From assembly GCA_016933575.1 (NCBI GenBank), contig JAFGAR010000064.1, forward strand, positions 96,001 to 160,000: a stretch of DNA of 64,000 nucleotides. The letters are read 5' to 3'. Numbering within the stretch: position 1 is the first letter of the stretch; each line of letters starts with the position of its first letter. The translations under genes were made by a program, and so were the position numbers. The stretch comes from Candidatus Thorarchaeota archaeon (GTDB taxonomy: Archaea > Asgardarchaeota > Thorarchaeia > Thorarchaeales > Thorarchaeaceae). Shown here one piece after another: positions 1-64,000 of the stretch. A model generated the notes under the pieces. That model was not told the DNA's origin. It did no database searches and was given only the letters and a program-made list of their open reading frames with translations.

Positions 1-2
1 AT

Positions 3-518
3 GCAGTAGGTGATTGTGCAGAGAATTTCGAGTACATCACAAAGACTCCATTTACAGGTGGTTTAGGAACAATAGCTGTCCGGCAAGCTCGTGTTGCAGG
101 AATAAATGCAGCAGGTGGGGATGCCAAGTTCCCCGGAATTGTAGGTGCAAAGGTGACCAAGATTTTTGATCTTGAGATTGCAAGTACCGGCCTTACTGAA
201 GACCTAGCTCAACGATTCAATGTGCCTATCGTTAAAGGCTCTATTAAGGGGAGCACCAAACCTCCATACTATGTTGGCGGCAAGGACTTGAAGTTAAAGA
301 CCTTCTTCAACAAAGAAACTGGCAAGCTCGTTGGTGGTCAACTGGTTGGGCTTGAGGATGCAGCAATGCGACTTAATGTGTTGACTCTAGGTATTCAGCA
401 GGATATCAATGCGGTTGAATTATTCGACTTTGAGAATTGCTATGCTCCTGCAGTCTGCGATACTTGGGATCCATTGGTTCAATCTGCAGATGCTGCACGC
501 AAGCGGTTGAAGTTGTAA
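3..518 (+). CDS. FAD-dependent pyridine nucleotide-disulfide oxidoreductase (NADH oxidase / CoA-disulfide reductase family), 5'-truncated
   Basis: Frame is open from the window start: AVGDCAE...GTIAVRQARVAGINAAG...TKIFDLEIASTG...GGQLVG...ENCYAP, matching the C-terminal FAD-binding and dimerisation region. Confidence 0.85.
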   Translation, partial: AVGDCAENFEYITKTPFTGGLGTIAVRQARVAGINAAGGDAKFPGIVGAKVTKIFDLEIASTGLTEDLAQRFNVPIVKGSIKGSTKPPYYVGGKDLKLKTFFNKETGKLVGGQLVGLEDAAMRLNVLTLGIQQDINAVELFDFENCYAPAVCDTWDPLVQSADAARKRLKL

Positions 519-531
519 TTATAAAATAGTC

Positions 532-1026
532 CTAGGTCCCTCTGATGATTTTGATATTATTGAGAGCAAATTGAAAAGAACTGACTTGTGTCGGGGAACT
601 TGCAACCAATATAACATTCTCAAGACCACACCCATCCTTCGAATGCTCATAGACAGCTTTCACTAGTTCCTCTGCAATTTCCCAGCTCGGAACCCGCGCA
701 ACTTCCAGAGCCATAGTATAGAATCCAACACTTGCAACATTTGCCTCTTCAGCATCAGATAATGCATTCTTTGCGGTTTGATAGACGACCTTCCTTCTAT
801 CTGGATCAAGAATCGAAACACTTGGCCAATGACGGATAATTTCTGCATTAGTAGACTCCTTTATAGTGATTCCAAAACCCCCAATAGTGCCACCAGCTCC
901 AATAACTCCCGAGGGCGATATCCCAACTGGGATCTCTTTAGCTTTTACTACTAGACCTATGTCACTATCATTATGTGGTCCAAGCCGGACAGATACTGAA
1001 ATTCCTCCGATAACGTGATGATCCAA
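532..1026 (-). CDS. Degenerate macro-domain protein (probable pseudoenzyme)
   Basis: C-terminal half aligns by eye with the adjacent macro protein (KNALSDAEEANVASVGF vs QNALNIASDHNLHSVAF; LENVILV vs VKEITLV), but the GDI, NAAN and Gly-rich loops are absent. Confidence 0.6.
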   Translation of the reverse strand: MDHHVIGGISVSVRLGPHNDSDIGLVVKAKEIPVGISPSGVIGAGGTIGGFGITIKESTNAEIIRHWPSVSILDPDRRKVVYQTAKNALSDAEEANVASVGFYTMALEVARVPSWEIAEELVKAVYEHSKDGCGLENVILVASSPTQVSSFQFALNNIKIIRGT

Positions 1027-1031
1027 GGTGC

Positions 1032-1559
1032 CTACCCCTCAATTTCGTCGAGTGCTTGACTGAAGCAATCACACACGTACTTGTTAAGGCCAACAAGTGT
1101 TATTTCCTTTACTGAATGTGGTTCTTGCGCATAGTGTGCAACTCCAGTCAATATTGCTTTTGCAGACTCTTGTTCTGTTAATCCTCCCACGCCTGCTCCA
1201 ATCGCAGGAAATGCTACTGAGTGCAGATTATGATCTGAGGCGATATTCAGAGCATTCTGGACTGATGAAAGAACTTTCCAATAGGTGGCTTTTCCTCCTG
1301 GCGGCATACCTGCGCAGTGTATCACATATTTAGCTGGTAATGAGCCTCCTGTTGTCATCACCGCCTCACCCGGCCTTATTGGACCCAGTGACATGGCCTC
1401 AGTTTCTATCTCAGTTCCCCCCTTTGCCTTAATTGCCCCTGCAACACCAGATCCCATCCAAAGATCTGAATTTGCAGCATTAGCAATTGCATCGACAGCT
1501 AGATTGGTAATGTCTCCAATATAGATCTGAATGATAACACCACCAATGCTTCTCCTCAC
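1032..1559 (-). CDS. Macro-domain protein (ADP-ribose binding / O-acetyl-ADP-ribose deacetylase, MacroD-like)
   Basis: GDIT...DAIANAAN...GSGVAGAI...YVIH...SVAFPAIGAGVGG motifs. Confidence 0.92.
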   Translation of the reverse strand: MRRSIGGVIIQIYIGDITNLAVDAIANAANSDLWMGSGVAGAIKAKGGTEIETEAMSLGPIRPGEAVMTTGGSLPAKYVIHCAGMPPGGKATYWKVLSSVQNALNIASDHNLHSVAFPAIGAGVGGLTEQESAKAILTGVAHYAQEPHSVKEITLVGLNKYVCDCFSQALDEIEG

Positions 1560-1653
1560 AACACTCTCTCCTAATAGAAGCTAATTACAGTTGTAAACAA
1601 ATTCGTAAAAAGTTGTTGTCCCAAACTTTTTGAAGGGTAATAGGTGTTGAGAA

Positions 1654-2244
1654 GTGGCGAGTAACCTGAATGATGTCAATGATGAAGAGATGCTTTCATT
1701 AATTGAACGCTTTGGCGAACCGCATCGGCTTCATTTCTCTGCAAATTTCCTCAGATTTGAATGCGACTTGGTCAAATTAAGTAGAGAAAAGGGTAGACTT
1801 CATGATGTGACCTGTTTCATACGACAAAAGGACAACCGATATGTTGTGATACAGAAACATCAGTACGCTAGAACTGGAATTTATCGCGCTCCCTCAGGTG
1901 GCAGACATTTCGGAGAGAGTATTGAAGAAGCAGCTCATCGAGAGATGTATGAGGAGACTGGTCTCACAATCAGATTGGTTCATTTGGTTCTTGATGTTAG
2001 TCTTGATGTGGTGTGTAATGACGAGGTTATTCCTTGGCGTTCTTTCGTCTTTCTTGCAGAGCCCACAGGTGGTGATATGAAACCCATCGATGTTCGTGAG
2101 ATATTCGACGTTTCTGTTATGACCCGTGATCAACTTTTAACAGATGTCGATAGATTGATGCAAGAGTCAGGATGGGGCGGTTTTGCTTATCGTGCCTTTC
2201 TGACAAGAGAGTTCTTTAAACAACTCGACATTTTGTATATTTGA
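1654..2244 (+). CDS. NUDIX hydrolase
   Basis: Nudix box GGRHFGESIEEAAHREMYEETGL. Confidence 0.9.
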   Translation: MASNLNDVNDEEMLSLIERFGEPHRLHFSANFLRFECDLVKLSREKGRLHDVTCFIRQKDNRYVVIQKHQYARTGIYRAPSGGRHFGESIEEAAHREMYEETGLTIRLVHLVLDVSLDVVCNDEVIPWRSFVFLAEPTGGDMKPIDVREIFDVSVMTRDQLLTDVDRLMQESGWGGFAYRAFLTREFFKQLDILYI

Positions 2245-2482
2245 GTCAGTGTTACTCAGTTCCATATTTCAGTAATCAATCCACACTATAGAGCAGAGTT
2301 AGATTGGCAATCTGAGTTTTTTCGAAGATGACATTAACTCAACATTTACTCCCTACCCCACGATCATGCCAAGACATACCTGCTCTTTCATTTTTCATTA
2401 TAATGAATCATAATACTATTTGTTAAGAGGACTCTCTATCCGGAATGTATATTAGCTCCTAATGTTAGCCAATAGCTCCAAG

Positions 2483-2532
2483 ATGGCAATATATTTCCCG
2501 AAAGGCTTAAACAGCCTTGAGGCAATTGCCAT
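2483..2532 (+). promoter_or_regulatory. Putative promoter (CGAAA-GGCTTAAA) nested in inverted repeats
   Basis: ATGGCAAT(2483-2490)/ATTGCCAT(2525-2532), AAGGCT/AGCCTT around TAAAC, and palindrome GGCAATTGCC 2521-2530, upstream of dppA. Confidence 0.45.
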
Positions 2533-2553
2533 TATATCCAATCTAATTCCAAA

Positions 2554-2621
2554 TTCAGTCGCAACTGAAGGAGTTTCGGAAGGCTTCTTGCCTTTCTAGA
2601 ACTTCCAATGGAGGAAGCTAA
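2554..2621 (+). promoter_or_regulatory. Structured 5' leader of dppA with possible SD sequestration
   Basis: Hairpins TTCAGT-cgca-ACTGAA and GGAAGGC-ttctt-GCCTTTC; CTTCC (2602-2606) is complementary to the SD region GGAGGAAG. Confidence 0.45.
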
Positions 2622-4484
2622 GTGGAAAGAAATCAACTACTCGCGATTGTTGTGATTGTAGTTGTCGTAGCGGGCGCAGGAGTCGCCTTTGTCTTCATGC
2701 AGCAGCCAGGAAGGCCGCCAGAGAATACTCTGATATGGGAGACAATTGGTAATCCTGACTATATGGACCCTCACGTCAACTATGAGAGCTTCGGTTCGTG
2801 GGTACAATTCAACATATATGAAACGCTATACACATATCCGTGGGATAGCGCTGTAACCGATCCATCGGTTCCATTACTGGCTGCATCAGCACCAGTATTA
2901 TCAGCCGATGGTAAGAACTATACTATTACTCTTCGACAAGGCATCACCTTCCATGACGGCACACCATTCAATGCTAGCTGTGTCAAATGGAATATGGAGC
3001 GTGCGATGAAGATTTTCTACCCAGATGGTCCAGTCTGGATGGTTGCTGAACCACTCGTTGGTGGTGGTGCAGTTGAGGCAGCCGCTTTTGGCGACGGTCC
3101 AACATCTGCAGCATTCAAGGCAGCATTCGACAACTGGGTTGAGAATTCCAGTGCCATCATTGTCATGGACACGTACGTGATTAGATTCCGTCTTGCTGAT
3201 CCTTACCCGGCCTTTATCGCTGCAATTACCTATGAGGTAGGCGCAATGATAAGCCCAACCTACGCTATTGCTCACGCAAGTGATGCAGCTTGGGCAACCT
3301 GGGATGCATATGGTGTTGATTACGGCGAGTATGAGAATCCAATGACTACTCAGACTTGCGGTACTGGCCCATACATGCTTACCAATTGGGTACCCGATCA
3401 GTACATTGAATTAACTCTGTACGAAGACTACTGGAGAACCTCTACCAGCACTGGTGCAGGCTCACTCGAAAAGGTCTTCATTCGAACCAATGAAGATGTC
3501 AACGGCAGGTCATTGAACCTGAGAGCTGGTACAACTGATGCTTGTTACTGGCCAACCACAAACGCTCTAGATATCTGGAGCAATGTAACCGACGATTCCA
3601 CCGATCCAAACATCTTTGTCTCAACTGGTGGTTATAGCTACACTGTAACATTCTTTGGATTCAACATGGGAATCATCAACATGACCACTGGCGCAGTTCT
3701 TGATGAGAAGGTTAGTCCCTTCCAGTGGCTGAACTTCAGGCGCGCAGCATCATGGGCTATGGACTATGAAGCGTTCCTGTCAGCAGCTGTCAATGGATTT
3801 GGTGTCCAGGGTAAGGGATGCATACCCATCGGAATGTTCGGTCATAATGGAAGCGCATACAACTGGGAATACAATCTTACTGCAGCAGTAGAAGAATGGA
3901 ACCTTGCAATGGCTGATCCTAATTTCGTTGATTCACTCAATGAGTTGGACAACCATCTAGTTCTCTACTACAACTCCGGTAACACCGTGAGAGAGCAGGG
4001 CTGTCTATTGCTAGCTGATGGTCTCAATGCAATGTGGGGTGATGACGATGCTGACGACACTGGTCTGGATGCAGCAATGACTGTCACAACCCAGGCACTC
4101 GAATGGTCCAACTATCTAGATGCCATTCGTGAGAAGAGGATGGCAATCTTCTTCGTCGGTTGGGCACCTGACTATGCAGACCCAGACAACTATGTCTATC
4201 CATTCGCATACCACTACGGTACATACGCTCAGAGAATCTCCTACAACGATACTGACGTTAACACCTGGTACGAGGAAGCTAAGATCGAGACTGATGAAAC
4301 CGCTCGAAAGCACTTGTACAACTTGATTCAGGAGAAGCTCGCTGAAGATGCACCCTATCTGTGGATGTACCAAGCTACCGAGTTCAGAACTTGGAGAGCC
4401 TGGCTACACGGTGATGGTTTGGTCTACAACCCAATGCACCAAGCTTACTTCTACCACATGTACAAGACATACCCAACCACATAG
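2622..4484 (+). CDS. dppA: Peptide/nickel ABC transporter substrate-binding protein (family 5), N-terminal membrane anchor
   Basis: YETLY, LRQGITFHDGTPFNA, GTGPY, GWAPDYADPDN motifs; hydrophobic N-terminus; GGAGG SD. Confidence 0.92.
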   Translation: MERNQLLAIVVIVVVVAGAGVAFVFMQQPGRPPENTLIWETIGNPDYMDPHVNYESFGSWVQFNIYETLYTYPWDSAVTDPSVPLLAASAPVLSADGKNYTITLRQGITFHDGTPFNASCVKWNMERAMKIFYPDGPVWMVAEPLVGGGAVEAAAFGDGPTSAAFKAAFDNWVENSSAIIVMDTYVIRFRLADPYPAFIAAITYEVGAMISPTYAIAHASDAAWATWDAYGVDYGEYENPMTTQTCGTGPYMLTNWVPDQYIELTLYEDYWRTSTSTGAGSLEKVFIRTNEDVNGRSLNLRAGTTDACYWPTTNALDIWSNVTDDSTDPNIFVSTGGYSYTVTFFGFNMGIINMTTGAVLDEKVSPFQWLNFRRAASWAMDYEAFLSAAVNGFGVQGKGCIPIGMFGHNGSAYNWEYNLTAAVEEWNLAMADPNFVDSLNELDNHLVLYYNSGNTVREQGCLLLADGLNAMWGDDDADDTGLDAAMTVTTQALEWSNYLDAIREKRMAIFFVGWAPDYADPDNYVYPFAYHYGTYAQRISYNDTDVNTWYEEAKIETDETARKHLYNLIQEKLAEDAPYLWMYQATEFRTWRAWLHGDGLVYNPMHQAYFYHMYKTYPTT

Positions 4485-4514
4485 GTTAGGTCCGGTAGTT
4501 AGTAACTACAACTA

Positions 4515-4553
4515 GATGCAGAGGCTTCGGCCTCTGTCATCCTTTTCTTTTTT
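4515..4553 (+). terminator. Hairpin + U-tract terminator
   Basis: CAGAGGC-TTCG-GCCTCTG followed by CCTTTTCTTTTTT after the dppA stop. Confidence 0.7.
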
Positions 4554-4737
4554 CAAACTTCACTTTCCTGAGTGATTACTATTCAAACTCAATTACTCAA
4601 CAAGGGAGTAGAACTCTGTTATTGCCCTGATATGATAGTTAAAAAAGTCAGTATCAATTTGTGATTAGAATAATTTTGCTTAGTGGCGAATCATTATATT
4701 ATCCAAAAAACAAACATAATCGATAGTTGGTGAAAAA

Positions 4738-5643
4738 ATGAAGGACCTATCATCCATAACTGCTACAGAGTTATTCACTAAGTGGTGGGATGAACGCTGG
4801 ATTCGTGGAATAGTTCTCATGTTGATTCCTATTGGCATAATTGACACTGTGTTTACTATTAGCATTGCACAGCTCTATGGAATTGAAGCTGAGTTCAATC
4901 CCATTACCCGGTTCTTTCTTTCCTCATCATTCTGGTTCTTATGGCCAATTCTTAACATAAGTGGTTTCATGTTCTTCTGTATGATGGCCGGGTCATATTA
5001 CTTGCATTCTAGACTAAAACTAGGTGGCCCCGATACATCTTGGATTTCAGTAATTATCGCATTGCGCGTTGCTATGGTTGGCTATAATGTCACATTCTAC
5101 TACCTACCCTTTGTCATTACGGTGTACCCTCCATTTTGGGCTGCCTTCATCAGCTTTGTAATGACATTCTTCCTAATGAACAACCTTCTAAAACGCCAAA
5201 ATGATATTAGTTGGGAACAAACAAAATACACAATCACCAGTAAATACATCAACTATCGAGATTCAAAATTGATCTCTTCTGCTGGAATCCCTGAACAAGA
5301 TAAGGAAGATACAAGCTCCATCAAGGAAGATCTCAAGAAAGAGGTTCTTTCTGGCATACCGAAAAAGAATCAACCTCTATGGAAAAATCCTTGGGTAAAA
5401 CGAGTTGTATATCTTAGCAGTGCAGCCTTTTCGTTTGTATTAATGGGGATGGCGATTGAATTCATTAGCAACATTTCAGGATTATCAACATGGAACGACC
5501 AACGTGGTGCCTATTTTGTACTTAATGAGATAACAGGCCCTCCTGTTATGGCCTCTTTTATTGCGATATTGTTCTTCATGGGGCTATCATTATTCTTTAT
5601 TCTTAGAGCATTTTCTACTACTCAAGAAATTGACCTTGATTAA
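4738..5643 (+). CDS. Membrane protein: DUF5658-like N-terminal domain + conserved C-terminal 2-TM module
   Basis: IDTVFT...G.EAEFNP motif, multiple TM segments; C-terminal 89 aa homologous to 5773..6051 and to the C-terminus of 28143..29576. Confidence 0.75.
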   Translation: MKDLSSITATELFTKWWDERWIRGIVLMLIPIGIIDTVFTISIAQLYGIEAEFNPITRFFLSSSFWFLWPILNISGFMFFCMMAGSYYLHSRLKLGGPDTSWISVIIALRVAMVGYNVTFYYLPFVITVYPPFWAAFISFVMTFFLMNNLLKRQNDISWEQTKYTITSKYINYRDSKLISSAGIPEQDKEDTSSIKEDLKKEVLSGIPKKNQPLWKNPWVKRVVYLSSAAFSFVLMGMAIEFISNISGLSTWNDQRGAYFVLNEITGPPVMASFIAILFFMGLSLFFILRAFSTTQEIDLD

Positions 5644-5772
5644 ACAGGAAATGGCCAACACCTACGAAGTAAGTTTTTCTACGCATATAGTAGTATTATT
5701 AACTGAATCATTAAGAGTCATTCAAACGTGAGTATATCACTCTTTGAGTGCAAATCGAAGTGATGATTGATT

Positions 5773-6051
5773 ATGTCACATGACGCAAAACCTTGGTATA
5801 AGAATATCTGGCTACAAAGAATCTTCTATATTACATGTGCTATATTATCCTTGCCAGCGATGAGCTTTGCTATTCAATTAACATCCGATGCCACCGGTTT
5901 ATCGAACTTTAATTATGGTGTTTTCATCTTAAATGAGGTAACAGGTCCAATTGTCATGCTCAATTTTATTTTCATTCTCTTCTTCATTGGTCTGTGTATG
6001 GTATTCATCTTCAAGGCATTCAGTATACAAGAAGACTTGCCTATCGATTGA
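5773..6051 (+). CDS. Small 2-TM membrane protein (standalone copy of the conserved module)
   Basis: PWYKNIW..R...FILNEVTGP.VM...FFIGLCM.FI.KAF; paralogous to two other C-termini in the window; ATG 5773 preferred over TTG 5767. Confidence 0.8.
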   Translation: MSHDAKPWYKNIWLQRIFYITCAILSLPAMSFAIQLTSDATGLSNFNYGVFILNEVTGPIVMLNFIFILFFIGLCMVFIFKAFSIQEDLPID

Positions 6052-6114
6052 AAAATACTCAATCTTCAAGAACAGGAATTATCATCTCTCTAACTGATAC
6101 AGAGAGCGATTTCT

Positions 6115-6147
6115 AAAAAAAGCTGGGTAGCTCGAAAAGGAGCTACC
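6115..6147 (-). terminator. Hairpin + U-tract terminator overlapping the stop codon
   Basis: GGTAGCTC-gaaaag-GAGCTACC with an A-run at 6115-6121. Confidence 0.5.
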
Positions 6148-7189
6148 TCATTGTTAGAGCCATTACTGCTTTTTGAGCATGTAATCGATTTTCAGCTTGA
6201 TCAAAAGCAATGGATTGTGGTCCGTCAATGACTGAGTTTGATACTTCGAATCCGCGGTCGCATGGGAGACAGTGCATATAGGCTGCCTTCGGTCCTGCAA
6301 TCTTCATCATATCATCATCACAGATCCAGTGTTTGTTCTTATCAAACACAACCTGTGATTTCTCTAGCTCTGGCTTACTATTGAACGGTGGAATGAACTC
6401 CTTACATGTCCAAGCCTTAGGATAGACTACATGTGCACCTTCAAAGGCTTCCTCCATGTCATTCACAATCTCGAAACTCGATTCGTTCTCTTCTGAGAAG
6501 ACTCTGCACTGATCAAGGATTTTATCATCAAGCTCCATTCCCTTTGGATGCGCAAGAACAGTTTCACAGCCCATCTTCGTAGCTGCTATTATTGCGCTCT
6601 GAGGAACAGCAAGAGGCTTGTGAACTGATGGTGAATATGCCCATGACATAACAAATTTGACACCTTTGAAAGTGCCAAACTTTTCCTTAATGGTCATGAT
6701 ATCAGCAAGTCCTTGACATGGATGGTAGATGTCATCCTCCATGTTAATTACAGGGATATGACTCCAGTGAGCAAAATTCCGTATAACCTCATTTGCTCGA
6801 CCATAGATCCATCCAACAGGATCGCCATAACATCGAATAGCAATCCCGTGTCCCATTCTAGCAAGAACTCGTGCTACATCAGACACACGTTCCGTGGAAT
6901 AGGCTTTCTCATCTCCTTCAAGTGCTGGAGCATATATCTTGCCGGGGTCAAGAAAATGTGCATGACCACCGAGCTGTGTCATTCCAGCCTCGAATGAGTT
7001 GCGAGTTCGAAGACTCTGGTTGTAGAAGATCATGAACAGCGTTTTTGCATCGAGAAGCTTATGAGGTTCACCAGTGGCAAACTTCCGTTTGAGGTCAAGT
7101 GCGACCTCAAGGAGGGTTTCGATTTCCTCCTTTGAGTAATCAAGCAGAGTTATGAAATCTCTGCCACGAAAACTTTCTGTTTTAACCAT
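6143..7189 (-). CDS. Carbamoyltransferase, YgeW/N-acetylornithine-carbamoyltransferase-like
   Basis: SLRTRNSF, HPCQGLAD, HCLP, QAENRLH; SWAYSPSVHKPLAVPQS resembles the YgeW WAYSPSYGKPLSVPQG segment. Confidence 0.85.
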   Translation of the reverse strand: MVKTESFRGRDFITLLDYSKEEIETLLEVALDLKRKFATGEPHKLLDAKTLFMIFYNQSLRTRNSFEAGMTQLGGHAHFLDPGKIYAPALEGDEKAYSTERVSDVARVLARMGHGIAIRCYGDPVGWIYGRANEVIRNFAHWSHIPVINMEDDIYHPCQGLADIMTIKEKFGTFKGVKFVMSWAYSPSVHKPLAVPQSAIIAATKMGCETVLAHPKGMELDDKILDQCRVFSEENESSFEIVNDMEEAFEGAHVVYPKAWTCKEFIPPFNSKPELEKSQVVFDKNKHWICDDDMMKIAGPKAAYMHCLPCDRGFEVSNSVIDGPQSIAFDQAENRLHAQKAVMALTMR

Positions 7190-7296
7190 AGTTGGTCACG
7201 ACCTCTAATGTGAAGGTGGGCATTACAGAAAAAGGTTACTTATTGTGAATAATTAGTCGGTCCAATTCTGTGTCTCGATTTTTCATTTGAGATCAA

Positions 7297-7401
7297 TTAC
7301 AATTGTACTCGACCAACAGGATTCATATTGAGTCTATTCCCTTCATCCACTGTCGGATTATCGAAGTGGCTTCTGATGATATCCGGGTCATATTTTGGCA
7401 T
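7297..7401 (-). pseudogene. Short ORF / probable gene remnant (MPKYDPDIIRSHFDNPTVDEGNRLNMNPVGRVQL*)
   Basis: ATG preceded by GGTGAG SD, 34 codons then TAA; reads like a protein N-terminus, possibly of a SAM methyltransferase. Confidence 0.3.
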
Positions 7402-7559
7402 TCTCTCACCCTCAAAGTTTTCTTATGATGGATGAAGTTACACAAAAAGAGTTTGGTCAACTTTTCTTACCAAGATAGTTTTGTCATTCTGTTCCTCCTA
7501 ATGCTTAAGAGCCACGGTGTATACAGTAATGGAATACGATTAGTAGGGAAGGAGAGATC

Positions 7560-10163
7560 TTGAAGAGGAAGATCATTAACCTTGGTCTATCATGCATAGG
7601 CCCAATCGCCCTTGTTGTCTTGTTGACTATGCCAATTGGTCCTCTAGCCGGAGGTCTTGGCATACTACAGCCTTGGGGTGGAATCTTTGATGTCGGAAGA
7701 GGTATCCAACACTCAGGTGTTGAGCTAGTGTCACTTCCTGATACAATATCCGGTGCGGATGTTATCATAGATGAATGGGGTATACCTCATATCTACGGTG
7801 ATACAGTAGAGGATGCATTCCTAGCATTGGGATATATGCATGCGCGAGACCGACTTTTCCAGATTGTCATGCAGACATATTTGGCATCTGGGAGAATTTG
7901 TGAAGTAGTCGGTGGTGCAAGTTATTACGTTGACACTGACAAGTTTCACCGTTCAATAGGACTTGCGAAATCTGCCGAAAATACCTATCAGTGGTATCTA
8001 GACAATGCTGCTACAAATGAGGATGTCAACTACACGCTACGCTGCGTATATGCACATGTAGCTGGAATGAATGCTTTTATTGATTCAATGACCATGGAAA
8101 ATACGCCAATCGAGTTCAAGATTCTCGGGTTCACTCCTCAACATTTCACTCCTGTTGACTCATTCATTTGGGCCAAATACATGACCTGGGGTCTATCAGG
8201 AGGAGTTCGTGATCTGCGTAATGAATTCATTCGAAGCAGTCTTGATAATGATTCGATGTACGGTGAACTCTTTCCAGAGTTTTATCCAAACACAATTCCT
8301 GTTATTCCAGAACAATATAATCTGAGTCTATCTGACTATGTAGATGCTCCTGGAGGTTATCCTGTAATGACAGTACCACCGCCAAGTGCTCTGATTCATG
8401 ATGAACCCACTAATCTGATTTCGCTTGATCAGATTGAAGATGTTCTAGAGATGGTCTCTGACATAATCAATATCTTCGGTGATGTAGAATTTGTTGGAAG
8501 TAACAGTTGGGCTGCAAATGGAAGCAAGACTGCTACTGGTCATGCTATGTTGGCGAACGATCCCCATTTGTCTCTGCAGGCTCCATCTCTCTGGTATGAA
8601 GTTCACATTGTGGTCTTGGATGTAGATGAACCACTCAACGTACAAGGTGGAAGTCTCCCAGGTACGCCTGGTATTCTTATCGGTCATACACAACACATCA
8701 CATGGGGGATGACGAATGTCGGAGCTGATGTTCTTGATATCTTCGTAGAGGAACTAAATCCTTCAGACTCAACGCAATACCGATACAATGGAGAATGGCA
8801 AGATTTCACTATTCGAGAGGAAATCATTCATGTAAAGGGTGGAGCTGATATACCGTATGAGGTCTATTGGTCAGTTCATGGGCCCTGCATTGACTCGGTG
8901 ACTAGTACCTATGAATCTGATACAGTTGAATCCTATCCCAACCTGGCAATGAATTGGACAGGCCTCAGTATTACGCATGAAGTTTTAACATTGGGTCTCC
9001 TTAATCGCGCAAATAATCTAACTGACTACTACGATGCTATGTATTGGTGGGATTCGCCTCCACACAATTTCATCTATGCTGATGATGCTGGAAACATTGC
9101 TATTACAGTCGCAGGCAGATTCCCAATTCGGCAAGGCTATTCAGGTAATTTCCCAGTGACAGCTCTAAATGACTCAATAGGAATGATAAGCAATATCCCG
9201 TATGCCTTCAATCCTCGCTCTGTGAATCCATCGCAATGCTTCCTTCAGTCTGCAAATCAAAAATCGATTGACCCAACTTCCTATTCTTACACGATACTTG
9301 GTGCACAGAGTCCTGATTATAGAGCTGAAAGGATTCATACAGTGCTCGAGAGCGCAAGTGGTATTACGGTAGAAGATATGATGCAACTGCAGGCGGATAT
9401 TGTTGATCTCACCGCTGAGAAGATATTGCCATTCGTTATTGATGCTTGGAATGCTGATGGAGACTCAAACGCAACAATTGAAGACATCATAGATTTACTT
9501 GATGCGTGGGATTATGAGATGGATACTGATACCGCTAGTCCAACAATCTGGGTGTACCTTCTTGAAGCAGTGAGATATGAGATATTCGATGAAGTTCGTT
9601 CTGTAGGTCTCTCTGCATCTGTTGTGCAGATACCGGTTCTCGAATGGGTAATCACAGAGCCTATTCCATACTATATTGATGACCATACCACTACAGGGAC
9701 AACTGAGACCATGAATGAAATTCTAGTCAGAGCCTTACATACAGCTGTGGATGAATTGTTTACCTTAGGGGAAGATGAGAGTGATTGGATGTATGGTCTA
9801 TATCACATTATAAAAATCGATCATCTAGCAGGACTAACATACATTGGCGGTGACGCACATAGGGGTAGCGGTTACACGGTGAATGTGGGACCCGGATGGG
9901 TTGTACAGCACGGGCCTTCTAGGAGAATGGTGGTAAGTTACATTTCAACACCCGAATATTATATTGTCTATCCTGGAGGTCAGAGTCAGGTCATGTTTAG
10001 TGATCATTGGGATGATCTCTTCATCCTGTGGTACACTTTTGATGAAACTTCCCAACATTATGGATACACACTGGAATACAACTATCTTACAGCTGATGCC
10101 TTCACTGCTGCAGATGATGGTACAATGATTGAATACTCTATACTAATTCGACCAAGGAGTTGA
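7560..10163 (+). CDS. Penicillin acylase family protein (Ntn hydrolase, S45), N-terminally anchored
   Basis: DEWGIPHIYG, GYMHARDRLFQ, GSNSWA (Ser nucleophile), LANDPHL, PGGQS. Confidence 0.92.
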   Translation: MKRKIINLGLSCIGPIALVVLLTMPIGPLAGGLGILQPWGGIFDVGRGIQHSGVELVSLPDTISGADVIIDEWGIPHIYGDTVEDAFLALGYMHARDRLFQIVMQTYLASGRICEVVGGASYYVDTDKFHRSIGLAKSAENTYQWYLDNAATNEDVNYTLRCVYAHVAGMNAFIDSMTMENTPIEFKILGFTPQHFTPVDSFIWAKYMTWGLSGGVRDLRNEFIRSSLDNDSMYGELFPEFYPNTIPVIPEQYNLSLSDYVDAPGGYPVMTVPPPSALIHDEPTNLISLDQIEDVLEMVSDIINIFGDVEFVGSNSWAANGSKTATGHAMLANDPHLSLQAPSLWYEVHIVVLDVDEPLNVQGGSLPGTPGILIGHTQHITWGMTNVGADVLDIFVEELNPSDSTQYRYNGEWQDFTIREEIIHVKGGADIPYEVYWSVHGPCIDSVTSTYESDTVESYPNLAMNWTGLSITHEVLTLGLLNRANNLTDYYDAMYWWDSPPHNFIYADDAGNIAITVAGRFPIRQGYSGNFPVTALNDSIGMISNIPYAFNPRSVNPSQCFLQSANQKSIDPTSYSYTILGAQSPDYRAERIHTVLESASGITVEDMMQLQADIVDLTAEKILPFVIDAWNADGDSNATIEDIIDLLDAWDYEMDTDTASPTIWVYLLEAVRYEIFDEVRSVGLSASVVQIPVLEWVITEPIPYYIDDHTTTGTTETMNEILVRALHTAVDELFTLGEDESDWMYGLYHIIKIDHLAGLTYIGGDAHRGSGYTVNVGPGWVVQHGPSRRMVVSYISTPEYYIVYPGGQSQVMFSDHWDDLFILWYTFDETSQHYGYTLEYNYLTADAFTAADDGTMIEYSILIRPRS

Positions 10164-10167
10164 TTAA

Positions 10168-10581
10168 ATGAAAAAGATTGATGAAGTATTTCCAGATATT
10201 GGTATTGCCCCAGCTTTGATAGTCACTATTGTAATTTCAGCAGCTCTTCAGTTGAGTGGTTCCTGGACTGCAATGTTTGTCGCTGGAGTTCTTGGATCAT
10301 TATTTGTGAGACGCCACCGGAAGGCATTCTTAGTAGGTTTCTTGGGCGTTTTTATTGGGTGGTCGATTCTCTTTACATATGTGATTCTGACAGCTCAGGC
10401 TTTAGTTATTGCAGATTTTTTCCTTAGTCAACTTGGTCTTAGCGGATTAGGATGGTTGGTCATTGTCATCAGCTGCCTTATTGGTGGTCTTCTTGGAGGA
10501 TTTGGAGCACTCCTTGGAAGGTCTGTTGTAGAACTTGTGGATGGTCTTATCCCGCAAGAGCGTGAAAAGGAAGTAGAGTAG
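10168..10581 (+). CDS. Gly-rich multi-TM membrane protein
   Basis: About 4 hydrophobic helices, GGLLGGFG; 4 bp downstream of the acylase. Confidence 0.7.
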   Translation: MKKIDEVFPDIGIAPALIVTIVISAALQLSGSWTAMFVAGVLGSLFVRRHRKAFLVGFLGVFIGWSILFTYVILTAQALVIADFFLSQLGLSGLGWLVIVISCLIGGLLGGFGALLGRSVVELVDGLIPQEREKEVE

Positions 10582-10602
10582 TTCAAGGAAAGCTATAGCT
10601 GT

Positions 10603-11187
10603 TCAAGCTATGGCTTTCTGTCTCCATTTTTTTAGATAGAGCGTAGATCCAATTAGAATTACTAGTATACTCAGAAATCCAATCATCAATAGTATTGGAA
10701 TATAATCATATGAGTCACTAACACTCCCTGTGAGTTTCATCATGTATATAGAATCGTTATAAAAGATTAGATACCATCTCCCCTCAGTCGGTATTCGAAA
10801 TGACCATTGCAATTCCGATACATCCAGTCTTGAATAGGCTGCAGAGAATTCTTGATCTTCCTGAAACAGAAAGTAGTTCGATTCATTCATGATGTAGAAA
10901 TGAATATCTTCCTGAGTCCAGTCATCGTATTTCTGTTCATCGCCTGGATACAGACTTCCATCACTTGATACTTGAAATTGACCTGAAACAATATCTCCCT
11001 CGTGACAATTAATAGGAATCATCTCCCATGAAAAAGCATCGATTATGAGTTCATACTCGCTCTGCAATTGATTTGTGTATGAAATGGTATGACTTGTCGA
11101 ACATCCAGTAGGAATGATTGTTAATAGTATGATTAGAATCAAACATTCATACTGCTTGATCTCTTGTCTATTGTGAAAGGTCATCAT
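10603..11187 (-). CDS. GOLD-domain (emp24/gp25L/p24-like) type I membrane protein
   Basis: Signal-like N-terminus; GDIVSGQFQV...DIHFYI...WSFRIPTEGRWYLIFYN strand pattern; C-terminal TM and basic tail KKWRQKAIA. Confidence 0.55.
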   Translation of the reverse strand: MMTFHNRQEIKQYECLILIILLTIIPTGCSTSHTISYTNQLQSEYELIIDAFSWEMIPINCHEGDIVSGQFQVSSDGSLYPGDEQKYDDWTQEDIHFYIMNESNYFLFQEDQEFSAAYSRLDVSELQWSFRIPTEGRWYLIFYNDSIYMMKLTGSVSDSYDYIPILLMIGFLSILVILIGSTLYLKKWRQKAIA

Positions 11188-11383
11188 CTATACCAACTAG
11201 GTTTCAGTTGATAGTATCACGCATCGATTAGTGTTCTATTCTTTCAATAGACAAGTCGTTAATGTATATAAGGATGGTCTAAACATTCTCAACAGGAACT
11301 GCTGAAGCTCTCTTCTGTTCATTCCATAGGGAAGGTCTTTTATCTCTCACCTTCAAAGCTATACATGCAAATCGAAATGATAG

Positions 11384-12577
11384 GTGGAAATAATGCATCG
11401 AGAGCTTGCCAAAGGCGTCTATTACATTGGTGTTGATGATCACCACACTGAGTTATTTGAGAATCTCTGGAAACTCCCTTACGGAGTATCATACAATAGC
11501 TATCTGATCGTTGATGAAAAAATAGCTCTGATTGAGACCGTCAAAAGTCCTTGGGCTGATGAATGGCTTGATAATATTCGCGAGATTGTGGATCCCTCAA
11601 AGATTGATTATATCATTCTGAATCATATGGAGCCTGATCATACAAGTGCTCTTCCAGACATTGCCAAGTTAGCTCCCAATGCAACGCTTGTATATACGCC
11701 AAGAGCCTCTGATATGAGAAAATCATTCTATGATGTTGATCTCAAAGAGAAGACAGCAGAAGATCTCGAAGAAATCTCACTCGGAACAAAGACACTCAAG
11801 TTTGTTCATGTTCCCTTTGTCCATTGGCCTGAGACCATGGCTACCTGGCTTGCTGAGGATGGAATCTTATTCAGCTGTGATGCCTTTGGGGCCTTTGGTG
11901 CTTTGAATGGCAAGCACTTTGATGATGAAGCAAATCTGGAATTAGTGGAGAAAGAGAGTCGGAGGTATGTTTCAGCTATCATCACTTCCTATTTTAAATT
12001 CGTTCAAAATGCTATCAAGAAAGTGAAGGAACTTGGAATCAACATTAAGATAATAGCTCCAAGTCATGGTATCATCTATAGAACTAATCCGATGTGGGTA
12101 GTTAACAAATATGATGAATGGAGCAGTCCTGAACTTGAAATGAATTGTACAATAGTGTATGGCACTATGTATGGATACACTCATCGTCTCGCTATGAAGC
12201 TTAAGAAGGAATTACTCGATTTAGGAGTGGATGTAACAGTTCACAATGTTTCGTATAGTGAGATGAGTAAGGTCATTACAGACACGGTTCGAACAGGAGT
12301 CATAGTGATTGGTTCACCGACTTATGATGCATTTCCATTTCCAAAGATTTGGGCTTATGTCAACGAGCTGCAGGGTAAACGATTTGCGCCTCGTCCGGTA
12401 GGTCTCTTCGGAACATTCGGATGGGGCGGCGGTGGCGTCAAGAAGCTCCAGAGGATGATTGAAGAGATGAAATGTGAAATTCTTGAACCCGTGATCCAAG
12501 TAAGAGGAATGCCCTCAGAGGAAGAGAACGAATCCATCAAGCAACTTGCAAAGGCAATTGCGCAAAAGTTACACTGA
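11384..12577 (+). CDS. fprA: Flavodiiron protein (FprA, A-type flavoprotein)
   Basis: YNSYLI, HMEPDH, HWPE, SCDAFG, PSHG, and flavodoxin TMYGYT / GSPT / FGWGGG motifs. Confidence 0.93.
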   Translation: MEIMHRELAKGVYYIGVDDHHTELFENLWKLPYGVSYNSYLIVDEKIALIETVKSPWADEWLDNIREIVDPSKIDYIILNHMEPDHTSALPDIAKLAPNATLVYTPRASDMRKSFYDVDLKEKTAEDLEEISLGTKTLKFVHVPFVHWPETMATWLAEDGILFSCDAFGAFGALNGKHFDDEANLELVEKESRRYVSAIITSYFKFVQNAIKKVKELGINIKIIAPSHGIIYRTNPMWVVNKYDEWSSPELEMNCTIVYGTMYGYTHRLAMKLKKELLDLGVDVTVHNVSYSEMSKVITDTVRTGVIVIGSPTYDAFPFPKIWAYVNELQGKRFAPRPVGLFGTFGWGGGGVKKLQRMIEEMKCEILEPVIQVRGMPSEEENESIKQLAKAIAQKLH

Positions 12578-12711
12578 TTTGGCTCAAAGTTGTAGGACCG
12601 GAATAGAGTTAGTCTTGTCTAAGAACACTCTTATTAATATAAAACACTCCGTCTTCACACTATCGCAATAGCGAAAACGAATGCTGGACAATCAATTCCA
12701 GCGCGAGAGAG

Positions 12712-13302
12712 TTGAATACGATGAAACTAAAGGGAACACAGACGGAGAAGAACCTATTGACATCTTTTGCAGGTGAATCTCAGGCAAGAAATCGATATCA
12801 GAGATATGCTAAGGCTGCAAAAGCAGAAGGTTACGAGTACATCGCAAAAGTGTTCGAGGAAACTGCCAATGAGGAATTCGAGCATGCATCAAGATTCTTC
12901 AAATTCATGGATGCAGGTGAATGTACACCTGAGATTAAAGTCGAATGGAGTTTCCCAACTGGTCATATCGGAACTACTGAAGAAAATCTACGTGCAGCTG
13001 CTGCTGGCGAAAAATTCGAGTTTTCAGAAATGTATCCTGGATATGCTGACATTGCTGAAAAGGAAGGATTCAGCAAGATTGCAAATGCATGGAGAATGAT
13101 TGCACACGCAGAGACTTGGCATCATGAGAGATACTTGGAGCTTGCAGAACGAATTGCTGATGGATCCATTCTCAAGAAGAAAGAGAAGATCAAATGGCGT
13201 TGTTCTAATTGCGGGTATATTCATGAAGGTGACCATCCTCCCGAGAAATGTCCCGCATGCGATCACCCAAAGGGATACTTCTACCCTCATGTATTCCAGT
13301 AA
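12712..13302 (+). CDS. rbr: Rubrerythrin
   Basis: SFAGESQARNRY, EEFEHA, EKFE..MYP, HAETWH; C-terminal CSNCG...CPAC rubredoxin-like site. Confidence 0.93.
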   Translation: MNTMKLKGTQTEKNLLTSFAGESQARNRYQRYAKAAKAEGYEYIAKVFEETANEEFEHASRFFKFMDAGECTPEIKVEWSFPTGHIGTTEENLRAAAAGEKFEFSEMYPGYADIAEKEGFSKIANAWRMIAHAETWHHERYLELAERIADGSILKKKEKIKWRCSNCGYIHEGDHPPEKCPACDHPKGYFYPHVFQ

Positions 13303-13319
13303 TAATAAGATGTTATAGA

Positions 13320-13356
13320 GACCCTGTTCCTTATCGCAGGGTCATTCTTTTTCTTT
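13320..13356 (+). terminator. Hairpin + U-tract terminator
   Basis: GACCCTG-ttccttatcg-CAGGGTC then TTCTTTTTCTTT. Confidence 0.55.
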
Positions 13357-13575
13357 ATGTCAGGAACTATTGCGTTATTTGTGGAATCCTGTTCTTTTTT
13401 TTGGAAAATCTTTGCGTACACCCATAGCCAGTTATTAAGCAGTAATTGCAATACAATTGGTTTTAGTTTATTCCATGAACTAAAGCCTTATATCCCACAC
13501 CAAAGTTTCGGCCATTTGCTGTAGCAGCAGACTGGCCAATTTTGTGGCTCGTGTACCGCGGGTGGTTGTTCCACC

Positions 13576-14601
13576 ATGAAACTGAGAGATTATATTATTC
13601 GGAGGCTCCTGTTAGCTATCCCAGTAGTAATCGGTGTCTTAGCTATAACCTTCGTTCTTTCTTATATTGTTGGTAATCCAATCACTCTTTATACCACAGA
13701 ACGAACAAGACCCGAGGCTCTAGCTGGTATCATAGCTGAACACGGGCTGGACAGACCTATCTACATCCAATTCTTCTACTATTTACGAGATTTAATACTA
13801 GGCGACTGGGGTTATTCTCGAACTGCGAGAATGGATGTGACAGAAGCAATTTCTTGGAAGCTTCCAGCAACCATTGAGCTTGCTCTTGTAGCAATGATCT
13901 TTGCTGTAATTGTTGGAATTCCTCTTGGAATTGTTTCCGCAACGAAAAAAGACAAAGCACCAGATCATATCACAAGAATAGTAGCACTAGCTGGTGTCAG
14001 TATGCCCATTTTCTGGTTCGCACTGATCCTCAAGTATCTCTTCTTTTATCAGTTCTTTACTTGGGGTCTACCCTATCTTCCAGAAGGTGGTCGGTATTCC
14101 TATGAGTACATACCATATACACCAATTACGAATTTCGTACTAGTCGATTCTATTATCACACTCAATCCTGTCTTACTCTTCGATGCAGCAATACATTTGA
14201 TATTACCGGGTTTTGCCCTAGGATATCTGACCTTGGCCATCATTACAAGAATGATGCGTTCAAGTATGCTGGAAGTGTTGAAGGAGGATTACATAACTCT
14301 GGCAAGATCCAAAGGTCTTCGTGAGCGAGTAGTTATCTATAAGCACGCACTTCGCAATGCAATGATTCCCACTGTAACAGTAATTGGTCTTGCATTCGGT
14401 GGTCTGATGACTGGAGCAGTTCTGACAGAGACTATCTTTAGCTGGCCTGGTCTTGGTAGATGGTCAACTCGTGCGATATTGACCTCAGATATACCAAGTA
14501 TCAATGCATTCACTCTACTGGTAGCATTCATCTTCGTGGGTGCCAACCTAATAGTGGACTTAATCTACGGGACATTGGATCCAAGGATTCGGTACGGATA
14601 G
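13576..14601 (+). CDS. dppB: Peptide ABC transporter permease DppB/OppB
   Basis: GLDRPIYIQF, PATIELA, RSSMLEVL.EDYITLARSKGL, ETIFSWPGLG, DPRIR. Confidence 0.93.
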   Translation: MKLRDYIIRRLLLAIPVVIGVLAITFVLSYIVGNPITLYTTERTRPEALAGIIAEHGLDRPIYIQFFYYLRDLILGDWGYSRTARMDVTEAISWKLPATIELALVAMIFAVIVGIPLGIVSATKKDKAPDHITRIVALAGVSMPIFWFALILKYLFFYQFFTWGLPYLPEGGRYSYEYIPYTPITNFVLVDSIITLNPVLLFDAAIHLILPGFALGYLTLAIITRMMRSSMLEVLKEDYITLARSKGLRERVVIYKHALRNAMIPTVTVIGLAFGGLMTGAVLTETIFSWPGLGRWSTRAILTSDIPSINAFTLLVAFIFVGANLIVDLIYGTLDPRIRYG

Positions 14602-14615
14602 GAGGCTGAAAGAAA

Positions 14616-15911
14616 ATGACACAAACAGATACATGGAGTGCCGCAATTTCTGGTTCTATTGAGCAAGAGGAAACACCACAATCAATTAACGCGCTCTGTG
14701 TTGTACAGATTATTGTTGCTCTCATCGGAATGTTAACAGGAGTTCTTGCTTTTACGAATTCCTTCATTCTATATACTGCTGAATCTATCCCATTGGTTGG
14801 AGCTCTGGGATCCATGATGGTAACAGCACTACCAATGGTCATTATAGGCTTATTACTCATCCGAATTGGTCTAGATGCGCGAAAGCTGGAAACCTATGCA
14901 TTCTCATGGATTATCTATGGCAATGCAATAATGATACTTCTAACCTTCATGGCTGGAGGAGTCTTCCTCTACTCAGGGATAGCAAATGTCGCTGTTGTGG
15001 CGATGCTCTTTATCCCTCAGGTAAAAGAGTACTGGTGGGATCTTTTCAGGGAAGATATGGGCCCTCGAGCAAAAGAGACAAGGTACATGTTTTACCTAAT
15101 CCGAAGAAGTCCTCTAGTGATTGCTGGAATTGCTATTATCGTATTCTATGTCTTTCTAGCTTTAGCAGCTCCATGGATTACTCCTTATGGTCCAACTGAA
15201 CGCAACTGGTATGAAACACTACAACCTCCCAGTGCAACACATCTTTGGGGCACTGACCAGAATGGCGGTGATGTTTTCAGTATGGTAATTTGGGCTACGC
15301 AGATAGATCTTAAGATCGCAATTTCTGTTGTTGCTGTAGCACTTATCATGGGATCATTAGTCGGTGCAGCAGCTGGTTACTTTGGAGGCGCTGTTGACGA
15401 AGTCGTAATGAGAATTACCGACGTCTTCTTTGCCTTCCCGGGTCTTATCTTGGCTATGGCAATTGTAGCTGCACTTGGTCAGAGAAACCTTGACAACATC
15501 AGTATTGCTCTGATGTTAGTGTGGTGGCCAACCTATGCTCGACTTGTAAGAGGCCAAGTCCTTATCGAACGAGAGAAGCTTTACGTCGAAGCTGCACGAT
15601 CTGTTGGAGCTTCAGATGTGAGAATTCTAATATTCCACATTCTACCTAATACAATCCAACCAGTAATTGTACAAGCAACTCTGGATATGGGTGGTGTTCT
15701 GCTAACTGCAGCTGGTCTGAGCTTCATCGGATTCGGAGCCGAAGCCGGAACCGCGGAATGGGGCTGGATGATATCTCAGGGTCAGAACCACTTCATGAAC
15801 TACTGGGTGACATTCTTCCCTGGAATGGCAATTCTCATGTGCGCACTCTCATTCAATCTTGTTGGTGATGGAGTTCGTGACATTCTAGATCCCAAGCTGC
15901 GGAGGCGCTAG
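14616..15911 (+). CDS. dppC: Peptide ABC transporter permease DppC/OppC with extra N-terminal TM domain
   Basis: HLWGTD, YVEAARSVGA, HILPN, GLSFIGFG, GDGVRDILDP; ~150-aa hydrophobic N-terminal extension. Confidence 0.9.
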   Translation: MTQTDTWSAAISGSIEQEETPQSINALCVVQIIVALIGMLTGVLAFTNSFILYTAESIPLVGALGSMMVTALPMVIIGLLLIRIGLDARKLETYAFSWIIYGNAIMILLTFMAGGVFLYSGIANVAVVAMLFIPQVKEYWWDLFREDMGPRAKETRYMFYLIRRSPLVIAGIAIIVFYVFLALAAPWITPYGPTERNWYETLQPPSATHLWGTDQNGGDVFSMVIWATQIDLKIAISVVAVALIMGSLVGAAAGYFGGAVDEVVMRITDVFFAFPGLILAMAIVAALGQRNLDNISIALMLVWWPTYARLVRGQVLIEREKLYVEAARSVGASDVRILIFHILPNTIQPVIVQATLDMGGVLLTAAGLSFIGFGAEAGTAEWGWMISQGQNHFMNYWVTFFPGMAILMCALSFNLVGDGVRDILDPKLRRR

Positions 15912-15927
15912 ATTAGGAGTTGATATC

Positions 15928-17142
15928 ATGGCCATAGACGAAACTTCACAGAGTACAGAAAAATCTGAGACTGCTCTTCAACTAGATCCTACAATCGTAC
16001 TGGATGTTCGTGATCTTAAAACGAACTTCTATACATATGAAGGAGTTGTGAAGGCCTTGGATGGAGTTACAGTTCAACTACGAACTGGAGACACTCTTGC
16101 GTTAGTAGGTGAAACTGGGTGTGGCAAGAGTGTAACTGCAAAGTCAATCATGCGGCTCGTCGACTCCCCCGGAAGAATTGAAGCTGGACAGGTTATCTTT
16201 CAGGACATTGAACCTGATGGTGAACATGTCTTCAAGGATCTTCTGAAAGTCTCCGAAGCTGAGATGAGGGAGATTCGTGGTAATAAAATCTCTATTGTCT
16301 TTCAAGACCCTGCAACCTATCCGAATCCCGTATTCAAGATAGGTGACCAGATTGCTGAAGTCATTGCTCTTCATCAAGACCTATCTCTGGAGATTCTCCA
16401 GGACAAGATAGAGTCAATGGAGGAAGCGTTGAAACATGCTGATGGTCCTACTGCTGACGATATCTCAATCCGTCTTGAAGAACTCCGAGAGCAACTCAGC
16501 TCTCCTCCAAAACCAACAGACTCAGAAACAAAGAAAGCAGCCAAACGTAAGGCAATTGAGATGCTTAATCTCGTCCGAATGCCTTCTGCAGCTGAGATTG
16601 CCAACCAGTATCCTCATGAACTATCTGGTGGAATGCGCCAGAGAGCTCTGATTGCTATGTCGTTATCATGTAATCCACGGATTCTGATAGCCGATGAAGC
16701 AACGACAGCATTAGATGTAACAGTTCAAGCACAGGTGCTCAAGCTGCTTAATGAACTCAAATCAGAACTCGATGCATCTATCATCATCATTACTCATGAC
16801 CTTGGTGTTGTTGCTGAAACGTGCACTCAGGTGGCAGTAATGTACGCAGGTGTGGTTGTCGAATACACCAATACTGAGGAGTTGTTTTCTGATCCGATAC
16901 ATCCCTATACTTCAGGTCTTCTTGATGCAATTCCCAAGCTTACTGTGAAAGTGGAGAAACTGTCGCAGATTATGGGCACTGTACCTAATCTGATTAATCC
17001 ACCAACTGGATGCAGGTTCCATCCACGATGTGAGTTTGCTACAGAACAATGTAAGCAACAGAGACCTCCACGAGAGGAAATGAAACCTGGTCATTGGGTT
17101 GAATGTTGGCATCCTCAGGGTTCAATGCTACGGAGGAAATGA
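15928..17142 (+). CDS. dppD: Peptide ABC transporter ATP-binding protein DppD (with helical insertion)
   Basis: GETGCGKS, LSGGMRQR, IADE, ITHD, HPY and C-terminal Cys cluster. Confidence 0.92.
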   Translation: MAIDETSQSTEKSETALQLDPTIVLDVRDLKTNFYTYEGVVKALDGVTVQLRTGDTLALVGETGCGKSVTAKSIMRLVDSPGRIEAGQVIFQDIEPDGEHVFKDLLKVSEAEMREIRGNKISIVFQDPATYPNPVFKIGDQIAEVIALHQDLSLEILQDKIESMEEALKHADGPTADDISIRLEELREQLSSPPKPTDSETKKAAKRKAIEMLNLVRMPSAAEIANQYPHELSGGMRQRALIAMSLSCNPRILIADEATTALDVTVQAQVLKLLNELKSELDASIIIITHDLGVVAETCTQVAVMYAGVVVEYTNTEELFSDPIHPYTSGLLDAIPKLTVKVEKLSQIMGTVPNLINPPTGCRFHPRCEFATEQCKQQRPPREEMKPGHWVECWHPQGSMLRRK

Positions 17143-17145
17143 ATT

Positions 17146-18186
17146 ATGTCGTATGGAGTACACGGTGATAAACTAATAGAAGTCAAGAACCTGAAGAAAT
17201 TCTTTCCTCTAAGTGGTGGAGTGTTTAGAAAGGTTCTCGGTTATGTGAGAGCTGTTGACGATATCTCTTTTGATATCTTTAAGGGTGAAACACTTGGTCT
17301 TGTTGGCGAATCCGGTTGTGGAAAGACCACAGCTGGTAGAACAATTCTAAGGTTGATTCCTGCGACAGCGGGTGAGATTCTCTTTGAAGGAGAAGACATT
17401 GTTAAGATGAAGCGAGGAGATCTAAAAGATCTCCGACGTAACATGAGTATTGTCTTCCAAGATCCCATGGCATCTCTTGATCCTCGTTTGACTATCAAGA
17501 ATGCTGTTGGTGAACCTCTTCTTGTGAACGGAATTGCGCGTGGTCACAGACTGCGTAATATGGTACTCGAGCTTCTTGAGAAAGTTGGTCTGAATGAGGA
17601 TCACCTGAATAGATTCCCTCACGAGTTCTCAGGAGGTCAAAGACAAAGAATCTGCATAGCGCGAGCTCTTGCTTTGAGACCAAAATTCATTGTAATGGAT
17701 GAACCAACATCCAGCACTGATGTCTCAGTTCAAGCTCAGACATTGAATCTTATGAAGGACCTACAGAAGGAGTTCGACCTTACTTATCTCTTCATCAGCC
17801 ATAATCTCAGTGTAGTAAAACACATGTCTGATAGAGTGGCTGTGATGTATTTGGGTAAGATTGTCGAAATGACTCCCAAGGATATCTTCAAGCAAGCTAT
17901 GCATCCATACTCTGCTGCACTAGTATCAGCAGTTCCTGTTCCAGATCCATCTCTGAGAGGACGTGCCGAGGTTCTAGCAGGGGAAGTACCAAGTCCTATC
18001 AACCCACCAAGCGGTTGTCGATTCCATCCTCGATGTAGGTTTGCTACAGAACGATGTAGTGAAGAAATTCCAGAGCTTCGCGATATGGGTGATGGTCACC
18101 TTGTGGCATGTCACTATGCTGGAGAGCTAGATCTTGGACATATTGAGGAATTAATTCCTGAAAGTGGAACAACTGTTCAAGTGTAG
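17146..18186 (+). CDS. dppF: Peptide ABC transporter ATP-binding protein DppF
   Basis: [27 protein letters not shown] and GCRFHPRC. Confidence 0.93.
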
Positions 18187-18269
18187 TAATAAAATGAAAG
18201 ATGTGAGCGTACCTTACGAATACCTGATAAGGACACGCTCTCATCATGTATTTCGGAGGAAATGACAAG

Positions 18270-18485
18270 TTGTCTTTTGATGATGAACGAATTGAAGACG
18301 AGGAAATTCAGCAAGCAGTTGATTGGCGTCACTATGGCGATCATGATCAATCTACTTCACCGGATCTTGAGGGTAAGGATATACTAGCAATATTCATCGC
18401 ATCAATTCAAACAATTTTTCTCCCACTTGTCATCTTGGCTATCTTCATGTTTGTAATTGGAATTCTCTTTGGCACCTTTTTCTAG
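18270..18485 (+). CDS. Small membrane protein, acidic N-terminus
   Basis: GGAGG SD before TTG 18270; LEGKDILAIFIA + long hydrophobic C-terminus. Confidence 0.6.
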   Translation: MSFDDERIEDEEIQQAVDWRHYGDHDQSTSPDLEGKDILAIFIASIQTIFLPLVILAIFMFVIGILFGTFF

Positions 18486-18499
18486 CGAGGTAGCGAAAC

Positions 18500-18838
18500 T
18501 TGCTTATCAAAGATATCGAACGTGGCTTACTCATAGCTACAGGTCTACTTATTTTGGATCTAGTTATTGGATTCATTATCAATATAATCAATCCACTCAT
18601 TCTTGCTTCTTCAACAGCAGGTGGGATAGCATTCCTCGAAGTTGGTATTGCCTTAATTGTAGGCGGCTGTTTAATGGCTAGACAACCCTTGGATAATAAG
18701 GATCGCTACACTGACAGTGGAGAAGATACACCTGCATGGAGAATGGCAAAACTCGGCAGAGTTATTCTAGTTACTGGAGCAATCCTCTTCCTATACACTG
18801 CAATAATTGCTCTTGCAGGACTCTACTCAATATTCTAG
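18500..18838 (+). CDS. Small 3-TM membrane protein
   Basis: Three hydrophobic segments; GAGG SD; co-directional with the dpp operon. Confidence 0.65.
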   Translation: MLIKDIERGLLIATGLLILDLVIGFIINIINPLILASSTAGGIAFLEVGIALIVGGCLMARQPLDNKDRYTDSGEDTPAWRMAKLGRVILVTGAILFLYTAIIALAGLYSIF

Positions 18839-18846
18839 AGTGGAAT

Positions 18847-19614
18847 CTAGAGTTTCAATCCCTCTTCCTTCTTCCTTGTTTTCAGGAACAAATGCTTTAG
18901 AGTATATGCCCCTCCAATGAGGATAACTGGTCCGAGAACAAAGAAGACCATCAATGCAACAGGCATCGAAACAGTTGAGATTGGAACGAATAAGTATGTA
19001 TAGGCGAATCCTATGAACAATGTGAATGTATAAGCCAATACTGGAAATATCTCTTCTCCCCAAGGAGCAAGGCAAAGTGAAATGATTCCTATGATCATTA
19101 ATTTCTTTATCCATTTCTGGATTGATCTTTGAGATATTCTGGCATATGCTAGGTCTCCAATAGTTAGTGTTTCGCAATTTTGTTCCACTTGCCACTCGAA
19201 CAATTGATTTGAAACCTCTAACTCTCCTGGCCCTCGAATAACGAAGACTGATAGGATTAGGAGGACCAGAGACGTACCTATTAATTGGTAGCTCTGGAAG
19301 AGAATATAAACGAGGATAACAGGAATTAGCCCAAGAGCAACGCCTAGAATCAATGTTCCGGTCATTGTCCGATTCATCATGAAATTTCTGAATCCTTCAG
19401 ATGCCTTCAGATAGTCTCCATAGACGACATTCTTCATTATCCACCGATGTGACTCACAGTTCGTGTATTGCTTCTTACCAGAGGTGTCTGGTTCACCAAG
19501 ACGATTAACCAAGGGTATAATGAATTCATTGACTGAAACTGATTGTCTATACCAATAATAGGCTACTAACAAAGATAGAGCCCCAAGGAGGATAAGACCC
19601 ACTGTCATGAACAC
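18847..19614 (-). CDS. Hypothetical multi-TM membrane protein
   Basis: 255-aa ORF with about 6 hydrophobic helices; no recognised motif. Confidence 0.7.
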   Translation of the reverse strand: MFMTVGLILLGALSLLVAYYWYRQSVSVNEFIIPLVNRLGEPDTSGKKQYTNCESHRWIMKNVVYGDYLKASEGFRNFMMNRTMTGTLILGVALGLIPVILVYILFQSYQLIGTSLVLLILSVFVIRGPGELEVSNQLFEWQVEQNCETLTIGDLAYARISQRSIQKWIKKLMIIGIISLCLAPWGEEIFPVLAYTFTLFIGFAYTYLFVPISTVSMPVALMVFFVLGPVILIGGAYTLKHLFLKTRKKEEGLKL

Positions 19615-19621
19615 CTAGAGG

Positions 19622-20449
19622 TCACCCTTTCATTTTTCTCTCAAGTACACCTAACCAGATGTCAACTAATAATCCTAAGTATGGTTCATCATTAGGAGTT
19701 ACACGTGAACCAACTAATAGATATACATCACCTAGCATCTTTGTTGGTTTTCTCTTACCAACCTTGAGTGTGACATCCTCGCCTGGTAATCTCACCAGAA
19801 AACCATGTTCATAGAATACTCTTGCTTGGTCAGAAAAATCATAGTCAAGATTCCCAATCGGTTCAGGATGCGTTATTAGTTCCGCTCGGTTCAAAAGTAC
19901 GTCAATGTAAAGAGATTCAAAAGCATAATTAGGAATTAGTCGTCTAGTATCAGGAAGTCCCCACTTTCTCATTGTCAGTTGACTTTGTTCAATGAACCCC
20001 GAAAAGTCTCCACCTTCTCCTTCTATCATAAGTCTTACGCAATCATCAAATGAAACTACAACATTGTTTGGCTGAACTTCCCATCTTTTGATACCCTTTG
20101 GATTGCTTATCTTTTCCGAGCTCTGATCCCAAGTGCAAAGCGGAATTGTTGACATCGCAAGCATCTTCTCAGGTTCCCAGATCTTACGCTCCATCATTTT
20201 CCATAATCTATCATTGACGACAAAGAGTGAGACCGAAACTGGTAGTAGTGCATTTACATTCTTCTTCAGAAAATCATCAATACCTCCAATAACGATCAGC
20301 TGGTCTATAATATTCTCTAATTGTTCATTGGAAATTATGACCTCATCATTGTTATCTAGAGCTACAGATTGCTTGTCTGTCAACCTAAAATCTATGTCAA
20401 ATTCATCTACTAGTTTTCGATATGCTTTTGCAGGATGTTCCGTTCTCAT
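19622..20449 (-). CDS. Hypothetical soluble protein
   Basis: 275-aa ORF, globular composition, 7 bp from the next gene. Confidence 0.7.
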   Translation of the reverse strand: MRTEHPAKAYRKLVDEFDIDFRLTDKQSVALDNNDEVIISNEQLENIIDQLIVIGGIDDFLKKNVNALLPVSVSLFVVNDRLWKMMERKIWEPEKMLAMSTIPLCTWDQSSEKISNPKGIKRWEVQPNNVVVSFDDCVRLMIEGEGGDFSGFIEQSQLTMRKWGLPDTRRLIPNYAFESLYIDVLLNRAELITHPEPIGNLDYDFSDQARVFYEHGFLVRLPGEDVTLKVGKRKPTKMLGDVYLLVGSRVTPNDEPYLGLLVDIWLGVLERKMKG

Positions 20450-20570
20450 TGCTTGTTCGTGTCACATAGAAGCTTAGAAAACAGTTTCGTTCAGGTCAAT
20501 TCCTAATTCATTCGGTTTCTTTCGATAGACCTAAAACCAATATAATGCTCATGAATTGTCTGTGAGTAAA

Positions 20571-21602
20571 ATGAACAAACTTTACGGACGTGACCTTATC
20601 ACAACACAGGATTGGAGTGTTGATGAGATTGAACAAGCTCTTAAGCTTGCTTTCGAATTCAAGGCTAATCGTTACGACCATCCTATGAACAATTGTCTAG
20701 ATCGTCGTACATTCTTCATGTTCTTCTATAATCCCTCTGTTCGAACTCGACAGTCCTTTGAAGCTGCAGCTACTGAACTTGGAGGACATGCCCAGTTCCT
20801 CGAGCCAAAATCAATGCGACTGAAATCATCAAAATCTGCTGGAGAGACTATAGAAGACGCAGCTCAGGTCATGAGTCGCTATGCTGTCGGAATTGGAATT
20901 CGAATTCTCGAAACTGCCATCGACTATTATGGTCAAGGCGATGAGTTACTCCGTCAGTATGCAGCCAATGCGAGTATCCCAATCGTCAGTATGGCTCATG
21001 ATAAATTCCACCCATTCCAAGGATTAGCTGATGTGATGGGATACAGACAACATGCTGGCAAGAATCTCAAAAGAAAGAAGATTCTTCAGGTGTGGGGAAA
21101 AGGAGCTCTTGTAAGGTCTTGGTGCAGTGTGCAGGAGAGTATCCTCATCAATTCTAGATTAGGAATGGATGTTACGCTTGCTTATCCAAAGGGTTATGAT
21201 CTTGATCCTCAAGTGATGAAATGGTGCAAAGAGAATGCTGAGGCAGCAGACAGCACATTCGAAATAGTTCATGATTTGGAGGAGGGTTACAAAGATGCGG
21301 ATATTGTGTACTCAAGGAACTGGATGACATCGAATTTCTATGATGATATGGCGAAGCATGGTGTTGATGAAGCAAAGAAGAATGAGATAGAGATCGCTGC
21401 TAAATATGATGATTGGATCACAACCAAAGATTGGATGTCAAGAACCAATGATGCATTCTTTACGCATTGTGGACCTGTTGACCGGAATGCAGAAGTCACG
21501 GATGAAGTCTGTGATGGACCGCGGTCAATCGTTTATGATGTAGCAGAAGCTCGTCTCCACGTACAAAAGGCTGTAATGGCACTTACAATGGGAAAACAAT
21601 AA
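20571..21602 (+). CDS. Divergent carbamoyltransferase (OTCase/AOTCase superfamily)
   Basis: PSVRTRQSF, HPFQGLAD, HCGPVDR, AEARLHVQKA; GTGAG SD before ATG 20571 (ORF open from 20556). Confidence 0.85.
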   Translation: MNKLYGRDLITTQDWSVDEIEQALKLAFEFKANRYDHPMNNCLDRRTFFMFFYNPSVRTRQSFEAAATELGGHAQFLEPKSMRLKSSKSAGETIEDAAQVMSRYAVGIGIRILETAIDYYGQGDELLRQYAANASIPIVSMAHDKFHPFQGLADVMGYRQHAGKNLKRKKILQVWGKGALVRSWCSVQESILINSRLGMDVTLAYPKGYDLDPQVMKWCKENAEAADSTFEIVHDLEEGYKDADIVYSRNWMTSNFYDDMAKHGVDEAKKNEIEIAAKYDDWITTKDWMSRTNDAFFTHCGPVDRNAEVTDEVCDGPRSIVYDVAEARLHVQKAVMALTMGKQ

Positions 21603-21607
21603 TTTTT

Positions 21608-21627
21608 GAAAGGGCTTCGGCCCTTTC
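21608..21627 (+). terminator. C(UUCG)G hairpin terminator
   Basis: GAAAGGGC-TTCG-GCCCTTTC just after the stop, followed by T-rich sequence. Confidence 0.6.
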
Positions 21628-21720
21628 TATTAGCCTTTCCAGTTCATTCTACTCAATTCTTTATTCAAACAAATTGTTTAAGCAAGACGTATATATCAGA
21701 GCTATATATTATACATTATC

Positions 21721-21836
21721 GAGCCGGGAGAAATCCAATCGCAACTATTGGATATGTAACTCTGAGAGAGAAGCTACATAGTTCAATTACTAGACTTGGT
21801 ATGGGAATGCTCATGTGGGCGCAATCTGCGCTCACA
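21721..21836 (+). ncRNA. Candidate structured non-coding RNA
   Basis: TATATA at 21690 about 30 nt upstream; hairpins ATCCAAT/ATTGGAT, ATGTA-CTCT/AGAG-TACAT and TGTGGGCGCA/TGCGCTCACA; no convincing ORF. Confidence 0.25.
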
Positions 21837-21838
21837 CC

Positions 21839-22924
21839 TTATTCTTCAGATATTTCGCTCCATCGATGACATCTAATCCAGTGGTCTGGTTCAACTTCTC
21901 TATCTTCTGGCACTTGTTCCTTACAGATATCAATTGCATATTGACAACGTGGATGAAATGGGCAACCTGTTGGTAAACATGCCAAGTCTGGCGGATCGCC
22001 AGGAATCCCTCGAAGGCGTGGTCTTTTGCCTGCTTTCATTTGCATCATTGCTATCGTTGGAAATGATGACATCAATCCCATGGTGTATGGATGTCGAGGA
22101 TTGTGAAACATCTGAACTGCAGGTCCCGACTCTAGAATCTTTCCGCCATACATTACAGCTACGCGATCTGCTAGTTCTGCAATGACTCCTGCATCATGAC
22201 TGATTAAGAGAAGAGAAACGTCGAACTCTTCTTTTATCATTCTCAGAACGTTCAGTATCTGTCGCTGCATTGTGACATCTAAGGCTGAAGTTGGTTCATC
22301 TGCTATCACCATGTATGGTCCAGCTATCAGTGCCATAGCTATCAGAATTCGTTGGCTCTCTCCACCACTGAAGCAGCCTGGATCTAAGACAAACCTGATT
22401 CCTGCATCAGCAAGTTGAACGATTCCAAGATATTCAAGAACTTTCTTTTTGAGTTCGATAAGCCGTATGTCTTCCTCATGGACTTCTATTGGCTCTGCAG
22501 TCTGATGACCTATGCTATGTTGTGGATTCAATGCATGTCCAAGTCCTTGAGGTATCATACTTATTTCCCTACCACGAATCTTGACGAGTTCCTCTTGTGG
22601 AAGTCTTGTTAGTTCTTTTCCCCTGAATGTTATTTTACCACGAATCCCCGGTCTATCAATCTCCCCATCAAGACCCTTATCGAATGCTTTTCTGAGATTT
22701 GGATCATTTGAAGCACCAGCTGCAAATCTAGCAACTTTTTCAAAAAGTCCAATGATTGAAAGTGCCATACTAGTCTTTCCCGATCCACTCTCTCCTAAAA
22801 GACCCAGGCACTCGCCTTCCTTGACTGTCAATGATACATCATCTACAGCCCGAATAAGGCCTTTATTCGATGGATAGTATGCCTTCAGATTTTCAATGAT
22901 GAGTATCGGATCACCCTTAGTCAT
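21839..22924 (-). CDS. Orphan DppD-like ABC ATP-binding protein
   Basis: GESGSGKT, FSGGESQR, IADEP, ISHD, HPY and CPFHPRC..C..C; insertion after Walker A; no adjacent permease. Confidence 0.88.
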   Translation of the reverse strand: MTKGDPILIIENLKAYYPSNKGLIRAVDDVSLTVKEGECLGLLGESGSGKTSMALSIIGLFEKVARFAAGASNDPNLRKAFDKGLDGEIDRPGIRGKITFRGKELTRLPQEELVKIRGREISMIPQGLGHALNPQHSIGHQTAEPIEVHEEDIRLIELKKKVLEYLGIVQLADAGIRFVLDPGCFSGGESQRILIAMALIAGPYMVIADEPTSALDVTMQRQILNVLRMIKEEFDVSLLLISHDAGVIAELADRVAVMYGGKILESGPAVQMFHNPRHPYTMGLMSSFPTIAMMQMKAGKRPRLRGIPGDPPDLACLPTGCPFHPRCQYAIDICKEQVPEDREVEPDHWIRCHRWSEISEE

Positions 22925-23096
22925 TAAAGCACCAGTGGCGGCGGTGGTTTTTCAGTTAATAAACAGTATCAAAGGAGCATTATAGGGATACCTTACAGAT
23001 ATTCTTAAACGGTGTTCTGTTTGACTAAGAAATAACGTAAAGACATCTCCTATGTCGGAGTAGGTCATACAACCTATCCTATTAGATTAATCCACG

Positions 23097-23145
23097 AACG
23101 CCTTGATGAAGGCTCTAATTGACAAGGAGTTGTAATCGAGGCGTT
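23097..23145 (+). promoter_or_regulatory. Long 5'-leader hairpin covering the SD of the acyltransferase gene
   Basis: AACGCCTTGAT/ATCGAGGCGTT 11-bp stem, GAA/GTA internal loop, GGCTC/GAGTT upper stem; ends 6 nt before ATG 23152. Confidence 0.45.
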
Positions 23146-23151
23146 TTAACC

Positions 23152-24288
23152 ATGGCACAAAATCGAGTATCTTGGGTTGATATTGCTAAAGCATTAGCTT
23201 TGATACTTGTTATTGCTGTTCATTCTATACCTCGAAATTTCTATTCTAGCATATTAACTGGTTTTGTAATGCCAGCATTCTTCATTCTTTATGGTGTCAC
23301 TCATAATGCAGACAAACACCGTGAGAATCTCACCGGTTATATTTACAACAGATTCCGTTCATTGATGATACCCTATGTTATTCTTTCCTTTGTCATGATT
23401 CTTATGTATACATTACTTTATCCCCAGATTGATTTTGGATTTACGCCCCTAGATACCTTGTTTTGGTTCTTCTATGGAAATGGTCCAATGGGTCGAATTT
23501 CTCACCTCTGGTTTCTCAGAACCATGTTTTTTGCTATCATTCTATTCTCTTTAGTTGACAAGTATCTTAACAATAAGCCTGAAATTTTGCGTTTCCCATT
23601 GATATTGGGTCTACCAGCAATTGGTGTATTTCTCAAGACTGCAACAGGGGTTGAACTAGTACCTTGGGGACTGGATGCTGTACTGATCTCGCTATCCTTC
23701 ATTATGATTGGTAATGAAATTCGCAAATTCGCTCATACATCGCCATGGACAGTAGATCCCATATTTGATGGGATTACAGTATTTCTGTCTCTGATTTTCT
23801 TCCTACTTCTCTCGATATCCAATGGATTTGTCAATATTGGTGAGAGTCTCTATGGTTTGTCGATATACACCTATTTACTGACGGGACTTCTTGGAACTTA
23901 TTGTTTAGGAATCATCTCATATCATCTGAGTAATCGAAGTTCTTTGCTTACAAAAGTTGCTCAAAGATGGAATCGATTTGGACAAGAGATTTACGAGCTT
24001 CATCCTCTCATAATAGAAGCTAACTATCAGTTTCTTGGAGGTCTTGTAGTCTTGAATGTTATAACCTACTACCCGGGTATACTCCTCTTTCTTGTCAATT
24101 TCTTTGCTGCTATGGTGGTCACATACTTTGCGTCTTCGAGAATCATATCAAAATCATCAATTCTTCGTCTTGCGTTTCTTGGTTGGAGTAGCACAAAACA
24201 TGTACCTACTAAGATAGAAGAGATTCCAACACAATCCATCTTAGAAGAACGGCAGGAGATTCTTGAAGAAAACGCTATATTAGAGTGA
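23152..24288 (+). CDS. Acyltransferase family 3 (membrane O-acyltransferase)
   Basis: RVSWVDIAKALALILVIAVH, FVMPAFFILYG, RFRSLMIPY, HLWFL, IYELH; about 10 TM; ATG 23152 preferred over TTG 23119. Confidence 0.88.
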   Translation: MAQNRVSWVDIAKALALILVIAVHSIPRNFYSSILTGFVMPAFFILYGVTHNADKHRENLTGYIYNRFRSLMIPYVILSFVMILMYTLLYPQIDFGFTPLDTLFWFFYGNGPMGRISHLWFLRTMFFAIILFSLVDKYLNNKPEILRFPLILGLPAIGVFLKTATGVELVPWGLDAVLISLSFIMIGNEIRKFAHTSPWTVDPIFDGITVFLSLIFFLLLSISNGFVNIGESLYGLSIYTYLLTGLLGTYCLGIISYHLSNRSSLLTKVAQRWNRFGQEIYELHPLIIEANYQFLGGLVVLNVITYYPGILLFLVNFFAAMVVTYFASSRIISKSSILRLAFLGWSSTKHVPTKIEEIPTQSILEERQEILEENAILE

Positions 24289-24351
24289 AATGTGCCCTTG
24301 CCAAATTATTATTTAGTGGTTTGATTATCGAAAATGGAGGATTGACGAGGT

Positions 24352-25536
24352 ATGAAATCCGCAGTCTATTTCACTGACCGACAAGCCCGTTCTGACTTCA
24401 ACATGCTTGATAAGATTGAAATTGTTTTCAATAAACTCGGTCTTAAGAAAGCAATCAAAAAGAATTCTAAAGTGATGATCAAGACCCATTTTGGAGCCTG
24501 GGGTAACACGAACTATTTGCGCCCTGCCTATGTTCGTAAGGTTGTAGACTTGGTTAAGGCTCTTGGTGGGAATCCATATGTTGTTGAAACGTGTGGACTT
24601 GGGTATGGATCTGGCGGTGCATACGGAGGTCGAACAACTGCGCCAGAGTATCTCAGTATGGCTGCATTGAATGGATTTACTGAAGGTTCTCTCGGAGCTC
24701 CAATTCTCATGGCTGATGGATACTGGGGCAATGATGTACATCGAGTCAAGATAAAAGGTGAACATGTCAAACATGTTGATGTTGCAGCCGCTGGTTTAGA
24801 TGCTGACGTGATCATAGTTCTGACTCATGCAAAAGGTCATGGTTTGAGTGGTCTTGGAGGAACGATAAAGAACCTGGGAATCGGTCTCGTTGGCAAAAGT
24901 GGAAAGGCTGCCATGCATTTTGATGGTAAGGTTACAATTGATCCAGAGAAATGTCTCGGTCCAGATTGCTCCCTCTGTCTCAAGGTCTGTCCTGTCCGTT
25001 GCATTACAATGGAAGAAAAAGCAGTAATTGACTTGAACGCATGTATCGTATGTGGGCACTGCACTGGTGTCTGTTTACGAGATGCAAAAGCGAAAGCCAT
25101 CTCAACAAAATGGCGAACCCCCAAAGATCAAGCAGTCCGATTTGTAGAGAACGCACTTGGTGTGATTGAACTTATCGGGAGGGACCGTTTCTATTATCTC
25201 AACCTAGCAATAGACATCTCTGATAAATGTGATTGCTGGAATGTTGGAGCTCCGCTACTTGTCCATGATATAGGAATCTTTGGCTCCCGTGACCCTCTCG
25301 CTTTGGACCAAGCTACACTCGATGCGATTAACGAATCCAAACCTAATCTTGAATCTGAGGCTAAAGATGTCCATGAAGGTGATTGTATCTTTGCTATTGC
25401 TCATAATCAGAAAGATCCAAAGACTGGAGAACTACTTGACTTTGCTAAAATCCAACTAGAGCATGCAAAGAAAATGGGACTGGGAAGTCGTGATTATGAC
25501 CTTGTGACTCTCACTAAGAAACCTCCGAAAAGGTAG
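24352..25536 (+). CDS. DUF362 family Fe-S protein with ferredoxin insert
   Basis: IKTHFG, THAKGH, GGTIKNLGIG, CSLCLKVCP, CIVCGHCTGVC, CDC, DIGIFGSRDPLALD. Confidence 0.88.
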   Translation: MKSAVYFTDRQARSDFNMLDKIEIVFNKLGLKKAIKKNSKVMIKTHFGAWGNTNYLRPAYVRKVVDLVKALGGNPYVVETCGLGYGSGGAYGGRTTAPEYLSMAALNGFTEGSLGAPILMADGYWGNDVHRVKIKGEHVKHVDVAAAGLDADVIIVLTHAKGHGLSGLGGTIKNLGIGLVGKSGKAAMHFDGKVTIDPEKCLGPDCSLCLKVCPVRCITMEEKAVIDLNACIVCGHCTGVCLRDAKAKAISTKWRTPKDQAVRFVENALGVIELIGRDRFYYLNLAIDISDKCDCWNVGAPLLVHDIGIFGSRDPLALDQATLDAINESKPNLESEAKDVHEGDCIFAIAHNQKDPKTGELLDFAKIQLEHAKKMGLGSRDYDLVTLTKKPPKR

Positions 25537-25593
25537 AGCTAGTATGAGACTTCACTGTGAAGATTAATATCTAAGACTATATCGTTGCGTAGC

Positions 25594-26118
25594 ATGACAA
25601 ATCAGTCGTTTAGAGAGGAACTCATCCAAGCTCATTTAAAGATGAGAGCACATCTATATCGCATTATAGAAGGATTGACACAGGAGATACTTCTGAAAGA
25701 GATTTCAGACGAAGCCAGCTATCCCCATATGTTATCACTCATCTGGCATATCGGTGGTGCGGAGACCTACTGGTTTCACCGAGCAGGTCATGACATTGGA
25801 CCAAAATTTCAGATTGAGAAGTATGAAGATATTCAGAAGAATCTTCATGCAAATACTGAAGGTATCAGGCGAGTTGTTAGAGGGTGCGATGATGACCAGA
25901 TACAAATCATCTCTCCAACAGAAGATGGTGGACCCAGTGTAGCTTGGTGTGTTTTGAGAACCTACCAACATGGTCTGTATCATACTGCTCAGATCTCTAA
26001 GATTCGCCATATAATTGAAGAAATACCTCCATTGCGCACTGATGAAGACACTTGGAGTACTGGAGTAGATGCAGTCATTGAAATAATAAAGAAGTTCTCT
26101 CCTGCACCTCGCGAATAA
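25594..26118 (+). CDS. DinB/YfiT family protein
   Basis: WHIGGAETYW and HGLYHTAQI His-triad pattern. Confidence 0.75.
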   Translation: MTNQSFREELIQAHLKMRAHLYRIIEGLTQEILLKEISDEASYPHMLSLIWHIGGAETYWFHRAGHDIGPKFQIEKYEDIQKNLHANTEGIRRVVRGCDDDQIQIISPTEDGGPSVAWCVLRTYQHGLYHTAQISKIRHIIEEIPPLRTDEDTWSTGVDAVIEIIKKFSPAPRE

Positions 26119-26133
26119 TAGTTACACAGATTC

Positions 26134-26511
26134 CTAAGATTCATACTTTTTGATTTTTTTACGCAAAGTATAGGATCGGTACGTTCTGATTGGTGCCCAA
26201 ATAGTTAGTGGAGCAATCATGATGATTAGAATGAATGCCATCCAAAATCCATTCTGATAGATTGGATTCATGTAGAACAGCACCAAGAACGGAAGTAGTG
26301 TTGTTGAAAAAATTACAAAAAAGATTGAACTAACCAGAAAATCGTTAAAATGTGCAGCATCGTAACATCCACTTGAGCACCACATTCCCCTTCGAAATAT
26401 ATCGTTTTTCCAATCTTCCCCCTCAAGAGATCCACACCATCTGCACCTTACTGCTTTCTTTGGGTCCACTGTGACCAACAAACTGACCCTCCTTTGAACG
26501 ATTAGTGGCAA
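26134..26511 (-). CDS. Zn-finger (CxxC...CSxxC) 2-TM membrane protein
   Basis: CRWC...WCSSGC then two hydrophobic helices and a basic tail. Confidence 0.6.
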   Translation of the reverse strand: MPLIVQRRVSLLVTVDPKKAVRCRWCGSLEGEDWKNDIFRRGMWCSSGCYDAAHFNDFLVSSIFFVIFSTTLLPFLVLFYMNPIYQNGFWMAFILIIMIAPLTIWAPIRTYRSYTLRKKIKKYES

Positions 26512-26604
26512 TAACCGAAGAGATGGAATCCAACAACTCGTATGAATGAAGATTTTTGAACTTTGTTAGTGTTCATTGTATCTATTCAAATCAGCGAGAG
26601 TTAC

Positions 26605-26886
26605 TCATCCAGAAGCCTTCTTTATTCCGTTCCATGTGTATTTTGCTGCAAAACATCCTATACACATACACACCAACGAGATGAGTGCAAGTGTGGCAGT
26701 CCATGCAAAACTAGAGTATGCACCAAATGTAATCGCCATTAGAAAAAGAATGGGTCCATTGATACAAGTGCAAATTGTCACACAACAACTCAAAGCTAAT
26801 GTCAACAGGGTTCCAAAACTATCATCCTTTGGACCTGGGCTTGGTGGTGGTGGAGACTTGGGAATTTCAATTTCAGCCAAAACCAT
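26605..26886 (-). CDS. Small Pro-rich, Cys-rich membrane protein
   Basis: GGAGG SD; PKSPPPPSPGP followed by hydrophobic segments containing 7 Cys. Confidence 0.6.
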   Translation of the reverse strand: MVLAEIEIPKSPPPPSPGPKDDSFGTLLTLALSCCVTICTCINGPILFLMAITFGAYSSFAWTATLALISLVCMCIGCFAAKYTWNGIKKASG

Positions 26887-26960
26887 ACCCCTCCAATATC
26901 GGTGACTTTCAATCCGCAAATCTAGATTTAAATTCTTAGGGTTTTTGTACAGATTTTATC

Positions 26961-28085
26961 CTACCATTTTGGCAGTTCTTCATATCTATGGCACATCACA
27001 AAATGCCCATCCTCAACCTCTCGGTATTCAGGTTTCTTCTCACGACAGACATCCTGAGCGAACTCGCATCTATCTTTGAATGGACATCCAATGATGATTT
27101 CAGCAAGATCTGGAGGTTTCCCGGGAATCCCTCTGATCCTTAATCCCTTTTCCTTTACCTTTCTGATGACCTCCATGGAGGGATTACTCATAATGAAAGC
27201 CCTTGTAAATGGATGCCCCGGTGATGTCATGATAGTTGCAGTACTACCAAACTCAACGATGTGTCCTGCTGTCATTACCGCGACCTTATCGCATGTCTGA
27301 GATATTGTGCCCTGATTATTGCTTATCATTAGCATTGACAAGTCCATTTCTTCTCTAGCTATTTGGATGGCTTCAAGAATTCGCAACTGAATAGCCATAT
27401 CTACTGCAGTAGTAGGTTCGTCTGCGATGAATAGAGCTGGATCTGGGACCAGAGCCATAGCAATTAGTACTCGCTGATCTTCACCTACACTGAATTGACG
27501 TGGTTTCATACCTTTTCGAATATCAACATCTCCCAACTCAATGAGGTCAAGAGTTTGAAGTACTTTCTTCATGACACGAATCTCATTCAGTGTATTATCT
27601 TCATCATGAGCATAGAGACTCTCCGCAGTCTGCTCCTCAATAGTAGAATACGGATTCAGTGATTTAGTTGATCCCTGCGGCACGTAGGTGATCTCAGCAC
27701 CTCTTATCTCTCTATACTCCTTTTCATCAAGAGTAAGCAGATCCTTCCCTTTGAACCAGATGTGCCCCTCCACTCCTGGAAGGTCTTCGCCTATATCCTT
27801 CGAGGTAAGCCCTTTTTTGTTTGCCTCATCTCGTAGTTTCCATAGCCGTTTGTTCTCTTCATTTGCAGCAGTTGAGGCGAAGTATCGTGAGAGATTATCA
27901 AAGATGCCTAGAATTGCGAGAGCAACAGTTGTCTTGCCTGCTCCTGACTCTCCGAAAAGACCAACTGATTCTCCCTTTCGAACTTCAAAACTGATATCAT
28001 TCACTGCTCGAATGAGACCCTTCTTTGATGTATAGAATGCCTTGAGTCCTTCAACTTTGAGTACTACATCATCATCAACGGTCAT
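26961..28085 (-). CDS. Orphan DppD-like ABC ATP-binding protein with degenerate signature and H-loop
   Basis: GESGAGKT, FSVGEDQR, IADEP, ISNN, HPF and CPFKDRC..C..C; paralog of 21839..22924. Confidence 0.85.
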   Translation of the reverse strand: MTVDDDVVLKVEGLKAFYTSKKGLIRAVNDISFEVRKGESVGLFGESGAGKTTVALAILGIFDNLSRYFASTAANEENKRLWKLRDEANKKGLTSKDIGEDLPGVEGHIWFKGKDLLTLDEKEYREIRGAEITYVPQGSTKSLNPYSTIEEQTAESLYAHDEDNTLNEIRVMKKVLQTLDLIELGDVDIRKGMKPRQFSVGEDQRVLIAMALVPDPALFIADEPTTAVDMAIQLRILEAIQIAREEMDLSMLMISNNQGTISQTCDKVAVMTAGHIVEFGSTATIMTSPGHPFTRAFIMSNPSMEVIRKVKEKGLRIRGIPGKPPDLAEIIIGCPFKDRCEFAQDVCREKKPEYREVEDGHFVMCHRYEELPKW

Positions 28086-28142
28086 AATTTTTCAATAGAG
28101 GTTTCATTGAAATACTCTATGGCTAGCGCATCAATGCTACTT

Positions 28143-29576
28143 TCAAATTGGTATTTCATCATCATCAATTGTGAAGGCCTTGTAAATGAAAGCCATACAG
28201 AGACCTATGAAAAAGATGATGATCATTATGTTTATCATCACTCCAGGTCCTGTCACATCATTTAGAATAAAGTACGGTTGGTTGATTCCCCATTGGGTCA
28301 AACCTGTAAGGAAACTGACAATCTCGATAGATGCCATCATAACTATCATGGACATTACTGAACCGAATAGACAGACCACTCTCTTAGTCCATACATGTTT
28401 GTACCAAGGCTTTCCTTTCAATCCCACTCGTTTCTCAGCTTCATACCAAAGTATTCCCCCTGTAAAGGAAACTGTCAAGTTCAAGAGATAGAACGGTATA
28501 TAGTACAGTACATTAGGAAACCCAAATTCAATTGCAAAATTCGGAATTTCATGATAGTAGACTGCTTCATGCGATGCTGCCCAATACACAAGAGACATCC
28601 AAAAAATCTGAAATAGAAGGATATGATATGAGGCTCTACCGACCCTCTGAACAAACCTCTGTACAGAACTTGTTGCTTTTTGCGGAATAGACATCATGGC
28701 CGCGAGAAAGAGTAACGCTGCATAGCCATAGAATAAGAGGGTATAATCGCCTCGAAAGATTACATCGATGAGTGAGAATGAGTCACCAACTATTCCTGGA
28801 ATTGACGAAAAGAAATGAGTCGTATAATCAGTCATGAATATCAGAGAGATTGGTACGTAGATACCCATGAACCAATTCCGCTTGTCAAACAGATTATACC
28901 CTTTCGAGAACCAGAGTCCCAAACCTATTGCAGGCAAAAAGAATAGAACAATTTGACGTATGATCGATACAAGAAATCCTTCAAGTTGACTCTCGAAAGG
29001 AAGCGGGAAAACAAAATGCATCAATAATTGTAGACTCAGCTCACTCAAAAAGCATAGAATTATGGTAATCTTGGGATATTTTGTGAATGACCAATAGACT
29101 AGTGGGAATACTAGAATCGAGCTGAATAGAAGAAAGATGAACCAGTTTCCAGGCCCCCAGAACGGAAGATATAGCAGGAGTAAAAATACACTGGTGTCTA
29201 GATATCCGAAATATAATCCGATAAGAATTGATGCCATATATAGAATAAGGAATGGAAAGACATAACGTACAATCTTGCGTTTGAAATATTCTTTTGTGTA
29301 GAGGTCTTTTAGGTCTGGAGAAGCAGTGTATTTGAATGAATACGCCATATTAAATCCCATTACTATAAGAAAGAATGGTATGGACAATCTCTCCCAGAAG
29401 AGACTACCAAGATATCCTTTGATCTCCCAAGTCAAGCTATGGTCCATTACGACAAAGGCAATAGCAACAGCTTTGAGAACATCAAGCTGAAAATAGTACG
29501 GTCTCTTACCACCATCTTCTTGTTCTCGTTCTTCTTCTATTTCTTCTGGCGATGTTTTCTCGTAAATCTCTGCCAA
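28143..29576 (-). CDS. Acyltransferase family 3 protein fused to the conserved C-terminal 2-TM module
   Basis: QLDVLKAVAIAFVVMDH, IPFFLIVMGF, RKIVRYVFPF, GNWFI, GRASYHILLFQ; C-terminal 88 aa homologous to 5773..6051. Confidence 0.85.
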   Translation of the reverse strand: MAEIYEKTSPEEIEEEREQEDGGKRPYYFQLDVLKAVAIAFVVMDHSLTWEIKGYLGSLFWERLSIPFFLIVMGFNMAYSFKYTASPDLKDLYTKEYFKRKIVRYVFPFLILYMASILIGLYFGYLDTSVFLLLLYLPFWGPGNWFIFLLFSSILVFPLVYWSFTKYPKITIILCFLSELSLQLLMHFVFPLPFESQLEGFLVSIIRQIVLFFLPAIGLGLWFSKGYNLFDKRNWFMGIYVPISLIFMTDYTTHFFSSIPGIVGDSFSLIDVIFRGDYTLLFYGYAALLFLAAMMSIPQKATSSVQRFVQRVGRASYHILLFQIFWMSLVYWAASHEAVYYHEIPNFAIEFGFPNVLYYIPFYLLNLTVSFTGGILWYEAEKRVGLKGKPWYKHVWTKRVVCLFGSVMSMIVMMASIEIVSFLTGLTQWGINQPYFILNDVTGPGVMINIMIIIFFIGLCMAFIYKAFTIDDDEIPI

Positions 29577-29726
29577 TGTCTTTCAATCGCGTAATGTCAA
29601 GTGAACCAAATATACCAATTGACCCGAGCATTCGATGACCAATGTATTGCAGATGATGTTACATGTCCGGCACATCCTTAAGGCAGATGTAACGGTTTCA
29701 AAGGCTAATATCTGAGGTTCCACCAC

Positions 29727-30947
29727 ATGGCATTTCTGAATAGATCAGTTGCATCAGTTTACATTGCATATGCCTTACAATCCACTGCGCAAGCCATCAG
29801 TTGGCAATTTGTGACCTATTTTGTCAAACATGAATTAAACACCCTTTCATTCATCCAACAATCCGCAGCATTTGCTGTTCCAGCGCTCGTAATCATGATT
29901 ATGACGAATGTTTGGGGTTCTCTCTCAGATAGAATGAAGAAACGTAAGATGTTCATGGTCATTGGTTTTCTTGGTTATGCTGCAACATTCTTCTTCTACG
30001 CATTTGTTCAAGATATATTCCAATATTTACTTGTCGCGATTATTGGAGCCCTACTTTCTTCGGCTACACTTCCCATGGGACAAGCTCATCTCACAATTAA
30101 TGCAATCAATAAAGGAGAGCGGCTTGGTTACTTTGTTGCAGCTCAATCTGCTGGGTGGTTCTTTGGAGCTCTATTCAGTGGAGCTTTCTATGATATCATT
30201 GGAATGAGAGCACTTTTCATTGTTGCTGCATTATTATCTTTAGGTGCCACAGGTAGCTCTGCAGCTTTAATTCGTGATATTCCCTTCAAGGATATTGATA
30301 TCACCATTGAACGTAGTTTTGGAGAGCTGTTAAGAAAACCTGGGATGAGTAGACTCACCATAGCGGTAGCCCTTAGTCAAATTGGAATGAATGCAATCTC
30401 TGCATTCCTTGCGATAATGATAGTTGATGAACTTGGTGGGGGCGATCCTTCTTTCTTGGTATTTGTGGGTTTAGCTAATTCAGGAGCAACACTCATCGCT
30501 GTTCTCTTAACCGGTCAATTGGGGAAGATTGTGGATAAGAGTGGACCAATTAAGGTCCTTATTGTGGCATATGTTTCATACACACTCTTTGCGTTTCTGT
30601 TTGGAATTGTTACAGATCCAATTATTGCAGCTATTATGTGGGCATTACCCATCTACCCACTATCAGCTGTTGCTACATCAACATTAGCTGCTAAAATCTC
30701 CGGAGAAGACGAGAGAGGCAGAGCGATGTCTCTTATCTACGCAGCACAAAACGCAGGGGGATGGATTGGGCCTCTAGTGGGCGGGTTCTTTGCAGAATAT
30801 GTCTTTCTTACCGTTCAACCAATATCATTCTTGAATATGCTCTTCAATATAGTCGCGCTATTACTAGCAATCTCACTTTTCAGAAATGCTTCACTAAGAG
30901 AACAATCGCATGAAAGTATCTCTGAGATCCAAGACGGGCAATATTGA
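29727..30947 (+). CDS. MFS transporter
   Basis: WGSLSDRMKKRK, GKIVDKSG, ERGRAMS; about 12 TM. Confidence 0.9.
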   Translation: MAFLNRSVASVYIAYALQSTAQAISWQFVTYFVKHELNTLSFIQQSAAFAVPALVIMIMTNVWGSLSDRMKKRKMFMVIGFLGYAATFFFYAFVQDIFQYLLVAIIGALLSSATLPMGQAHLTINAINKGERLGYFVAAQSAGWFFGALFSGAFYDIIGMRALFIVAALLSLGATGSSAALIRDIPFKDIDITIERSFGELLRKPGMSRLTIAVALSQIGMNAISAFLAIMIVDELGGGDPSFLVFVGLANSGATLIAVLLTGQLGKIVDKSGPIKVLIVAYVSYTLFAFLFGIVTDPIIAAIMWALPIYPLSAVATSTLAAKISGEDERGRAMSLIYAAQNAGGWIGPLVGGFFAEYVFLTVQPISFLNMLFNIVALLLAISLFRNASLREQSHESISEIQDGQY

Positions 30948-30973
30948 AATGAAAACATCATACCTCATTGTGC

Positions 30974-31819
30974 ATGCCAGATGGATGTACTGCTATAGCT
31001 AAAATCATTGGTAATCGTTCCATTCTTGCGAAAAATCGAGATCTCATCTGGACCGATTTCTGTGATACGGTTGTCTTTGAAAATGATGTCTTTATTGTGA
31101 CCGGCGTTGATACAAGTAACGCACAGATCTGCGGAGCGTCATTTGGAATGAACCGGTGGGGTCTTGTAGCATGCAATACTACCGTGTTAGTCACCCAAGA
31201 TACTGCATATGATATTCTACTTGAACGTGTATTGCGCGAATCTAAGACAATCGATGAAGCTTTTAATTTAGTACGGGCAGATTTGAATCATGGATCAAGA
31301 TATCAATGGTGCAATTTCATTCTTGCTTCTCCGCAGGGCGTCGGAGCCATTGAGATTGGTGATGGTGTGGCAGTCCTAGAGCAGGACTATATCATGATTG
31401 CCCGAACAAACCACCACCTTCTCTTACCAACCGCTGATATACTTCGACATGCTTCACCAGCAGAGCGTGAAGCGGGAGGTCCTCTTGCTACGAGTCAAAA
31501 TCGAAGACAAGAAGCCTTCAAGCTGCTACAAGAAGCAAAATCGACCAGTGACTTTATGCAGATTCTGAGTACGCATCACAAGGGTCGTGGGTTTGATTCT
31601 ATCTGCCGACATCGTCCAGATAATCCGCACACAGAACCATATCTTGGAGAGACTGTCTACAGCTATATTGCTGAGGTTTCTTATTTTGAACCTGAGAGAA
31701 TGGAATTTAGAATTAACGTTGCACCAGGGAATCCGTGTAGTAGCACCTATAAAGAATATCTCATTGATTTCAATGCCTCACCTCAAGAGAAAGAGAATAT
31801 CGTTCTTGATTTTCCATGA
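30974..31819 (+). CDS. Ntn-hydrolase, peptidase C45 / acyl-CoA:6-APA acyltransferase-like
   Basis: GCTAI...LAKNRD, GMNRWGL, ARTNH; Cys nucleophile near the N-terminus. Confidence 0.75.
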   Translation: MPDGCTAIAKIIGNRSILAKNRDLIWTDFCDTVVFENDVFIVTGVDTSNAQICGASFGMNRWGLVACNTTVLVTQDTAYDILLERVLRESKTIDEAFNLVRADLNHGSRYQWCNFILASPQGVGAIEIGDGVAVLEQDYIMIARTNHHLLLPTADILRHASPAEREAGGPLATSQNRRQEAFKLLQEAKSTSDFMQILSTHHKGRGFDSICRHRPDNPHTEPYLGETVYSYIAEVSYFEPERMEFRINVAPGNPCSSTYKEYLIDFNASPQEKENIVLDFP

Positions 31820-31885
31820 TAACTTCTCCTGAATCGTTGCATATATGTGGGTGAAACAAGAGGTTCAATGCATAGAGGTGATACT

Positions 31886-32797
31886 GTGGATTTTGAGAAG
31901 TTCAGAGAAATTCTCCAAGGCTATTCGGTAACAACTGCAACTCCATTTAGTACTGACCTCACACAGATCGATACAAATGGCCTTTCGGAAAACATCGATT
32001 TTTTGGTCATGAACAAAGTACCTCTGATTATACCAAATGGTAACACTGGAGAGTTCTATTCACTCTCTGAAGAGGAGTGGTTGCAAGTTCTCAAGACTGC
32101 TGTCAATGCATCAGATCAGAAGACTAACGTAATGTCAGGCATTGGTCATTCAACCAAGACCGCACTCTCACAGATTGAGAAAGTAAAATCTCTTGGAGTT
32201 CCTGCTGTCATGATTATGTATCCACAACATGTCTTTGCTTCTGAAGAGGGAATCCTTGACTATTATAGAACTCTTCTTGATTCGTCAAAAGGTATCAGTG
32301 TTGTTCTCTATAAGAAAGGTTCATTGCTTTCTGATTCGGTTCTATCAAAATTACTTGTCTATGACAATCTCGTTGGAGTGAAATATGCATTTGGTCGAAT
32401 TGTGGATTTCTCACAGAGCGTTCAGAAAATCGGTCACAAGATTATCTGGTCTTGTGGTACTGCAGAACGTTTTGCACCCTTCTTCTTTCTAGCTGGTGCC
32501 AGAGCATTCACAAGCGGGTTGGGCAACTTTGCTCCCAATGTTACAAAACAGATGTATGATGCTTTGAAAAATGGTGATTATTCGTCAGCAATGAAAATTC
32601 AGGAGATGATAAGTCCACTCGAGTTTCTCCGCGAAGGCCATGCTTCAGCAAATAATGTACCCGTCGTAAAAACTGCAATGGATTATATCGGTCTCAAAGG
32701 AGGTATCTCTCGTCCTCCTATCCATCAGTTGACAGACAGCGAGAGGCGCTTAGTAATTGATGCTATAAAGGACTGGAATCTGAAGACCTTCACATAG
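31886..32797 (+). CDS. Dihydrodipicolinate synthase family class I aldolase/dehydratase
   Basis: ATPF, NGNTGEFYSL, LY, GVKY (Schiff-base Lys); GAGGTG SD before GTG 31886 (ORF open from 31847). Confidence 0.88.
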   Translation: MDFEKFREILQGYSVTTATPFSTDLTQIDTNGLSENIDFLVMNKVPLIIPNGNTGEFYSLSEEEWLQVLKTAVNASDQKTNVMSGIGHSTKTALSQIEKVKSLGVPAVMIMYPQHVFASEEGILDYYRTLLDSSKGISVVLYKKGSLLSDSVLSKLLVYDNLVGVKYAFGRIVDFSQSVQKIGHKIIWSCGTAERFAPFFFLAGARAFTSGLGNFAPNVTKQMYDALKNGDYSSAMKIQEMISPLEFLREGHASANNVPVVKTAMDYIGLKGGISRPPIHQLTDSERRLVIDAIKDWNLKTFT

Positions 32798-33152
32798 TTC
32801 TTCGCACATCAATCTGGTTTGAACAAAAAGGACAGCGTGCCTCCTCTGGTCCAATCCATTCTAAGCTATGAATTTCAATAGGGTGATCACATTCAGGACA
32901 TGATATAGGAAGTTGAATCATCTGCCATTTGACCTGTTCGTAACGACTCGAATAGTTACCTGCGAAAGCATATGCGATGATACCTGGACCAACAGAGATC
33001 AGAACAATTCCAATAGTGAGATATAATGTCCAGATTGTCCAGTCAAAATCAAAGGTATAGCTTGTTATCATAATCATTGATACGGCGAAGTAATAGCATC
33101 CAACCAGCATGAGGACTATTCCAGCAAGCAATGCTGTCCTTTTCAATATCAT
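32790..33152 (-). CDS. 2-TM membrane protein with C-terminal zinc ribbon
   Basis: Two TM helices then CPEC...CPFC. Confidence 0.7.
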   Translation of the reverse strand: MILKRTALLAGIVLMLVGCYYFAVSMIMITSYTFDFDWTIWTLYLTIGIVLISVGPGIIAYAFAGNYSSRYEQVKWQMIQLPISCPECDHPIEIHSLEWIGPEEARCPFCSNQIDVRRTM

Positions 33153-33159
33153 TTACACC

Positions 33160-34344
33160 CTATTTGATTGAAACATTATTACCATTGATAAACACTTGTT
33201 CCACTTTACTGTAGAATTCAAACGGGTCTCCAGACCAGACAACAATGTCTGCATCCTTACCCACTTCTAGTGAACCGACTCTTTCTTCAACACCTAATAT
33301 CTCAGCGGGATTGATAGTTACACATTTCAGCGCATCTTCTCGGTCCATTCCTTCTTTGATGACATACATTGGAAGTAATGGAAAATGGTTCATTGGTGTC
33401 AACGAATCTGTCTGGAGTGCAACTTTTACTCCTGCCTTATTCAATTCAACAGCGGTCTTGAATCCTCTATCACGTGTTTCAGGTTTACTGACCCAATATA
33501 TTGTCGGTCCTACAACAGCGGGGAATTTCGATTTCGCAATGAATTTGGATATCTTATGCCCCTCAGTGCAATGAATGAGTACAACCCTAATATTGAATTC
33601 ATTTGCAATGCGGATGACTGTTGCTATATCATCTGCTCTATGTGCGTGAGCATGGATAGGTATTTCTCGTTTCAATACCTTGATGATGGTTTCGAGACCC
33701 AGATCCCGCTTTGGTGGTGTCGGAGGACTCTCTCCCTTCTCTTTAGATTCCTTTGCCTTGGCTAGGTATGCTTCCAACTCAATCATGTGATTTTGGCCAT
33801 CTACAAGTGCTTTCCTTAGAACTGCAGCAACTCCCATCCTTGTAGAGGGAGTTCTCTTCTCTGTGCCATGAACTCTTTTCGGATTCTCTCCGAATGCAAC
33901 CTTTAGACCCGATGGTGCCATTAAGATCATATCATCTACTACACCCGAACCTATCGGTTTTACAATAAAGGCTTCACCAGAGATTACATTGCCAGAACCA
34001 GGTCCTGTATTAATACAGGTCACTCCGCCTCTAATGACCTCTCCAAGTGATGGTTCATCCGGATTGAACGAATCGATCCCTCTCATATCAGGTGTTACGG
34101 GATTTGTCATCTCATTTCCATCAGCACCTGCCCATCCAATAGAGCCGTCAAATAGACCTTGATGGGTATGTGCATCGATAAACCCGGGAGCTACATATCT
34201 CCCTTCAGCATCGATGATCTTTGTTCCCTTGGGAATTTCTACCGTCTTTCCAACAGCATGTATCTTTTCATCAAACAAAATCGTTCCACCCTTGATGAGT
34301 CCATTGACAGGGCAGAGAATTGTCGCATTCGTAATAGCCTTCAT
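33160..34344 (-). CDS. Metal-dependent amidohydrolase
   Basis: PGFIDAHTH, LKVAFGENPK, HAH, HCTEG, TD, TINPA, GSLEVGKDAD. Confidence 0.9.
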   Translation of the reverse strand: MKAITNATILCPVNGLIKGGTILFDEKIHAVGKTVEIPKGTKIIDAEGRYVAPGFIDAHTHQGLFDGSIGWAGADGNEMTNPVTPDMRGIDSFNPDEPSLGEVIRGGVTCINTGPGSGNVISGEAFIVKPIGSGVVDDMILMAPSGLKVAFGENPKRVHGTEKRTPSTRMGVAAVLRKALVDGQNHMIELEAYLAKAKESKEKGESPPTPPKRDLGLETIIKVLKREIPIHAHAHRADDIATVIRIANEFNIRVVLIHCTEGHKISKFIAKSKFPAVVGPTIYWVSKPETRDRGFKTAVELNKAGVKVALQTDSLTPMNHFPLLPMYVIKEGMDREDALKCVTINPAEILGVEERVGSLEVGKDADIVVWSGDPFEFYSKVEQVFINGNNVSIK

Positions 34345-34404
34345 GTGATTGCCTCCAATTTGTTTTTCCTTCCTTCACTGAGAAAAGTCTTCTTATTGGT
34401 AGTT

Positions 34405-35382
34405 TCAGTAACCAGAAAGCCACTCAAGAATATGAGCCGCCCACCCCACTGATCTCGATACTGCAAATAGTCCAGTGTTTAGGCTCTGATGATATCCAAA
34501 TGTGCAATAAACCGCAGCATTGTACAAATCTACATTTGGGTAAGCTTCAATTTTCTTAAACTCCTTAAGAAGTGCGTTCCCCTCTGAACTTACTCTGTCA
34601 ATAACATCTATAATCCACTTGGACTCGGTATCTACAATCCGCCTCTCTAAAACCTCTCGAAGTACAATTGCCCGTGGATCCATACCTCGATAAATCCGAT
34701 GGCCAAGGCCATAGATCTTCTCTCCTTTTTCCAATCTTCTTTGAAGAAAATTATGGACTTCCCCAGACTTCCTAATATCTTCGAGCATGTTCATAGCTTC
34801 AGTCCCAGCACCATGATGGAGTGGTCCTAGGTGCACTTGAAAAGTTGATAGAAGTGCTTTGGAAACAGACTCTCCACTCTTAATTAATGAGTGTAAGGTT
34901 GTCAGAGACGGATTGTCGGGATCATCCATATGTAGAATCAAGGCTATCTTGAAGTTTCTGATATCATCATACTCTGCTCTCTCTCCTCTTGTCATCCATA
35001 GGAAATTGGCAATATGATTTAGTTCAGAATCCGCTTCTTGCAATGTTTTGTGATGAAATTCACAATGTTGCTTTGCCACAACAAGAGGAACTAGTGCGAT
35101 GAATGCCAAGAGAAAATCCTGTAGGTTGAATTCAAGTTCTACTGAAATCTGTTCTAATTTGCTGATCAGCCTCTCGAATGTATTCATTTCTTCTGAATAG
35201 TATTTCCGAAAATCCACCAATTTTTGACAGAGGATTTCATGTTCTGTATCTAATGGCATATGCCCGTAAAGAAGAAGATGCGTGATTGATTCAAAATCAT
35301 AGGATTTGCATAACTCCTTAGCATTAATCCCTCTGAAAAAGAGTTGATTGGCTATGGGGTCTATCCTGCTAATTGGTTCCAT
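34405..35382 (-). CDS. Divergent citrate synthase family protein
   Basis: GPLHHGAG, GLGHRIY..DPR, YPNVD, SRSVGWAAH. Confidence 0.82.
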   Translation of the reverse strand: MEPISRIDPIANQLFFRGINAKELCKSYDFESITHLLLYGHMPLDTEHEILCQKLVDFRKYYSEEMNTFERLISKLEQISVELEFNLQDFLLAFIALVPLVVAKQHCEFHHKTLQEADSELNHIANFLWMTRGERAEYDDIRNFKIALILHMDDPDNPSLTTLHSLIKSGESVSKALLSTFQVHLGPLHHGAGTEAMNMLEDIRKSGEVHNFLQRRLEKGEKIYGLGHRIYRGMDPRAIVLREVLERRIVDTESKWIIDVIDRVSSEGNALLKEFKKIEAYPNVDLYNAAVYCTFGYHQSLNTGLFAVSRSVGWAAHILEWLSGY

Positions 35383-35453
35383 TCAGACGGCAAATCCTTT
35401 TTCTTATGAAAGAAAGAGAGTCCCTTTGATAATAAAAGGAACTCTTACCATCC

Positions 35454-36458
35454 TTACATCTTCTTTCCAATTATTGCTGCAAGATCAGCCAAACGATGAC
35501 TGTATCCAGCTTCGTTATCATACCATCCATGTACCTTAGCCATTTTTCCTTGAGTCATTGTTAACAACGAGTCAAATGAACACGAATGAGGGTCATTGAT
35601 GAAATCCGATGATACTAGTGGTTCGTCAATATAGGCAAGATATGGTTTTAGACTTCCTTGACTGGCTGCTTGCTTGAAGGCATTATTAACTGCATCAGTA
35701 TCAACTTCCTTCTCTAGAATGACACTCATATCTACAAGTGATGCATCCATTACAGGCACTCTGAGAGCCATTCCATCCAATTTGCCTTTTGCTCTCGGAT
35801 AGACTAGTCCTATTGCCTTTGCAGCTCCTGTACTGGTTGGCACAATGTTCCAGCATGCTGCTCTAGCACGTCTGAGGTCGGAATGTGGTCCATCTAGCAT
35901 TACTTGGTCATTGGTGATTGCGTGGATTGTAGTCATGAAACCTTGAACGATGCCAAATGCTTCATCAATTACTTTCACCATAGGCGCTAGACAATTCGTT
36001 GTACATGATGCATTTGAGATGATGTGGTGCTTTGAAGGATCATACTCATCATCATTAACACCTGGGACTACAGTAAACATATCGCCCTTACCTGGGGCAC
36101 TGATAATTACTTTTTTAGCTCCTGCTTTCAGGTGTTTCTCTGCATCTTCCTTCTTCCGGAAGAAGCCTGTTGATTCAATTACAATATCAATGTCAAGTTC
36201 CTTCCAAGGAAGATTGGCAGGGTCTCTTTCTGAGAGAACCTTGATTTCATCTCCATTGACAGTGATACTGCCTTTTCCTGCTTCTACAGTCCCCTCAAAC
36301 CTACCCATGACTGTATCATATTTCATCAAATGAGCTAGTGTTGTTTCAGTAGTAAGATCATTTGCTGCAACAATATCAAATCCCTTTTTCTCGAGTGCTG
36401 CACGCAGAAATCCTCTACCTATCCTTCCAAATCCATTAATAGCAATCTTTACTGGCAT
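35454..36458 (-). CDS. gap: Type I (bacterial/eukaryotic class) glyceraldehyde-3-phosphate dehydrogenase
   Basis: KIAINGFGRIGR, ESTGFF, ISNASCTTNCLAP, STGAAKA, WYDNE; GGTGG SD before ATG 36458. Confidence 0.95.
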   Translation of the reverse strand: MPVKIAINGFGRIGRGFLRAALEKKGFDIVAANDLTTETTLAHLMKYDTVMGRFEGTVEAGKGSITVNGDEIKVLSERDPANLPWKELDIDIVIESTGFFRKKEDAEKHLKAGAKKVIISAPGKGDMFTVVPGVNDDEYDPSKHHIISNASCTTNCLAPMVKVIDEAFGIVQGFMTTIHAITNDQVMLDGPHSDLRRARAACWNIVPTSTGAAKAIGLVYPRAKGKLDGMALRVPVMDASLVDMSVILEKEVDTDAVNNAFKQAASQGSLKPYLAYIDEPLVSSDFINDPHSCSFDSLLTMTQGKMAKVHGWYDNEAGYSHRLADLAAIIGKKM

Positions 36459-36822
36459 GAAACTACCACCTCGAGGTGTTGTCTTCAAGCTCTGCTTCAT
36501 ATCGGTTTGCTATATATTTTATGTTCGTAGAACATTCAGTTGCTATTGATGTCCCTTCTTGTGATTAACCTGTCATATTGAGGTTTAGAAGAGGCATAGA
36601 TTGGAATGAGAAAAATTGCACCAAAAAAAAACTAAGTTGCAGAAGAACGCTGAATTGTATACAGATTTTAGTGACATCCAATCGCTTCTCTCTTGAGAAT
36701 CCTCTATTATCTTCCTCACATTCGAACCCCATGCCTCCAAATGACCTTTCCATCATAAAGAAACAAGTCCTAATGCTTATTACAAATGATTGCACACTAT
36801 TCTAGAACGGGAGGTTACCTGT

Positions 36823-36975
36823 TTGAGTGAACATATCGAACACATGTGTGAATTTGCAAAGCATAACGGTGTTGCCAAGATGAGAGAACGTGTCAAGGAT
36901 CCTACATTCATCTGCGAGGTCTGCGGCAGGGCTGCAAATAAAAAAGAATATCTCTGTAGACCTGTCAAACTATAG
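36823..36975 (+). CDS. Small Cys/His-rich protein (putative metal-binding, 50 aa)
   Basis: GGAGG SD before TTG; HMCE...DPTFICEVCGRAANKKEYLCRPVKL; downstream hairpin. Confidence 0.65.
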   Translation: MSEHIEHMCEFAKHNGVAKMRERVKDPTFICEVCGRAANKKEYLCRPVKL

Positions 36976-37002
36976 ATTTCGACATCTTAGGCAGTAATTC
37001 TT

Positions 37003-37038
37003 TTGGAGGATTGATGCGAGTCGTGCATCATCCTCCAA
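37003..37038. terminator. Hairpin between convergent genes
   Basis: TTGGAGGA-t-TGATGC...GCATCA-TCCTCCAA. Confidence 0.55.
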
Positions 37039-37049
37039 TGTTTATACTA

Positions 37050-38033
37050 CTAATTCCAGCATGCCACAAAGTGTCCGGGAGATACCTCGTGTAATTGTGG
37101 TTCTTCTTCTTTGCATTGAACTCCGAATTCTTGGCACCTTGGCTTGAACCTACAACCTGGGGGTAGATCAATAGGTGTTGGGGTTTCTCCTGGTAGCATT
37201 ATTCGGTCTCGTTCAATAGTAGGGTCTGGAATAGGGATATTTGAAACAAGTGCCTTTGTGTATGGATGCTGTGGAGACTGAATAACATCCTCCATTGGAC
37301 CCATTTCTGCAATTCTACCCAGATACATAATGATCAGGTAATCTCCAACGTATCGTGCTTGAGCCAAATCATGAGTAATGAAGATGTATGTCAGATTCTT
37401 CTCTTTCTGCAAATCGGTCATGAGATTCATGACTTCTGTTCTGATACTTGCATCCAACATAGAAACTGGTTCATCCGCAATGATTAGCTCCGGTTGAAGT
37501 ATAAGAGACCGCGCAATAGCAATCCTCTGTAGTTGCCCTCCGGATAGCTCGTGAGTGTATCGAGTCGCAAAATCTTCAGCAGGAATAAGTCTCACATCTT
37601 CAAGAGCGGATATGACCTTATCATGAAGTACCTCATCATTATCTTCGAGTTTATGGATAACAAGACCCTCACCAACTAGATCTACAACAGTGTGTCTTGG
37701 ATCCAACACCTCGAAAGGATTCTGGAAAATCAATTGCATTTGTAATCTTAATTCACTGAGTTCCAATCGATTCATTTCAAAGATATTATTACCATTGAAG
37801 TAAGCAGCACCTGAAGAAGGTTCAATTAGACGAAGGATAGTTCTGGCTAATGTAGTCTTGCCACAACCACTCTCTCCTGCTATCGCAATAGAACCTCCTC
37901 TAGGAACTTCAAAGCTCACATTATCAACAGCTTTGACATATCTTAATGGTTTTCCAATGGACATCAGACCACTTCTTACGGGAAACCATTTTCTAACTTC
38001 TTGAACACTAAGAATAGTATCTGCACTTGCCAT
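37050..38033 (-). CDS. dppF: Peptide ABC transporter ATP-binding protein DppF
   Basis: [35 protein letters not shown]. Confidence 0.92.
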   Translation of the reverse strand: MASADTILSVQEVRKWFPVRSGLMSIGKPLRYVKAVDNVSFEVPRGGSIAIAGESGCGKTTLARTILRLIEPSSGAAYFNGNNIFEMNRLELSELRLQMQLIFQNPFEVLDPRHTVVDLVGEGLVIHKLEDNDEVLHDKVISALEDVRLIPAEDFATRYTHELSGGQLQRIAIARSLILQPELIIADEPVSMLDASIRTEVMNLMTDLQKEKNLTYIFITHDLAQARYVGDYLIIMYLGRIAEMGPMEDVIQSPQHPYTKALVSNIPIPDPTIERDRIMLPGETPTPIDLPPGCRFKPRCQEFGVQCKEEEPQLHEVSPGHFVACWN

Positions 38034-39023
38034 TTACTCATCTCCTCCGAAATCAAGTTCGCCAGCAAAGTGGCATTTGGCAAAATGACCTTCTTCAATT
38101 TCCCTTAACTCAGGAATCTCCGTTTTGCAAATACTCTGCGCAAATGGACATCTTGGATGAAATCTACATCCTGATGGAAGATTCAGAAGATTGGGTGGAG
38201 ATCCAGGGATGAACTGCAACCGCTTCTTTGGTCCTACTACACTCGGAAATGCTCCAATCAGTTTGTAGGAGTAGGGATGCAGACTACGTTTGAATACCGC
38301 TTCGACATCACCCACTTCAACAAGGTTGCCTGCATACATTATACCGACATCATGGCAATTCTCTGCCACAACAGAGAGATCATGAGTGATAAAGAGAACA
38401 GCAAGATTGTACTTTTCTTGAAGTTTTCTAAGAAGATCAAGTATCTTATTCTGAACAATGACATCCAAAGCTGTTACAGGCTCGTCTGCAATGATTAGGT
38501 GTGGGTCACATGCAAGTGCTTGCGCGATGATTGCCCTCTGCAGCATCCCTCCACTGAATTCATGAGGATAATCTCGTTGTCTCTCTGGTTTCAATCCAAC
38601 TTCATCAAAGAGATCGTTCACAATCATTCTAGCAGCATCTTCAGTGACCTCATCCTTTTCCCGAATGACTTCAACAATCTGATTCCCAATCCTGAGAACA
38701 GGATTGAATGCATTCATGGCATACTGGAAGACGATGGAAGCTTTCTTCCATCTTATCTGTCGCATCTCTTCATCACTGAGCGTTGTTAGTTCAACACCAT
38801 CCAGTTTTATGCAACCTCGCGCTATCTTTCCATTTTCAGCAAGAATCCTTAGGATACTATAAGCTGTGGTCGTCTTACCACATCCTGATTCACCTGCGAG
38901 ACCTAGAGTTCTTTTTTCATGAATATCGAAGCTCACTCCATCAACGGCCTTAAGTTCCCTTTGACCTAGATAATAGTAACTTGCAAGGTCTCGGACCTGC
39001 AGAATTGGTTCATCCGTTGCCAA
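38034..39023 (-). CDS. dppD: Peptide ABC transporter ATP-binding protein DppD
   Basis: [36 protein letters not shown]. Confidence 0.92.
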   Translation of the reverse strand: MATDEPILQVRDLASYYYLGQRELKAVDGVSFDIHEKRTLGLAGESGCGKTTTAYSILRILAENGKIARGCIKLDGVELTTLSDEEMRQIRWKKASIVFQYAMNAFNPVLRIGNQIVEVIREKDEVTEDAARMIVNDLFDEVGLKPERQRDYPHEFSGGMLQRAIIAQALACDPHLIIADEPVTALDVIVQNKILDLLRKLQEKYNLAVLFITHDLSVVAENCHDVGIMYAGNLVEVGDVEAVFKRSLHPYSYKLIGAFPSVVGPKKRLQFIPGSPPNLLNLPSGCRFHPRCPFAQSICKTEIPELREIEEGHFAKCHFAGELDFGGDE

Positions 39024-40511
39024 TTATTGTCGCCTCCCACGTAATCTTGGATTAACTACCTTGTCTGCAGTGTGACTTATGAAGACAAAACCCAATGTTG
39101 TCAGCATTATAAGAAGTCCTGGTGGAATGAACCACCACCATCTGTTTGATAGTAGAGCTGCATTCTTCCAGGCCCAGTGTAGAAGAATTCCCCAACTTGG
39201 TTGACCATGGATGTCAACAAATCCAAGGAATGCAATACCCGCCTCACTGAGAATTGCATTAACGACTCCAAGAATCATGTTAGCCAATATGAGAGGTAGA
39301 GTATTTGGCATAATGTGATGGAACAGAATGTAGCTATCTGATGCTCCAAGCGCGTGGGCAGCCTCCGTAAGAGGACGTTCTCGAAGTGATAACGCTTCAC
39401 TTCTGACCATCCTCGCGGTGCCCGTCCAACCTAATATTGCGATAACTACAATGACATTCTGCAATCCCTGCCCAAAGAGTAGTAAGAATATCAACATCAG
39501 GGGTAATGTTGGTAGACAAAGGAAAACATCTGTGATTCTCATTAAGACCGAGTCTAGGATTCCTCCATAGTATCCTGAAATGAGACCCACCGCTGTACCC
39601 AAGAATACAGACACAACGCTTGCTGTAAAACCGACAATGAGTGATATCTGCGATCCATATAACATTCTACTATAGATGTCTTCTCCTCTATGGTTTGTAC
39701 CAAGAATGTGTTCTGGGCTTGGGGGTTGCAGGAGTTGGTCAAGTTCTAATGAACCAGCACCCCAATGGTATGGCGCTATGAATGGGGCAAGTAGGGCAAT
39801 TGTAACAATAGTGCCAATAATGATAAGCCCAAACATTCCCATTTTGTGGTGTAAGAATTCTCTCCAGAATGATTCAATGTTGGGTCTCAAATTCCATGTG
39901 CCGTGGATTGCAATAGGTAGGAGGATATACATTGGAACTATGAATGCTATTGCAACCAACCCATACCAACCAAATGTGAAAGTGACAAATGGACTGAGAA
40001 GAATATCTGGTAGTGCAATCCATTCAGCTACTGCCCAGCCACCAAGAATTATAATTGCTCCATATCGATAAATCTTGAGTTCAATTTGGGACCAGTTTGC
40101 TGTAAGTTTTGGAGTCCAAAGAAAAGCACCAAAAGCCAAGAAAAGTCCCCAAACAATACCAAGATAGAATGATACTGCTAGGCAAATTGTCGCGATGAAG
40201 ATCTTTTTCCAATATTCACCAACTCTATGTGCGTAGAGCTTTTTGCCTAACACTCCAAGAAGCAGTGTTACTCCAAAGACACTAAGACCACCTATTCTTA
40301 CGTAGATTGAGAATTGATTTGAAAACACCTCTCCCAATGATGATGCGATTGCTAGAGATACACCTCCCACAAACATATCTACTAAAACTATGAGGGTGAT
40401 GGATATCATTGCAAACGCCCCTAGGGATACAATTTGGACGTGCAGTGGTTTTCTTGGTTTATCCATTACAATTGTTTCTGTGACTCCTATTTGTTCATTG
40501 TTAGTTGCCAT
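39024..40511 (-). CDS. dppC: Peptide ABC transporter permease DppC with extra N-terminal TM domain
   Basis: HILGTN..GED, TEAAHALGA, HIMPN, AFLG, NPRLR; ~210-aa hydrophobic extension. Confidence 0.9.
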   Translation of the reverse strand: MATNNEQIGVTETIVMDKPRKPLHVQIVSLGAFAMISITLIVLVDMFVGGVSLAIASSLGEVFSNQFSIYVRIGGLSVFGVTLLLGVLGKKLYAHRVGEYWKKIFIATICLAVSFYLGIVWGLFLAFGAFLWTPKLTANWSQIELKIYRYGAIIILGGWAVAEWIALPDILLSPFVTFTFGWYGLVAIAFIVPMYILLPIAIHGTWNLRPNIESFWREFLHHKMGMFGLIIIGTIVTIALLAPFIAPYHWGAGSLELDQLLQPPSPEHILGTNHRGEDIYSRMLYGSQISLIVGFTASVVSVFLGTAVGLISGYYGGILDSVLMRITDVFLCLPTLPLMLIFLLLFGQGLQNVIVVIAILGWTGTARMVRSEALSLRERPLTEAAHALGASDSYILFHHIMPNTLPLILANMILGVVNAILSEAGIAFLGFVDIHGQPSWGILLHWAWKNAALLSNRWWWFIPPGLLIMLTTLGFVFISHTADKVVNPRLRGRRQ

Positions 40512-40523
40512 TCTATCACCTCC

Positions 40524-41516
40524 TCAATATCTAATTCTCGGATCAAGGTACAGGTAGAGAATGTCCGCAACAAAGTTAGCTATTACTGTGATAGTTGCTA
40601 GGAATAAGAACACTCCCTGTAATACTGGATAATCTACTGATAAAACTGCATTATATGTTAGAAGGCCTAAACCACTCCAACTGAATACATATTCTGTCAT
40701 CATTGCTCCGCTAATCAAGTAGGGTATATTGACTGCAATGACGCTGACCATTGGAAGCATTGCATTTCTCATTGCATGACCATAGAGTATTGTACGTTCC
40801 TTCAGACCCTTTGCTTTTGCAGCAAGAATATAATCTTGAGTAAAAATGTCGAGAACTGTATCTCTCATGATAAGGTAGAATCCTCCAATGAACGAGAGTG
40901 TCAATACAATTAATGGTCCAGTCATGTGATGTAGATAGTCAAACATGTATTCGAAGATGTTTGCATGATCATATCCTCTTGTCACAGTACCAGCAAGAGG
41001 TAGAATATTCCATTGAAATCCGAAATAATATAGTATTAAAATGCCAATCCAGAAGACTGGTAAAGCGTATGCGACTAGAAATGTGACAGTGGAGCCTGTA
41101 TCTACAAGAGAGTCTCGCCTTGCTGCCGCAATCACACCAACAATCATACCAATGAAGATTGATATGAGTAATGATGTTCCCATTAATAGAAATGTGTTCA
41201 TGAACCTGAATTCGAATATGGTTTCGGTCACTGGTTCACCAAAGTGTTGGAATGAAAATCCTAAGTTTCCTTGAAAGAGATTGACTAGATATAGCCAGTA
41301 TTGCTCAAGTAATGGTCTATCTAAACCGAACCTCTCGATGACAGCAACCCTCAGTTCTGGAGATAATCCCTCTCCTAATAATGCTTGACGAGGGTCTCCA
41401 GGCATAACTCTGAAAATTATGAAATTGACTGTGATGATAATAAACCAAATGAGAACTGTCTGCAGTGCTCTCTGGCCAATGTATTTCCATGTACCAATGG
41501 ATTTGTCTCTAGACAT
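40524..41516 (-). CDS. dppB: Peptide ABC transporter permease DppB
   Basis: MPGDP, FGLDRPLLEQY, QDYILAAKAKGL, EYVFSWSGLG, DPRIRY. Confidence 0.93.
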   Translation of the reverse strand: MSRDKSIGTWKYIGQRALQTVLIWFIIITVNFIIFRVMPGDPRQALLGEGLSPELRVAVIERFGLDRPLLEQYWLYLVNLFQGNLGFSFQHFGEPVTETIFEFRFMNTFLLMGTSLLISIFIGMIVGVIAAARRDSLVDTGSTVTFLVAYALPVFWIGILILYYFGFQWNILPLAGTVTRGYDHANIFEYMFDYLHHMTGPLIVLTLSFIGGFYLIMRDTVLDIFTQDYILAAKAKGLKERTILYGHAMRNAMLPMVSVIAVNIPYLISGAMMTEYVFSWSGLGLLTYNAVLSVDYPVLQGVFLFLATITVIANFVADILYLYLDPRIRY

Positions 41517-41642
41517 ATTCTACTCTCCAATACTGCAAATAGTAGGATGAATCTATACAATTCCCCCTTAAAGAATATCGGACAAAGTAAGAATGAATTC
41601 CTGTCTGCTTTATTCTGAGTCAACACACAGAAACCCTGCAAC

Positions 41643-41677
41643 AAAAAAGAAAAAGAGAAGGGACCAACTGGTCCCTT
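41643..41677 (-). terminator. Intra-operon hairpin + U-tract after dppA
   Basis: AAGGGACCA/TGGTCCCTT inverted repeat with an A-run on the + strand. Confidence 0.6.
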
Positions 41678-41691
41678 TAAAATCTAAACTA

Positions 41692-43440
41692 CTACCTGCG
41701 CTTCACAACAACGTAGATTATGATGACAGCAACAATGAGGACTCCTGCTCCAATACCAAGGAGTAGGGTTAGGTCCCCAGAACCTGGGACGATACCAGTA
41801 CCATCATCGTACATGAAGACCATTGTTCGTGGGTTGTAAGCTGTGAATGGACCACCAGGTGGAGAAGTCCAGTTTACCCATTCCTTCCTCAAAGCATGAG
41901 TGTCATCAGAGAGGTATAATGGGACATATGGTACATTCTCAAGAACTGCAACTTGAGCATCTTTGGCCTTATCCGCTAGTTGTGCTGGTGTTGCTGCAAG
42001 AAAGTCATCCATGATGTCATCTACAGTTGAATTGTCCAAGTGGAAGACGTTAGAGCCCCACTCAAAGATATTGGATGAGTGGCATCTCCACCAGAGAAAA
42101 TCAGGAATTGGAGTGTAACCATGAGCCATGGTGTACATCTCATACTCTCCAGTGTAGATTGCGTCATACATTGGACCATCATCTGTAACAACATTGGTGA
42201 GAGTGATATTCAGCTGTGCAACCTGAGATACTAATCCGTCACCAGTTGCGACTGAGATGTCATCCCAAGACAGAGTCAGGAGATCAAACTCAAGTTCTGC
42301 AGTTGGCGCAGTACCCGGGAAGTTTCTGTTCCCATCGCCATCATTGTCAAGATAACCTGCATCATCAAGAATCTGATTAGCTAAAGCAATATTCTCTGGC
42401 CAGACACCATCTTCATCATATAGATCTGGGTAGAAGACTTCAGGAATAGCGCTAGTCGTCTTTGTACCATAACCAAGTCTACCCACATTGATTAATTGAG
42501 TACGGTTGACAGCATATGCAAGAGCTCTTCTGACTACAGTGTCATTAAGACCGTTGACAGTCATGTTGAATCCCCAGACATAGTCCCATTGGGAGGCAAC
42601 CCCGGTGACTAGTTGTAGTTCTGGAGCATTTAGAATCTCTTGGACATAAGCACCAAAAACTTCGTAGCGTTCGGTATCAGCAGCACCATTTCTCATTGCG
42701 AGAATTCTGGCATCCTGACCAAGAACTACATCAATTCGTACTCGATCGATATTAGGTAGTTGACCCGCATTTGGATTATCAGGTCCCCACCAGTCATCGA
42801 AGCGCTCTAGTTCTGTGTACTCATCTGGTACTCGCTCAACATACTTGAATGGACCAGAACCAACGTGAGCAGTCACGTTGTCTTCATCATCCCAGCGAGA
42901 ATCGTCCGCAGGAATTCCTTCCCAGATGTGCTGAGGTAGAATGTAGATTTCACCTAGATTGTGAAGTGCAAATGAGAACAATTGATTGAACTCACACACA
43001 ACAACGTTACCGTATGCAGTAGCTGAAGTCATGTTCTGGAGCATTGTCCACCAATTGACATCTTCTGGTGCATCACGGATGTACTCGAATGTAAAAGCAA
43101 CATCCTCTGCTGTCAAATTCTCACCATCGTGCCATTTTGCACTTTCTCTAATGGTGAAGTTGACCTGCAATCCACTTGTTGAAACCACATAGCTCTCAGC
43201 AAGCCACGGGATTATTTCCATATCGTCATCATAGGAGAGTAATGTATCATACACCAACATGTCATACCAGTGAGACCTTTCACTGCGCCAGAATAATGGA
43301 TTCAATTCTCCAATGTCTGAGCCATAGGCCATGACAAATAGCATCTCATCAGCTTGTGCTGTTACTGATGGAGCTGCCATTGCTGGGAAGAACAAGAACA
43401 TCGCCATGATAACGTAACATATTTTACGTTTTGATAGCAT
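41692..43440 (-). CDS. dppA: Peptide ABC transporter substrate-binding protein, signal peptide + C-terminal TM anchor
   Basis: VYDTLL, PWLAES, KWHDGENLTAEDVAFT, GSGPF, VRRALAYAVNR; C-terminal LLLGIGAGVLIVAVIIIYVVVKRR. Confidence 0.92.
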   Translation of the reverse strand: MLSKRKICYVIMAMFLFFPAMAAPSVTAQADEMLFVMAYGSDIGELNPLFWRSERSHWYDMLVYDTLLSYDDDMEIIPWLAESYVVSTSGLQVNFTIRESAKWHDGENLTAEDVAFTFEYIRDAPEDVNWWTMLQNMTSATAYGNVVVCEFNQLFSFALHNLGEIYILPQHIWEGIPADDSRWDDEDNVTAHVGSGPFKYVERVPDEYTELERFDDWWGPDNPNAGQLPNIDRVRIDVVLGQDARILAMRNGAADTERYEVFGAYVQEILNAPELQLVTGVASQWDYVWGFNMTVNGLNDTVVRRALAYAVNRTQLINVGRLGYGTKTTSAIPEVFYPDLYDEDGVWPENIALANQILDDAGYLDNDGDGNRNFPGTAPTAELEFDLLTLSWDDISVATGDGLVSQVAQLNITLTNVVTDDGPMYDAIYTGEYEMYTMAHGYTPIPDFLWWRCHSSNIFEWGSNVFHLDNSTVDDIMDDFLAATPAQLADKAKDAQVAVLENVPYVPLYLSDDTHALRKEWVNWTSPPGGPFTAYNPRTMVFMYDDGTGIVPGSGDLTLLLGIGAGVLIVAVIIIYVVVKRR

Positions 43441-43552
43441 TCTCTATCCTCCATATAGGAAAGAGGTTTCCTACTTTCCAATTTCGATTATTATGGTATT
43501 AGTGCTTTAAGGGTTTCGAACTACGCGGAAAGAATTTCTTCAAAATAGTTGT

Positions 43553-44347
43553 TTACGTCATTTTTAACAAAACATTACGACATTCGGCGTATAACTCACA
43601 TAACCTCGAAAGCGCATGACCAGCTTTCAATGCTTCATTCATTGTCTTTGCTCCAGGGGTTTCGTAGATGACCAGACGTCTTGAACCATCATTTTTGAGA
43701 TATTCAGCTATGACAGTTTCAGCATAGATCCTCTCTCCAACTTTCGCAGATGTGATAATATCCTTTGGAGAGCAATTGGTTACAAGGGAAGTGGCTAAGA
43801 CATATGCATGAGACTCCATTCGTTCATCAATGAGTTTTTGTTCACGTCGAAGCCCTCCAGGGGATCTCGGAACAATAACAGCAATAGCTGATAGGGGATC
43901 TGCCTGCATTCTTTTTAGTTTCGGTCCCATCTCATCATCTTCTGTTTGAGCATACCATCTCTGTTCCAGAATATCATCAACTATGCTCTGCATCATGTCA
44001 ACATCTGTATATACTGCCTCGAATTCAACGCCTTCGATATCAGCTGATTCTAATGTAGCGTATTTTGGTCTCCAGAGTAACAATCTGTGATTTTGGTCTT
44101 GTACCTTGCCTATCAGTTCTTCATCGATAAGAGATGACACCTGTGATTGTATGTTTATCCTCGCATCCGTGATATCCAAATTGACTCTTCTGAATGGTCG
44201 ATACAATATCTGATATCTTTCCAAGACCTCGATGGGTTTCTTTTTACCAAATCCAATTGTTCTAGCATTCTTCGTGAGGTTTGCTTCTAGATTTGCCTTG
44301 TCCAGCCAATCTGCCTTCAATCCTTTTGCGAGGTCGTTTTCTTTCAA
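43553..44347 (-). CDS. Hypothetical protein
   Basis: 264-aa ORF with GTGA SD-like site; no recognised motif. Confidence 0.7.
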   Translation of the reverse strand: MKENDLAKGLKADWLDKANLEANLTKNARTIGFGKKKPIEVLERYQILYRPFRRVNLDITDARINIQSQVSSLIDEELIGKVQDQNHRLLLWRPKYATLESADIEGVEFEAVYTDVDMMQSIVDDILEQRWYAQTEDDEMGPKLKRMQADPLSAIAVIVPRSPGGLRREQKLIDERMESHAYVLATSLVTNCSPKDIITSAKVGERIYAETVIAEYLKNDGSRRLVIYETPGAKTMNEALKAGHALSRLCELYAECRNVLLKMT

Positions 44348-44456
44348 TGTTCTATCACTATAGGCAATAATGTATTCTACATAAGATGTTTGCTAACTGA
44401 GAGTCGCATCGCTGAAATGAGAGGATATATCACAGAGAAATACTGCTGAATTTCAG

Positions 44457-45806
44457 GTGCTATGGATGTTTGAAGCTGTCGCCCAATTCATTGATGACAA
44501 TGTGAACCATTCCATTGAGGCTCTCAAAAAACTTGTTAGAATCCCTACAGTTGCAGCTAAAGGAGAAGGTCTCAATGAGACAGCTGAGTTAGTCGAGAAG
44601 ATGCTTCAGGATGCAGGTCTACAGACCAAGATACATCAGACTACTGGTGCTCCTGTTGTGACGGGATGGTTGAATGTTAGCGCAAAGCGGACACTTCTAT
44701 TCTATGACCATTATGACGTTCAACCTGCTGAGCCTCTTGAATTATGGGATTCTCCACCATTTGAACCCGAAATTCGTGAAGGCCGTTTATGGGGACGTGG
44801 GGTGGCTGATAACAAAGGTGATGCCACATCACGAATTTGGGCTATTAAAGCCTTCAAAGAGACCTCTACTAAATTACCAGTGAATATCAAATTCGTCATT
44901 GAAGGAGAAGAGGAGATAGGAAGCCTTCACTTACCAGAATATACGGAGAAGAACACGGATTTCATTACTGCTGATGGTGGAATATGGGAATTCGGTGGGG
45001 CTGGGGTAGATGGAGTGCAAGAGGCTTGGCTCGGTCTCAAAGGCATCTTCTTTGTTGAACTGGAAGTAGAGCGCCTCTCAAGGAATGTGCACTCAAGTCT
45101 TGCATGTACACTTCCATCCGCTGCTTATAGATTGGTTTGGGCTCTCAACACCTTCCGTGATGAGAATAGCAGAATACTGATCGATGGTTTCTATGATAAC
45201 ATGCAGCCCCTCACACAGGCTGAATTAGAGGCGATTGAGAAGGTGGATCTCCATGAGGAAGAATTCAAAGATATCTACCAAATCGATGAGTATCTCAACG
45301 GACTGAGTGGAATGGAGTTGAAGAAAGCCTATTATGGAAATCCCACTTGCAACATCTGCGGAATCACCAGTGGCTATCAAGGTAAGGGTTCTATGACAGT
45401 TCTCCCTTCTAAGGCATCAGTAAAGATTGATTTTCGCTTAGTTGAAGGGATGCATCCTGATGATATACACAAGAAGCTACGTAAACATCTCGATGACCAT
45501 GGTTTTACTGATGTACGGGTCACTTATTTTGAAGGATATCCTGCCGCAAAGACACCTATCGATCATCCCTTCGTAAAAGTGGTTGAGGCTGCAAATAGAC
45601 GTGTGTTTGGCGATCTTATCATTCATCCGACCAGCCCGGGTTCTGGTCCTCTCTATTTATTCAACAAGCACGTTCCAATGGTTTCCGTTGGTTGCAGTGA
45701 CCACCTTGGAAAGGCACACTCACCAAATGAGAGTATCTCTGTAGAGAATTATAGAAAGGCAATGCATAGAATTGTAGCCATAATTGATGAGATGAGCCGC
45801 TGGTGA
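44457..45806 (+). CDS. M20/M25/M40 family metallopeptidase (ArgE/DapE/dipeptidase-like)
   Basis: YDHYDVQP, GRGVADNKG, EGEEEIGS, VHS, AHSPNE. Confidence 0.92.
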   Translation: MLWMFEAVAQFIDDNVNHSIEALKKLVRIPTVAAKGEGLNETAELVEKMLQDAGLQTKIHQTTGAPVVTGWLNVSAKRTLLFYDHYDVQPAEPLELWDSPPFEPEIREGRLWGRGVADNKGDATSRIWAIKAFKETSTKLPVNIKFVIEGEEEIGSLHLPEYTEKNTDFITADGGIWEFGGAGVDGVQEAWLGLKGIFFVELEVERLSRNVHSSLACTLPSAAYRLVWALNTFRDENSRILIDGFYDNMQPLTQAELEAIEKVDLHEEEFKDIYQIDEYLNGLSGMELKKAYYGNPTCNICGITSGYQGKGSMTVLPSKASVKIDFRLVEGMHPDDIHKKLRKHLDDHGFTDVRVTYFEGYPAAKTPIDHPFVKVVEAANRRVFGDLIIHPTSPGSGPLYLFNKHVPMVSVGCSDHLGKAHSPNESISVENYRKAMHRIVAIIDEMSRW

Positions 45807-45831
45807 TTCAGCAGCTCATTTTTCTAAATTA

Positions 45832-47427
45832 TTAGGGAAGAGGAGGTCTCACTATGAGATCTTTCTCCCACTCAACATCAAAACCATACTCGATAGTGAG
45901 CTCCTGATTAGCCTCTAGCTTAGTTTCCCAGGTGATGACGCCAAGCTCCATCTTCTTGTAGGGAAGTGATGGTTGACCCATTTCAACAGTGATTTTCTCT
46001 GAACTGCTGTAGGGAATTCTGTCTACAATTCTGATTTCAATCTCTTTCTTTGAGAAGTTTTTGAGTTCGAGGGCATATTTGTATCCCCGTTTCTGCTTTC
46101 CACGCGTCAATCCTGCCTTCTCTGTATCTTTCTCGATGAGTTTCTTTTCTGCCTTGACATCATAGGATGCTCTTGTTCCCAGTCTAAACTTCTCACGTGG
46201 AGCAATCGATTCAACGCTTGTTTCACCAATGAAATCGCCACTTGCGTACACCTTTACACCACCTGGAGGTATAACGAGATCACCATTGGTAATCTCATCT
46301 TGAGCAACGACCTCAGGCATAGCATAAGCATTCCAGTAATGCAGTCTCTTTGATTCAAATTCGTCGAGAACAAGAGTAATCGGATGCGGATCAGAGCTGC
46401 TCTCAATAGTTACATTGCCAGGGACATTATATGCTGTGATACCTCCAAATCCTTCAGATGCCTCAGCATATTCTTCAACCATTGGCTTAGCTTTAGGTTC
46501 CATCAGCATATCCTCTTCAATTGATACTTCATCTCTTATTGCTCTAACTTCAATTTTGTCGAAACTCGTTCCTCCTGGTGGCCCTGATGGCATACCATAC
46601 CCTGTCATAGGTTGTGGGTGGTATATATCCAAGTAGAAAGGCTGAGGTTTGACAGCTTCAACTGGCCTTGCAGATGCTGTAGATACGACAAGATTAACAT
46701 CTTCCCAGTGTTCGCGCGAGTTGTTGTAGACTGAGGCAATGCGCTTCAAAGTAGTCTTTCCTTCACCAATGTCTACATCGTAGGTTGGATACCAACTCGC
46801 TAAGGAGAGTTGGTATGTCACTTCAAGTTCCAGAGTAGTACTCTCATTTGCTTCCAGGTCAATATATACCTCAGTCAAGGTCTCAGTTCTTCTCTCTCCA
46901 AGAATGCGTTGGATATTCTCTCTGAGTGTACTGATCTCTGCATCGATTCTCTCAAGTTCACGGGAAAGAGTCCTTAGGTTTTTCTTTGCATTCTTCAGGA
47001 GGTCCTGACTTGCCTTATCCATTTTTGTCAGGTTATCCATAGAGGATTCACCTGCACTATACCACTTTCCAAATTCTGTACTAAATTGGGTACCTATCGC
47101 ATTCAGGTGTGTTATTCTATTCTGTTCTGAGTTAATCTGATCCTGAATTCCTCTTCGTTCTTTTTCTAGAGTTTTTATTTTCTCTAGGAGGTCTTTTGCA
47201 TCACCCTTTGGTTCATAAGTCATTGTTGTTCGTTTCACGTCAATGCTACGTAATATCGCCTTTCCATGACCTTTAACACGAAAGCTATCCTGATGAGCAT
47301 ATTCTGTGATGCCTGTGACTCGAAGTTTCTGTTCACCTTTTGGTATCTCAGTCTTACCTATTCGTGTTACCCTCGCACCATCTCGGAATACAGTCACTCT
47401 CGCAATTTTGGTTTCTATATCTCTCAT
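45832..47427 (-). CDS. DUF4140/DUF4139 (MuiA-like) protein, copy 2
   Basis: VTVFRDGARVTR, coiled coil, WYPTYD, W..V.L.VSTA; AGGAGG SD favours ATG 47427 (ORF open from 47478). Confidence 0.85.
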   Translation of the reverse strand: MRDIETKIARVTVFRDGARVTRIGKTEIPKGEQKLRVTGITEYAHQDSFRVKGHGKAILRSIDVKRTTMTYEPKGDAKDLLEKIKTLEKERRGIQDQINSEQNRITHLNAIGTQFSTEFGKWYSAGESSMDNLTKMDKASQDLLKNAKKNLRTLSRELERIDAEISTLRENIQRILGERRTETLTEVYIDLEANESTTLELEVTYQLSLASWYPTYDVDIGEGKTTLKRIASVYNNSREHWEDVNLVVSTASARPVEAVKPQPFYLDIYHPQPMTGYGMPSGPPGGTSFDKIEVRAIRDEVSIEEDMLMEPKAKPMVEEYAEASEGFGGITAYNVPGNVTIESSSDPHPITLVLDEFESKRLHYWNAYAMPEVVAQDEITNGDLVIPPGGVKVYASGDFIGETSVESIAPREKFRLGTRASYDVKAEKKLIEKDTEKAGLTRGKQKRGYKYALELKNFSKKEIEIRIVDRIPYSSSEKITVEMGQPSLPYKKMELGVITWETKLEANQELTIEYGFDVEWEKDLIVRPPLP

Positions 47428-47438
47428 TCTCATACCTC

Positions 47439-49007
47439 CTATGGCAATCGTGGATGGATCGTTACTTCTTTCTCCCAAGCAACTTCGTACTCATATTCAA
47501 TGGCTGTCTTTTCGTTTGGCTGGATAATTCTATGCCACTCGACAATGCCTAGGTTCTCTTTCTCTATTCCTACCTTTTCCCAATATGATTTCACTTCTAT
47601 TGCAGTGCTAACGCTGTGAGGTATCCGGTCAAACACATCAATCTCAACTGGATACTTTGAGAAGTTCTCTATTTCCAACCGGTATTTGTACGATCTTCTT
47701 AGTTTTCCTCGCATTACACCTGCTTTTTCCACTTCGCGGTGGACAAGTTTCTTCTCTGCCTTCACATCATACGCACTTCGTGTACCTATCTTGAAAGCTT
47801 CTCTTGGTGAGATTTGCTCTATTGAGGTCTCTCCGATATACTCTCCTTCAGCATATACTTTCATTTTGCCCGGTAGAATGACGTTATCCTTATTGGTCAC
47901 TTTATCTTGAGCAACGACTTCAGCCATTCCATCTGCATACCAATAGTGAATGGTTGTTGAATCAAGTTCTTCTTCAACGAGTGTAACAGGATGCTTTTCA
48001 TTATCCGATGGGATGGTCATTGGTTTTTGAATCTCATACACGACAATACCTGATACAGTTTCAGTTGCCTCTGCGAACTCTTCCTCAATCTCCGGTGGCG
48101 GAGCTGGTGGTGCACTAGAAAGCATAGCTTTTGCAGCTGGTCTAGGTGCTTCTTTCTTCATCTTGCGATCGTCACTGCGCGTGCGCTCCATTTCTGGACT
48201 ATACACTCCTACATAGTATGGAGTCCCCTCAACAGCAACAACTGGACGCGCAGTAGCTGTAGACACGGTGAGACTGACTTTCTCCCAGTCTTCTTCTGTG
48301 CCATTATAGAGTTGAGCCATCCTGCGTAATTTTGTCTTTTTGAGAAGAAGGTCCACATCATATGTCGGATGCCATCTTGCATTATTGACTTGGTATGTTA
48401 CTTCTATTTCAATATCTGATTCTTCTGAGACTTCTAGTGATATCTCGACATTGACACTTGTTTCGGTCCGTCTTTCAGAATTGATTCTCCCAATATTTTT
48501 CCGAAGAACCTCGATTTTCTTTCTAATTTCCTCAAGTTCGTCTTCAAGATCCCGTTTGTTCGTTTGAGTATCAAATGTCATCTTTGAGGATTTCTTATCC
48601 ATCTCGGATAACTGACTAATGTCACCCTCATTCGCAGCATATACAAGCCCAAAGTAGTTTGAGAACTCTTGCATCATCATCTCAAGATTCCCTAGGCGTG
48701 TATTCTGAAATTCGATGTCATCAACAAGTTCTTGCTCTTTCTTCTGAAGCTCTTTTAGTTCATTATGTAAGGGTTTCATATCTTCAGTAGGTTCGAAGAC
48801 CTCTGAGATATACCTGACATCGATACTGGACAGTTTTGCAGGTCCTTTTCCCTTGACCCGAAAGCTATTGGTATCAGCATGGTCTGTGATTCCCTCAACA
48901 ACTAATTTTCTTGCACCCTTTCCGAGATGCAATTTGCCTATCCGCGTGACTCTTGCACCATCTCGGAAAATTGTAACTTTGGAAATATTTGTTTGAAGTT
49001 GTGTCAC
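47439..49007 (-). CDS. DUF4140/DUF4139 (MuiA-like) protein, copy 1
   Basis: VTIFRDGARVTR, coiled coil, WHPTYD, GTEEDW..VSLTVSTA; GGGAG SD favours GTG 49007 (ORF open from 49058). Confidence 0.85.
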   Translation of the reverse strand: MTQLQTNISKVTIFRDGARVTRIGKLHLGKGARKLVVEGITDHADTNSFRVKGKGPAKLSSIDVRYISEVFEPTEDMKPLHNELKELQKKEQELVDDIEFQNTRLGNLEMMMQEFSNYFGLVYAANEGDISQLSEMDKKSSKMTFDTQTNKRDLEDELEEIRKKIEVLRKNIGRINSERRTETSVNVEISLEVSEESDIEIEVTYQVNNARWHPTYDVDLLLKKTKLRRMAQLYNGTEEDWEKVSLTVSTATARPVVAVEGTPYYVGVYSPEMERTRSDDRKMKKEAPRPAAKAMLSSAPPAPPPEIEEEFAEATETVSGIVVYEIQKPMTIPSDNEKHPVTLVEEELDSTTIHYWYADGMAEVVAQDKVTNKDNVILPGKMKVYAEGEYIGETSIEQISPREAFKIGTRSAYDVKAEKKLVHREVEKAGVMRGKLRRSYKYRLEIENFSKYPVEIDVFDRIPHSVSTAIEVKSYWEKVGIEKENLGIVEWHRIIQPNEKTAIEYEYEVAWEKEVTIHPRLP

Positions 49008-49085
49008 ACCTATCTCCCGCTCGCACGTATACACAAGTGCATTTATCTCTTGAGTCAATCAACATCAGGGAATATTGCGTGTTTT

Positions 49086-50345
49086 CTACATCTGAATGGG
49101 GAGAGTAATCTCAAAACAACATCCTTTTTTCGTTGATTGAATTAGATGAATTGTGCCCTTTTCTGATTCAATGATTCTCTTTGCTAGATAGAGACCTTGG
49201 CCTCTTCCTTTGGGTCCAGTAGAAACACCCTTGCCAAATATACATGACCGAATTTCCTCAGGAATGCCGAGCCCATCATCCGTAAATAAAATTCTGAGTT
49301 TATCGCCTCTTGTTGATAACTCGATTGACACGGTCGGTGTATCTCCAGCATGCTGAGCTGTATTTCTTAGAAGGTTTTCAAAAACTAGGTTAATCAATTT
49401 ACCATATTTTGGAGGATTATCGAGAATAGACGGATCTACATTGATATTCACCTTCATTGTCTTGAACACAATCTGGGCACGTTCAGAAATGTCATATAGA
49501 ATTGTAACGATATTGGCCTCAGGCAGGTCCTCTTCGATACTGAATATCTGAATTAGACTCTTCATTCGCTCAGCTGCTGCCAGTGAAGATTCGATGAATG
49601 AAATACATTTCTCTCTCTCTTCCAATGTTAGTTGTGCCAATTCTAAACTGCCTAGGATCATCTGGACATCATTACCAAGATCATGTTGCAATAGGTCCGT
49701 ATAGATCTCCAACTCACGCTGTCTTGTTTCGATAGAACGTTTTGTCACTTGTAATCTATGTCGGTAATATTCATTGATCCAACCTGTTAACCATAGAAGT
49801 GTCTGAATTGCAAAAGAGGCTGCTATCAGTTCAATACTGTCTGCGATAGAAATCTCAGGATGTAGCCATGTCAAAATAGTGAGTCCACCACTCATCACAA
49901 AGACCAGAAAACCCACCTTTTCTTTGCTAAATAGTTGACTAGCAATCAATACTGCTATTACTGGCCATGTAAGCAATTGAAAAGCTAGACTTGGCCCCTC
50001 CCAATTCGTATGGAAACTAATAGTTAAGAATGGCAAAATCGCTGCGAGGAGTACTGTGAGTGTCGATGTGAGTTTTACGTGATTAGTTTTACTCAATAGA
50101 TACAATCCAGCAAGAATGAATGTAGAACCAGAGTAGAAAGGGAGCTCGTGTATGACCTCACTTGTGATCTGTAGAATTGGGAAAATGATTAGTGCTGAAA
50201 ATAGACAGAATGATAGAAATCGAGCCTTTCTCCTATTTCCCTCATCAATAATGTTAGGATGTGGTTGAGTGATTCTCATGGGTATGCTGAATATGAGGCT
50301 AAGTATTCTCTTAGTTCTTGATTCGAACCCTTTGGACACTACCAC
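49086..50345 (-). CDS. Membrane sensor histidine kinase
   Basis: About 6 TM; H-box HDLGND, N-box ENLLRN, DDGLGIP, GRGQGL. Confidence 0.88.
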   Translation of the reverse strand: MVVSKGFESRTKRILSLIFSIPMRITQPHPNIIDEGNRRKARFLSFCLFSALIIFPILQITSEVIHELPFYSGSTFILAGLYLLSKTNHVKLTSTLTVLLAAILPFLTISFHTNWEGPSLAFQLLTWPVIAVLIASQLFSKEKVGFLVFVMSGGLTILTWLHPEISIADSIELIAASFAIQTLLWLTGWINEYYRHRLQVTKRSIETRQRELEIYTDLLQHDLGNDVQMILGSLELAQLTLEEREKCISFIESSLAAAERMKSLIQIFSIEEDLPEANIVTILYDISERAQIVFKTMKVNINVDPSILDNPPKYGKLINLVFENLLRNTAQHAGDTPTVSIELSTRGDKLRILFTDDGLGIPEEIRSCIFGKGVSTGPKGRGQGLYLAKRIIESEKGTIHLIQSTKKGCCFEITLPIQM

Positions 50346-50551
50346 TCACACACACTCCAAGCCCTGAAGCCCTTTCCAAATTACTTTGATTATTGATACA
50401 TTACTAAGATTAGAAGCTTGCGATGGCTTGTACTATGTTAATTATGTAGTATGGGCTTAAAAACTATGATTTTATATCATCATCGATTAGTTTATAATAT
50501 AGTATCATCACTAATTATGTTGTAATACCTTAGTAATAGGAGCTTAATATA

Positions 50552-50857
50552 ATGAGCAATGAACGAATTCCCATGGTGTCATCTAGCGGTTCATCATGGG
50601 AGAAACTGGGAGGATCATTCAATAGCTCATCTTCATTGACCTTTATGGAAATTCGATTCAGGTCTCTAGGAAAAGCGCTTGATGAACTTAGAAATAAGAG
50701 GGTGCGTCTAGACGAAGATCTTCGAAAGGGACATTTGGATCAATCCGAATATGCCTCACAACTTCTGAACATCATCGTCGAAACGAACACACTAAACAAA
50801 GAACGTCGGGATGTTGGTGAGAAAGTCAAAGCTATAAAGACTAACACATTGAGATGA
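50552..50857 (+). CDS. Hypothetical coiled-coil protein
   Basis: GGAG SD, AT-rich promoter; Ser-rich N-terminus, helical C-terminus with GHLDQSEY. Confidence 0.7.
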   Translation: MSNERIPMVSSSGSSWEKLGGSFNSSSSLTFMEIRFRSLGKALDELRNKRVRLDEDLRKGHLDQSEYASQLLNIIVETNTLNKERRDVGEKVKAIKTNTLR

Positions 50858-50862
50858 ATCCT

Positions 50863-51840
50863 CTAGTACAGATGGCAAGCAACTGATCGACCGTCTCCTA
50901 CATCCTTCAGAACGGGTTCTTCAATAGAACATCTATCAAATGCCTTTGGACATCTTGGATGGAATCTGCAACCATTCGGTGGATTGATGGGACTGGGTAT
51001 CTCTCCTCTGGGTACCGCCTCTGTCTTCTTTATAGCAGGATTCGGTATTGGTATTGCGCTCATAAGTCCAACTGAATACGGATGCAATGGGTCTTCATAG
51101 ATACTATCTCTATCCGCAACCTCAATTATCTGCCCTAAATACATGATGGCAATCCTATCACATACATGACGAGCTGTGGCAAGGTCGTGGCTAATAAACA
51201 AATAAGTGAGATTCAGTTCTTTCTTCAAATCTGTCATAAGATTGAGAATCTGTGCTTTTATTGATACATCTACCATTGCAACTGGTTCATCCGTTACAAC
51301 AAATTCTGGCTTGAGAATAATGGCTCTCCCAAACACAACTCTCTGTTTCTGCCCACCACTGAGCTGATGAGGCAATCGATCATAAAATGAGCTTGCTGGC
51401 GAAAGACCTACTATTTCTAATGTTTCTTCAGACTGCTCCCGTCTCTCTTCTTTAGTACCGATTCCTTGAAGTCGTAGAGCATCAGCAATTGCATCTCCAA
51501 TCTTCATCCTAGGGTTTAATGAAGAGGTTGGATCTTGGAATGTGAATTGAAGCCGTCTTCTGAGTAATCGAAGTTCTTTCCCTCCAAGTGATGCAATATC
51601 TTCTCCATCGTAGATTATTTCTCCTTCAGTAGGTTTTAGGAGTCTGACTGCCATTCTTCCAGTTGTTGTTTTTCCAGACCCACTCTCACCTGCAAGTCCT
51701 AATACTTCTCCTTTCTCGATAGTGAAAGAGATATCATCTACTGCCTTAACATAACTTTCCTCTCTTGAGAAAAGTGAATCGATGAATCCTTTCTGGACTG
51801 GAAAATACTTCTTTACCTTTCTAAATTCTATTAGAGCCAT
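50863..51840 (-). CDS. dppF: Peptide ABC transporter ATP-binding protein DppF
   Basis: [35 protein letters not shown]. Confidence 0.92.
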   Translation of the reverse strand: MALIEFRKVKKYFPVQKGFIDSLFSREESYVKAVDDISFTIEKGEVLGLAGESGSGKTTTGRMAVRLLKPTEGEIIYDGEDIASLGGKELRLLRRRLQFTFQDPTSSLNPRMKIGDAIADALRLQGIGTKEERREQSEETLEIVGLSPASSFYDRLPHQLSGGQKQRVVFGRAIILKPEFVVTDEPVAMVDVSIKAQILNLMTDLKKELNLTYLFISHDLATARHVCDRIAIMYLGQIIEVADRDSIYEDPLHPYSVGLMSAIPIPNPAIKKTEAVPRGEIPSPINPPNGCRFHPRCPKAFDRCSIEEPVLKDVGDGRSVACHLY

Positions 51841-51843
51841 TTT

Positions 51844-52866
51844 TCATTCTCCTGGGTAGAGATGACATGCTACGAGTCGTCCGTCTTGCACTTTTACAAG
51901 TGGAGGTACATCTGTCCTGCATATCTCCATTGCATGGGGGCATCTTGGATTATACATGCAGCCTGGAATGGGATTGACTAGATCGGGAGGAGCTCCTGGG
52001 ATCCATTGAAGCTGTTTTTCTGGTTGCGTCACATCCGGGACTGATTGCAGGAGTGCTTGAGCGTATGGATGCAACGGCTCTTCGAATAAATCAATAGCTG
52101 ATGACAATTCCATCACTCTACTTGTATACATAATAGCGATATTATCAGCTGTTTGAGCGAGTACACCTAAATTATGAGTAATCAGAATCATCGTGAGGTT
52201 GTATTCTTCCTTAAGTGCAGCTATTTCCTCCAGTATTTGCGCTTCTACAATTACATCAAGAGATGTTGTTGGTTCATCAGCAATCAATAATTTGGGTTTT
52301 AGAGCCAATCCTAGTCCTATCATGACTCGTTGTCTCATACCTCCACTAAACTGATGTGGATAATCCGATACTCTTTCAGGGCTGATTCCGAGGCTTTGAA
52401 GAATGCCTTTTGCAGTCATGATTGCTTCTTCTTCTTCAATTAAAGGATCATGAGCCTTCATAATCTCAATGAAGTGTGTGCCAATTGTTATCATTGGATT
52501 TAGTGATGTCATCGGGTCTTGAAAGATATATGCTATCTCTTTTCCCCTGAGAGCCCTCATCTGTGGTTCATCGAGTTCCATTATGTTAACTAGACCTGAA
52601 TCAACTCTTGTATGCTTAGTGATAATATCTTCTTTCACATGAAAGAGGATGTCACCATTGATAATCTCCCCCGGATATGGAACAAGTCTCATAATTGCTC
52701 TTCCAAGTGTGCTCTTACCACAACCACTTTCACCAGCAAGTCCAAGAGTCTTGTTCTCGGGAAGATTAAGGAATACAGAATCGACACCTCTTGCAACTCC
52801 TCTTCTTGTTCTATATTCCACTGATAGGTCTCGAATCTCAAGAAGGTTTGATCCATTCTCCATCAT
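51844..52866 (-). CDS. dppD: Peptide ABC transporter ATP-binding protein DppD
   Basis: GESGCGKS, FSGGMRQR, IADEP, ITHN, HPY. Confidence 0.92.
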   Translation of the reverse strand: MMENGSNLLEIRDLSVEYRTRRGVARGVDSVFLNLPENKTLGLAGESGCGKSTLGRAIMRLVPYPGEIINGDILFHVKEDIITKHTRVDSGLVNIMELDEPQMRALRGKEIAYIFQDPMTSLNPMITIGTHFIEIMKAHDPLIEEEEAIMTAKGILQSLGISPERVSDYPHQFSGGMRQRVMIGLGLALKPKLLIADEPTTSLDVIVEAQILEEIAALKEEYNLTMILITHNLGVLAQTADNIAIMYTSRVMELSSAIDLFEEPLHPYAQALLQSVPDVTQPEKQLQWIPGAPPDLVNPIPGCMYNPRCPHAMEICRTDVPPLVKVQDGRLVACHLYPGE

Positions 52867-52872
52867 CGTTTT

Positions 52873-54150
52873 TCACTCCTTGAGTTTTGGTGTTAGCACT
52901 TCATTTAGACCCTCTCCTGCTAATGTAAAACCAAGAGCCAAAATGACTATCATCAGACCTGGAAACGTGATACTCCACCACTTCCCAGCTATGTACTCGT
53001 GAGAACCAAAGGTTAGATCCCAACCCCAATCTGGAACATCAACTGGTAAGCCAAGGCCAACAAATGTCAGTCCTGCTGCTGTTAGAACAGCATCTGCAAA
53101 ATTGATGGACAAGACTACAACAGCAGATGGTAGAATATTCGGAAGGATGTAGCGGAAGATGATATCCCTATCTCTTGCCCCTAAGGCAACTGCTGCCTCG
53201 ACATAGGCTAACTCCTTTACAGTGAGAACTTGACTTCTAACTACTCTGAAGTATGATGGAATGTATACGACAGCAATAGCTAGAGCCATATTTGTCACTC
53301 CTGGACCAAGCATTGCAGCAATAGCGATAGCCAGAACCAAACCTGGAAATGCAAAGATACTATCCATTACGAGAGATGCTCCTCTGTCGACAAGCCCTCC
53401 TCTATACGAAGCCGCTAAGCCTGCAGGTACACCAATTGAAAAACATACGACCACTGAGAGCATTGCGACTTGGAGCATTATTCCTCCACCTGCGATTACT
53501 CTACTTAATAGGTCCTGACCAAGAGCTGTTGTGCCTAATGGAAATCCTTCTTGAGGCGGTGCACCATAAGGTCCTACATCAAGTCTTGTAGGATCGTATG
53601 GTACAATCCACCATGAGATTGCAGTCATGTAAACTACAGCAAATACAATTAGTAATCCTGACATTGCAATAAATCCTGGAGATCCTCTCTCGCTAAGTAT
53701 TGGATAACCTTCGTACAGGAGAAGTACAATTAATGAGAGCACGATACCTCCTAATGATAAGGCAGAGGAAAGGCTTGTAGCTTGTTCAAAATTACTGAAT
53801 GTTAAGATACCTACAGCAAAAGAAATTGCTGCCATTATCACAAAGATGATGATGAGGAAAGCATTGCTACGATTGACCGTCATCGTTCCTTCTTTGAGTT
53901 TCAATCTACGAAATGAACTTGCAAGAAGGATAATGAATCCAAAAAGAAAAGTGTAGGCAACTACCTGGAGCCCTATACCAGAATTCGAACTTGCTGCAAG
54001 AAGAACAAGCCCTCCCAGAACTATTGCTAATGTTGCGAGAATGATAATGAAAATAATCCACCATTTTGTTGAACGGGCTTCGAAAGTCTCTCTAGGTGGT
54101 TTAAGCTGAATGAATACGCCACTGATTATTTTTCTTTGAGTCATATTCAT
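52873..54150 (-). CDS. dppC: Peptide ABC transporter permease DppC with extra N-terminal TM domain
   Basis: PLGTT..GQD, YVEAAVALGA, YILPN, GLTFVGLG, DWG; ~150-aa hydrophobic extension. Confidence 0.9.
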   Translation of the reverse strand: MNMTQRKIISGVFIQLKPPRETFEARSTKWWIIFIIILATLAIVLGGLVLLAASSNSGIGLQVVAYTFLFGFIILLASSFRRLKLKEGTMTVNRSNAFLIIIFVIMAAISFAVGILTFSNFEQATSLSSALSLGGIVLSLIVLLLYEGYPILSERGSPGFIAMSGLLIVFAVVYMTAISWWIVPYDPTRLDVGPYGAPPQEGFPLGTTALGQDLLSRVIAGGGIMLQVAMLSVVVCFSIGVPAGLAASYRGGLVDRGASLVMDSIFAFPGLVLAIAIAAMLGPGVTNMALAIAVVYIPSYFRVVRSQVLTVKELAYVEAAVALGARDRDIIFRYILPNILPSAVVVLSINFADAVLTAAGLTFVGLGLPVDVPDWGWDLTFGSHEYIAGKWWSITFPGLMIVILALGFTLAGEGLNEVLTPKLKE

Positions 54151-54155
54151 TCACC

Positions 54156-55175
54156 TCATAGTCTAATTCTTGGATCTAGCCATGCATACAGAATATCAAC
54201 AAAAAGTGTTACAAGACTGACTAATATTCCAAAGAAGACGACAACTCCTTGAATAGCAGTATAATCCCTATGGTCAATTCTTTGAACAAGGTAGGTACCA
54301 AGACCTGGCCAACTGAATGTGGTTTCTGTTAGAATTGCGCCTGCTAATAAAGCGGCAAATTGGAGACCAATCATCGTTAAAACGGGGAGGAATGCATTCT
54401 TCAGAGCATAACCATATGTGATTTTGCCGCTTGATAGTCCTCTTGCTTCTCCAGCCACGACGAAGTCCATTCTGAGAGTTTCAAGCATGTTTGTGCGTGT
54501 TAATCTAATGAAGATACCACAGAGAATCAGACCTAGGGTTATTGAAGGCAGTATGAGATAGCGTATTGCGATGAAAAATGCTCCAATATTTCCGGTCAGA
54601 AGACTGTCAATAGTATATAGTCCAGTTATTGTGGCTGGTGGATCATAGTGTGGGTCATAACGTGTTCCAGTTGGAAACAAACCCAACCAGATTGAAAATA
54701 TGAATTGTAAAATCATCCCTAAGAAGAATACTGGAATTGCATAAGTCACAATTCCAAAGAACCTAATTCCGTGATCTTGAACTGTATCATATTTCTTTGA
54801 CGCTCTCACTCCGAGTGCGACTCCAAATAGTACTGCAAATAGCATTGCGTATATAGTTAGTTCAAGTGTTGCTGGAAATCTTACAGCTATGTGTCCACTT
54901 ATTGGTGAGTAATCTTGCATGGACAGTCCAAAATCTCCAAATGGAATTCCTGCAAGATAAGTAACATATTGGGTTAGAGGATCCACATCAAGGCCTAAGG
55001 TATGTCTGAATTCTTCAAGAACTTCTGGATCAACAGCTTTCTCAAAATGAAGGAGTGCTGGATCTCCTGGTAGAATTCGTACAATCAGGAAAACAAATGT
55101 GAAGAGTAGAATAATCATTGGAATGGTCAGAAGAATCCGACTTGTCACATACGATTTTAGTGTCAGCCCAATCAC
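54156..55175 (-). CDS. dppB: Peptide ABC transporter permease DppB
   Basis: LPGDPA, FPATLEL, DFVVAGEARGL, ETTFSWPGLG, DPRIR. Confidence 0.93.
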   Translation of the reverse strand: MIGLTLKSYVTSRILLTIPMIILLFTFVFLIVRILPGDPALLHFEKAVDPEVLEEFRHTLGLDVDPLTQYVTYLAGIPFGDFGLSMQDYSPISGHIAVRFPATLELTIYAMLFAVLFGVALGVRASKKYDTVQDHGIRFFGIVTYAIPVFFLGMILQFIFSIWLGLFPTGTRYDPHYDPPATITGLYTIDSLLTGNIGAFFIAIRYLILPSITLGLILCGIFIRLTRTNMLETLRMDFVVAGEARGLSSGKITYGYALKNAFLPVLTMIGLQFAALLAGAILTETTFSWPGLGTYLVQRIDHRDYTAIQGVVVFFGILVSLVTLFVDILYAWLDPRIRL

Positions 55176-55285
55176 CTACACGACTTAAGATGGTTGCAGG
55201 ATTCCGAGAATTATACAGTAACTTAAGCTCTTCGACTGACGTAAATTGCTCAGAAATGAACTATACAGGATAATATTATACTTCT

Positions 55286-55316
55286 AAAAAAAAGGAGCGC
55301 AGGCAATTCTGCCTGC
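55286..55316 (-). terminator. Intra-operon hairpin + U-tract after dppA
   Basis: GCAGGCA-attc-TGCCTGC with an A8 run on the + strand. Confidence 0.6.
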
Positions 55317-55346
55317 TTTATTCGTTTTATTCCAATACTCTGGTCA

Positions 55347-56984
55347 TTATGCTTCTATGTACAATAACCAATGACGCCAGTTGACTGTAATATCAAGGAC
55401 TACGCCCTTAATATGGAGACCAGTAACTGCTACAGTGTTACTTTGCCATAGAGGTACTACAGAACACTCCAGTGCCTGTAAGTCTTGTAGGTCTTCATAG
55501 GCTGCCTGTCGCAGGGGGTCGGTTGTAGCGCTGCGACCTGCTACCCATAGGTCATATTGGTCAATACCACCTTGTGGATATGTACTGTTGTAGCCTAGAT
55601 TCAGCCAAGAGGCAAAAGGCAAGAATCCGTAGTTATCAGGATCGATAAAGTCTGGATACCATCCATAGAGGAAGACATCCATTGTTCCATCGTTCCTTGC
55701 GAGTCTGTAGCTTGGCCAATCAAGACCTGTAAGAGTGACATCAATGACTCCACTGTCTTCCCAGTCTTGTTGATAGACAAGTGCCTGTTGCTGACTCTGT
55801 GGATAGTGACCTGAGCTCTCATAATAGAGGTGTAGTGGTAATTTGTGCGTTGTGTTGTACCCAAATGGTGCCAGAAGTGCTACGACCTTCGTGTAGTTAG
55901 CATCACCCCAGATATTGAATGCCTCTGTATGATAAGCCATTCCTTCAGGTATCATACTGTATAGTGGTTCAAATGTTCCAAGAAAGACTGACTCAACGAC
56001 GTGTGTTCTGTTGATACCTGCAGTGACTGCTTGCCTCACTTCTGTTTCATTATATGGATAGATATTCTGTTGGAAACAGAGGTACTGAATCTGTGCACCA
56101 ATACCTTCCCAGACTTTGACATTTGTGTTTGTCTTGAAAGTATTGATCTGTTCTGCAGTCAGTTGTCTGTAAGCAACATCGATTTCACCTGATGTCATTG
56201 CTGATGCCAGTGCAGTATCACTAGCATACATCTTGATGATGATTTTATCCGTCTTTGGATATCCTGCCGCAGCATTCCAATAGTTTGGATTCTTCACCAG
56301 TGTGATATGGTCATCGCTTCCACCTATTCTAACCCATTCTTCAAGTAGATAGGGTCCTAGACCACAAGGAGTCTGACCCGCATCATCATATCCAACAAGT
56401 TCATCCATAGGTGCAACAGCCCTATCTACAATGTAAGAAGCTGCGCATGACATGAGTTGTAGGAATGGTGCAAATGCAATCTTCAAGTAGAACCGAACAA
56501 CGAACTCACTCATGACTGTGACGTTGTCAATAATTGCATCATATTCCATATTGAGTTGAGGGCCATCTCCCTCGAAGAGACCTACTCCTGTTAGATTACA
56601 ATTCCTATCAAATGAATATTTGACATCGGTAGCATTGAATTCTCGACCATCTGGGTAGGTCACATTTTGTCTCAAGGTGAAATCCCAAATCGTACCCCCT
56701 GCTGATGCCTCCCATTCGGTAGCCAATGCAGGTTGTATATCATCCGCCCCGGCCTCTGACCCGGGTTCTATTTCCACCAAGCCTGAACTCAGTGAAATTA
56801 TCATCTCCCATCCAAAGTAGTCATATGCCTGAGCCATATCTATGCTAGATTCAACAGAATCCGTAGTGCCGACTACAATGGTGGGCACACCTGGACCCGG
56901 TGGGAACATAACTAGATATACGCCGGCGGCGCCGACTACAATGATGGCGATGACAGCTATCGCGATAACTTGATTTCGCTCCAT
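55347..56984 (-). CDS. dppA: Peptide ABC transporter substrate-binding protein, N-terminal membrane anchor
   Basis: PALATEW, FTLRQNVTYPDGREFNATDVKYSF, GLGPY, GWYPDFIDPDN. Confidence 0.92.
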   Translation of the reverse strand: MERNQVIAIAVIAIIVVGAAGVYLVMFPPGPGVPTIVVGTTDSVESSIDMAQAYDYFGWEMIISLSSGLVEIEPGSEAGADDIQPALATEWEASAGGTIWDFTLRQNVTYPDGREFNATDVKYSFDRNCNLTGVGLFEGDGPQLNMEYDAIIDNVTVMSEFVVRFYLKIAFAPFLQLMSCAASYIVDRAVAPMDELVGYDDAGQTPCGLGPYLLEEWVRIGGSDDHITLVKNPNYWNAAAGYPKTDKIIIKMYASDTALASAMTSGEIDVAYRQLTAEQINTFKTNTNVKVWEGIGAQIQYLCFQQNIYPYNETEVRQAVTAGINRTHVVESVFLGTFEPLYSMIPEGMAYHTEAFNIWGDANYTKVVALLAPFGYNTTHKLPLHLYYESSGHYPQSQQQALVYQQDWEDSGVIDVTLTGLDWPSYRLARNDGTMDVFLYGWYPDFIDPDNYGFLPFASWLNLGYNSTYPQGGIDQYDLWVAGRSATTDPLRQAAYEDLQDLQALECSVVPLWQSNTVAVTGLHIKGVVLDITVNWRHWLLYIEA

Positions 56985-57114
56985 CGTATATTTTCCTCCT
57001 CTCCGACCAAGCGAATTAGACGCTAGTGGAAGAGCACTCTAATAATACATTACCAGCTATATAAACTAGAACTTCTACGTGAATGATGCCATTGTTATCA
57101 GAACTATTGACTAG

Positions 57115-57148
57115 AAAAAAAAAAGACTATGGGTCATAACCCATAGTC
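57115..57148 (-). terminator. Hairpin + U10 terminator
   Basis: GACTATGGGT-cata-ACCCATAGTC with A10 on the + strand. Confidence 0.7.
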
Positions 57149-57171
57149 AGCAGCTATCTCTACTATCTCAT

Positions 57172-58581
57172 TCACGCAAAGAAACTGTATGAACACTGAT
57201 TACAGACTTTTGGATTCTGTACATATGTACCAGTGGTTGGTAACTGCCCCTTGGCATAGAGGTATGCATTATATGCGGAATACCCCGATGAAACCGCGTT
57301 GAAGAAGTAGTTAGCAAACCTCTCTTCACCAGGTAGTGCACCTACAGACCAAGAGCTGTGAGACTCATCAGATGAAGATGCAGCAAAATAGCCTCCACCT
57401 AACATGTCATCTGCCCAATCTCCCGAGTAGCAGGAGGAAATAACCAATCCCACCTTTGAACTATCTAAGGTGTCGCAGTATGACCTGAAAGTGTTTGAAT
57501 AGACGACGCTATAACCACCTGTTCTAAAAGCTGTTAGAGAGTGCGAGCCATCGTTGTTTCCATGACCGAATAGGTAGAAGAACACAATATCGTCAGAGTC
57601 TTCGTACGAAGCAACTTGTTGAAAGTCACTGTAGAAGTTTGTTGTATCTCTAAATTCAAAGAATTTTGTGTAGCCTTCATTTTGTAACACTGTTTTGTAT
57701 TCATTGATCACCGTTTGAGTGCCAGCATCACTAGCCCAGAAGAAAACACCGATCTTCTCAGCTTCGCCGCCACCTCCACCACCATAAGTGATGGTCACAG
57801 TGAGAGCATAGGAGCCAGAACCACTGTATGAACGGACCATGATGTACCATGTTCCTGCTCCGGGTGAACTGAAGGAAACCTCTTCACCACCACTGGTGTA
57901 TCCTCTCCAGTCATAGGTGGAAGTTGTAGGTGCTGCACCTAGTCTTCCGTAGAGATCAAAATCTGCGGAACCGCAAGTTAGGACTGAATACATGTTTGTA
58001 GCATCAGCTGCGACTTGGATTGTCCACATCTCTGTGGCACCGGTAGCAGATAATGAGCTCGTTGCTGTGACACCATTCTGTAGAACATTATCACCACCAC
58101 CGCCACCACCACCTTCATACTCGATTTGGTCAATGGCAAAGCCCCAATCTGTCACCGAATAATCGGTGTCAAGTCTGACCTTGATTGTTTCACCATAGCT
58201 CCAAGCACTCCATCCACCAGATGAGTAGAGCCCAGACAGTTTGTGAAGTTGTGCATTGGCATAGTTATAGACATATACAAAATCATAGTTCCTCTCAGTA
58301 TCTATCTTGGTGAAATGGACTCTGATCTGAGTGGCACCTGACTTTGTTATGGTCCAGGTATAGTCGAAGTTATTGGTGTATGGATGAGCTGACTGAACAA
58401 CATAGCTTTCTGTAGTGAACGCATCAATTCCAAACATAGTACTTTGTTCATTCCAAGTATCCAATGCTAGGTTCGTCGAACCTGTATCCATTGCAGATAC
58501 CGGCATGACCCCAATGACTGAGACGGTCATTGCTAGCATTGATAATAGAATGAGTATAGAGAGTGTTCTCACTCGTTTCAT
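57172..58581 (-). CDS. Secreted CUB-PPC-clan CD (caspase/legumain-like) cysteine protease
   Basis: Signal peptide; CUB (HPYTNN..YTWTI..IRVHF...E..YDFVYVY...D.SVT..GF); poly-Gly linker; PPC (DFDLY.R.GAAPT..YD..GTWYIMV); poly-Gly linker; FFYLFGHG...ISSCYSG His-Cys dyad. Confidence 0.8.
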   Translation of the reverse strand: MKRVRTLSILILLSMLAMTVSVIGVMPVSAMDTGSTNLALDTWNEQSTMFGIDAFTTESYVVQSAHPYTNNFDYTWTITKSGATQIRVHFTKIDTERNYDFVYVYNYANAQLHKLSGLYSSGGWSAWSYGETIKVRLDTDYSVTDWGFAIDQIEYEGGGGGGGDNVLQNGVTATSSLSATGATEMWTIQVAADATNMYSVLTCGSADFDLYGRLGAAPTTSTYDWRGYTSGGEEVSFSSPGAGTWYIMVRSYSGSGSYALTVTITYGGGGGGEAEKIGVFFWASDAGTQTVINEYKTVLQNEGYTKFFEFRDTTNFYSDFQQVASYEDSDDIVFFYLFGHGNNDGSHSLTAFRTGGYSVVYSNTFRSYCDTLDSSKVGLVISSCYSGDWADDMLGGGYFAASSSDESHSSWSVGALPGEERFANYFFNAVSSGYSAYNAYLYAKGQLPTTGTYVQNPKVCNQCSYSFFA

Positions 58582-58791
58582 ATTTCTTTCCCCACACGAA
58601 CCAACTTTCCCTTGATTCGGTAGTGGTAAAAAAGTAAAAGCTACATTTATATATTATTATATTTTTTACCAGACCCCTCAGAAGATATGCTCGTGGGATT
58701 CTTGAACAAGCTGAACCATTTTCGGGCAAGTGATTGTGTCTTCTTCTCAAACATATGGACTACATACTAAATTCAGATACAGCTGGAATAT

Positions 58792-58822
58792 AGTAGAGGG
58801 GTACTATTGTTTCCCCTCTACT
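58792..58822 (-). terminator. Hairpin downstream of the giant surface-protein gene
   Basis: AGTAGAGGGG/CCCCTCTACT 10-bp stem. Confidence 0.5.
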
Positions 58823-58858
58823 TCTGACCTAGGCTGGTTGAGTTTAGCAGCAACCAAC

Positions 58859-61800
58859 CTACATTCTAAGATGTTCCTTTATCTCCTTTCTACGCCAGAA
58901 GAGGACTCCTAGACCAATAATGGCTGGAACCACTGCTAGCAATGTTCCAGTTACTATTGTATAGAATCCAGCCAAGTTCGCAGTTGCTGGCAAAGGTAAG
59001 AGTGGAGGACTCACTGCACCATTTGTGATACAATAGATAATTGAGTCAGCAAACACCATGAGATCAAGAGGTCCTGTGTCATCGAAGTTACCAATCCTAA
59101 CATATGATACTCCTGTCCCAGTATCATAGGCTGCTAGTACTGCGTTTGTTCCTGTGTTCACCACGACTACCTTATCATGAACAAGCATTGTCATGTCCAT
59201 GACTCCGTTGCCATCTATATCGTAGAATTGGATTTGTTTGGCCATCGAAGTCTGTGCAACATACGCCCAGACACCAGTAAGCGATGAACCCAAGTACACA
59301 CCTATTCCAACTTCGCGGAAGTTAACAGCGATCTCGTCATTACCTACCATGTCTAGATTGACTGTTGTAACACTATCGACAGTTGCACTCGATCCCGCAG
59401 CCCAAAGTATTCCCAACCATGGCTCCCAAGACCAGACTACACCATTACTGAATGCAGTAACGTAGTCATCTCTTCCTGCTCCATTATAGTTCCCTGTGTC
59501 TATATCATTGATGAAGACTCCCGCTGAATATGTGAATGACCAGTTGTAGGTACCATCTCCTTCCCAGATCCAATGGCTTCCTGCATTCCCGCCTGATATA
59601 CCCACCACCGTGATATCGTCTCTTCCTCCTACAGGTCCCGCAAAGTCGCCTACGAGAGCTTCGGTAGGCCAGAGATTCGGAGCATCTACACTGGATGATG
59701 TGTAGAGATTTCCATTCCTGTCGTAGAACTCAATCCATGTGTAATTTGTATTGGTAGTCAAGACGAGGGCATATTCCATACCTGTAGATCCAAGGTTGAA
59801 ATCGCCTACAGCTATCAATCTAATCTCCGTTGAGTCATCTGGGGGAGCTTCATCAATTCCACTCAAGAGACTTCCATCCACACCATTGAGACCAAAGACC
59901 TTCGTAAGGCCGCCTTGTCGTGCGAGCAAAAGGAAGTCTCGTGTGCCATCGTTATTGAAGTCTGCAAAGCGCACATCTTCCACAACAAACGTGAGATTGA
60001 CTGACCATATCAAGGCTGGATATATAGGATCGAATAGTTGGACAATTCCATTTTCATTGCTCACCAAATACTCAGATACTGCATCGTTATCGTAGTCTTC
60101 TGTCCAGATACCTGTAACAGATGTTCCACTCACGGATTGATTCCAATAGAGTGACCAGTATTCGAAAGCAACCGGAGGTACAGGTACCCACGGTTTAATT
60201 GCTGTCACAGCGCGGACTTCTCCAGTTGAATCATCCGAACCAGCGAGATCGTCCACTCCATCACCATTGAAATCTCCCACAGCCATCTCATTGTACTCAA
60301 AGGATGACCAGTAGTCAAAGAAGACTGGCACACCTGTCAAGGCATCAATAGCCACGAGCCATCCATCGTCTGTAGCAATTCCCACTCCTAGTCGACCATC
60401 AACGAAGTTTCCTAGCATTGCATCAAGGATGTCTTCCGTTTCTGGTTCATAGCTCCAGACACAACGACCTGAGGTCATCTCTTCATAGTAGACACCATTT
60501 TTGGTCACAAAGAGAGCTTCGTATTGAGAGTCATCATCGAAATCTTCGACCCATAACCAAAGCATATCATCCGGTGGAAGGAATGTTGAATTGTAGATGA
60601 TTGATTTGTTATAGGGATCCACAGCCCACAGATGCTCATCACCCGTGATGACATCGTCAATACCATCACCATTTAGATCTGCAACTGCAGGGATGACCAA
60701 ATCATTACCCATGTGGGTGTGTTGACTATAGAAGACGGTGCCATTATTCCCATAGAGGAATGACAATGAGCCATTGCTATGGCCAATGACCACGTCAAGA
60801 TGATCTCTGCCAGTGAAGTTGCCGACAGTTATCGAACCAACACCGACAGTCACATTCCAAATGACAGTTCCTGTCACCGATAGTGCAAGGACTTGATTAA
60901 AGATGTTCGTGACCACAACCTCAACATCAGATGTCCCTTGGATATCACCAATAGCAACAGCACCAACCCACGTTGAAGCAACTTGGACATGAGCACTGGT
61001 GACTCCATCTACGCCCCGTATTATGGTCAGGTTACCATCCCAACGCATAACTGCGACGTATGGCGATCCTGCAGGAGTAAGATTTGCTACAACCAACCAG
61101 AATGGAGCGCCTGTAAAGTCTATATTTGCCCATAGGGTCGTTCCATCATCATCGATTGCGCGAATTGTTCCTCCGGTCTCTCCTCTGATTATCTCATCCT
61201 TTCCATCACCATCAAGGTCAAAGACAACAATGCCATGAGAATGACCGAATGGCTCACCTACAGGATTGCCCAAATCAGTTGACCAGAGTACTTCACTGTA
61301 CATCAGATCTATCTTGTCTGTCCCAGTATCCTCAATCTCAAATACAAAGACTTCTCCACGTTCACAGGAGACTGCTATCTCTTCGAATCCGTTACCATTT
61401 GAGTCATAGACACTGACTCCTGTGACATCATATGGGAATTTGTTCGATAGCCAAGCTTCCTCGTGTTCCATGATCTCTGCTCCTACATTGGAGTGTGTTA
61501 GTTCATAGACACCAACTCGATCATCAAAGCCTGCAATGACCTCACGTCTTGCATCACCATCAGTATCGCCTACATTGAGTTCCACTACACTTCTGATGTT
61601 GAAGTGAGTAAATCTCGAGGATGGGTTGATTCCATAGAGGAGATCTGCATTCTCATCATACTTCATGATATCATAGATGGATCCGTCTCGGATTGTTGCT
61701 GGTGAGAGCGGAGTACCAGGTCTTGAGAAGAAGTCGAAGGTGTGTGTTTGCATGAAACCACCGCCTCTCAAACCTACAACACTTGGACATAGAGCAATCG

Positions 61801-64000
61801 GAGCTATAGCCTTTATTGTCTGATTATACCAGTATTCCACCTGACCGCCACCCTTCTCAACACGTAGCATTGTTGGCGGAAATGTTGCTAATGGTTCATG
61901 TTGAACCCATTTCATGTATGAATTACTGTAGCTCATCTGGATCTGATCTTCCACGGGTGACTCTACAGATTCATAGACAACCATCAGACTTCTCTCTGGT
62001 GCGTCAAGAATACCAAGATCTGGATTGACCTCATTGTTGTAAGATGATGTTGCCTGATACATTGGACTATTGGTCCAGATGAAGGAGCTATTGGATATAG
62101 CTACAAAGATATCCAGGTCCGTCTTAGCGAGTGTGCCATTCCTTCCAGAAATGGCTAGTGCATATCCTCCACCCGGCATTGTACTTGAGGAGGGGATGTT
62201 GATGATATCACAAGACTGGACATAGTAGCTATTAGAATTCTTGAATGGCACTGCGAATCCTGTTACTCCCCACGTACCCCATGCTGATGAAGTCCTGTAA
62301 TAAGCCCGATGAACTGTATCTAGCATGTAGACACAACCCAGTGAGGTTCCTATACTGTATATCGATGGATAGTTACGATGTAGAGAGCTAGATGAAATTC
62401 TTACCGGAGTAGACCATGCAGCTCCACCTGATGATTTTGTTATCCAGAAATCGTAGTAGGTAACAGCAGAAACTGATATACAGGATTTCCATGTCAAGTA
62501 TATTGTACCATTATTGTGCAGGAAAAGTGATGGTTGAGCTTCGTAGATTACTGATCCTCCACCGTATCCAGGATAATCGCCTTGGACGACAAGACCGTAA
62601 ATGGACCATGTATCTGTTGGAGTATAATAGAGCTTGTAGTAGAGTCTATCAGCTTGACAGAATGCCATGATCATATCGTCGTTTAAATGACAGAAATATG
62701 AGATGTCATTATCACCCCTTGTACTCAAGGAGTATAGCTCAGTTCCCTGAAATCGTGTTGTTTCGAGTGGCACAATTGGATAGTTAGGTGATGAAGTCAC
62801 AATGTCTACTTTATTGTAGTCGTTATCAGTACCAGTCCACTCCCAGATGTCAAAGCCCTTGGTGTGACCAATGATGAGCTCCTGTTTGGAGTCATAGTCT
62901 TGGTCGTCTGTGACAATACTTGTTATTGCGTTCCACTTGGTGACCTCTGATGGGGCCGCCCAGACTCTTATGAAACTGGCACCTGTCCACTCATAGATGT
63001 TAAGGAAGCCATCCTGTCGCATCTGGGTTGTGTTGACTTTTCCTCCAATGATAACTTCACGGAATCCATCTTCATCAAGGTCCGCAAATGCCATTGTCTG
63101 AATCCATGCTTTCTCAAACTGTTCCTGAGCGCCATTGCCGATGAGATAGAACCGTCCCTCAGGAGTACCGCTGTTCATGAAGTACTCATGGTCTGCAGTC
63201 CAAGTGTTGAAGGGTATGTTGTAGATAAAGAGGAACGGACCCACTGCAACAACCAGCTCATTCTGGTCATTGAGGTCTATATCGTGTCCTTCTCCAATCG
63301 CAGTCACCTCTGTGACATGTTCCCAATCATCAGCATCTACATACGGATTATCGCGTAAATCTAGTACAAAGGCGAGACGATAGGTATCATCAATTCCAGT
63401 ATCTTCAAACACATAAACCTGTAGACCTGCTGCTGCAACCAGCTCGCTTAGACCATCTCCATCAAGGTCACTTCCAGCAACAATGAGGGAGACATGGTCC
63501 CAGATCACACGACTAAAGTTCCCTGAGATCCCCTCCAGTTCTTCCCACATGTAAGGACTACTGTCACTCACTTCTGTGTGATTGATGTCAAAAGACCTCA
63601 GTGCACGTTTGTAGGTGTTGTTCAACATGTGCTCAAAGATGTAGATATTATTGTCATAGTCACCTACAATGACCTCTCCTTTTCCATCGCCATCCACATC
63701 ACCGGTCTTGACAGTGAGTGTCCAGTCTTCGAGGTCCGCCTCAGTATTCCACGACTCCATGATGTGATATCCGAAGTTGTTCCCACCTTCTGTCTGGATT
63801 GCAAACTCGTAACGGCTAACAGTGGGGTAGGTCGCAACAATATAGCTACTCGATTGAGTATACACTGGCCAGAAGATACCAAGATAGTTTGTATCCGTCT
63901 TAAATGCCATCATTGAATATTCTGTCTGCTGGAAAGTTGTCATCTCTGAGTTGAAGTCATACCACCAGTCTTGCATCAATCCCCAACCAAGCGGAGCCAT
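58859..64000 (-). CDS. Giant FG-GAP/VCBS-repeat cell-surface protein, C-terminal TM anchor (likely 5'-truncated by the window edge)
   Basis: Frame open for 1713 aa to the window edge; many D-x-D-x-D-G repeats (GDVDGDGKGEV, DLDGDGLSEL, ADLNGDGIDDV, GDFNGDGVDDL, YDIDGNGVMD); C-terminal TM followed by WRRK. Confidence 0.88.
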   Translation of the reverse strand: MAPLGWGLMQDWWYDFNSEMTTFQQTEYSMMAFKTDTNYLGIFWPVYTQSSSYIVATYPTVSRYEFAIQTEGGNNFGYHIMESWNTEADLEDWTLTVKTGDVDGDGKGEVIVGDYDNNIYIFEHMLNNTYKRALRSFDINHTEVSDSSPYMWEELEGISGNFSRVIWDHVSLIVAGSDLDGDGLSELVAAAGLQVYVFEDTGIDDTYRLAFVLDLRDNPYVDADDWEHVTEVTAIGEGHDIDLNDQNELVVAVGPFLFIYNIPFNTWTADHEYFMNSGTPEGRFYLIGNGAQEQFEKAWIQTMAFADLDEDGFREVIIGGKVNTTQMRQDGFLNIYEWTGASFIRVWAAPSEVTKWNAITSIVTDDQDYDSKQELIIGHTKGFDIWEWTGTDNDYNKVDIVTSSPNYPIVPLETTRFQGTELYSLSTRGDNDISYFCHLNDDMIMAFCQADRLYYKLYYTPTDTWSIYGLVVQGDYPGYGGGSVIYEAQPSLFLHNNGTIYLTWKSCISVSAVTYYDFWITKSSGGAAWSTPVRISSSSLHRNYPSIYSIGTSLGCVYMLDTVHRAYYRTSSAWGTWGVTGFAVPFKNSNSYYVQSCDIINIPSSSTMPGGGYALAISGRNGTLAKTDLDIFVAISNSSFIWTNSPMYQATSSYNNEVNPDLGILDAPERSLMVVYESVESPVEDQIQMSYSNSYMKWVQHEPLATFPPTMLRVEKGGGQVEYWYNQTIKAIAPIALCPSVVGLRGGGFMQTHTFDFFSRPGTPLSPATIRDGSIYDIMKYDENADLLYGINPSSRFTHFNIRSVVELNVGDTDGDARREVIAGFDDRVGVYELTHSNVGAEIMEHEEAWLSNKFPYDVTGVSVYDSNGNGFEEIAVSCERGEVFVFEIEDTGTDKIDLMYSEVLWSTDLGNPVGEPFGHSHGIVVFDLDGDGKDEIIRGETGGTIRAIDDDGTTLWANIDFTGAPFWLVVANLTPAGSPYVAVMRWDGNLTIIRGVDGVTSAHVQVASTWVGAVAIGDIQGTSDVEVVVTNIFNQVLALSVTGTVIWNVTVGVGSITVGNFTGRDHLDVVIGHSNGSLSFLYGNNGTVFYSQHTHMGNDLVIPAVADLNGDGIDDVITGDEHLWAVDPYNKSIIYNSTFLPPDDMLWLWVEDFDDDSQYEALFVTKNGVYYEEMTSGRCVWSYEPETEDILDAMLGNFVDGRLGVGIATDDGWLVAIDALTGVPVFFDYWSSFEYNEMAVGDFNGDGVDDLAGSDDSTGEVRAVTAIKPWVPVPPVAFEYWSLYWNQSVSGTSVTGIWTEDYDNDAVSEYLVSNENGIVQLFDPIYPALIWSVNLTFVVEDVRFADFNNDGTRDFLLLARQGGLTKVFGLNGVDGSLLSGIDEAPPDDSTEIRLIAVGDFNLGSTGMEYALVLTTNTNYTWIEFYDRNGNLYTSSSVDAPNLWPTEALVGDFAGPVGGRDDITVVGISGGNAGSHWIWEGDGTYNWSFTYSAGVFINDIDTGNYNGAGRDDYVTAFSNGVVWSWEPWLGILWAAGSSATVDSVTTVNLDMVGNDEIAVNFREVGIGVYLGSSLTGVWAYVAQTSMAKQIQFYDIDGNGVMDMTMLVHDKVVVVNTGTNAVLAAYDTGTGVSYVRIGNFDDTGPLDLMVFADSIIYCITNGAVSPPLLPLPATANLAGFYTIVTGTLLAVVPAIIGLGVLFWRRKEIKEHLRM

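Follow-up and report, generated by a model that had tools for sequence, protein, structure and literature searches.

A portable C-terminal two-helix membrane hairpin in one Thorarchaeota family and its apparent genomic link to an Opp-type importer locus

Introduction

In the enzymes OafA and OafB, an acyltransferase-3 (AT3) core is followed by a linking helix and a periplasmic SGNH domain, and this addition crosses the membrane once. Small accessory membrane subunits are also known for several transporters, like KdpF, AcrZ, DctQ of the TRAP transporters and TctB of the TTT transporters. To our knowledge, an accessory subunit of this kind is not known for Opp-type ABC importers. For DUF5658, a small membrane domain that is uncharacterised and is relevant to one of the proteins described below, a literature search did not retrieve any paper mentioning it.

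The AT3 protein described here, P0003, resembles OafA and OafB in that additional transmembrane segments follow the cytoplasmic C-terminal end of a ten-helix AT3 core. However, the addition in P0003 is a two-helix hairpin that leads back to the cytoplasm and carries no catalytic domain on the outside. In a further difference, this hairpin is shared with non-acyltransferases and with free genes, and it is missing from about half of the AT3 orthologues. With KdpF, AcrZ, DctQ and TctB the likeness is a functional analogy only, namely a small helical element devoid of a catalytic motif, present at a transporter locus and occurring free or fused; neither sequence similarity nor specific fold similarity to these subunits was found. 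This paper will focus on the occurrence, the descent and the possible role of the hairpin, starting from a Thorarchaeota contig of which 64 kb, the whole stretch of DNA analysed, is referred to as the window.

Three copies of the hairpin in the window

Three proteins encoded in the window share a C-terminal part of about 90 residues: P0001, a member of a protein family designated D300, P0002, which consists of this part alone, and the AT3 protein P0003 (Table 1). The three sequences are 40-47% identical in pairs, with 27 invariant columns and two small gaps, and a BLASTP comparison of P0002 with the tail of P0003 gave 47% identity over 91 residues (E 4e-20). A hidden Markov model (HMM) built from the three copies was searched against the genome (3.47 Mb, 85% complete) and identified exactly the loci of P0001, P0002 and P0003 and no others. 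The identity values, the BLASTP E-value and the restriction of the HMM to three loci show that the module is real and far beyond chance. A sequence-only reading of this DNA had reported three homologous copies and had proposed such a genome search. The open reading frames exist, the tails align almost free of gaps, and the search led to the same three places and nothing further.

The start of P0002 lies 129 bp 3' of the D300 gene, and the entry for P0002 in the ESM Atlas begins at the ATG codon.

Table 1. Features of the window discussed in the text.
Feature	Positions	Strand	Evidence or remark
Family-5 solute-binding protein gene (SBP5), N-terminal membrane anchor	2622..4484	+	Pfam SBP_bac_5, E 8e-60
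D300 gene (P0001, 301 aa)	4738..5643	+	ORF and translation
Hairpin copy 1 (P0001 residues 210-301)	5365..5640	+	Alignment, AF2 secondary structure, HMM E 4e-46
Standalone hairpin gene (P0002)	5773..6051	+	ATG at 5773 gives 92 aa; alternative TTG at 5767 gives 94 aa
OppB-OppC-OppD-OppF operon	13576..18186	+	Pfam BPD_transp_1, OppC_N, ABC_tran + oligo_HPY
Orphan OppD/F-type ABC ATPase gene	26961..28085	-	Pfam ABC_tran + oligo_HPY; directly 3' of the AT3-hairpin gene
AT3 gene with C-terminal hairpin (P0003, 477 aa)	28143..29576	-	Pfam PF01757
Hairpin copy 3 (P0003 residues 385-477)	28146..28424	-	Alignment, HMM, AF2 model, BLASTP
AT3 core of P0003	about 28464-29489	-	Pfam PF01757

Anatomy and predicted topology of the hairpin

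The modelled hairpin consists of two long helices of 30 and 27 residues, with a short helix and a coil of 10 residues between them. In copy 1, these are TM1 (residues 218-247), the loop helix (249-256) and TM2 (267-293), followed by the acidic end ..QEIDLD; in copy 3, the corresponding helices comprise residues 395-424, 426-432 and 443-469, and the tail ends with ..DDDEIPI. The hairpin starts with W-x-K/R-R, the loop has the pattern TG..W..G..F.xNExTGP, and helix 2 is followed by K/R-A-F and the acidic tail. A short-loop variant was identified in three genomes (G007, G015 and G024), in which only ..GFNEITG.. is left between the helices.

Across 44 copies, F85, located in the K/R-A-F motif after helix 2, is the only invariant column. 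Nearly invariant are R18, G44 of the TG in the loop, and N56 of the N-E-x-T/S-G/A-P motif preceding helix 2. In 16 of the 44 copies the sequence ends with EGAW or DGAW, despite an identity of about 25% elsewhere. Conservation is lower in the transmembrane helices than in the loop and the tail, and the alignment revealed no small-residue packing motif in them that is conserved across the types of hairpin.

Lysine and arginine together average 4.25 in the N-terminal flank of the 44 copies and 0.5 in the loop between the helices; in the tail they average 1.0, as compared to 2.45 for aspartate and glutamate. By the positive-inside rule, this distribution places both ends of the hairpin in the cytoplasm and the loop outside, so that an N-in, loop-out, C-in topology is predicted.

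Relation of the hairpin to known families

The sequence-only reading knew of no named family for the module, and the database searches agree with it. For the hairpin, the only row obtained from Pfam was FtsL_2 at an E-value of 0.15, with nothing credible in P0001 or P0002, and no match was obtained from NCBIfam. No PDB sequence was matched at E<=1 by a profile of the hairpin or by one of the D300 core. A search of 1.84 billion cluster representatives with a profile built from 44 hairpins gave 41 matches at E<=0.001, of which 39 are real; the other two, P0033 and P0043, are repeat junk and were dropped. Each of the 39 is a D300, a standalone or an AT3 form, or a fragment of one. Several entries that had appeared to be standalone genes (P0008, P0009, P0021, P0042 and P0019/P0025/P0036) are really fragments of D300 or AT3 genes, truncated by contig ends or by internal starts. 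A scan of genome contigs with the pattern of the three-row alignment identified only three loci, in MAGs labelled 'uncultured archaeon'. In a search of sequencing runs for the DNA of the window, no RNA run was listed, and the only run that covers it in full is a sediment metagenome, which may be the source of the assembly.

Fold searches with the models of D300 and the AT3 protein (Foldseek against the PDB, the ESM Atlas, and VIA wide) returned for the module only generic helical hairpins with Z<=8.5. The look-alikes included the c subunit of ATP synthase, CHMP hairpins and designed bundles, which are uninformative for an element of two long helices. A look-alike search with a language model gave scores of <=0.87, which serve as leads only. 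By these searches, the hairpin is an undescribed, lineage-specific membrane domain family that has no relative in Pfam, NCBIfam or the PDB.

The D300 protein

D300 consists of a four-helix DUF5658-like core (residues 1 to about 164), a charged cytoplasmic linker (about 165-212) and the C-terminal hairpin. The AF2 model of P0001 has a pLDDT of 81 and a pTM of 0.55. D300 proteins are 285-340 aa in length and nearly universal in the Thorarchaeota family of the window. The core is present in single copy and has the same range across genomes as the hairpin. In 31 aligned orthologues, residues W16, W21, R23, P31, D36, T40, E52, N54, P55, GSYY85-88, R92 and R110 are invariant. In a genome of the sister family (G037), a 285-aa relative of D300 was identified, again located after an SBP5 gene and ending in a divergent two-helix hairpin.

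The N-terminal part of P0001 had been called DUF5658-like. This holds as a remote likeness, since 15 of the 31 D300 orthologues score 16-19 bits with DUF5658 (PF18902), with a best E-value of 2.7e-4 and matches spanning positions 5-78 of the 82 in the profile. However, these scores stay below the gathering cut-off of 25.2, and P0001 itself gave no match to the Pfam DUF5658 profile at E<=10. A D..T ... E.NP pattern is common to DUF5658 and the D300 core. The resemblance is a remote similarity, short of formal membership. DUF5658 does not include the hairpin (hhalign probability between core and hairpin, <1%). Its origin as an internal repeat of the DUF5658-like core was also considered and rejected, as hhalign gave a probability of 0.6-1.0%; the weak HMM echoes that were seen are hydrophobic noise.

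Distribution and descent of the hairpin

A survey of 400 genomes of the phylum identified the hairpin in 72 of the 85 belonging to the family of the window and in 2 of the 315 belonging to other Asgard families, the latter two being weak matches with E-values of about 3e-4. The hairpin thus seems to be confined to one Thorarchaeota family, apart from weak or divergent relatives outside.

Standalone hairpins are encoded by open reading frames of about 90-135 aa in 22 genomes of nine genera. Usually, the standalone gene is located directly 3' of D300, at times separated from it by no more than a few bases, and orthologues of P0002 are present in the same position in four further genomes (G001, G003, G009 and G012). 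One standalone clade adjoins an unrelated membrane protein of about 250 aa and not the Opp locus. AT3 fusions, with lengths of 470-528 aa, were identified in 22 genomes of two genera, and all three architectures occur together in five genomes (G000, G001, G003, G009 and G012). A tabulation of fusion partners, which had been proposed along with the first description of the module, showed that D300, standalone and AT3 forms cover all real matches. All architectures identified have the module at the C-terminus or consist of it alone, as had been noticed for the three copies of the window.

In a tree built from 76 hairpins, a deep split separates two types (98/85). Type II hairpins end with ..EGAW and comprise D300 tails and several standalone lineages, and type I tails end with E-L-P-I-D or D-E-I-P-I/V. 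Within type I, a starred clade (96/88) contains the D300 tails and the standalone copies of the window type along with every AT3 hairpin. Except for one long branch, the AT3 hairpins group together in a clade of their own (99/92), inside the type I D300 clade. For the standalone forms, the starred branches require at least 2 origins, and 6-9 were obtained across bootstrap trees. In two genomes (G015 and G024), an AT3 hairpin of type I is present together with a D300 whose hairpin is of type II and has strongly diverged. The C-terminus of D300 is the ancestral home of the hairpin. Its occurrence on a DUF5658-like protein, alone, and on an AT3 protein, together with the repeated standalone origin, agrees with the earlier description of a self-contained and portable module.

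The acyltransferase-3 fusion

The assignment of P0003 to the acyltransferase-3 family, made earlier from the letters, stands: the core matches PF01757 with an E-value of 2.2e-13 and 50.4 bits, above the cut-off of 31, over positions 3-322 of the 326 in the profile and residues 30-371 of the protein. The AF2 model of P0003 has a pLDDT of 84 and a pTM of 0.80. It was aligned to the transmembrane acetyltransferase HGSNAT (Z 18.2 and 16.5) and, at a lower Z of 13.1, to GWT1, with the alignment confined to residues 20-385, and residues 388-475 match nothing except generic helical hairpins. Since the alignments to HGSNAT and GWT1 stop at about 382-385, the hairpin is an addition to the acyltransferase core and not its normal end. 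The sequence-only reading had named a normal AT3 C-terminus as an outcome that would speak against a separate module; the Pfam match stops at residue 371 and the structures at 382-385, in line with a separate module.

Homologues of the AT3 protein at about 60-65% identity are named "Candidatus Thorarchaeota archaeon" at NCBI. Of 119 close orthologues of the AT3 protein, the hairpin is present in 53 and absent from 66. On the tree of the acyltransferase core, at least 9-11 changes are required, including one clade of 49 members without it. In two cases the loss was caught in the act. At contig L050/L051 (GCA_004524595.1), a decayed hairpin is readable past the stop codon of the AT3 gene, interrupted by a stop, a frameshift and a stop; at L052, the AT3 gene stops at ..KLWYRHV* and a deletion follows. 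The single clade of AT3 hairpins, the core tree and these losses show that the fusion arose about once, from a type I hairpin, that it was then repeatedly lost, and that the hairpin is dispensable for the acyltransferase.

The setting of the AT3 gene consists of a divergent MFS gene, the AT3 gene and the orphan OppD/F-type ATPase gene, and it is identical with and without the hairpin, L050 and L052 included. The OppD/F-type ATPase beside the AT3 gene is taken as context only, since this neighbourhood is conserved whether or not AT3 has a hairpin.

Link to the SBP5/OppBCDF importer locus

At every locus with assembled upstream sequence, an SBP5 gene is directly followed by D300 in the same direction. 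The OppBCDF operon of the window, in which OppB and OppC span 13576-15911, contains no binding-protein gene of its own. In 13 other genomes, the SBP5-D300 pair is divergent to an orthologue of the OppB gene at 13576-14601 (64-80% identity). In the small clade to which the window belongs (G000, G001, G003 and G009), a rearrangement put SBP5-D300 and OppBCDF a few kilobases apart. This gene order suggests that OppBCDF is the likely cognate importer of SBP5 and D300. Within one genus, SBP5 (40-46% identity) and D300 (30-36%) have diverged far faster than their flanks (64-76%).

In two genomes of high completeness, G355 (93%) and G360 (95%), only a hairpin gene of 90-98 aa is divergent to OppB; SBP5 and the DUF5658-like core are gone at this locus, and a D300 core was not found elsewhere in either genome. 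Four further genomes of good quality, G035 and G371 (both 97% complete), G391 (99%) and the single-contig G357, contain neither the hairpin nor D300 nor the OppB orthologue, their best OppB match being 37-38% identical, as compared to at least 64% elsewhere. In G395 and G006, the OppB orthologue is located at a contig edge. An assembled locus with an orthologous OppB but devoid of a hairpin gene was not found.

Three points bear on how this link is to be read. The SBP5 gene is followed by a terminator-like hairpin and a T-run, so that D300 is probably not cotranscribed with SBP5. The co-loss may come from one deletion, since the genes are adjacent in most genomes. Some of the adjacency could be due to chance, especially for the ATPase gene next to AT3, since Thorarchaeota have many Opp operons, with three in the window, the two paralogous ones being located at 37050-43440 and 50863-56984. 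Overall, the SBP5/OppBCDF importer locus is the tightest genomic link of the hairpin.

Age and selection

By eye, the DNA of the three copies had been described as differing mainly at third codon positions. Differences are indeed most frequent at third positions (63-69%), but they are also numerous at first (43-49%) and at second positions (25-29%), and the synonymous sites are saturated; the description is right in part only. Saturation was observed among the paralogues and most orthologues, for which the NG86 method fails, with dN at 0.3-0.56. For G001 and G012, the two genomes closest to each other, the D300 hairpins gave a dN/dS of 0.10 and the AT3 hairpins one of 0.25. The selection on the protein that had been suspected is borne out by these values of closely related orthologues, and the saturated dS and the low dN/dS speak against recent decaying duplicates. 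The hairpin copies are old and under purifying selection.

Possible roles of the hairpin

The hairpin is an autonomous two-helix membrane unit with both termini predicted to be inside; it has been released as a small gene at least 2 times and captured about once by an AT3 gene. As a working mechanism, D300 would be a six-helix accessory membrane protein of one Opp-type ABC importer. In the membrane, in cis or in trans, the hairpin would dock with OppBC, with the membrane anchor of SBP5, or with both, and in this way its carriers, the acyltransferase included, would be held at the site of the importer. Gene order, the hairpin genes left alone beside OppB, and co-loss are consistent with an accessory or docking unit tied to the SBP5/OppBCDF importer, a tentative reading that we place somewhat short of probable. 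Against it stand the standalone clade next to the membrane protein of about 250 aa and not to the Opp locus, and the lower conservation of the helices, by which the loop or the tail may be the working part. In its most far-reaching form, the hairpin would be a dedicated intramembrane docking tag, the counterpart of a dockerin in the membrane, by which a DUF5658-like core, an acetyl-CoA-dependent AT3, the unannotated membrane protein of about 250 aa or a free regulatory copy is plugged into one ABC importer, so that uptake is coupled to modification of the substrate or to regulation; this we consider quite improbable.

Alternatively, the hairpins might bind each other, bringing D300, the acyltransferase and the standalone protein into one complex in which the small protein acts as adaptor or competitor. 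The same fold in three proteins of one genome and the joint occurrence of all forms in five genomes would fit this, and the usual location of the standalone gene beside D300, often within a few bases of its end, would be in keeping with a stoichiometric partner. An uncontrolled co-folding of D300 with the standalone hairpin gave a score of 0.00 and counts neither for nor against binding. However, the AT3 hairpins of G015 and G024 face a strongly diverged hairpin of the other type on D300, the AT3 hairpin has been lost again and again while D300 was kept, the lone hairpin of G355 and G360 has no second carrier detected, and the helices show no common packing motif of small residues, so that self-association is unlikely in our view. 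The helices might instead only anchor and orient the acidic C-terminal peptide, presenting it on the cytoplasmic side of the membrane to a soluble reader, which might be an ABC ATPase domain or a protease. The recurrent EGAW or DGAW ending, the invariant F85 before the tail and the cytoplasmic position of both ends predicted by the positive-inside rule would suit such a presenter, yet the outside loop, with its TG, N and T/S-G/A-P residues, is conserved as well, which would be superfluous in a pure anchor; the tail is also unlike between types I and II, and no candidate for the reader protein was identified. We assign only a small likelihood to this explanation.

A signal for sorting, membrane insertion or turnover, which sets the localisation or the stability of its carrier and needs no fixed partner, would account for the constant C-terminal position of the module, for its portability among carriers that are unrelated, and for the fact that the acyltransferase can do without it. 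Little credence is given to it here, as standalone genes devoid of any cargo have been kept in 22 genomes of nine genera. For a neutral by-product of duplication and domain shuffling, which has no function of its own, the repeated loss from the acyltransferase and the decaying copy could be cited. However, dN/dS values of 0.10-0.25, protein identities of 40-60% kept despite saturated synonymous sites, conservation throughout the family and a divergent form in the sister family make this explanation very improbable, and it is disfavoured. The preferred reading is the docking of the hairpin at the importer, at the tentative strength given above.

Implications

Small accessory subunits of transporters and the shuffling of domains are already known; the hairpin family itself has been undescribed. 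As far as the evidence goes, it has no bearing on eukaryogenesis. For the annotation of these genomes, the hairpin genes of about 95 aa and the long tails of the acyltransferases should be regarded as real and should not be discarded. The history of the hairpin is traceable, from its ancestral place on a membrane protein linked to the importer, over its release in at least 2 instances and its fusion about once to an acyltransferase, to its loss many times. Should docking prove to be its role, the hairpin would be one of the rare cases in nature of a portable transmembrane tag for interaction, and the first membrane component proposed as an accessory to an Opp-type ABC importer.

Standalone hairpins away from D300

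Apart from D300, the membrane protein in which a DUF5658-like core is followed by the two-helix hairpin, standalone hairpins were identified in two further settings. A clade with an ..EEGGW tail adjoins, in divergent orientation, a conserved multi-helix membrane protein of about 250-260 aa, which matches no Pfam family. This arrangement was found at six loci in two genera (L072:1284-2527, L089, L090 and L101-L103), the copies of the membrane protein being 48-69% identical to that of L072; within one of the two genera, g7, a further two genomes have this hairpin clade directly after D300. In addition, a hairpin-only gene of 90-98 aa with a ..PTEGAW tail is divergent to the orthologous permease gene oppB in G355 (L100:1751-3342) and G360 (L099:1-1752), and at this position both the gene for SBP5, the family-5 solute-binding protein, and the DUF5658-like core are absent.

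Acyltransferase and carbamoyltransferase paralogues

Table. Paralogous genes in the window
Feature	Position
Acyltransferase-3 (AT3) paralogue without hairpin	23119-24288
AT3 paralogue with hairpin	28143-29576
Ornithine/aspartate carbamoyltransferase-like paralogue, first	6143-7189
Ornithine/aspartate carbamoyltransferase-like paralogue, second	20556-21602

Both AT3 paralogues of the window (regions 21839-24288 and 26961-29576) adjoin an orphan OppD/F-type ABC ATPase (ABC_tran and oligo_HPY) with no permease, an arrangement also present in other Thorarchaeota contigs (L050, L052). To our knowledge, no such pairing has been described. In GCA_004524595.1, the hairpin 3' of the acyltransferase gene is in decay (L050:5209-5514, also L051:4846-5151), with an in-frame stop at the start of the module, a frameshift and another stop, the ..GDEIPI end still being legible. 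G383 carries two tandem acyltransferase-hairpin genes with open frames of 477 and 508 aa (L088:1648-4625), the hairpins of which are very divergent.

Orthologues of the first carbamoyltransferase-like gene are 85-98% identical across the archaeal family, and in other genomes a second class of tblastn match, with 37-38% identity, is situated close to D300.

The SBP5-D300 pair

Just past the SBP5 stop, a terminator-like element (4519-4556) consists of the GC-rich inverted repeat gcagaggc ttcg gcctctgt and, after it, a stretch rich in T. D300 is therefore likely to be transcribed from a promoter of its own within the next 180 bp, which are AT-rich.

The pair (2622-5643, compared with L054-L071) has diverged far more quickly than the adjoining genes: between species of one genus, identity is 40-46% for SBP5 and 30-36% for D300, as against 64-76% for the flanking genes. 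Moreover, the deep allelic types I and II are both present inside one genus. This quick divergence, together with the two allelic types, could reflect either diversifying selection on surface-exposed proteins or cassette exchange.
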